Counted from the first letter of the stretch, positions 1 through 32,000 are shown. The stretch is 32,000 nucleotides of DNA from Pseudoalteromonas translucida KMM 520 (GCF_001465295.1 NZ_CP011035.1:450001-482000), one strand, 5' to 3'. Translations and numbers: made by a program. Notes: generated by a model not told the origin, from the letters alone.

Positions 1-1132
1 ATTTGAAACCTTAGATGATTTAAATGATGGCCACAATGTTATTACTACATTGTTGGATAATGACTGGTACAGAGGCCAAATTAACAATACCCAAAACGTC
101 ATGATAGGTTACTCAGACTCAGCAAAAGATGCCGGTATGATGGCAGCTGGTTGGGCGCAGTACGAAGCAATGGATAAGCTAGTGCAATTGGCCGACAAAC
201 GCGGCATAGAGCTGGTGTTATTTCATGGCCGTGGCGGTACGGTAGGGCGAGGTGGCGCACCCGCTGCACAAGCCCTACATTCACAACCACCGGGGTCATT
301 AAAAGGCGGGCTGCGTGTAACCGAGCAAGGCGAGATGATCCGCTTTAAATTTGGTTTACCCGATGTTGCGCTGCAAAGCTTAAATATTTACGCCGGTGCT
401 GTACTGCAAAGTAATTTATTACCACCGCCAGAGCCTAAACCACAATGGCGCGAAGTAATGGCTTTGATCAGCGAAGAGTCGTGCGAGCATTATCGTAACG
501 TGGTACGCTACGATGAAAACTTTGTACCTTACTTTAGAATGGCAACCCCAGAGCTTGAGCTTTCTAAACTGCCGCTTGGCTCGCGCCCTGCAAAACGAAA
601 CCCTACAGGTGGGGTCGAAAGCTTGCGGGCAATACCGTGGATTTTTGCATGGAGCCAAAACCGTTTAATGCTGCCAGCGTGGTTAGGCGCATTAACAGGA
701 TTACAAGCGGCCTTGGCAAAATACGGCGCTGAAACCTTGCAAGAAATGAGCTTGCAATGGCCATTTTTTAGATCGCGACTAGAAATGCTCGAAATGGTAT
801 TTAGTAAAGCCGACAGCTGGTTAAGCGAGCATTACGATAACGCGCTGGTGGAAGATATGTACAAACCACTTGGTGTTACTTTGCGCAAAGAGCTCGCAGA
901 AGCGATTAGTTTAGTACAGTCGCTTAGCCCGCAAAAAAGCTTATTGGCCGATCAGCCATGGATCAAAGAGTCAATTGCGCTGCGTAACCCTTATACCGAT
1001 CCGCTTAACGTGTTGCAGGTAGAGTTACTTCGCCGTGCGCGCTCAAGCGACAACGGCAGCGAGGGCGATATAGATAACGCGTTAATGATCACCATGACCG
1101 GCATAGCAGCAGGTATGCGCAATACTGGTTAA
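1..1132 (+). CDS. ppc: Phosphoenolpyruvate carboxylase, C-terminal ~376 codons (5' end lies outside the window)
   Basis: The frame is open from base 2 ([10 protein letters not shown]...). Hallmark PEPC motifs are present: [24 protein letters not shown] and the C-terminal ...[11 protein letters not shown]. Confidence 0.95.
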
Positions 1133-1147
1133 TAGCTAAATAAAAAT

Positions 1148-1183
1148 AAGGGGATTGCGCAGCGCCGTAACCCCTTTATTTTA
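1148..1183 (+). terminator. Rho-independent terminator after ppc
   Basis: Stem AAGGGG (1148-1153) pairs with CCCCTT (1171-1176) and is followed by TATTTTA. It sits 16 nt after the ppc stop. Confidence 0.65.
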
Positions 1184-1253
1184 TGCGTATACGCTGGCAT
1201 TTTATGCGCTAACCTTTTAAACTACTTAGCCATTGAATAACAAAAAATATATT

Positions 1254-2183
1254 ATGGCTTCAGCAACCTTTTTAGTACAAGCAAACACCGCACTTAGTAA
1301 TACCCACATCTCCTTAAGCGTAGCGCAAACACAGGCTTTACGTAGCCAATTAAAAACCCAGCGCGGCATTTTAAACGCAAATAATATTAACCAACTATGC
1401 ACGCAACTTAATGTAACAAACGACGCCTTATTACAAGGTATAGTGCCTTTAGCGTCTGAGTTTGCGGTAGCGCCCGTGTCGAACTTTCATGTGGGTGCAA
1501 TCGTTAAAGCACTTGATGAAAGCGGCGAGGTTAATTTTTACTTTGGTGCTAATGCCGAGTTTAACCGCCAAGCACTTAGTTTAGTGGTACACGCAGAGCA
1601 GTCTGCAATTAATAATGCGTGGTTAAATGGCGCGAAAAAAATACTAAAAATAGCGATTAGTGACGCACCTTGTGGTTATTGCCGCCAGTTTATGAATGAA
1701 TTAGCTGATGCGCGTGAACTTGATATTTTACTGCCCGAGCAGCAATTTAAACTTGCAGACTTGTTACCGCATTCGTTTGGCCCTACCGATTTAGGTAATC
1801 AGTACAGCTTATTTAATCCTGCCCCGCAAGCTCGCTCATTTAACAATACAGATGTAGATAAACAGCTGGCAGCCCATGCGTTAGCGGCTTATGTACCGTA
1901 TAGCCAAAACTACAGTGCAGTAAAAATCACTACATTTAACAACGGTGACTTTTATGGCAGTTACGCAGAAAACGCTGCATACAGCCCTAGCTTATCGCCA
2001 TTGCAAAGTGCATTAAGTCAGTTGTTTTTAGCCGGTTTGAGTTTTGATCAACATACTGTAAAGGGAATAACATTGTTAGAAACCGCTGGTCATGAAAACC
2101 AAGCAGGAGTGGCTCAAGCAGTGTTGGCAAACCTTGTAAACTTACCACCACTTGAGCTAATTAGTGCGCCATTAAGTGAGTAA
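1254..2183 (+). CDS. cdd: Cytidine deaminase, two-domain homodimeric (E. coli Cdd) type
   Basis: Zinc-site motifs VHAEQSAI and [12 protein letters not shown] are followed by a second pseudo-catalytic domain ([11 protein letters not shown]). Length matches E. coli Cdd. ATG at 1254 is preferred over the upstream in-frame TTG at 1233. Confidence 0.9.
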
Positions 2184-2213
2184 CTTGGCAAACTGACGCA
2201 CTAAAAAGTACTG

Positions 2214-2972
2214 TTACTTAGCGAGCAGTACTTTAGCTGCTTCTAATACTACCGCAACTGATTTTCTTTCAATTTCGCCGTGGTCAACATTAGGAATTTC
2301 TTGGCGAGTACGATTAACCAATACACCGGCTACACACGCTGCTTGTAAACCAAGTGCCGCACACATAGTAAATAAGGTTGCCGATTCCATTTCGTAGTTC
2401 ATCACACCCAATTTTTGCCACTCTTCGCAGCTGCCTTGTAACGACTTTGGTACATAACCAGAGTGCGTATCGTAACGCTCTTGCCCCGGGTAAAATGTGT
2501 CGCTTGATGCAGTAATACCAATATGAAAATCGATATTAAGGTTTTCACAGGCTTTAACCATAGCTTGGGTAGCAAAAAAGTCAGATACCGCAGGGTAGCT
2601 AAGCGGCGCAAAATGCTGGCTTGCACCATCTAAACGCACAGAGGCTTGGCTAATTAAAATATCGCCTTCGTTAATGTGTGGTTGAATTGCGCCAGTAGTA
2701 CCAATACGCAAAAAGCTGTGCACGCCAAGTTGGGCTAATTCTTCAACGGCAATCGACGTCGATGGACCACCAATACCGGTAGAGCATATAACCACAGAAT
2801 GGCCATTAAGCTCACCTAAATAAACATGAAATTCACGCGTTTTAGCCAGGCAAGTTGGGTTATCTAAAAATTGCGAAATACGTGCAGCACGATCCGGGTC
2901 GCCCGGAACAATAGCCAGTTTTGCACCTTTAAGATCGTCAATACATAACCCTAAGTGAAATACCTTTTCCAT
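2214..2972 (-). CDS. udp: Uridine phosphorylase
   Basis: 252 aa, collinear with E. coli Udp. Matching stretches include [52 protein letters not shown] and [10 protein letters not shown]. Confidence 0.95.
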
Positions 2973-3388
2973 AACTAAGCCTTTATAAAATTACTATCAA
3001 TTTAGCATCATTACTATAATTGTTTGTTTAGTACAGGACGTATGTCCGTGTTGATTTGTTTTGATTTATTCACCCACATTGAATATTCAAGCATATATTA
3101 AAATTACCCGTAAAATGAGGCAGTTGACTTGTATAGGCAGACATTATATTGATCATCTAAAGTAATGAGTAAATTATCATAAACAACAGGCACATTTGCA
3201 CTAAGTTGTTTTTATTCATATGGTTAGTTGTTATTTTTGGATGGTATACATATTAGTGAAGCAAGGCTAATTGAACGTTAGTTTGCTTTTAGCAAGCAGT
3301 ACTAATGTTATTGTTAGTATTTAAATATTAGCAATTTTGCATAACTAATCAGTACCACGCAAAACATATAGATTTATAAGGGTTTACC

Positions 3389-4498
3389 ATGAGCACCGAA
3401 TTTCAGGAATTTAAAAGCAAAATTGAGCATTGTTTGTGCGCACCAGGTGATGGTGTATATACAGTTAACACTGCAAAAGAGCGCAAAGCTGCATTAAGAA
3501 ATAAGCTGTATGGGCAAACCGAAAACATTGGTCCATTATGGCGTGAGTCGCTTAACGAATTACCCAATTCGCCGCATAAAGCGGTTATGCTAGGTATTAG
3601 CTCAGATTGTGGCGGCGGTATTTTACGTGGCGCAAACTGGGGGCCGTTATTTTTACGCTCAGCGTTACTCGATCAGCAACCTCAGTGCCGCTCATTCGAT
3701 TTAGGCGACGTACGCGTTATTCCTCATTTATTACATGATAAATACTTAAACAAAGCCACCATAACCAATTGTCAAAAAGCATTATACGGCAACGAAAATA
3801 ACGACTATTACGTTAGCCCACTGTCGATTACTGAAGATGTATGCGACAGCTTTTATGCAACGTTTGAAAATAAAGGCATTTTTGGTATTGGCGGCGACCA
3901 TTCAATTAGTTACCCATTAACAAAAGCGTATTTAAAAGCTAAGCGCGCACAAGGCAAGCGTACCGCGATTATTCACTTTGATGCCCATACCGACCTATTG
4001 GTTGAGCGCTTAGGTATTGATTTATGTTTTGGCTCTTGGTGTACGCATATTTTAGAGTTTTTACCTGCGCCACATCATTTAATTCAATTTGGTATTCGTT
4101 CAAGCGGTAAACCAAAAGAGCATTGGGAAAGCACCTTTGGTGTTAAACAACATTGGGCGCATGAAATTATAGAGCGCGGTGCAGCAGCCGTTGCCGCAGA
4201 TGCCATTGCCCAGCTTAAAGCCGACAACGTTGACGAAGTGTATGTTAGCTTTGATATTGACGCCCTTGATGAAAAATTTGCCTCTGCAACAGGCACACCA
4301 GAGGCAAACGGCTTAACGCCACAGCACGCACTGGATATTTTATCAGCCATAGCCGATGAATTTCCGATTACCGGTGCCGATATGATGGAAATTGCGCCTT
4401 TTACCGACAGCTCGCTAGTAGGGCAGTCAAGTTCAGAAACCACTTTACGCGAGGGCGCTAAAATTTCGGCGTTTTTAATTAGTGCGATGAACAAGTAA
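3389..4498 (+). CDS. Arginase/agmatinase/formimidoylglutamase-family ureohydrolase (substrate unknown)
   Basis: A complete binuclear Mn-site signature is present: GGDHSISYP, HFDAHTDL and SFDIDALD. There is a ~100-aa N-terminal extension. GGG lies upstream of the ATG. Confidence 0.85.
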   Translation: MSTEFQEFKSKIEHCLCAPGDGVYTVNTAKERKAALRNKLYGQTENIGPLWRESLNELPNSPHKAVMLGISSDCGGGILRGANWGPLFLRSALLDQQPQCRSFDLGDVRVIPHLLHDKYLNKATITNCQKALYGNENNDYYVSPLSITEDVCDSFYATFENKGIFGIGGDHSISYPLTKAYLKAKRAQGKRTAIIHFDAHTDLLVERLGIDLCFGSWCTHILEFLPAPHHLIQFGIRSSGKPKEHWESTFGVKQHWAHEIIERGAAAVAADAIAQLKADNVDEVYVSFDIDALDEKFASATGTPEANGLTPQHALDILSAIADEFPITGADMMEIAPFTDSSLVGQSSSETTLREGAKISAFLISAMNK

Positions 4499-4503
4499 CC
4501 TTA

Positions 4504-4534
4504 AAGCAGGTCGAAAGGCCTGCTTATTGTATTG
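4504..4534 (+). terminator. Hairpin terminator after the ureohydrolase gene
   Basis: AAGCAGG (4504-4510) pairs with CCTGCTT (4519-4525) and is followed by a T-rich tail. It starts 6 nt after the stop. Confidence 0.55.
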
Positions 4535-4640
4535 ATAATAAAAGCCTTTTAATAAATATTAAATTTAAATTGCCCCGTTTAAAAAAGCGACTATAATCCA
4601 GCTGCTTTTGCTATAAAAGCGTATTTTATTGGAGCTATAA

Positions 4641-5942
4641 ATGGGTGATTTAGTCGGGATTGGCTTATTAATCTTGATCAGTGCGTTGTTTGCAATGTCG
4701 GAAATTGCGATTGCAGCATCGCGTAAAATAAAGTTAAGAGTAATGGCTGATGAGGGCAATGTTCAAGCAGCAGCAGTATTAAAGCTACAAGAACAACCTG
4801 GGGCATTTTTTGCCATGATCCAAATAACCCTTAATGCTATTGCTATATTAGGCGGCATTGTGGGTGAGCAAGCACTTTCGCCTTATGTGCAAAATGTTTT
4901 GCAGTTTTTTTATCAAGGCCCATTACTGGCACAAATTAGTTTTTTACTGTCGTTTTTAACCATTACCTCACTGTTTATTTTATTTGCAGACTTACTACCA
5001 AAGCGTTTGGCGATGATTTTGCCAGAGGCCGTTGCTGTGCGCGTGGTAACAATAATGCGCTGGGTTACCTATGCCTTAACGCCCTTGGTATTATTTTTTA
5101 ATGGTTTAACAAATATTATTTTGCGTATTTTTAAAGTACCTAGCGAGCGCGAAGATATTGTAACCACAGAAGACATTGTTGCCATGATGGATGCTGGTGC
5201 AGAATACGGCAGCCTACAACAACAAGAATACGATTTAATTGGTAACGTATTTGACCTAGAAGCGCGCTTTATATCGAGTGTAATGTCGCCGCGCGACCAA
5301 ATAGTTTATTTTGATATTAATGAATCGAGCCATGACATTGCCCGCAAAATAATAGAGCACCCACATAACCACTTTTTAGTGTGTAACGATAATTTAGATA
5401 AGTTAATCGGCTCTGTAGAATCAAAAGATATTTTACGCCAAGTACTCAAAGGCGATGCGGCAAATATTAATAGCGAAATGCTCGAAAAAGATATTTTTTA
5501 TCTGCCCGAAACCCTCAGTTTATCAGAGGCATTAAATGCGTTTAAAACAGCCGTACAGCCTTTTGCTGTAGTAGTTAACGAATACGCATTAGTGGTAGGC
5601 ATAGTAACAGTAAAAGATTTAATGAAAGGCTTTATGGGCGACTTAATTACTCACAGCGATGATGAGTTAATTGTTGAGCGCGACCCAAACTCCTGGTTAG
5701 TTGATGGTTTAACCCCCATAGTTGAGTTGGCTAAAGTACTTGATATTGATGAGTTTCCTCACCAGAGTCATTACGAAACCGTGGCCGGTTATTTAATTTA
5801 TACCATGAAGCGTATTCCAAAACGTGCAGAATACATTCAATACGCCGGCTTTAAATTTGAAGTGGTAGATGTTGAAGGCATTCGGGTTGAGCAGTTACTG
5901 GTATCAAAAATAGTACCCACGCCCGAGCCAACACAAAGCTAA
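4641..5942 (+). CDS. paeA: CNNM/TlyC-family membrane protein (DUF21-CBS pair-CorC_HlyC), orthologue of E. coli YtfL/PaeA polyamine exporter
   Basis: 433 aa, collinear with E. coli YtfL. Matching stretches include SEIAIAASRKIKL, LNAIAILGGIVGE, FADLLPKR, NEYALVVGIVT, ENSW/PNSWLVDG and KIPKR...KFEVVD. Confidence 0.9.
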   Translation: MGDLVGIGLLILISALFAMSEIAIAASRKIKLRVMADEGNVQAAAVLKLQEQPGAFFAMIQITLNAIAILGGIVGEQALSPYVQNVLQFFYQGPLLAQISFLLSFLTITSLFILFADLLPKRLAMILPEAVAVRVVTIMRWVTYALTPLVLFFNGLTNIILRIFKVPSEREDIVTTEDIVAMMDAGAEYGSLQQQEYDLIGNVFDLEARFISSVMSPRDQIVYFDINESSHDIARKIIEHPHNHFLVCNDNLDKLIGSVESKDILRQVLKGDAANINSEMLEKDIFYLPETLSLSEALNAFKTAVQPFAVVVNEYALVVGIVTVKDLMKGFMGDLITHSDDELIVERDPNSWLVDGLTPIVELAKVLDIDEFPHQSHYETVAGYLIYTMKRIPKRAEYIQYAGFKFEVVDVEGIRVEQLLVSKIVPTPEPTQS

Positions 5943-6001
5943 GTACAAACTAACTCAGCTGGTCATTAGCAAGTAAAGGCCAGCAGTAAAAATCACAAAG
6001 T

Positions 6002-6036
6002 AAAAACACCTTATTTTATTATTTTAAGGTGTTTTT
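6002..6036. terminator. Bidirectional-type hairpin terminator after paeA
   Basis: AAAAACACCTTA (6002-6013) pairs with TAAGGTGTTTTT (6025-6036), giving an A-run/stem/T-run architecture. Confidence 0.7.
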
Positions 6037-6038
6037 AC

Positions 6039-6306
6039 GTAGGTTGGTTTGAGCGCAGCGAAACCCAACAAAAAAAGGCAGCCTCAGTTAACATTAGCGT
6101 TATGTATTATCGATTACCTAAAAAGTACCGAATGTAGGTCGGATAAGCGAAGCGCCATCCGACACAGTAAAATATCTTGCCAATTATTATCAGCATTTTA
6201 TGTTATTGAATGGCTGGAAAGTGCCAACAGTGGACATTGGTAGCGCCCATTAAAGCGGCTGATAATTGTTTGCTAAAATGTGTAGCGAAGCGAAACCGAG
6301 CAAACA
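6039..6306. repeat. Cluster of REP-like palindromic units (three units)
   Basis: Unit 1 is GTAGGTTGGTTTGAGCGCAGCGAAACCCAACAA (6039-6072). Unit 2 is TGTAGGTCGGATAAGCGAAGCGCCATCCGACAC (6133-6165), which has the same architecture as enterobacterial REP (GTAGG-stem-AAGCG..GCGCC-stem). Unit 3 is the TGTTTGCT...AGCAAACA inverted repeat (6267-6306) with a GTAGCGAAGCGAAACC core. Confidence 0.7.
6133..6226 (+). repeat. ~95-bp composite repeat, copy 1 (REP hairpin plus ~60-nt tail)
   Basis: About 90% identical by eye to 18994-19090 in the same orientation. Differences are a few substitutions and a 3-bp TAT indel. Confidence 0.8.
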
Positions 6307-6337
6307 GCAAGTCCCATTTTAAATTCTTGTTATATTT

Positions 6338-7262
6338 TCAATACCCACAAATATCTGATTTAGCAAATGCAGCTCTTGTTCGAAATTTATCTAGAGACAC
6401 AATTACACCTTCTAAATCATATAATTTGACAATTTCTTCAGCAAAATCGATGAAATTAAGAAAATACAAACTACTCAACAAGTTATCAATAAAATTACAT
6501 TTACTGAAAATATGTAAAAAGTTAGAAGTTATCTCTTTTTTGTTATCAGCATGGAATCTAGCACTCCTTAACTCTAAGTCATATGCTTCTTGATACCCTT
6601 CAGAAAAATCTAAATGCCTAGCAAAGTAAAAAAGAGCATTGAGATCCGCTAAATACTCTGGTGTAAGTGAATTATATAAAGCTTCTAAGGTTTCTTTTTT
6701 TACTTCATTACGTAAGGTCATCTCTTCAAAAAAACTCGTATCAAAGGATGTAAAAGAAACCTCTTGGTGGCTTCTATCTCTGAAATTGGGGTTTAATTTA
6801 ACCCAATAACTTAATAGTTCTAATATTTGTGCTTCGGTTAAGCCCAGTAAAGTTAAATCATGTTTTACTAAGTATGCTGTTTCATAGTTTTTTTGAATTA
6901 AGTTGCAATGTAGTGGTCAGGAAATGATTTAACCGTAATTTCAATCTGCGTATTTTTAGTTAATGCGTTAGCGTCAAACAGCTCGGTTTTACTAAAACGA
7001 GTTAGCCCTTTAATATTTGAAGACTTCTTTTCAGCCAACCTTTTTTCACCAGTTTTAAAAGTTCTGCATAAAGCTTTTTTCTGAGTTTAACAGGATCTAA
7101 AGAATCATCATTTTTTAACGTAATATATGATGATCTGACTTCGCTCGTGGTGAAGTTATCAAAGTTGGGCGCAACAATTATTTGAACCACTAAAACATCA
7201 ATTTTCAATAAAACACATCGCTCCGATGGCGGAGCAGTTTTAGGCTTTTTTATTTGTGACAA
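6338..7262 (-). pseudogene. Hypothetical protein gene broken by two frameshifts (three consecutive open frames on the minus strand)
   Basis: Frame A runs 7262->7002 (..KLRKKLYAELLKLVKKGWLKRS). Frame B runs ~7090->6898 (..SNIKGLTRFSKTELFDANALTKNTQIEITVKSFPDHYIAT*). Frame C is open from 6916 to 6338, with no canonical start codon (ATG, GTG or TTG) before the ATG at 6721. Each frame overlaps the next by a few codons. I recognise no family. The region is AT-rich. Confidence 0.5.
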
Positions 7263-7292
7263 TCAAGCTCCGATATCAGAGCAAGAAAAGTT

Positions 7293-7514
7293 ATGAATAT
7301 TGTTGGTAAAAACGTAAGGACAATTCGTGAGACTAAAGGTTGGACTCAAGAGCAACTTGTAGCTAAGTGCAACCTTATTGATTGGCAAATTAGTAGAAGT
7401 ACTTTGGCTAAAATAGAAACTAATGCGGGAAGAGTAACAGATATTGAAGTACAGAAATTGTCTGTTGCACTGAATGTGCTGATTAATGAGTTGTTTTTAA
7501 ATTTAATAGGTTAA
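7293..7514 (+). CDS. XRE/Cro-C1 family helix-turn-helix transcriptional regulator
   Basis: 73 aa with a canonical HTH_3 pattern (IRETKGWTQEQLVAKCNLIDWQISRSTLAKIE). It is divergent from the broken gene with only ~30 bp between the ORFs. Confidence 0.85.
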   Translation: MNIVGKNVRTIRETKGWTQEQLVAKCNLIDWQISRSTLAKIETNAGRVTDIEVQKLSVALNVLINELFLNLIG

Positions 7515-7867
7515 TTTGTTATTGAAAGTTGGTCAAATAAAGTCTGAATTGTAGTAGATATAATGTTAATCACAGCTATTTAAAGTATTTATCATCAGTG
7601 CGGTGCCGCCCAATTACATTTAAGTTTATTACCCTAAAAAACTTTAAGCATTTAAAAAATCAGACGTAATAATGTATTTACTTCATAGCTTCTGTGAGCG
7701 CACTACTGACCTAAATGAGTACTCAAAACAAGGCGCATTTATGTTCACTTTGATACGAATATAGTTAACATCAATAGATATTGAGGCTGTTTACAGTGTT
7801 CAATCTATTTGATCTTGACAGACAACTAAGCCATATGCGCAGTCGTAGAGGCGTCAAATAAAAAGTG

Positions 7868-7945
7868 CAGCTATTCCCGGCATTGCAGTCGTTCACATAA
7901 TTGTATTGGTATGACTACAGTGCTGACGGCAGCTGGCTTTTTCTT
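7868..7945 (+). other. Long imperfect stem-loop followed by a T-run (candidate sRNA 3' end or orphan terminator)
   Basis: CAGCT...GCATTGCAGTC (7868-7890) pairs with GACTACAGTGC...AGCTG (7913-7935) with several G-U pairs and mismatches, followed by CTTTTTCTT. It lies in a 545-bp stretch with no ORF of 60 aa or more. Confidence 0.3.
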
Positions 7946-8005
7946 AAGGTCAACTGATCAGCTAAAAGCTGACATATATTCTCTACCTTTATGGTCTATA
8001 AAACT

Positions 8006-8033
8006 AAAAAACACCTATTAATAGGTGTTTTTT
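8006..8033. terminator. Perfect 28-nt palindromic terminator downstream of VOC copy A
   Basis: The sequence is AAAAAACACCTATT|AATAGGTGTTTTTT. It lies 27 bp past the stop of the minus-strand gene ending at 8061. Confidence 0.7.
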
Positions 8034-8060
8034 AGTTTTGCTAGGTGCGTTACCGCGTCA

Positions 8061-8444
8061 TTACGCTGCTTTAAAGCAGTACACAGCAAGTTTGTTACCA
8101 TCTAAATCACGTGTGTAAGCTGCATAGGCATGAGGAGCCCAATCGCGAGTACCCGGTGCGCCTTCATCAGGACAACCCGCTGCTAAAGCTGCTGCGTGAA
8201 ATGCGTCGATAGCTGCACGATTAGGTGCTTCAAAGCTAACCATAGTACCGTTACCCACAGTTGCAGGCTGGCCATTCGCTGGCTTAAGTACAAAGAATGA
8301 AGGTGCGTCTATGCCCCAAATTGAACCATTGTCATCTAAATCGGCAATGCGCTTAAGACCAATGGTGCTTAAAACGGTGTCGTAGAAGGCGCGGGCTTTG
8401 TTTAAGTCGTTAGTGCCAAGTGTTGTATGTGTATATATGCTCAT
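8061..8444 (-). CDS. VOC (glyoxalase/bleomycin-resistance/dioxygenase) family protein, copy A
   Basis: 127 aa small single-domain VOC-like protein (HTTLGTNDLNKARAFYD...RDLDGNKLAVYC). It is a paralogue of 10723-11106. Confidence 0.85.
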   Translation of the reverse strand: MSIYTHTTLGTNDLNKARAFYDTVLSTIGLKRIADLDDNGSIWGIDAPSFFVLKPANGQPATVGNGTMVSFEAPNRAAIDAFHAAALAAGCPDEGAPGTRDWAPHAYAAYTRDLDGNKLAVYCFKAA

Positions 8445-8473
8445 AGTGTATTCCTCAGAAAAATTAATAAAAG

Positions 8474-8890
8474 TTATTTAGGTGTAAACATGCTATCTGC
8501 GGTGCGGTGTGCGGTATAAACGGCTTCACCATCACTTTCGGCATCAAATATAACGGTAACATTAGGGGTGAATAGAACAACGTCACCTACTTCTGCTACA
8601 TATTTGTTACCTTGTAAGTCGCGCATCACAATCTTGCCTTTGGTGATGACTTTATATTCGACAAATTCATAAACAAATTCGAACTCAACGCCAGGTTGCA
8701 TGGCAAAAAAGCCTACGGTTAAGCCATTTGAATTATCGGTGACAGTCACTTCTGCCATCTGACTTTTTAGGTTATTAACTTCAAGTAAGCCCGCTAGATC
8801 GTTTAACTTAAACGTACCCGCTTTAAACAGTTGAATACTCGGCTCTTGAGCTAGTTTAGTTGCATTATTTTCATTTACAGACAGAGTCAT
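8474..8890 (-). CDS. Cupin-domain protein (EutQ/DUF861-like)
   Basis: 138 aa with a beta-rich C-terminal pattern (G..VGFFAMQPG..FEFVYEF.EYKVITKGKIV...AEVGDVVLFTPN) typical of small cupins. It lies 29 bp upstream of VOC copy A, so the two are probably co-transcribed. Confidence 0.6.
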   Translation of the reverse strand: MTLSVNENNATKLAQEPSIQLFKAGTFKLNDLAGLLEVNNLKSQMAEVTVTDNSNGLTVGFFAMQPGVEFEFVYEFVEYKVITKGKIVMRDLQGNKYVAEVGDVVLFTPNVTVIFDAESDGEAVYTAHRTADSMFTPK

Positions 8891-9284
8891 TTTTTAATCC
8901 TAATATGGTGTACTGAAAAATCAGTATCTATAAATCGTGTGTTGATTTTAATACTATAGAGCCGATGCATTGCTGCTGTCTGACTCATGGCGGCTACTTT
9001 ACATTGTTTATGAGAAATGATAACCACCATAAAAACCAAATGACTTTTACCTGACAGTAATAATAATAAAAACATTGAATGTCAGAGTTTTATCAGGTTA
9101 ACAGAAAAACTTTGGCAAGGAATAAAGTGGGGGCAGTGGCTTAGCAGGTTGGTTAAAACAGGAGAAAGCTGAGGTACGTAGTTAAGTATTAACTAAGCAT
9201 TAATACCGCAGTAATCAAGTTACCGCGGCATTATTTAGAAGCTGCTTTAGGTTTAGTTAACGTTTAGGGAATTTTAAAATAACC

Positions 9285-10589
9285 TTAATGTAACTTCATT
9301 TTTGGTCGCACGACGCGCAATATTTTTTCGCTGATCCACAAGGCAATGGTTTTAGCACTGCCGTGAATAGCGCGCTGATGCATGCGATATAATGAAAGAT
9401 ACATAAAGCGAGCAATTTTACCTTCAATAAAAAAGCTATTACTGGTCAGGTTGCCCATTAAATTCCCCACCGTGCTATAGCGCGATAGGTTAACTAACGA
9501 GCCATGATCGTTATATTCAAAGTCATGAAGAGGTTGTTTTTTTAATGTCGCAAGTAAATTTCTTTCAATACATTGCGCCATTTGATGCGCCGATTGCGCG
9601 CGCGGCGGTACTTGTTTGCCATCGGCTTGGGTAAAGGCGCAGCAATCACCTAAAACAAAAATATTGTCATCAACCGTGCTTTGTAAAAATTGGTTTACTT
9701 GTATTTGATTACTGCGAGTGAGCTCAAAAATACCTAAGTCTTTGATAAAGTCAGGTGCTTTTATACCCGCGGCCCATAACATAATATCAGCATTAATCAT
9801 TTCATCTTCTTGGGTAATAAAGCCTTGCTCGGTCGCCTCTTTTACTTGTGTATGTTCACGTACATTAACGCCTAATTTTAATAGTTCGCGTTTTGCACTG
9901 GTCGCTATGCGCTCAGGTAAGGCTGGTAAAATACGGGGACCGGCTTCAATTAAATGAATATGTAAACGATTAGCTGACATATTCGTTAAGCCGTATAGCT
10001 TCAACAACTCAGAGACATGATAGAGCTCAGCTGAAAGCTCTACACCTGTGGCACCGCCGCCAACAATAGCAATATTGAGCGATTGTTGTTGATTATCGTC
10101 TTGGTGTAGGCGAGTAAAGCTGTCGAGTAATGAGTGCTGAAAGCGCTCAGCTTGTTGATTTGAATCTAAAAAGTAGCAATGCTCTTTTATACCTGGGGTA
10201 TTAAAGTCGTTACTTACGCTGCCTACAGCAATAACCAGATGATCATAAGATACACTGCGCTCGGGTAAAATAGAGTGGCCTAACTCGTCATAAAGTGGCG
10301 CGAGGGTAATGGTTTTATTGCTTTGATCAATATTACAGAACGAGCCCAGTTGAAAACGATAATGATGCTTAGCGGCATGCGCCGAGTAGACCACTGCGTC
10401 TAAATCAGGGTCAATAGAGCCGGTTGCTACTTCGTGCAGTAACGGCTTCCAAATATGGGTACGATTTTTATCAATCAGCAGTATATCGGCGTGCTTTTTT
10501 TTGCCTAGCTTGTGGCCTATTTGGGTGGCTAGCTCTAATCCGCCAGCACCACCACCAATAATGACGATTTTAGGTGTACTAATACTCAT
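9285..10589 (-). CDS. ndh: Type II NADH:quinone oxidoreductase (NDH-2)
   Basis: 434 aa, collinear with E. coli Ndh. Matching stretches include KIVIIGGGAGGLELATQIGHKLGKK, WKPLLHEVATGS, IVGGGATGVELSAEL and VLGDC. Confidence 0.95.
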   Translation of the reverse strand: MSISTPKIVIIGGGAGGLELATQIGHKLGKKKHADILLIDKNRTHIWKPLLHEVATGSIDPDLDAVVYSAHAAKHHYRFQLGSFCNIDQSNKTITLAPLYDELGHSILPERSVSYDHLVIAVGSVSNDFNTPGIKEHCYFLDSNQQAERFQHSLLDSFTRLHQDDNQQQSLNIAIVGGGATGVELSAELYHVSELLKLYGLTNMSANRLHIHLIEAGPRILPALPERIATSAKRELLKLGVNVREHTQVKEATEQGFITQEDEMINADIMLWAAGIKAPDFIKDLGIFELTRSNQIQVNQFLQSTVDDNIFVLGDCCAFTQADGKQVPPRAQSAHQMAQCIERNLLATLKKQPLHDFEYNDHGSLVNLSRYSTVGNLMGNLTSNSFFIEGKIARFMYLSLYRMHQRAIHGSAKTIALWISEKILRVVRPKMKLH

Positions 10590-10722
10590 AATGTTGTCCT
10601 AAAAAATAATTTAAAATAACCTAAAGTCTATAACTTATTCATGAGAAAACGGCCTGAAAGCCAGAATGGCTAACAGACCGTTGTCATTATAATGTAAGAT
10701 CAACTGGATCTAGTATTATAAA

Positions 10723-11106
10723 TTACGCTGCTTTAAAGCAGTAAACAGCAAGTTTGTTACCGTCTAAGTCACGTGTGTAAGCTGCATAGGCATGAGGAGC
10801 CCAATCGCGAGTACCCGGTGCGCCTTCATCAGGACAACCAGCCGCTAAAGCTGCTGCGTGAAAGGCATCGATAGCCGCTCGGCTTGGTGCTTCAAAGCTA
10901 ACCATAGTGCCGTTACCCACAGTTGCAGGTTGGCCGTTGGCAGGTTTTAGGACAAAGAAAGAAGGTGCGTCTACGCCCCAAATTGAACCATTGTCATTTA
11001 AATCGGCAATGCGCTTAAGACCAATGATGCTTAAAACGTTGTCGTAGAAGGCGCGAGCTTTGTTTAGGTCGTTAGTGCCAAGTGTTGTATGTGTATATAT
11101 GCTCAT
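10723..11106 (-). CDS. VOC family protein, copy B
   Basis: 127 aa from the ATG at 11106 (MSIYTH...). It differs from copy A at 5 residues. The 14-codon upstream extension in the ORF track is unlikely because copy A starts at the equivalent ATG. Confidence 0.85.
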   Translation of the reverse strand: MSIYTHTTLGTNDLNKARAFYDNVLSIIGLKRIADLNDNGSIWGVDAPSFFVLKPANGQPATVGNGTMVSFEAPSRAAIDAFHAAALAAGCPDEGAPGTRDWAPHAYAAYTRDLDGNKLAVYCFKAA

Positions 11107-11543
11107 TTGATTGCTCCGTATATAAAAGTAAAAAGTTAATGGTTTCATATCGAGTATAGCTGATAAACTTTGTTTAAATGGCTACGGTTCGTTTCGATGG
11201 AGGTATGATATACCTTTTCTGGTAAGTTATAATCCCACCAAATGTAAAATTACTTTTACTGTGCTGTAACAGTTGTATGCAAAGTTAGCTAGGTAGATAG
11301 TATTTGGCTGATCATCCGCAGATAGACTAGGTTAAGCCTTAGCTAATATATACAAACGTGGCGGAGCTAAGTTGCCGATTGTGGTGTCCACACGTTTAGT
11401 TGCAGATAATTATGTTTGACTATTTATAGCCATAGCCTATCGCTAAACGGCTGTAAAAAATTATCTCGTCTTGATGTTATAGATGATGCCGTGCATTAAA
11501 ACGGACTGACTCAGTTAATTGTGCTGGCTCGAAATAAATAACA

Positions 11544-12410
11544 TCAAACCAGCTGCTCAGCCAAATAGTCTACCAATAACCTTATTCTCGGTGATAAATG
11601 ACGATTTTGTGGATAGACCGCCCATATACCTTCATCAGGAGCTCGGTAATTGTCTAATAAAGCCACTAGTTTACCGCTTTGTAGATGCTCCTCAATATAA
11701 TAATCGGGTAATTGTACTATGCCTAAGCCTTTCAAGGCTGCATCGGTCAAACAATGGCCATTGTTATAGCGTAGGCGACCTTTTACGCGGATACTTTTTT
11801 CTTTGCCTAATTCGCTAAAGTGCCAATAATCAGGTGTGCCTAATAAACAGCTATGTTTACTAAGCTCAGATATAGAGTGGGGGATGCCATGGGTGTCGAG
11901 ATATTGAGGAGATGCGCAAACATAGTTGCTGCGTGTGCCTAATTTTTTTGCCATCATTGACGAGTCACTTAACTTGCCTAAGCGAATAGCTAAATCATAA
12001 CCGTCTTCTGATAAATCGATTTGTCGGTTGCTTAAATAAGCCGACACTTCCACATCGCTATGGCGCTTTATAAAGTTATTCACCAGTGGCAATATGCGTT
12101 GCTCGCCATAGGTTACCGGAGCGGTTAATTTAATTTTACCTTGCGGCTTTGACTGTAAATTAGTTATTGCACGCTCTGCCGCATCTAAGCCGTCGAGCAC
12201 GCTGCGACAATGTTGATAAAAAACCCGTCCTTCTTCCGTTAAAGAGACTTTGCGCGTGGTACGGTAAAATAACTTTATATTAAGGCGTTTTTCTAAAGCA
12301 CTGATTTGGCGGCTAACTTGCGCGGTTGATATTTCCATTTTCTTTGCTGCCAATGTAAAACTTTCCTTCTCGGCGACATAAACAAATTCGCTAATACCTT
12401 CCCATTGTAT
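11544..12410 (-). CDS. LysR-family transcriptional regulator with no canonical start codon for its full wHTH
   Basis: LysR wHTH and substrate-binding domains are present. The frame is open upstream to a TAG at 12420-12422 and encodes (I)QWEGISEFVYVAEKESFTLAAKKMEISTAQVSRQISALEKRL, the typical LysR N-terminus. The only ATG/GTG/TTG there is the TTG at 12353, which would remove the first helix. ATA occupies the expected Met position (12408-12410). Confidence 0.8.
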   Translation of the reverse strand: MQWEGISEFVYVAEKESFTLAAKKMEISTAQVSRQISALEKRLNIKLFYRTTRKVSLTEEGRVFYQHCRSVLDGLDAAERAITNLQSKPQGKIKLTAPVTYGEQRILPLVNNFIKRHSDVEVSAYLSNRQIDLSEDGYDLAIRLGKLSDSSMMAKKLGTRSNYVCASPQYLDTHGIPHSISELSKHSCLLGTPDYWHFSELGKEKSIRVKGRLRYNNGHCLTDAALKGLGIVQLPDYYIEEHLQSGKLVALLDNYRAPDEGIWAVYPQNRHLSPRIRLLVDYLAEQLV

Positions 12411-12619
12411 GATTGTTACCTACATGTACAAGTGATTTTACAAATTATCATCATATAGGAAATAAATAGTATAACTACATCAAAACAAGTTTGTCGTGAC
12501 TTACTTAAGCAAAGGCTAACCCTAGGAAAAACATAAATAAAGCCTAAGTAAGTATAAGCAAAGTTAAATAATTTAACCGTATTGCTAGTGCGGTACCTAA
12601 AATTTAAGAGGACGAAGCG

Positions 12620-12946
12620 ATGAGTTGGATATAGCTTTTGTTAGGGGGTATTGCTGAAGCAATGTCTCATGTGGTCTTAAAAGCAACCGATGATTTTACC
12701 AAGCCAGGTGTCAGTGCGCTAGTCCTATCAGGGCACTTAGCCGCATTTATGTTTTTAGGACAAGCGATGAAGGGGATGCCCATTGGCATTGTGCATGCGT
12801 TATGGGCAGGGCTTGCGATTATAACCGTGACATTATTATCTACCGTTATTTACCGTCAGCATCTAGACTTAACAATATGGCTTGGAATGGCATTAGTCGC
12901 AATTGGCATTGCCATGATTAATATTTCTCAAGGGCACAGTCATTAA
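12620..12946 (+). pseudogene. SMR-family (EmrE/SugE-like) small multidrug transporter with an in-frame amber at codon 5
   Basis: A strong SD (AAGAGGA, 12606-12612) lies 7 nt before the ATG at 12620. The frame reads ATG AGT TGG ATA TAG = MSWI*, then continues in the same frame as LLLGGIAEAM... with four SMR TM segments and the conserved TM1 Glu. The listed ORF restarts at TTG 12638. Confidence 0.8.
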
Positions 12947-13019
12947 GAGCAACGAATTTGTTTCTCTCGCTAGTTATTAAGCGTGTAAAAAGGCTTGTAA
13001 AGAAGCGTAAGTAAGCGTT

Positions 13020-13051
13020 ATAGGTAATAATGTTGCTTTATTATTACCTAT
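13020..13051. promoter_or_regulatory. Perfect 12-bp inverted repeat (candidate operator, or an AT-rich hairpin)
   Basis: ATAGGTAATAAT (13020-13031) and ATTATTACCTAT (13040-13051) are separated by an 8-bp spacer. The site lies between the SMR gene and frmA. Confidence 0.35.
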
Positions 13052-13164
13052 TAGTAAGAGTAAGTTGCATTTAAGGAGTATTACTATCATTAGGTAAGAA
13101 GAGTAGACTAGCTTCATAGTGTAAGTTGGTCTTTGTAAGAAACGATTGAAATATCAACAATTAA

Positions 13165-14310
<1,146 letters not shown>

Positions 14311-14361
14311 GCGTTTTTTTGAACAGTAAGATGCATTTAGTTAAGTAATCATTAACTAATC

Positions 14362-14386
14362 AAAAGCTCTCTTAAGAGAGCTTTTT
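14362..14386. terminator. Perfect palindromic hairpin between frmA and frmB
   Basis: The sequence is AAAAGCTCTCTT|AAGAGAGCTTTT followed by T. It lies 52 nt after the frmA stop and 22 nt before the frmB start. Confidence 0.65.
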
Positions 14387-14407
14387 CTATCCTTTTGAGG
14401 CTTTACC

Positions 14408-15247
14408 ATGACAATAGAGAATATCAGTGTAAACAAAAGCTTTGGTGGTTGGCACAAGCAATATAGCCATCAATCGAAAACATTAAATTGCGCGATGCGC
14501 TTTGCTATTTACTTGCCACCGCAAGCCTCAAATGGCGAAAAAGTACCGGTATTGTATTGGCTTTCGGGCTTAACATGTACCGATGAAAACTTTATGCAAA
14601 AAGCCGGCGCACAGCGCATGGCTGCCGAATTAGGTATTGCTATTGTGGCACCCGATACTAGCCCTCGTGGTGAAGGGGTTGCTAATGATGAAGGTTATGA
14701 TTTGGGCATGGGCGCGGGCTTTTATGTTAATGCCACTCAAGCACCTTGGAATCGTCATTACCAGATGTACGACTACGTAGTGAATGAATTACCGGCCATT
14801 ATTGAAGCTTCATTTCCGGTATCAAATAAACGTGCTATTAGTGGCCATTCAATGGGCGGACACGGCGCATTAACTATTGCCATGTTAAACCCAGAACGTT
14901 ATAGCTCAATGTCGGCGTTTAGCCCGATTTGTAATCCTGTAAAAGCGCCTTGGGGCAAAAAAGCTTTTACTGCTTATTTGGGCAAAGACAAAGCAACGTG
15001 GCGCAACCATGATGCGAGTGAATTAATGCGCAAAGCAACGCAGTTTATTCCCGCTAAAGTTGACCAAGGTGGCGCGGATGACTTCCTTAGCGAGCAGCTA
15101 AAGCCTGAAGCATTAGAAGCCGCAGCAAAAGTTAATGGTTACCCGTTAGCGTTGGCTGTTCACGAAGGTTATGATCACAGTTACTACTTTATCTCATCAT
15201 TTATTGAAGAACATTTACGGTTTCATGCGCAGCACTTAAGTCAATAG
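14408..15247 (+). CDS. frmB: S-formylglutathione hydrolase (esterase D family)
   Basis: 279 aa. Features include an FGGW..YSHQS N-terminus, the nucleophile elbow GHSMGGHGAL and a C-terminal GYDHSYYFI signature. Confidence 0.95.
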   Translation: MTIENISVNKSFGGWHKQYSHQSKTLNCAMRFAIYLPPQASNGEKVPVLYWLSGLTCTDENFMQKAGAQRMAAELGIAIVAPDTSPRGEGVANDEGYDLGMGAGFYVNATQAPWNRHYQMYDYVVNELPAIIEASFPVSNKRAISGHSMGGHGALTIAMLNPERYSSMSAFSPICNPVKAPWGKKAFTAYLGKDKATWRNHDASELMRKATQFIPAKVDQGGADDFLSEQLKPEALEAAAKVNGYPLALAVHEGYDHSYYFISSFIEEHLRFHAQHLSQ

Positions 15248-15294
15248 CGCTAGATCCAACTGTCTAGATTGATTTATTTTAAAGGAAAGCCTGC

Positions 15295-16897
15295 TTGTCC
15301 GATTTATTACAAACTCGTTTGCAACACCTCAAATCACCTAATGGCTTAGCACTTTTAAGCCAGGTTCAACGGGGAATTGAAAAAGAAGGCCTAAGAGTTA
15401 CACCAAAAGCTTTGATAGCACAAACCGGCCACCCGGAGGCTCTTGGGTCCACATTAACGCACAAGAGTATTACGACAGATTACTCGGAAGCGTTGCTGGA
15501 ATTTATCACGCCTGTGTGTCAGCAAGTTGATGACACTATCGACTACTTGAGTGATTTGCATCATTTTACCTTGCGCCACATGCCGGATGAATACCTTTGG
15601 CCTGCCAGTATGCCCTGTCGCCTAGAGGGAGAAGCGAGCATACCCATTGCCCAATATGGCAGCGCTAATATCGGTCAAATGAAGCATGTTTACCGCCAAG
15701 GCTTATCGTATCGTTATGGCAGGACAATGCAAGCGATAGCGGGCATACATTATAACTTTTCAATGCCTGATAACTTTTGGCCTTATTGCCAGCAAGTTTG
15801 GGGTGAACAAGGTGATGTACAAGCGTTTAAATCGCAGCGCTATTTTGACTTGATCCGTAATTTTCGTCGTCATTCGTGGTTATTAGTCTATTTATTTGGC
15901 GCCTCGCCGGCTTTGGACAATAGCTTTATGGGCGATAAAAAGACCGATAAGTTAGACACATTCAGCAACAACACCCTTGGCTTACCGTTTGCCACTTCGC
16001 TTCGAATGAGTGACTTAGGCTACCAAAGCGAAGCGCAAGCAAATTTAAATGTTAGCTATAACAATTTAGATAATTATGTCGACGATGTTACCAAAGCAAT
16101 TGCTCAGGGTTACCCTGCTTATGAAAAAATTGGCATTAATGTTGACGGCAGCTATCGTCAACTTAATAGCAATGTGCTGCAAATTGAAAATGAATATTAC
16201 AGCGAAATTCGCCCTAAGCGCGTAACACAGTCAGGCGAACAACCGATAGTGGCACTTAAAGAACGGGGCGTTGAATACATTGAAGTCCGTATTCTTGATA
16301 CTAATCCATTTTTGCCAGTGGGTATTGATGCGCAACAGATCCGCTTTCTCGATGTGTTTTTGTTGTATTGCCTTTTGTCTGAAAGTGCAGCATTGAGCGT
16401 TACGGAATCGGATGAAATTAAAGCGAACCAGCAGCGTGTTGTTCGTGAAGGGCGAAATCCTAAATTAATGCTGACGAAAAACGGCCAACCTGTTGCATTT
16501 AAAAAGGCCGCGAACGGGTTATTGACACAGTTGCAGCCAATAGCGGATTTACTCGATAAAGCCCATGAGGGGCAATCTACTGATGCGATAAACGATAAAC
16601 GATAAAAGCCAAACGCACAGCCAAGCCCTAATTGAGCAAATAGCTAAGGTCGGAAATAGCGAATTAACACCGTCAGCTATGATGATGGCCGCGGGTGAAA
16701 ATGGTGATGAATTTATCGACTTAATGCTAGCACAAGCCAAGCTACATCAAACTTATTTCAGTGAACGTGGTTTATCTAGCGCAATGGAAGCACAGTTGCA
16801 GCGAGAGACGATTGAGTCCATACAACAGCAGAAATTACTTGAAGCGAGTGATGTTATTTCATTCGAGCAATTTCTTGCTCAGCAAAATGCTAGATAA
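15295..16897 (+). pseudogene. gshA: Glutamate-cysteine ligase split by a +7 frameshift
   Basis: It uses a TTG start with an AAAGGAAAG SD, as in E. coli gshA. The N-terminal 436 codons (QRGIEKEGLRV...) stop at 16603-16605. The C-terminal ~100 codons continue in the +1 frame to 16897. The tandem GATAAAC GATAAAC GATAAAA lies at 16587-16607. Removing one 7-bp unit gives a single 531-codon ORF. Confidence 0.9.
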
Positions 16898-17037
16898 ATG
16901 CTTAAACTGATAACTAAGATTGGTATGCCGTGTTCGTTAAAAATACTGTTCTACTAATGGAGTGTTCGCTTAGTAAGCGCACAGACGCTTGATCTCTCCC
17001 TAATAAAGCTAAATCTAATGTTAAACCGGAGGCAGTC

Positions 17038-17964
17038 ATGATTGTTCGAGATAAACCTAATGCGTTTAAACTGTTGTTTATTTTACGTGGCTCCGTTGTG
17101 CCACTTATATTTGGGCAAATCGCCTTTTTTACCCTGTTAGGTGCTGCGGTTGCTGCTGCGCAATACTACTATCCGGTTATATTTCCGACTTTTACCTTAT
17201 CGCCATTAGCGCTATTAGGTGTGGCCTTATCGTTATTTCTGGGTTTTAGAAACAATGCTAGCTATGAGCGTTGGTGGGAAGCACGCAAGCAATGGGGCCA
17301 ATTGGTTATCGACGCGCGCAGCTTATCCCGCCAGGTGACGTCATATGTAGATGAAAGTGCCAAAGGTGGTGCTGAATTACAGCAACGGATGATTTATCTG
17401 ACGATCGCGTTTAGCCATGCCTTAAGACATCACTTACGACAATCAGATCCGTGGAGTGATATTGAAAAATATCTTAATCCTGAGGATATAGCCGCGCTGC
17501 GTAAATCACAGAATTTACCTGACGCACTGCTGCGCTTAATGGGAAAAAAACTCGGTACTTGTCGTCATAAAAACCTATTATCTGACTTTTTAATCCAAAC
17601 TATCGACGATAATATTACTTCAATGGCTACCGTGCAAGCGGGCTGTGAGCGCATTCAAAGTACGCCGCTACCGTTTGCTTATATGCTACTGGTGCAACGT
17701 ACCGCCTACCTCTATTGTTTAATATTGCCGTTTGGTATTGTTGGCTCAATAGGGCTGATCACCCCGTTGTTTTGCGCCATAATCACCTATACATTTTTTG
17801 GTTTAGATGCGTTAAGCGAAGAGTTAGAAGAACCCTTTGGTCTTTCCGCTAACGACTTACCGTTAAGTTCGATATCCCGAGGTATTGAAATTAATTTGTT
17901 AGAGATTTTAGGTGTAACAGAGTTACCAGCACCTATTCAACCTATAAAGCACCGACTTATTTAA
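17038..17964 (+). CDS. yneE: Bestrophin-family anion channel homologue (YneE/UPF0187)
   Basis: 308 aa, collinear with E. coli YneE. Matching stretches include LGFRNNASYERWWEARK, GCERIQSTPLPFAY and LEEPFG...NDLPL. Confidence 0.9.
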   Translation: MIVRDKPNAFKLLFILRGSVVPLIFGQIAFFTLLGAAVAAAQYYYPVIFPTFTLSPLALLGVALSLFLGFRNNASYERWWEARKQWGQLVIDARSLSRQVTSYVDESAKGGAELQQRMIYLTIAFSHALRHHLRQSDPWSDIEKYLNPEDIAALRKSQNLPDALLRLMGKKLGTCRHKNLLSDFLIQTIDDNITSMATVQAGCERIQSTPLPFAYMLLVQRTAYLYCLILPFGIVGSIGLITPLFCAIITYTFFGLDALSEELEEPFGLSANDLPLSSISRGIEINLLEILGVTELPAPIQPIKHRLI

Positions 17965-18005
17965 CTGATTGTTTAACTGATAAATAACTATTTAAGGAAT
18001 TTAAA

Positions 18006-18530
18006 ATGAAAGAAACATTTAATATATTTCGATTTATTAGCTGGATAGCCATTATCTGTTCGCTATTAGGGTCAGTTTTATTATTTATCGTTGGGGCTAT
18101 GAAGACTTATTCAGCCTATACTACTGTATTGTTTAGTGAAATAGCCAGTGAGAGTTTATCTCACCTTGACACTTCAGAGGTCGCAACGACTTATTTGATT
18201 AAAGCATTAGATACTTTTCTTATTGCGCTTGTATTGTTTATTTTCGCTCATGGCGTATTCACTTTATTTATTTGTGATAAGAAACTTGCAAAGAAAAGCT
18301 CTGTTCTCAAATGGATAAGCACACCAAACATTGGTCGTCTAAAGAGTATATTGGGTGAAGTCATTGTTATTATCTTGTTTGTGAAGTTTCTTGAAATTAT
18401 TTTGGTTAACTTAAATAACCTTAAGTGGGAAATACTAATACTCCCCATCTCTATTCTTTTGCTTGCTCTAAGTTTAAAGCTTCTAAGTTTAGGGCGTGAA
18501 GAAAAAAAAGATGAAATTGATAGTGATTAA
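18006..18530 (+). CDS. YqhA/UPF0114-family small membrane protein (tentative)
   Basis: 174 aa with four predicted TM segments. Spacing and local motifs (..LIKALDTFLIALVLF.., LKWIS....LKS) resemble E. coli YqhA. The gene is AT-rich. Confidence 0.5.
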   Translation: MKETFNIFRFISWIAIICSLLGSVLLFIVGAMKTYSAYTTVLFSEIASESLSHLDTSEVATTYLIKALDTFLIALVLFIFAHGVFTLFICDKKLAKKSSVLKWISTPNIGRLKSILGEVIVIILFVKFLEIILVNLNNLKWEILILPISILLLALSLKLLSLGREEKKDEIDSD

Positions 18531-18690
18531 ACATATACACATGGGTGTTTCTTAACCAATTAGTGATTAGATGAAAAAATTTAGGGTGAAATTGTCATAA
18601 AATTATAGTGTTAGGATTATAGGAAATAGGATTTGTTGGTAGATTTAACTATAAAAAATTCAGTTTTATCTTAATAATAAGGGCTAGCAC

Positions 18691-18924
18691 ATGACAAAAA
18701 ACACATTTATTTTACATTCAAACTATGCACCTTCTGGTGACCAACCAGAAGCCATAGCAAAACTTATTGCGGGTATAAATAACGGTGTGACCCACCAGAC
18801 CTTAAAAGGTGTTACTGGCTCTGGTAAAACGTTTACTATGGCAAATGTAATTCATCGCTTAAAACGCCCAACCTTAATCTTGGCACACAATAAAACCTTG
18901 GCAGCTCAGTTATACAGTGAGATG
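18691..18924 (+). pseudogene. uvrB: uvrB 5' fragment: first 78 codons only
   Basis: [11 protein letters not shown]......[39 protein letters not shown] matches the UvrB N-terminus, including the Walker A motif. Similarity stops at about codon 78 (18924). The ORF then reads through unrelated sequence into a REP element, and none of the remaining ~590 codons is present in the window. Confidence 0.85.
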
Positions 18925-18993
18925 AATGTAGAAGATCCAAGTAGTTCAATTAATGCCATTAGCTCCATACTTATCAATATTTCTGGCCCAGCG

Positions 18994-19090
18994 TGTAGGT
19001 CGGATAAGCGAAGCGCCATCCGGCACAGTAAAATACCTTGCCAATTATTATTATCAGCATTTTATGTTATCGAATAGCTTGAAAGTGCCA
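18994..19090 (+). repeat. ~95-bp composite repeat, copy 2
   Basis: TGTAGGTCGGATAAGCGAAGCGCCATCCGGCAC plus tail, matching 6133-6226. Confidence 0.8.
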
Positions 19091-19122
19091 TAAGCAGACC
19101 TTCAAGGCGTGAATCTGAAACT

Positions 19123-19212
19123 TTGTTGGGTGGCGCCTTCGGCTTAACCAACCTACCTTTTGACGTTACTGTACGGGGTAGATCGGATAATTGGCGAAGT
19201 CACACCAACCGA
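19123..19212. repeat. Further REP-like units
   Basis: TTGTTGGGTGGCGCCTTCGGCTTAACCAACCTAC (19123-19156) is the inverted counterpart of 6039-6072. A degenerate GTAGATCGGATAATTGGCGAAGTCACACCAACCGAC follows at ~19177-19212. Confidence 0.55.
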
Positions 19213-19318
19213 CAAAAATGATGAATTTACTAGAAACAGCCCGACTTACCGCGTTATTTAGCTTCACAAGGTTTAGTGTCATTGAGAGATATTTGGATCA
19301 ATATTCATTACGGGAGAT

Positions 19319-19389
19319 GAACCGCCCATTGCGGACCCGCATGATGGGTGGTGTGGGGGCTGGAGGTTAGAGACCTCCGGCTACCCGAT
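19319..19389 (+). mobile_element. Orphan hairpin pair with group II intron domain V / domain VI geometry (3'-terminal intron remnant?)
   Basis: DV-like hairpin: a 9-bp lower helix (19321-19329 with 19344-19352), a 2-nt 3' bulge (TG), a 4-bp upper helix and a tetraloop, with 5' GAACCG versus canonical GAGCCG. A 2-nt linker follows. DVI-like hairpin: a 13-bp helix (19355-19367 with 19373-19386) with a single bulged A at 19383, 7 nt from a terminal ..CCCGAU. No RT/maturase ORF and no 5' domains are present. Confidence 0.45.
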
Positions 19390-19394
19390 TATAT

Positions 19395-20759
19395 TTACAA
19401 TTTAACCAAACCGTCTTGTTCGCCTTGATAAAGATAAACAGGAATAATTTCACTATTTCCGTTCTTTTCTCTAAGTTGAAAATAATTCTCAGTACATTCA
19501 TAAGAATACGAATTATTTTCTCGTGGGATAAGTTTGCGCTTATCTTCACCTGTATATTGAGAATAAAGAGTACCATTTTCGAATGAAATATTTAAAATTT
19601 TAGAATCCGGGGCTCGATAACTACCCACTAAAGATGTCGCTATAGCTTTAACGTTTTCTTTAACTACTGGCTTAGGGGATAAATCTAATTGCAGGGCAAT
19701 CATATCTAATAAGGCTGGACCGGGGTGCTTACTATCGATATTAGTAAAAGCTGTAGCGGTTAAGTCTTCATTTGGAAAATAGACATTCCAAGCAAAAAAT
19801 CCGGGAACCATACCTTGGTGACTAAAGCTATCTAACCCACTTATTGGGTATACATCTAATCCGTATCCATAATTTACAGGATCGTTATTATCCAATTTAG
19901 CTCTGGTAGCCATTAACCGATAATTATCTTTTGAAATGACACTCCCTGATTTTAATGCATTTTGCCAAAGGCTCATATCAGCAAGGGTAGAAGCAATGGC
20001 ACCCGCAGAATAGATCCAACTACGATCAACATCCCATGATCTTTCCGTGGATTCTTTTGGATTAAGGTATATTTTTGGTTCATCACGGTTACTAGTGTAG
20101 CCTTTAACTTTTCCAGAAGAGGTCCCTTTGGTAACAACAAAAGTATTATTCATTTTTAACGGTTTAAAGAATGACTGATGCATGAACTGGTCATAAGAAA
20201 CACCAGAAGCAACTTCAATTACTTTACCTAATAAAATATACCCCAAATTTGAATAACTATATTTCTTACCTGATAGGGTGTGAGGAGGCTGAGTGCTAAT
20301 AGTTTTTATAACATGATCGATAACGGCATTCTTGTCCCAAACAGAGGTGACGCTGGGATTTCCCATGTAATCAGGTAAGCCTGATGTATGGCTTAAAACT
20401 CTATCAATCGTTAAGTGCTTGTATTCTAGGTTAATATCAGGAATAAACTTCCCTAATGTATCTTGTAGCGATAGCCTATTTTTTTCTGATAGTTTCAAGA
20501 TAGCGGCAGCAGTAAATGTTTTCGTAACAGAGCCAATTTGAAATATATCATCTACACGAAGGTCACTCATTGTTTCTATATTGGCTACTCCGATAGCTCC
20601 GGTAAAAACCTTTTTACCTGATTGTTCTAACCTTACAGCCATGCCAGGAGCATTGGTAGAATTGTGGCACTTTAAAATAGCATCAAAGTTTTTCTGTTGT
20701 GCAGTTACATTAAATGCACACACGGCAATACATAAACTAACGAATAACTTTTTTGACAT
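19395..20759 (-). CDS. Secreted serine hydrolase of the beta-lactamase/PBP (class C-like) family with a C-terminal accessory domain
   Basis: An S-x-x-K motif (GSVTKTF) and a YSN motif (YSYSNLGY) are present. The signal peptide is MSKKLFVSLCIAVCAFNVTAQQ. ATG at 20759 is preferred because GGAG lies 8 nt upstream. Confidence 0.85.
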   Translation of the reverse strand: MSKKLFVSLCIAVCAFNVTAQQKNFDAILKCHNSTNAPGMAVRLEQSGKKVFTGAIGVANIETMSDLRVDDIFQIGSVTKTFTAAAILKLSEKNRLSLQDTLGKFIPDINLEYKHLTIDRVLSHTSGLPDYMGNPSVTSVWDKNAVIDHVIKTISTQPPHTLSGKKYSYSNLGYILLGKVIEVASGVSYDQFMHQSFFKPLKMNNTFVVTKGTSSGKVKGYTSNRDEPKIYLNPKESTERSWDVDRSWIYSAGAIASTLADMSLWQNALKSGSVISKDNYRLMATRAKLDNNDPVNYGYGLDVYPISGLDSFSHQGMVPGFFAWNVYFPNEDLTATAFTNIDSKHPGPALLDMIALQLDLSPKPVVKENVKAIATSLVGSYRAPDSKILNISFENGTLYSQYTGEDKRKLIPRENNSYSYECTENYFQLREKNGNSEIIPVYLYQGEQDGLVKL

Positions 20760-21053
20760 TTGAAAACACTCCATTGCTTGATGTAAATATAACAGCTTTA
20801 TCAGAGGACACTTTCCCTATTAAAGCGCGAAAACCTCCTTATTGCATGAGCTGCCATTAATAGCAAATAGTGTAACTTATTGCCAGCTATAAATATTACG
20901 CTTACTGTAGGTTATTTAAACATGTAAAAATGGGAAGTTTCCTCTTAGTATCGCTTACCCAATACGCTAGGGGAGTTTTGACTGTAAGCAAATTGCCGCT
21001 TTAGTCAACCAAATTTACACATGTTTACAGCATTAAATCTAGTTGAAAATAAT

Positions 21054-21065
21054 TGCTAATTAGCA
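21054..21065. promoter_or_regulatory. 12-bp perfect palindrome upstream of the RND operon
   Basis: The sequence is TGCTAA|TTAGCA. Confidence 0.3.
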
Positions 21066-21086
21066 TTGGAAAGCGTTGCGGAATAA

Positions 21087-21110
21087 TTTAGAATGAACGT
21101 TCATTCTAAA
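21087..21110. promoter_or_regulatory. 24-bp perfect palindrome, candidate TetR-type operator of the RND operon
   Basis: TTTAGAATGAAC|GTTCATTCTAAA ends 30 bp upstream of the adaptor gene ATG. Confidence 0.55.
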
Positions 21111-21140
21111 ATGTAAATTCAAGTTAAAAGGTAATTTAAT

Positions 21141-22313
21141 ATGCAGCGTTCCCGCATCGCGCTTTTGGTATTTTCGGCCCTCGTTGGTTCTGTTGTTTTA
21201 ACTGGTTGTGATCAGGCTGCTGAGCAACCTAAAGCTTCTGCTTCTCAAGCTATGCCAGTAGGTGTAATAACATTAAAAAGTGAAGCGCTTACGCTTAAAA
21301 AAGAATTACCTGGGCGTGTAAGTGCTTATCAAATTGCAGAAATTCGTCCTCAAGTTAGCGGTATTGTGCAATCTCGTTTGTTTACAGAAGGTAAGCAAGT
21401 AGAAAAAGGCCAAGCGCTATATCAAATAAATCCAGCCATTTTTGAAGCTGAGCTTGCAGCAAGTAAAGCAGCTGTAGCCCGCGCTGAAGCGAGCATTGCT
21501 AGCAGTAAGTCAAAAGCATCTCGCTATAGTGAGTTATTAGCAATAAAAGCAGTGAGTCAGCAAGATTATGACGAAGCTGATGCAACGTCTAAGCAAGCAT
21601 CGGCAGAGTTGCTCACAGCAAAAGCACAATTGCAAGCAGCGCAAATTAACCTTGATTACAGCAATGTGTCGTCGCCAATTAGCGGCCAAATTAGTAAATC
21701 AAGTGTAACCGTGGGTGCTTTAGTTAGCGCGAATCAAGCAGTAGCACTGGCTACTGTAACGCAGCTTGATCCTATTTATGTGGATTTAACACAATCGAGT
21801 AATGAGCTTACTAAGCTTAAAAAAGCACTAGCTTCTGGTTTGCTTGAGGTTGACTCTGCAATTCAAACCGAAGTTGAACTTTATATGGAAGATGGTTCAG
21901 TTTACGCCCATAAAGGCACGTTACAGTTTTCTGAAGTGACTGTCGATCCAAGCACTGGTTCAGTAACGCTGCGAGCTAAGTTTCCAAATCCTGAAAAGTT
22001 ACTATTACCGGGTATGTATGTACGTGCAGAAATTGTTGAAGGTGTAAAAGCGAATGCTATTTTAGCGCCACAACGTGGTGTGAGCCGCAACACCAAAGGT
22101 GAGCCTACTGCAATGGTGGTTGGTAATGATAATACGGTGCAAAGCCGTGTATTAAAAGTGGACCGTACTATTGGCTCTGACTGGTTAGTGACGGATGGCT
22201 TAGCCGATGGCGATCAATTAATTGTAGAAGGTTTACAAAAAATTCGCCCGGGTGCAGCAGTGCAAGCGTCTGAAGTTGAATCAACAGCGTCAGCTGCTAC
22301 TAAAGCGCAATAA
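21141..22313 (+). CDS. RND efflux periplasmic adaptor (AcrA/MexA family) lipoprotein
   Basis: Lipobox LTGC is present. Coiled-coil hairpin and barrel motifs are present (YQINP..FEAEL, L.YS.V.SPISG, LLPGMYVR). Confidence 0.95.
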   Translation: MQRSRIALLVFSALVGSVVLTGCDQAAEQPKASASQAMPVGVITLKSEALTLKKELPGRVSAYQIAEIRPQVSGIVQSRLFTEGKQVEKGQALYQINPAIFEAELAASKAAVARAEASIASSKSKASRYSELLAIKAVSQQDYDEADATSKQASAELLTAKAQLQAAQINLDYSNVSSPISGQISKSSVTVGALVSANQAVALATVTQLDPIYVDLTQSSNELTKLKKALASGLLEVDSAIQTEVELYMEDGSVYAHKGTLQFSEVTVDPSTGSVTLRAKFPNPEKLLLPGMYVRAEIVEGVKANAILAPQRGVSRNTKGEPTAMVVGNDNTVQSRVLKVDRTIGSDWLVTDGLADGDQLIVEGLQKIRPGAAVQASEVESTASAATKAQ

Positions 22314-22325
22314 CGGAGAGTATTA

Positions 22326-25300
22326 ATGTCACGATTTTTTATCGATAGGCCTATATTTGCATGGGTACTGGCCATAGTAGTTATGCTTGCGGGCATTTTA
22401 GCGGTTATGAATTTGCCGATTGCGCAGTATCCGTCTATTGCCCCTCCGGCAATTACAATTACGGCAAACTATCCGGGTGCATCAGCAAGAACATTAGAAG
22501 ATTCAGTTACCCAAGTTATTGAGCAGAAGATGAAGGGCCTTGATGGGCTGCTTTACATGTCATCTACTTCGCAATCAAGCGGCTCTGCTTCATTAACCTT
22601 GTCGTTTAGTGCTGATACCGACCCCGATATAGCACAAGTTCAAGTGCAAAATAAATTGGCTACTGCAACACCATTACTGCCTGAAGAAGTACAACGCCAA
22701 GGTGTTGTGGTTGCTAAGTCATCAAGTAGCTTTTTAATGGTGCTGGGCTTTGTATCGCAAGATGGCAGCATGACCAATATTGATATTGGCGATTATGTAG
22801 CCTCAAACGTGCAAGATATTGTGTCACGCGTTGAAGGCGTGGGTGAAGTACAACTATTTGGCTCGCAATACGCGATGCGCATTTGGTTAGACCCTGCTAA
22901 GTTGCAAAATTATAAACTGACACCGGCAGACATTGCCGCGTCAATTAGAGCACAAAACGCACAAGTTTCTGCCGGTCAACTTGGTGGTATGCCTGCGGTA
23001 TATGATCAACAGCTTAATGCGACTGTTACTGCACAAAGCCGATTAAAAACACCAGAACAATTTAAAAACATTTTAATTAAAACCAATAGCGATGGCTCAG
23101 CTGTACACCTTAGTGATGTAGCAGATGTAGAACTTGGTGGTGAAAACTATGGTGTAGTTGCGCGTTTTAACGGCAAGCCTGCATCGGGTTTAGGGGTAAA
23201 ACTGGCCAGTGGTGCTAATGCGCTAGATACGGCAAACGGGGTTAAACAAGCCCTTGAAGAGCTTAAACCGTTTTTTCCTCAGGGCTTAGAAAGCGTTATT
23301 CCTTACGACACGACACCGTTTGTATCGTTATCGATTGAAAAAGTAATTCATACTTTAATTGAAGCTGTTGTATTAGTGTTTGTGGTTATGTACCTGTTTT
23401 TACAAAACTTTCGTGCAACCTTGATCCCTACAATTGCAGTGCCGGTGGTATTGCTAGGCACATTTGGTATTTTGTACACCTTTGGTTATTCAATCAATAC
23501 GTTAACTATGTTTGCTATGGTACTGGCAATAGGTTTGCTGGTTGATGATGCGATTGTTGTGGTAGAGAACGTTGAACGGCTAATGAGTGAAGAAAAGCTC
23601 TCTGCGCTGGAAGCCACCCGAAAATCGATGGATGAAATTAAAGGCGCATTGGTGGGTATTGCTATGGTGCTGTCGGCGGTATTTATTCCGATGGCGTTTT
23701 TTAGCGGTTCTACCGGGGTTATTTATCGCCAATTTTCAATTACTTTAGTTTCTGCAATGAGCTTGTCGGTATTGGTTGCGCTTATTTTAACACCTGCATT
23801 ATGTGCCACCTTATTAAAGCCAAGCCATGTACATGATACTAGTTCGTTTATGGGGCGGTTTTTTGTTGGATTTAACCGTAATTTTGATAAAACAAATACC
23901 GGTGCACAAGGGTTTGTAGCGCGTATGATCAAACATTCTAAGCGTTATTTACTTAGTTATGTATTGATTGTAGCTGGCATGGCGTACATATTTTCAAGTT
24001 TGCCAACCGCATTTTTACCCGACGAAGACCAAGGTATTTTGTTTAACCAAGTAATGTTGCCAGCAGGCTCTACTACACAGCAAACACTTAAAGTGGTTGA
24101 AAAGGTAGAAAACCATTACTTAAATGATCAAGCCGAAGCGGTTAAATCTATTTTTACCGTTACAGGTTTTAGTTTTGCTGGTTCTGGACAAAATGCTGCA
24201 ATTGGTTTTGTGAGCTTAAAGCACTGGGATGATCGCCAGAGTGATGATTTATCGGTGGGCGCGGTTGCAGGTAAAGGTATGGGGTATTTTTCAACCATAA
24301 AAGAAGCACTAGTATTTGCTTTTCCACCTCCGGCAATTCCTGAGCTAGGCACGGCAAATGGCTTTACTATGTTTTTACAAGACCGAGTAGGCTTAGGCCA
24401 TGACGAGCTATTAAAAGCGCGTAATATGTTGCTAGGTATGGCAAGTAAAAGCCCTATTTTAGCGGGTGTGCGTCCTAACGGCCAAGAAGATATGCCAGAA
24501 CTACAACTTGATATTGACCTTGCAAAAGCAGAAGCGCTGGGTGTATCACAAGGTGATATTAACAGTACCTTAGCGACAGCTTGGGGGAGTAGTTATGTGA
24601 ATGACTTTATTGACCGCGGTCGGGTTAAAAAGGTGTATTTGCAAGGCCAAGCTGAGTCTCGCATGGTGCCTGAGGATTTAAATAAGTGGTATGTACGCAA
24701 TAAAAGCGGCGATATGGTGCCATTTTCAGCCTTTGCTAGTTCGCACTGGACTTACGGCTCACCTCGCTTAGAGCGCTATAACGGTTTTTCAGCGATGGAA
24801 GTTCAAGGTAGTGCTGCACCAGGTTATAGCTCTGGAGAAGCGATGGAAGAAATGGAACGTTTAGTTGCACAACTTCCTGCAGGTTTTGCATCTGAGTGGA
24901 CGGGTATATCATTTCAGGAACGCTCTAGTGGTGGTCAAGCTCCTTTACTGTATGGCTTGTCGCTGTTATTCGTATTTTTATGTTTAGCTGCTTTATACGA
25001 AAGTTGGTCGGTTCCTTTTGCCGTTATGCTAATTGTACCTTTAGGTATATTGGGGGCAATTATGGCCGCATTTGTTGGTAATTTATCAAATGATATTTAC
25101 TTACAAGTGGGCTTATTAACCACCATAGGTTTGGCATCGAAAAACGCTATATTAATTGTAGAATTTGCGATTCATAAAAAGGAAGAAGGCCTAAGCTTAG
25201 TTGACGCTGCAGTGGCTGCAGTGCGTTTACGTTTACGTCCAATATTAATGACGTCGCTGGCCTTTATGTGTGGTGTATTACCACTGGCTATTGCCTCAAG

Positions 25301-25460
25301 TGCTGGTTCGGGTGCACAAAACGCGCTGGGTATTTCAATTATTGGTGGCACCTTTGCGTCATCAACTATTGTGGTGTTGTTTGTACCTTTGTTTTTTGTT
25401 GTAGTTCACCGTTTATTTTCTAGCAAAAGCAGCAAAGGTGTTAAGGAGGGGGCGCAATGA
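22326..25460 (+). CDS. RND multidrug efflux permease (AcrB/MexB, HAE1 family)
   Basis: 1044 aa. Matching stretches include [17 protein letters not shown], the conserved TM4 [19 protein letters not shown] and the 12-TM plus two-large-loop layout. Confidence 0.97.
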
Positions 25461-26890
25461 GCTTAACCACAGTTAATTTAAAAACCTTTAGCCTTAGTGC
25501 AATTGCGTTAATGGTGTTGTCGGGGTGCCAACTTGCCCCTGAGCAACAACAAATAGCTTTACCTGTGCCTGATGCGTATGCATCGGGTGCAGAAGAGCAA
25601 GCACAAGCTACACAGCTAAATTGGCAGCAGTTTTTTAACGATGAAAAACTGCAAGCGTTAATTGCACAGAGCCTTGAGCATAATAAAGATTTACAAATTG
25701 CTGCATTAAATGTGCAGCGTGTGCGTGGTTTATATCAAATAGAAGACTCGGCATTATTTCCATCGCTTGATATAAATGGCTCTGGCTCGCGTCAGCGCTT
25801 GCCGGGTGATTTATCGGGTACTGGTGAGCCGCGTATTACTTCGCAGTACAGTGCTACCGTAGGTATTACCTCATATGAGCTTGATATATGGGGCAAGGTG
25901 CGCAATCAGTCAACGCAAGCACTACAAACCTTATACTCTACGCAGCTGAGTCAATACAGTATGCAAGTGTCGCTTATTGCTGAGCTTGCTAATGCATGGC
26001 TTAACTATGCAACCGACCAGCAGTTATTAGCACTGGCCGAGGAAACCTTAACGTCGCAACAATCGTCGTTATCACTTACTCAGCAAAGCTTTGATTTAGG
26101 TGCTGCATCAGCAATTACCCTAGAGCAACTTAAGAGTACGGTTGCTACAGCTAAAGTTGATATAGCAAAGTATAAGCGTTTATTAAAGCGCGATAAAAAT
26201 GCGCTTGATTTACTAGTAGGTAATAGCGTTGCCAGTGATTTACTGCCAAATGCGTCACTTAATCATTTACTCGACCTACCAGAAGTACCGGTTGGTTTAC
26301 CGTCTGATTTACTCACCCAACGCCCTGATATTAAAGCGGCTGAGCATCAGTTATTAGCGGCTAATGCAAATATTGGTATTGCGCGTGCTGCGTTTTATCC
26401 AAGTATTAGCTTAACCGCTAATGCGGGTACTGCATCAAGCGACTTAAGTGGTTTATTTGATGGGGGCTCGGGTACGTGGAGTTTTGTACCTACTATTAAT
26501 TTGCCTATTTTTAATATGGGCCGTAACCAAGCTAATTTAGATGTTGCTAAAGCAGCGCAACAAATAGCGCTTACTACCTATCAGCAAAAAATTCAGCAAG
26601 CGTTTCGTGAAGTTGCTGACGTACTTGCAGATAACGAAGGTTATAACGCCCAGTTAAGTGCACTTGAGCAGTTATTGCAAAGTCGTCAGGCAACCTTTGA
26701 CATATCGCAAGCGCGTTACGACAAAGGGGCCGACAGTTACTTGCAAGTACTTGATTCACAAAGAACTTGGTACAGTGCCCAACAGCAGTTAATTACGGGT
26801 AAGCAAGCATTGTTGGCCAGTAAAATTAATTTATATAAAGCGGTTGGTGGTGGTTGGCAAGCACCTAAAGATACAGATCAATCTAAGTAG
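25457..26890 (+). CDS. Outer-membrane factor lipoprotein (OprM/NodT family)
   Basis: Lipobox LSGC is present. Features include two OEP repeats, RPDI.AAE and a C-terminal LYKA.GGGW. A 4-nt overlap with the pump gene indicates translational coupling. Confidence 0.95.
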
Positions 26891-26894
26891 TTTA

Positions 26895-27010
26895 TATGGC
26901 CTATATCTTTAAATGTAGGCCATAGTTAAACTAACTAATTTGATAAGTATTACCAATTTAACACCCTTGAAGCCCCTGTATTTAAGTGCTGAGGCGTAAA
27001 GGGTGTTTTT
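26895..27010 (+). terminator. Two hairpins after the efflux operon
   Basis: The first is TATGGCCTA (26895-26903) with TAGGCCATA (26916-26924). The second is AACACCCTT (26960-26968) with AAGGGTGTT (26999-27007), followed by a T-run. Confidence 0.5.
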
Positions 27011-27040
27011 AGAACCGCTGGTTTAGTAGTAGGGGTGCAA

Positions 27041-27676
27041 ATGAAACATAAAAATAAAAGGCAGACAGATCCTGCGTTAGTCGAAGCACGCCGTACACAA
27101 GTACTAAATGCTGCTGCAGACTGTTTTCGTCGTAAGGGTTATCATGGCGCTGGCATGGCTGAAATTGCAAGAACTGCAGGTATGAGTGCTGGACATATCT
27201 ATAATTACTTTGAAAGTAAAGAAGCAATAATAGAGAGTATTATTGAGCAAGACATGCAAGAAATGTTTTCTATATTTCAAGAGTTTGAAGATCAGCCTGG
27301 GGATTTGTTAACGATACTTTTAGATCGGTTGCATCAAAGTGTGCAACGCAATATGGATACCGGTGCCTGTGTGATCGATTTAGATATGATGGCAGAAGCG
27401 AGTAGAAACGATAAAGTAGCCTCGCTATTGCATGAAGCCGATATGCAAGCGCGTAACAGAATGAGACAGTTATTAATTAGCGACAGAAGCTTGTTAAAAT
27501 CACACTCAGAGCAAGAACTAGAGAGCCGTATTAATGTTATTTTTTCGATGATGGCGGGCTTATTTTTACGCAAAATGCTCTACCCAGAACTAACCGAAGA
27601 AACAGTATTAATAGCACTTCGCCCAGCGATGAAAACGCTACTCATGCCTTTTGAAGTGCATGACGAAGTGCTATAA
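27041..27676 (+). CDS. TetR/AcrR-family transcriptional regulator
   Basis: An N-terminal HTH is present (VLNAAADCFRRKGYHGAGMAEIARTAGMSAGHIYNYFESKEAI). ATG at 27041 has AGGGG upstream. The gene lies downstream of the RND operon on the same strand. Confidence 0.9.
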   Translation: MKHKNKRQTDPALVEARRTQVLNAAADCFRRKGYHGAGMAEIARTAGMSAGHIYNYFESKEAIIESIIEQDMQEMFSIFQEFEDQPGDLLTILLDRLHQSVQRNMDTGACVIDLDMMAEASRNDKVASLLHEADMQARNRMRQLLISDRSLLKSHSEQELESRINVIFSMMAGLFLRKMLYPELTEETVLIALRPAMKTLLMPFEVHDEVL

Positions 27677-27712
27677 AAAAGTACTCTAAATTGGTATTAG
27701 GGCGGTTACAGG

Positions 27713-28816
27713 TTAAAACCGCTCGATTGACCATTGTAATGCAATCAGTGCTATGGCAAATGAGCCCACCGGCATTAACCATTTTTTATACCACTGATAG
27801 CCTCTTATGCTGATTAACACCGGTAATGCTACGAGTAAAATACTGAGCTGACCAATTTCTACCCCTAAGTTAAATGCCACAATACTCAATAGCTGATAAT
27901 CGCTCGACAGCCCCAACTCACCCAATACACTGGCAAACCCCATGCCGTGCAATAAACCAAATGCAAATGTTACCCAGCCTAAGCGCAATACCAGTGGCCA
28001 TACATTATTAAGTGCAGCAAAAAGTACTGATAGGGCAATACCTAGCTCTACCCAGCGGCTATTTGGCGATACTAAATTCATAGCTGTTGCAGTAAGCGTA
28101 ATTGAATGCGCTAGGGTAAAGGCGGTAACTATCCACGCGGTGTGTTTAATAATTTGTTTTTTTGAGCTAATACTTTGCCATTGTTTTTCGGTGCGGGTAA
28201 GTACGCAGGTAAGTAATAAGGCGATTAAAAATAAAATATGATCAATACCAATCCAAATATGTAATATTCCTTGATACACATATTGATTAAAGGTGCTTAA
28301 GTAGCTTGATTGGCTAAAGTTAAATGTTTGTTTTGCATTGGCTGCGCTAAACACGCGCGATAAATTATTAATATTTACAATGGCTTTGTGGTTGCCATCG
28401 GTATTAAAAAAGGCGCTGTAATGTAAGCTAATGTCAGTTTGGTCAGCGCAGCTAAATAGCAGCGGTATTACTAAATAGGGTTGATTAAAGTGACTATCTA
28501 ATTGATACGCTCCTTGGGTAGAGAGCGTGCATGCCTGTTGTTGCTGAATTAGCTGTAAATTAGCATAAACAAAACTATTAATTGAGCTGCGTTTGGCTTT
28601 TATTTCAGCCCAGGTTATTTGTTTGTCGTTATTAATATCGAGCGCCACGACTTGCTCTAAATCGGTTATATTTACTTGCCACTGACCACTGTACTTATTT
28701 TGGCTAGCAGCGGTATTATTTAAAGTTATATAGCCAGTACTTAACTGATGAGCAAAGCTATTAGTGGCCACTAAACTGGTGGCTAAAGTGAGAATAAATA
28801 CACAAAATAGTTTCAT
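27713..28816 (-). CDS. HupE/UreJ-like membrane protein with a ~180-aa N-terminal periplasmic domain
   Basis: The signal peptide ends ..TNSFA|HQLSTGY. The C-terminal polytopic region carries H-rich signatures (GILHIWIGIDHILFLIALLL, AHSITLT, GLLHGMGFASVLGE, LGVEIGQL) typical of the HupE/UreJ superfamily. Its start overlaps the TPR gene stop by 4 nt. Confidence 0.7.
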   Translation of the reverse strand: MKLFCVFILTLATSLVATNSFAHQLSTGYITLNNTAASQNKYSGQWQVNITDLEQVVALDINNDKQITWAEIKAKRSSINSFVYANLQLIQQQQACTLSTQGAYQLDSHFNQPYLVIPLLFSCADQTDISLHYSAFFNTDGNHKAIVNINNLSRVFSAANAKQTFNFSQSSYLSTFNQYVYQGILHIWIGIDHILFLIALLLTCVLTRTEKQWQSISSKKQIIKHTAWIVTAFTLAHSITLTATAMNLVSPNSRWVELGIALSVLFAALNNVWPLVLRLGWVTFAFGLLHGMGFASVLGELGLSSDYQLLSIVAFNLGVEIGQLSILLVALPVLISIRGYQWYKKWLMPVGSFAIALIALQWSIERF

Positions 28817-29838
28817 AGTGTTGCTCGCTGCATGGCTTTGGCTTGTATTAATAACTGCTTATCGGTGCTCATTTTAGCTTGTTGCCAATTTATATTGGCC
28901 CAGTACAGGGCTTTATCACTATTTGGCGCTACTGCAATATAATAGTGGGCTAGATCGCTGGCATGAAAGGTATCTTGGCGTAGTTCGCGCAGCGCCACAC
29001 GGCTTTTCATCATTGTTTGCCATTTTGTACTAACCGCATTGGTATTTTTTTCAGCAATAGCCAACCTGAGTAAAATAGCATCTTCTAAATTACTGTTATC
29101 TGTTAGCAAACCAGCTAAACTATTGAGTACTTGCTGGGTGTTATTAAGTGCTAATTGTGTATCGGCCCACAGTACAATAAGGCTCACCGGCGCAAACTGT
29201 AAATCGACATGGCTAATGTAGCTCAGCGCAGTTTGGTAATTATTTAATCGGTAGCTCATTTCACTTAGTACATGAGCAGTGGCTAGGCTAATATTTTTAT
29301 TATGGGTAATATTTTTTAATGCATTATAACTTTGTATTAGCTGCTGTTGCTGGCTTTGTACATCTAACACGCAAGTACTTACGGTAATAAGGCTTACCTG
29401 CCCAATTAAGGCTGTACAATGCCCTTTGGCAGCAGTGAATTTACCTTTGGTCATGTAAATATTAGCCAGTAATAAATGACTATTACTGTGATTTGGCTCA
29501 GCCACTAATACTTCAGTAGCAATTTTAATTGCAGCATCAAATTGGTGCTCTTTTTGTAGTACTCGTGCATATAAATAACCAACTTGTGGAGTGGGGTTTT
29601 GGTTATACAAAGTTGCTAAATGTGTTTTTAACACACCTTGCAAACGTTCAGTTTGCCCAGCATATTGGCTATTTATAACTAATTCGTTTATTTCGGCAAC
29701 AGACAGTTGAGCTACTATATTTGAGTTGCTAGGGGCAATAATTTCATTATCGGCTGGGGTAAAAGCGCTGGCAAATACATTGCTTGAAAATAACATACCC
29801 ATAAGTAGCAAAATTAATTTGGTGTAAGATAATTGCAT
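28813..29838 (-). CDS. Exported TPR-like repeat protein
   Basis: The signal peptide is MQLSYTKLILLLMGMLFSSNVFASA. Repeated helical-hairpin motifs are present (..YLYARVLQKEHQFDAAIKIATEVL..EPNHSNSHLLLANIYMTKGKFTAAKGHC..). Confidence 0.65.
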   Translation of the reverse strand: MQLSYTKLILLLMGMLFSSNVFASAFTPADNEIIAPSNSNIVAQLSVAEINELVINSQYAGQTERLQGVLKTHLATLYNQNPTPQVGYLYARVLQKEHQFDAAIKIATEVLVAEPNHSNSHLLLANIYMTKGKFTAAKGHCTALIGQVSLITVSTCVLDVQSQQQQLIQSYNALKNITHNKNISLATAHVLSEMSYRLNNYQTALSYISHVDLQFAPVSLIVLWADTQLALNNTQQVLNSLAGLLTDNSNLEDAILLRLAIAEKNTNAVSTKWQTMMKSRVALRELRQDTFHASDLAHYYIAVAPNSDKALYWANINWQQAKMSTDKQLLIQAKAMQRATL

Positions 29839-29897
29839 TGTTTAGTCCTTTTGAAAAAGCCATCCGTGGCCTGTCAGCTTTGATTATGAATTACTGA

Positions 29898-30404
29898 TTA
29901 ATTACCTGTTGCAGGGTGGAGGCCACCAACATCTGTTTCGGTGTTGGTAAATACTCGGCCGTTAATAGACAGTGGCTCTGCGTTAGCGGGTTGATTAAAT
30001 GCATCGGTTGCAAACTGAGCAAAGTCGACTTGCAACGCTTCAATAGTAATACTTACCGTTGCTGTTACTTGGTTGTTAACCCCATCAGACACACCAAACA
30101 TAAAGCTATCTGACCCTGTTTGTTCTTTGTTGGGCGTGTAGGTGTATGTGCCATCGGCATTTACAACTACGCTGCCGAGTGTGGGTTGGGTTGTTATGCT
30201 GTAGGTAAGTGTATCGCCATCGGCATCTGCTGCGTCAAGCATGTCGTTAATAGCCACCTCAGTTTGTGTGGTTACCATGGTATCGCTTGCTGTGGGAGCA
30301 ACATTAACCGCCACTGTTGGCTCGTTGTCATTATCGCTACCACAGCCGCTCATTGCTAAAACACTTACCAGCAAACATGCCTGTGTATATTTTAAATTAC
30401 GCAT
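29898..30404 (-). CDS. Lipoprotein with a cadherin/VCBS-type Ig-like domain
   Basis: Lipobox LAMSGC is present. The stretch DADGDTLTYSITTQPTLGSVVVNADGTYTYTPNKEQTGSDSFMFGVSDGVNN..ATVSITI is the classic bacterial cadherin-like/VCBS repeat pattern. Confidence 0.7.
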   Translation of the reverse strand: MRNLKYTQACLLVSVLAMSGCGSDNDNEPTVAVNVAPTASDTMVTTQTEVAINDMLDAADADGDTLTYSITTQPTLGSVVVNADGTYTYTPNKEQTGSDSFMFGVSDGVNNQVTATVSITIEALQVDFAQFATDAFNQPANAEPLSINGRVFTNTETDVGGLHPATGN

Positions 30405-30415
30405 TATTTTATTCC

Positions 30416-32000
30416 TTATTTAGAACCCGCAAGTGGGGTAGTAAGGTAGGGAAAGCTTGCATCCATCATAGCGGCATTTATTGGTGCGCCATCGGTAAAT
30501 TGCACAGTACCTACTTCAGCATCCTCTGGTTTACAAAGCCCTAAATTAGTGTCTACGCCTGCTACAGGGATAGGGTGACATAAACGACCCATAACAACTC
30601 TTAGTGCTATATCAACAACGTCATCACCTGGGCGACGGCCATTTGGAAATCCGGCTAAATCATTACCTGCTACCCCAAATGTAGATTGATCAGCTTGCGC
30701 TGTTGCTGCAATTTTAGTGTTTAAACGCAGCATTTCTGATGGCGTTACTGTTGCTTGCTGATTAACATCGGCAAAACCAGTTAAAAATGCGGTTATAAGG
30801 TCATTACGTGGAAAGTTTGTAGGTGCAAGCGTGGCAAAATTTGTCCCTAGGGTGGTATTAACTGCATCTTTAAATAAAATATTTAATAGTTCAGGCAGTG
30901 AAGGATGCGACACATAATCTAAAAATTGACCATCATCTTTAGGATGTGCAGTAGAGAAGGTGTCTTTATCTTTAATACCAATTACTAGCTCATTAACCAG
31001 TGGGTTACCTAAACGCGAAACTTGCGTTAATGCGCCGCCGTTAACTGCGTTATTTGCAAACTTAGCATTAGGGTTTAAAATACGTGCTTGCGGTAAGCTT
31101 GCTGTTGTCCACGAACCAATTACGCCATTACCTGAGCCAATCACACAGCTTTTAGGTATTTCGATTGCTATAGAGGTAATGTTTTTATCAGCTAAATCAT
31201 CGTTATCTGCCGACTGTGTAATGCCACCAGGAAAGCCTGAGCCATCACCTGCACCCGCAGCACTGTCACCTTCAACAGGTACGTAGTTTACTAAATCAAA
31301 GGTTTTGCCTAGGTTAACTACAAAAGAGTCTTTACGTTGGCCAACGAACACTTTAGCCATGCCATCACAGTTCGCAATAGCGACTTGATACATAAATTGG
31401 TCGGCATACATTTGGTAATCTTGCTTTGAGGTAAAGGTTTTATTACCTACATAATCAAGCGGTTTATTAAAAGTAGTTGAGCTAGTAGTGGTGTTACTAA
31501 GCTGTACGCTAGTGCCTGTTTTTTGCGGGCCGCTGATCATGTTTACAGTGTAAGATTCACTAAAGTTAGCTGCACTATCATTACCTGCCGTAATACCACC
31601 AACATTTTTTAGCGGCACAGATACAGTGCGCTGATTGCCCTCAGGGCCGACGGTTAATTGCACACCTTGATTATCATTAGGCAGCATACTTTTAAAGTTA
31701 AACGCAAAAGTAATATCTTCAATAGCATCACCATCGTTATCAATGTGAATGCTGTAAGTAGCATCAGGGTCCATGGCAAAGTAATTAGGGCCACCGTAGG
31801 CATCTTGCAATGGAATGTAATTAGCAATCAAGGTAACAAAGTCACCACGGCCTTGCTCATAACTATTAAAAACATAAAAATCGGTAGAGTCTAAGGTTGG
31901 AAAACGACTAATATTAGGCGCTTCTCTATGGCTTGATGCTTCACTTGATGCACTTGCAAAAGTAGCACATATAACAACTGCGAGTATTGATGGAGTAAAA
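30416..32000 (-). CDS. DUF4331-family secreted protein (start just beyond the window edge)
   Basis: The frame stays open upstream of the listed TTG to base 32000: ..FTPSILAVVICATFASASSEASSHREAPNISRFPTLDSTDFYVFNSYEQGRGDFVTLIANYIPLQDAYGGPNYF. This has a signal peptide plus the SSHREAP...D.TD.Y.F N-terminal signature that I associate with DUF4331. The DNDGDAIEDITF loop follows. Confidence 0.75.
   Translation of the reverse strand, partial: FTPSILAVVICATFASASSEASSHREAPNISRFPTLDSTDFYVFNSYEQGRGDFVTLIANYIPLQDAYGGPNYFAMDPDATYSIHIDNDGDAIEDITFAFNFKSMLPNDNQGVQLTVGPEGNQRTVSVPLKNVGGITAGNDSAANFSESYTVNMISGPQKTGTSVQLSNTTTSSTTFNKPLDYVGNKTFTSKQDYQMYADQFMYQVAIANCDGMAKVFVGQRKDSFVVNLGKTFDLVNYVPVEGDSAAGAGDGSGFPGGITQSADNDDLADKNITSIAIEIPKSCVIGSGNGVIGSWTTASLPQARILNPNAKFANNAVNGGALTQVSRLGNPLVNELVIGIKDKDTFSTAHPKDDGQFLDYVSHPSLPELLNILFKDAVNTTLGTNFATLAPTNFPRNDLITAFLTGFADVNQQATVTPSEMLRLNTKIAATAQADQSTFGVAGNDLAGFPNGRRPGDDVVDIALRVVMGRLCHPIPVAGVDTNLGLCKPEDAEVGTVQFTDGAPINAAMMDASFPYLTTPLAGSK

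Follow-up and report, generated by a model that had tools for sequence, protein, structure and literature searches.

A DUF4331 operon of Pseudoalteromonas translucida KMM 520, a candidate ECF18-controlled envelope module for metal capture

DUF4331 proteins form a family of about 4,400 clusters at 50% identity, and in the literature searched we found neither experiments on any member nor a paper mentioning DUF4331. What might such a protein do together with its neighbors? The question is raised by four minus-strand genes at the end of a 32,000-nucleotide stretch of the Pseudoalteromonas translucida KMM 520 genome (NZ_CP011035.1:450001-482000), referred to here as the window. The original prediction, made from this stretch alone, read the genes as an exported module that feeds or guards a HupE-like channel, possibly with metal. 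We present here their layout, conservation, regulation, and probable function.

Gene layout and distribution

The operon comprises the following genes.

30416..32000, running past 32000, minus strand: DUF4331 gene (Pfam PF14224), product of about 530 aa with a Sec signal
29898..30404, minus strand: lipoprotein gene, 168 aa, with lipobox Cys21, a Big_9/cadherin-like insert, and a conserved C-terminal tail
28813..29838, minus strand: TPR-like periplasmic protein gene, 341 aa, with weak TPR matches and a Sec signal
27713..28816, minus strand: HupE_UreJ_2 permease (HupE2) gene, 367 aa (PF13795), with an N-terminal periplasmic domain

ORF calling gave spacings of 11 nt, 59 nt, and a 4-nt overlap along the order DUF4331-lipoprotein-TPR-HupE2, in exact agreement with the packing first described, and Pfam HMMs upheld the four family assignments made then (DUF4331, Ig-like lipoprotein, TPR, and HupE/UreJ-like). 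The export signals proposed for all four products (two Sec signals, one lipobox, and one signal before a membrane domain) can likewise be read from the sequence. The DUF4331 frame leaves the window, and alignment to a scaffold with 89% DNA identity (L087) places only the codons for M-K-A outside it. Between positions 27000 and 32000, sigma-70-like promoters are not in excess and Rfam has no match, and within the four genes no terminator lies on the minus strand, all of which is consistent with a single transcription unit. A convergent TetR-controlled AcrAB-type pump is a neighbor in the window.

Neighborhood comparison recovered the same four-gene order in many genomes, including those of Gammaproteobacteria, Betaproteobacteria, and Nitrospiraceae, as expected of the proposed module. 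The 80 loci compared were picked by similarity to the window's DUF4331, and the co-occurrence figures therefore describe mainly Proteobacteria: a TPR gene lies 3′ of DUF4331 in 58 of 73 loci, and a gene for HupE2, canonical HupE, a TonB-dependent receptor, or DUF4198 lies ≤6 kb downstream in 62 of 73. DUF4331 is paired in Sphingomonadales with canonical HupE and with DUF4198, a Ni-binding protein (PMC12537917), and two more loci, one in a Phycisphaerae genome, pair it with DUF4198. Other neighbors include a Czc-like RND efflux operon after the Gilvimarinus cluster and, in three Acinetobacter species, an abutting MbnB/DUF2063/DoxX bufferin-like cluster with its own ECF sigma factor.

Properties of the four products

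Two segments of DUF4331 bear on its possible function.

31916..31936, minus strand: SSHREAP motif, residues 22-28, directly after the predicted cleavage site (..SEA/SSHREAP)
31715..31741, minus strand: DNDGDAIED loop of DxDxDG type, a predicted Ca2+ site beside conserved His85

DUF4331 matches PF14224 over the full profile (positions 1-421 of 421; E 2.5e-152, 508 bits against a cut-off of 27) and is 97-72% identical to proteins of many Alteromonadales and Cellvibrionales. Its AlphaFold2 (AF2) model (pLDDT 80.9, pTM 0.83) has no PDB relative by fold (E ≤ 1e-3) or by profile search, and Pfam, NCBIfam, and PDB profile searches returned no catalytic family. At the compared loci its identity is 69-88%, versus 29-67% for the TPR protein and 37-77% for HupE2, and by this alignment-based measure its conservation greatly exceeds that of its partners.

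The original prediction placed a His at or near the mature N-terminus of both DUF4331 and the permease. In DUF4331 the motif itself holds up: A-S-S-H-R-E-x-P is invariant in 82 homologues (51-88% identity), and the form SSH-x-[ED]AP is family-wide, occurring in 119 of 120 close and 115 of 119 distant homologues. The segment is modeled as flexible (pLDDT < 50). Cleavage at A/SSH obeys the -3/-1 rule throughout the close homologues, and a cut at ASS/H is also possible. In some members of the family a lipobox lies 6-9 residues ahead of the SSH motif, and the His should not be read as a strict free-N-terminus site, either ATCUN (X-X-His, a Cu/Ni site) or His1. The Asp-rich loops noted earlier in DUF4331 (DNDGDAIED) and in the lipoprotein (DADGDTLTY) are both present. 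In the DUF4331 loop, D87, G90, and D91 are invariant and H85, N88, E94, and D95 nearly so (82-homologue alignment). The same alignment conserves just two His (H24 and H85) and one likely disulfide; His and Cys are scarce, and invariant Asp, Arg, and Asn are plentiful, including PNGRRPGDDVVD.

The lipoprotein carries a lipobox (...AMSG-C21) and matches Big_9 (6.5e-18, 65.8 bits against a cut-off of 23.6) and Cadherin_5 (5.2e-15). Its most widely shared segment is the following.

29949..30029, minus strand: conserved, acidic C-terminal tail VDFAQFATDAFNQPANAEPLSINGRVF

A lipobox ORF lies directly 3′ of DUF4331 in 77 of 82 loci, across phyla. When ORFs in this position were compared among Gamma-, Beta-, and Alphaproteobacteria, Nitrospiraceae, and Planctomycetota, the tail was the sole part common to the 168-aa lipoprotein and to the 70-110 aa lipoproteins of other lineages. 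The Big_9 domain is seen only in Alteromonadales and Cellvibrionales-type loci and is missing from orthologous lipoproteins elsewhere. Judged from these alignments, what is conserved is a short lipoprotein that ends in an acidic tail, and the Ig-like domain named in the original prediction is a lineage-specific insert.

The TPR-like protein is just over the Pfam cut-offs (ANAPC3, 34.7 bits against 27.2; TPR_19, 28.6 against 25), with a single repeat region at residues 87-142. Cleavage is predicted at ...NVFA/SAFTP, and H98, C141, C156, and H292 are conserved in the alignment. At all seven loci with a TPR gene and no HupE2, the mature N-terminus of the TPR protein is His-rich (for example, HPKHHH and HTYHSHKP); such a start occurs in 0 of roughly 50 loci with HupE2.

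The permease is divided as follows.

28292..28750, minus strand: Ang-like (anglerase-like) beta-sandwich, HupE2 residues 23-175, from a Foldseek search with the AF2 model
28604..28639, minus strand: canonical 12-residue EF-hand loop DINNDKQITWAE inside the Ang-like domain, read from the sequence
27803..28282, minus strand: HupE/UreJ-2 polytopic membrane domain, residues 179-338, by Pfam match

The membrane domain matches HupE_UreJ_2 (PF13795) over residues 179-338 (E 7.5e-44, 149.6 bits against a cut-off of 24.5); membership in canonical HupE_UreJ (PF04955) failed, at 21.3 bits against a 23-bit cut-off. The AF2 model (pLDDT 87.8) shows six long membrane-domain helices preceded by an N-terminal domain of 155 residues. 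Cleavage by the -3/-1 rule (...NSFA/HQLSTGY) would make His23 mature residue 1, and this His, noted in the original prediction, is invariant in 58 homologues. The same homologues hold H23, Q24, S26, T27, Y29, E71, C96, C123, and H143 invariant in the Ang-like domain, whose EF-hand loop follows the consensus DxNxDGxLxWxE with E71 invariant, and H186, D192, H193, H237, H290, and E320 in the membrane domain. In Arsukibacterium the Ang-like domain stands alone, adjoining a TonB-dependent receptor gene.

The best Foldseek match of the N-domain model is PDB 9gce (E 8.7e-5, TM 0.63), which is the "anglerase" domain Ang-1 of a HupE/UreJ-2 protein, solved with bound Cu (PMC12537917, Franco Cairo et al., Nat Commun 2025). 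The two are 11% identical when aligned by structure, and a profile of the 58 homologues gave no sequence-level match to 9gce at E ≤ 10. Ang-1 binds Cu2+ at 74 nM and Ni2+ at 220 nM via His1; transport by PF13795 proteins is an inference in that paper (PMC12537917). The earlier statement that the long-N-terminus HupE/UreJ variant had no experimental role is superseded, since a fold-level relative has been crystallized with Cu and binds Cu2+ and Ni2+ (PMC12537917). The next matches (E 5e-4 to 2.5e-3) are ZrgA of Vibrio cholerae (PDB 8f1b/8ezw) and PA4063 of Pseudomonas aeruginosa (PDB 7bgo), both periplasmic zinc-binding proteins.

Probable regulation by an ECF sigma factor

The expectation that the module extends past 32000, with its start and promoter there, agrees with related loci, in which sigma and anti-sigma genes and a promoter lie upstream. 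Genes for an ECF sigma factor and an RskA_C anti-sigma factor are directly upstream in P. arctica, in Gilvimarinus, and on the 89%-identical scaffold L087; in L087 and the related loci L001 and L002, the sigma gene and then the anti-sigma gene stand beside the target operon, and the counterpart DNA lies beyond 32000. The sigma gene is present at 46 and the anti-sigma gene at 43 of 73 loci.

The motif TG[CA]ATCC-N15-17-CGT[AT] has 81 matches in 2.54 Mb, of which 69 precede either DUF4331 (45 loci) or the sigma gene (24 loci). As TGCATCC-N16-CGTw it occurs ahead of both genes and corresponds to the published ECF18 consensus GCATCC/CGTAT (PMC13492112); the label ECF18-type rests on this match and on the RskA-type anti-sigma partner. 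From the motif positions, the operon is predicted to be under an autoregulated ECF18-type promoter, with a second copy before DUF4331. At six Pseudoalteromonas loci this motif is the sole conserved block 5′ of the sigma gene; no conserved Zur, Fur, or NikR-like box, of the types named in the original prediction, was seen there. In the alignment, no His or Cys is conserved in the periplasmic domain of the anti-sigma factor, and direct metal sensing by this factor is therefore not indicated.

Proposed function, competing readings, and known systems

Taking the sequences, models, and gene neighborhoods together, we consider it somewhat probable that the operon encodes an ECF18-controlled envelope module that captures a Cu/Ni-type metal for uptake via the HupE-like permease. 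The four genes would be the structural part of a six-gene module, completed in close relatives by the genes for the sigma factor and its membrane anti-sigma factor, with the sigma factor driving its own promoter and the one before DUF4331. A periplasmic cue would cause the anti-sigma factor to free the sigma factor, and the operon would be transcribed. Exported DUF4331 may then be held at the membrane by the small lipoprotein through its conserved acidic tail and, with the TPR protein, capture or process a transition metal (Cu/Ni type; Co or Zn possible). The metal would be handed to the N-terminal His of the Ang-like domain, which would feed it into the HupE/UreJ-2 permease for import.

The modeled likeness of the N-domain to Cu-bound Ang-1 and to the Zn-binding ZrgA and PA4063, the invariant His23, the HupE, TonB-dependent receptor, and DUF4198 genes found near DUF4331, and the His-rich start of the TPR protein where HupE2 is absent support the metal link. 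The earlier proposal, in which handled metal supplies a HupE-like channel, is independently strengthened by structure matching and gene neighborhoods; the metal function itself we still infer. Several observations count against this reading. Two conserved His and one likely disulfide are little for a metal binder of ~500 aa, the SSH motif of some DUF4331 members is away from the mature N-terminus, and the Ang-like domain shares so little sequence with 9gce; the regulatory region and the anti-sigma periplasmic domain also lack the metal-type box and the conserved His or Cys described above.

Metal could instead be the stress to which the module responds. The ECF system would then sense metal in excess in the periplasm, HupE2 would redistribute it, and its sequestration or buffering would fall to DUF4331, the lipoprotein, and the TPR protein, an arrangement resembling CnrYXH-controlled resistance or bufferin-type protection. 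Envelope stress is the usual trigger of ECF sigma/anti-sigma pairs, and both the Czc-like operon in Gilvimarinus and the bufferin-like cluster in the three Acinetobacter species would suit this role, as bufferins guard against copper stress (PMC11626156). We nevertheless hold defense to be unlikely: the recurrent partners are of import type (TonB-dependent receptors, HupE permeases, and DUF4198), and RND neighbors are not conserved, the neighbor in the window being its AcrAB-type pump. Quite unlikely, in our estimate, is a role of DUF4331 as an enzyme or binding protein acting on a non-metal substrate, envelope or extracellular, with its product imported by HupE2 or a TonB-dependent receptor. 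Its conservation is unusual, its many invariant Asp, Arg, and Asn with few His or Cys would suit an active site, and a fold with no solved relative leaves its chemistry unconstrained. Set against this, each identifiable partner family counts metal-binding or metal-transport proteins among its relatives, the His-rich N-terminus moves to the TPR protein where HupE2 is missing, and the profile searches found no catalytic family. That the genes are mere neighbors kept by recent common descent is very improbable even though related Alteromonadales supply many loci, given that Oxalobacteraceae and Nitrospiraceae keep the four-gene order although their proteins are only 24-53% identical, that an ECF promoter is shared, that the overlap and short gaps couple the genes, and that His-rich N-termini substitute for one another in a complementary manner.

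The uptake module that we favor has partial counterparts among known systems. ZrgA and PA4063, which have a common fold with the HupE2 N-domain, are encoded in Zur-regulated operons with ABC-type importers. They are free-standing, whereas here the domain (about 10% identical) is fused to a permease and placed under an ECF promoter. Hemophore-type HasA-HasR-HasI/HasS systems combine a TonB-dependent receptor with a binding protein that is exported and with an ECF sigma/anti-sigma pair, a set of parts also found with DUF4331 in some lineages. There is no sequence or fold relation to them, however; a permease replaces the receptor in the window, and the anti-sigma factor is RskA-type rather than FecR-type. 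Canonical HupE/UreJ Ni/Co permeases (PF04955), which adjoin DUF4331 in Sphingomonadales, belong to a related Pfam family and share first-helix His/Asp motifs and a His right after the signal peptide, but the window's permease is a PF13795 protein with an extra 155-residue domain and falls below the PF04955 cut-off. In architecture the permease resembles Ang-1-HupE/UreJ-2 proteins, in which a signal peptide is followed immediately by an invariant His (by predicted cleavage here), and a periplasmic Ig-like beta-sandwich, modeled here with helices between strands 2 and 3, is joined by a linker to a PF13795 membrane domain. Two features set the window's domain apart from Ang-1, its canonical EF-hand loop and its pair of conserved Cys. 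Published Ang-1 neighborhoods contain mostly unknown proteins, DUF4198, indigoidine-A-like, and PfkB proteins; DUF4331, TPR, lipoprotein, and ECF sigma genes are not mentioned (PMC12537917). The regulation resembles that of SigK/RskA and RpoT-type ECF18/19 pairs, with an RskA_C gene beside the sigma gene, an autoregulatory GCATCC...CGT promoter, and an adjacent target operon for secreted proteins; the targets known for these pairs are mpt70/mpt83 in mycobacteria and, in P. putida, a solvent efflux pump (PMC7509140, PMC7826278, PMC3597554). It differs in that a DUF4331 operon is absent as a target from the papers found and that the regulator genes, seen in relatives, lie beyond the window.

More tentatively, DUF4331 and its obligatory small lipoprotein could possibly represent a new class of metal capture, a protein "metallophore" or relay of unsolved fold that gives Cu/Ni-type ions to interchangeable acceptors (Ang-like-HupE/UreJ-2, canonical HupE, DUF4198, or a TonB-dependent receptor). 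Their operon would also be a physiological target of ECF18-type sigma factors, both in Proteobacteria and in at least Nitrospiraceae. DUF4331, a large family with no solved structure or assigned function, is now placed in a defined, testable system in which regulator and promoter are specific, a lipoprotein is the obligatory partner, and metal-transport proteins are the acceptors. The recent "anglerase" concept is widened from a single fusion protein to a multicomponent pathway, and ECF18-type sigma factors, whose signals and targets are mostly undescribed, gain a candidate regulon. For marine bacteria, the module may be a route to scarce trace metals.

Layout of the DUF4331 operon

Four minus-strand genes at the right edge of the window encode HupE2, a HupE_UreJ_2 (PF13795) permease with an N-terminal Ang-like domain, together with a TPR protein, a lipoprotein and a DUF4331 (PF14224) protein:

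27713-28816, (-), HupE2 gene, 367-aa ORF
28813-29838, (-), TPR protein gene, 341-aa ORF
29898-30404, (-), lipoprotein gene, 168-aa ORF
30416 to beyond 32000, (-), DUF4331 gene, frame open up to the window edge

These ORF coordinates agree with the spacings of 11 nt and 59 nt and the 4-nt overlap reported in the original prediction, and its four family assignments were all confirmed by Pfam. DUF4331 matches its full profile (E 2.5e-152), the lipoprotein matches Big_9/cadherin-like (6.5e-18), TPR_19 and ANAPC3 match the TPR protein weakly, yet over their cut-offs, and HupE_UreJ_2 matches residues 179-338 of HupE2 (7.5e-44). The canonical HupE_UreJ profile scored under its cut-off on HupE2, no NCBIfam models were found for DUF4331 or HupE2, and an exact-sequence look-up of the window HupE2 protein returned no record. 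Alignment with L087, a related scaffold 89.3% identical to window positions 20955-32000, indicates that DUF4331 is missing only the codons M-K-A at the window edge. Sigma-70-like promoters in the four-gene region were not above the chance count, no minus-strand terminator was found inside the four genes, and an Rfam search of the region for riboswitches or other RNAs gave no match, all of which fits a single transcript.

Convergent to the HupE2 gene are a TetR-family regulator gene and an AcrAB/TolC-type RND efflux operon (21141-27676; membrane-fusion protein, 1044-aa ACR_tran pump and OEP outer-membrane factor). This arrangement is kept in Pseudoalteromonas arctica and L087, and the efflux operon is probably unrelated to the DUF4331 operon. 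The window also contains two copies (6136-6224 and 18997-19088) of a repeat of about 95 nt, with a third in L087 (13244-13335). The copies are about 93% identical, open with the REP-like palindrome GTAGGTCGGATAAGCGAAGCGCCATCCGAC and match no Rfam family.

Synteny and ECF18-type promoters

Related loci came from one genome-collection scan (80 loci); because they were ranked by similarity to the window DUF4331, they are mostly Proteobacteria. Partners were scored first by phmmer and then by HMMs made from its hits.

Partners in the 73 loci whose downstream sequence extends at least 4 kb past DUF4331
TPR gene, 58/73
HupE2, 53/73
ECF sigma, 46/73
Anti-sigma, 43/73
TonB-dependent receptor, 16/73
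DUF4198, 7/73
Canonical HupE, 5/73
At least one of HupE2, HupE, receptor and DUF4198, 62/73

The gene order in Gammaproteobacteria is sigma, anti-sigma, DUF4331, lipoprotein, TPR, HupE2. Oxalobacteraceae and Nitrospiraceae display the same last four genes, with the regulators nearby in another orientation. In Sphingomonadales, DUF4331 and the lipoprotein are followed by DUF4198 and canonical HupE, and two more loci, one from a Phycisphaerae genome, contain DUF4331, a small protein and DUF4198. Acinetobacter has DoxX, DUF4331, lipoprotein, TPR and receptor genes adjoining a bufferin-type MbnB/DUF2063/ECF cluster. At the Acinetobacter tjernbergiae locus (L062, 4456-7818; similar in L075 and L081), this bufferin-like RiPP cluster comprises MbnB/DUF692, DUF2063, an ECF sigma gene and a small upstream ORF, and is divergent to the DoxX, DUF4331, lipoprotein, His-rich TPR and TonB-dependent receptor genes; it suggests a copper link.

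Several loci have features of their own. A tandem pair of DUF4331 genes, each with its own downstream partner, occurs in locus L052 (5504-9590), with an ECF-type motif at 5471 before the first copy. The record Flavobacterium sp. W21_SRS_FM6 (L012) contains the full Alteromonadales-type six-gene module, its DUF4331 being 74% identical to that of the window; this points either to recent transfer of the module or to an assembly that is contaminated or wrongly labelled. In Sphingomonadales locus L045, positions 11250-15290 hold a VirB-type type IV secretion cluster (SLT transglycosylase, TrbC/VirB2, VirB3 and VirB4), with matching regions in L042, L050, L056 and L059. Because this cluster comes immediately downstream of the DUF4331-DUF4198-HupE group, the group may be part of a mobile element.

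The suspicion that the module extends past 32000 was borne out in relatives: in P. arctica, Gilvimarinus agarilyticus and L087, the genes immediately upstream, in the same orientation, encode an ECF sigma factor (174-177 aa) and an RskA_C anti-sigma factor (227-234 aa). In P. arctica, the promoter element TTTGCATCCAAATCACACTCTCAACCGTTTAC precedes the sigma gene, and the same element, TTTGCATCCAATTTAAATCCTGCCCCGTTATT, precedes DUF4331. The motif TG[CA]ATCC-N15-17-CGT[AT] occurs 81 times in 81 non-redundant loci (2.54 Mb, both strands), a lower bound because variants such as GCATCT and GCGTCC also occur. DUF4331 is preceded by 45 of these matches and the sigma gene by 24; the remaining 12 include several in front of DUF4331 starts that the ORF caller had over-extended. 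This motif is the same as the ECF18 consensus in the literature (GCATCC and CGTAT; PMC13492112), and it is absent from the window, as expected, because the promoter lies past 32000.

Across six Pseudoalteromonas loci, the ECF promoter is the sole conserved block upstream of the sigma gene. The original prediction had suggested a check for Zur/Fur/NikR-type boxes; none is conserved there, nor is any Zur- or Fur-like palindrome. Metal sensing by the anti-sigma periplasmic domain is not indicated, as that domain has no conserved His or Cys residues. The RskA-partnered sigma factors ECF18, ECF19 and ECF214 form one clade (PMC7826278, PMC7509140), and RpoT, the studied ECF18 member, was linked to solvent efflux (PMC3597554).

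Component proteins

The DUF4331 family has 4,432 representatives at 50% clustering (E ≤ 1e-3). The window protein shares 88% identity with that of P. arctica, 75% with Gilvimarinus, 69% with Kangiella and 51-53% with Duganella and a Nitrospiraceae genome; in this set of genomes, the corresponding identities run from 67% down to 24% for the TPR protein and from 77% down to 35% for HupE2. In an AF2 model (82 sequences; pLDDT 80.9, pTM 0.83), residues 41-330 form a large, beta-rich region and the C-terminal part is helical; confidence is low for two invariant stretches, the SSHREAP tail (residues 16-36) and the loop 242-260. Foldseek returned no PDB chain at E ≤ 1e-3 (best TM-scores about 0.1), and sequence and profile searches of PDB sequences gave noise only. 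Conserved features are A-S-S-H-R-E-x-P, His85 beside a DxDxDG loop, a Cys211/Cys285 pair and PNGRRPGDDVVD. Throughout the family the export signal is followed by the motif SSH-x-[ED]AP, and a few members have a lipobox 6-9 residues ahead of it; a free-N-terminus site (ATCUN or His1 brace) is therefore not general in the family, which weakens a strict ATCUN or His1 reading.

A lipobox ORF follows DUF4331 in 77 of 82 loci. Outside Alteromonadales/Cellvibrionales-type loci it encodes only 70-110 aa and lacks Big_9, so the Ig domain is accessory and was rejected as a core component. The common part is a C-terminal segment, hydrophobic-x-x-AF...(D/E)(A/T)EP..., which in many cases closes with an acidic, YDDLL-like tail. 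The conserved unit is thus a lipid anchor plus tail, which we infer to be a natural candidate tether for DUF4331.

The AF2 model of HupE2 (58 sequences; pLDDT 87.8) has at residues 24-170 a beta-sandwich that includes a helical insert, and after it six long helices. Its N-domain best matches the Cu-bound Ang-1 "anglerase" domain of a HupE/UreJ-2 protein (9gce) in the PDB by Foldseek, followed by zinc-binding ZrgA (8f1b, 8ezw) and PA4063 (7bgo). Ang-1 binds Cu2+ (Kd 74 nM) and Ni2+ (220 nM) via a His1 mono-histidine brace and is proposed to "fish" metal for the permease (PMC12537917). His23 of HupE2, right after ...NSFA|, is invariant in 58 homologues, as are Q24, S26, T27, Y29, E71, C96, C123 and H143, and the helical insert bears a canonical EF-hand loop. 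Identity to 9gce is 11%, and a profile search with HupE2 homologues found no sequence-level relation; the domain is therefore named Ang-like rather than an Ang-1 member. In Arsukibacterium tuosuense (L028, 11199-13785; L024 and L032 alike), the Ang-like domain is a separate 170-aa periplasmic protein (ALA|HKFST...) that lacks the HupE/UreJ-2 membrane part, and its gene is followed directly by one for a TonB-dependent receptor.

The TPR protein gave generic TPR matches only in the PDB. At seven loci it occurs without HupE2 (L009, L013, L023, L052, L062, L075 and L081), and in all seven it has His first after the signal peptide and a His-rich start, for example A|HPKHHHEE, A|HTYHSHKP, S|HENHQHEKPH and A|HRNGHGAEH. 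In about 50 HupE2-bearing loci it starts A|(A/T)P(Y/F)xP, without His. It thus seems that the module requires a single N-terminal histidine site, which either the TPR protein or HupE2 supplies, and this complementarity links the TPR protein and the Ang-like domain in a shared task. His98, His292 and a Cys141/Cys156 pair of the window TPR protein (28813-29838) are conserved in about 60 orthologues, a set unusual for a plain TPR scaffold that may mark a binding site.

Candidate role in metal acquisition

The best reading is an envelope module under ECF18-type control that catches a Cu/Ni-type metal and hands it over to the permease; in other lineages, it would work with an outer-membrane receptor instead. 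Of the internal arguments for metal handling, the histidine complementarity is the strongest. Two rivals are kept alive, a role in metal-stress defence and a non-metal enzymatic role of DUF4331. They draw on the paucity of conserved metal ligands in DUF4331, the anti-sigma periplasmic domain without conserved His/Cys, the lack of a metalloregulator box upstream of the sigma gene in the six Pseudoalteromonas loci, and resistance-type neighbours, namely a Czc-like RND operon in Gilvimarinus and the bufferin-like cluster in Acinetobacter. HupE-type permeases, TonB-dependent receptors and DUF4198 are import-side components and argue for uptake.

HupE/UreJ-2 with an N-terminal metal-binding domain (since 2025) and ECF18/RskA pairs are already known. 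Literature searches on DUF4331/PF14224, on PF13795/HupE_UreJ_2, and on HupE/UreJ together with ECF and anti-sigma factors found nothing; likewise, no paper was found on DUF4331 itself or its obligatory lipoprotein partner, nor on an association of DUF4331 with TPR, HupE-type, receptor and DUF4198 genes controlled by an ECF18-type promoter. The module would represent a system for envelope metal acquisition, and one of its component families, DUF4331, has a fold with no solved relative.
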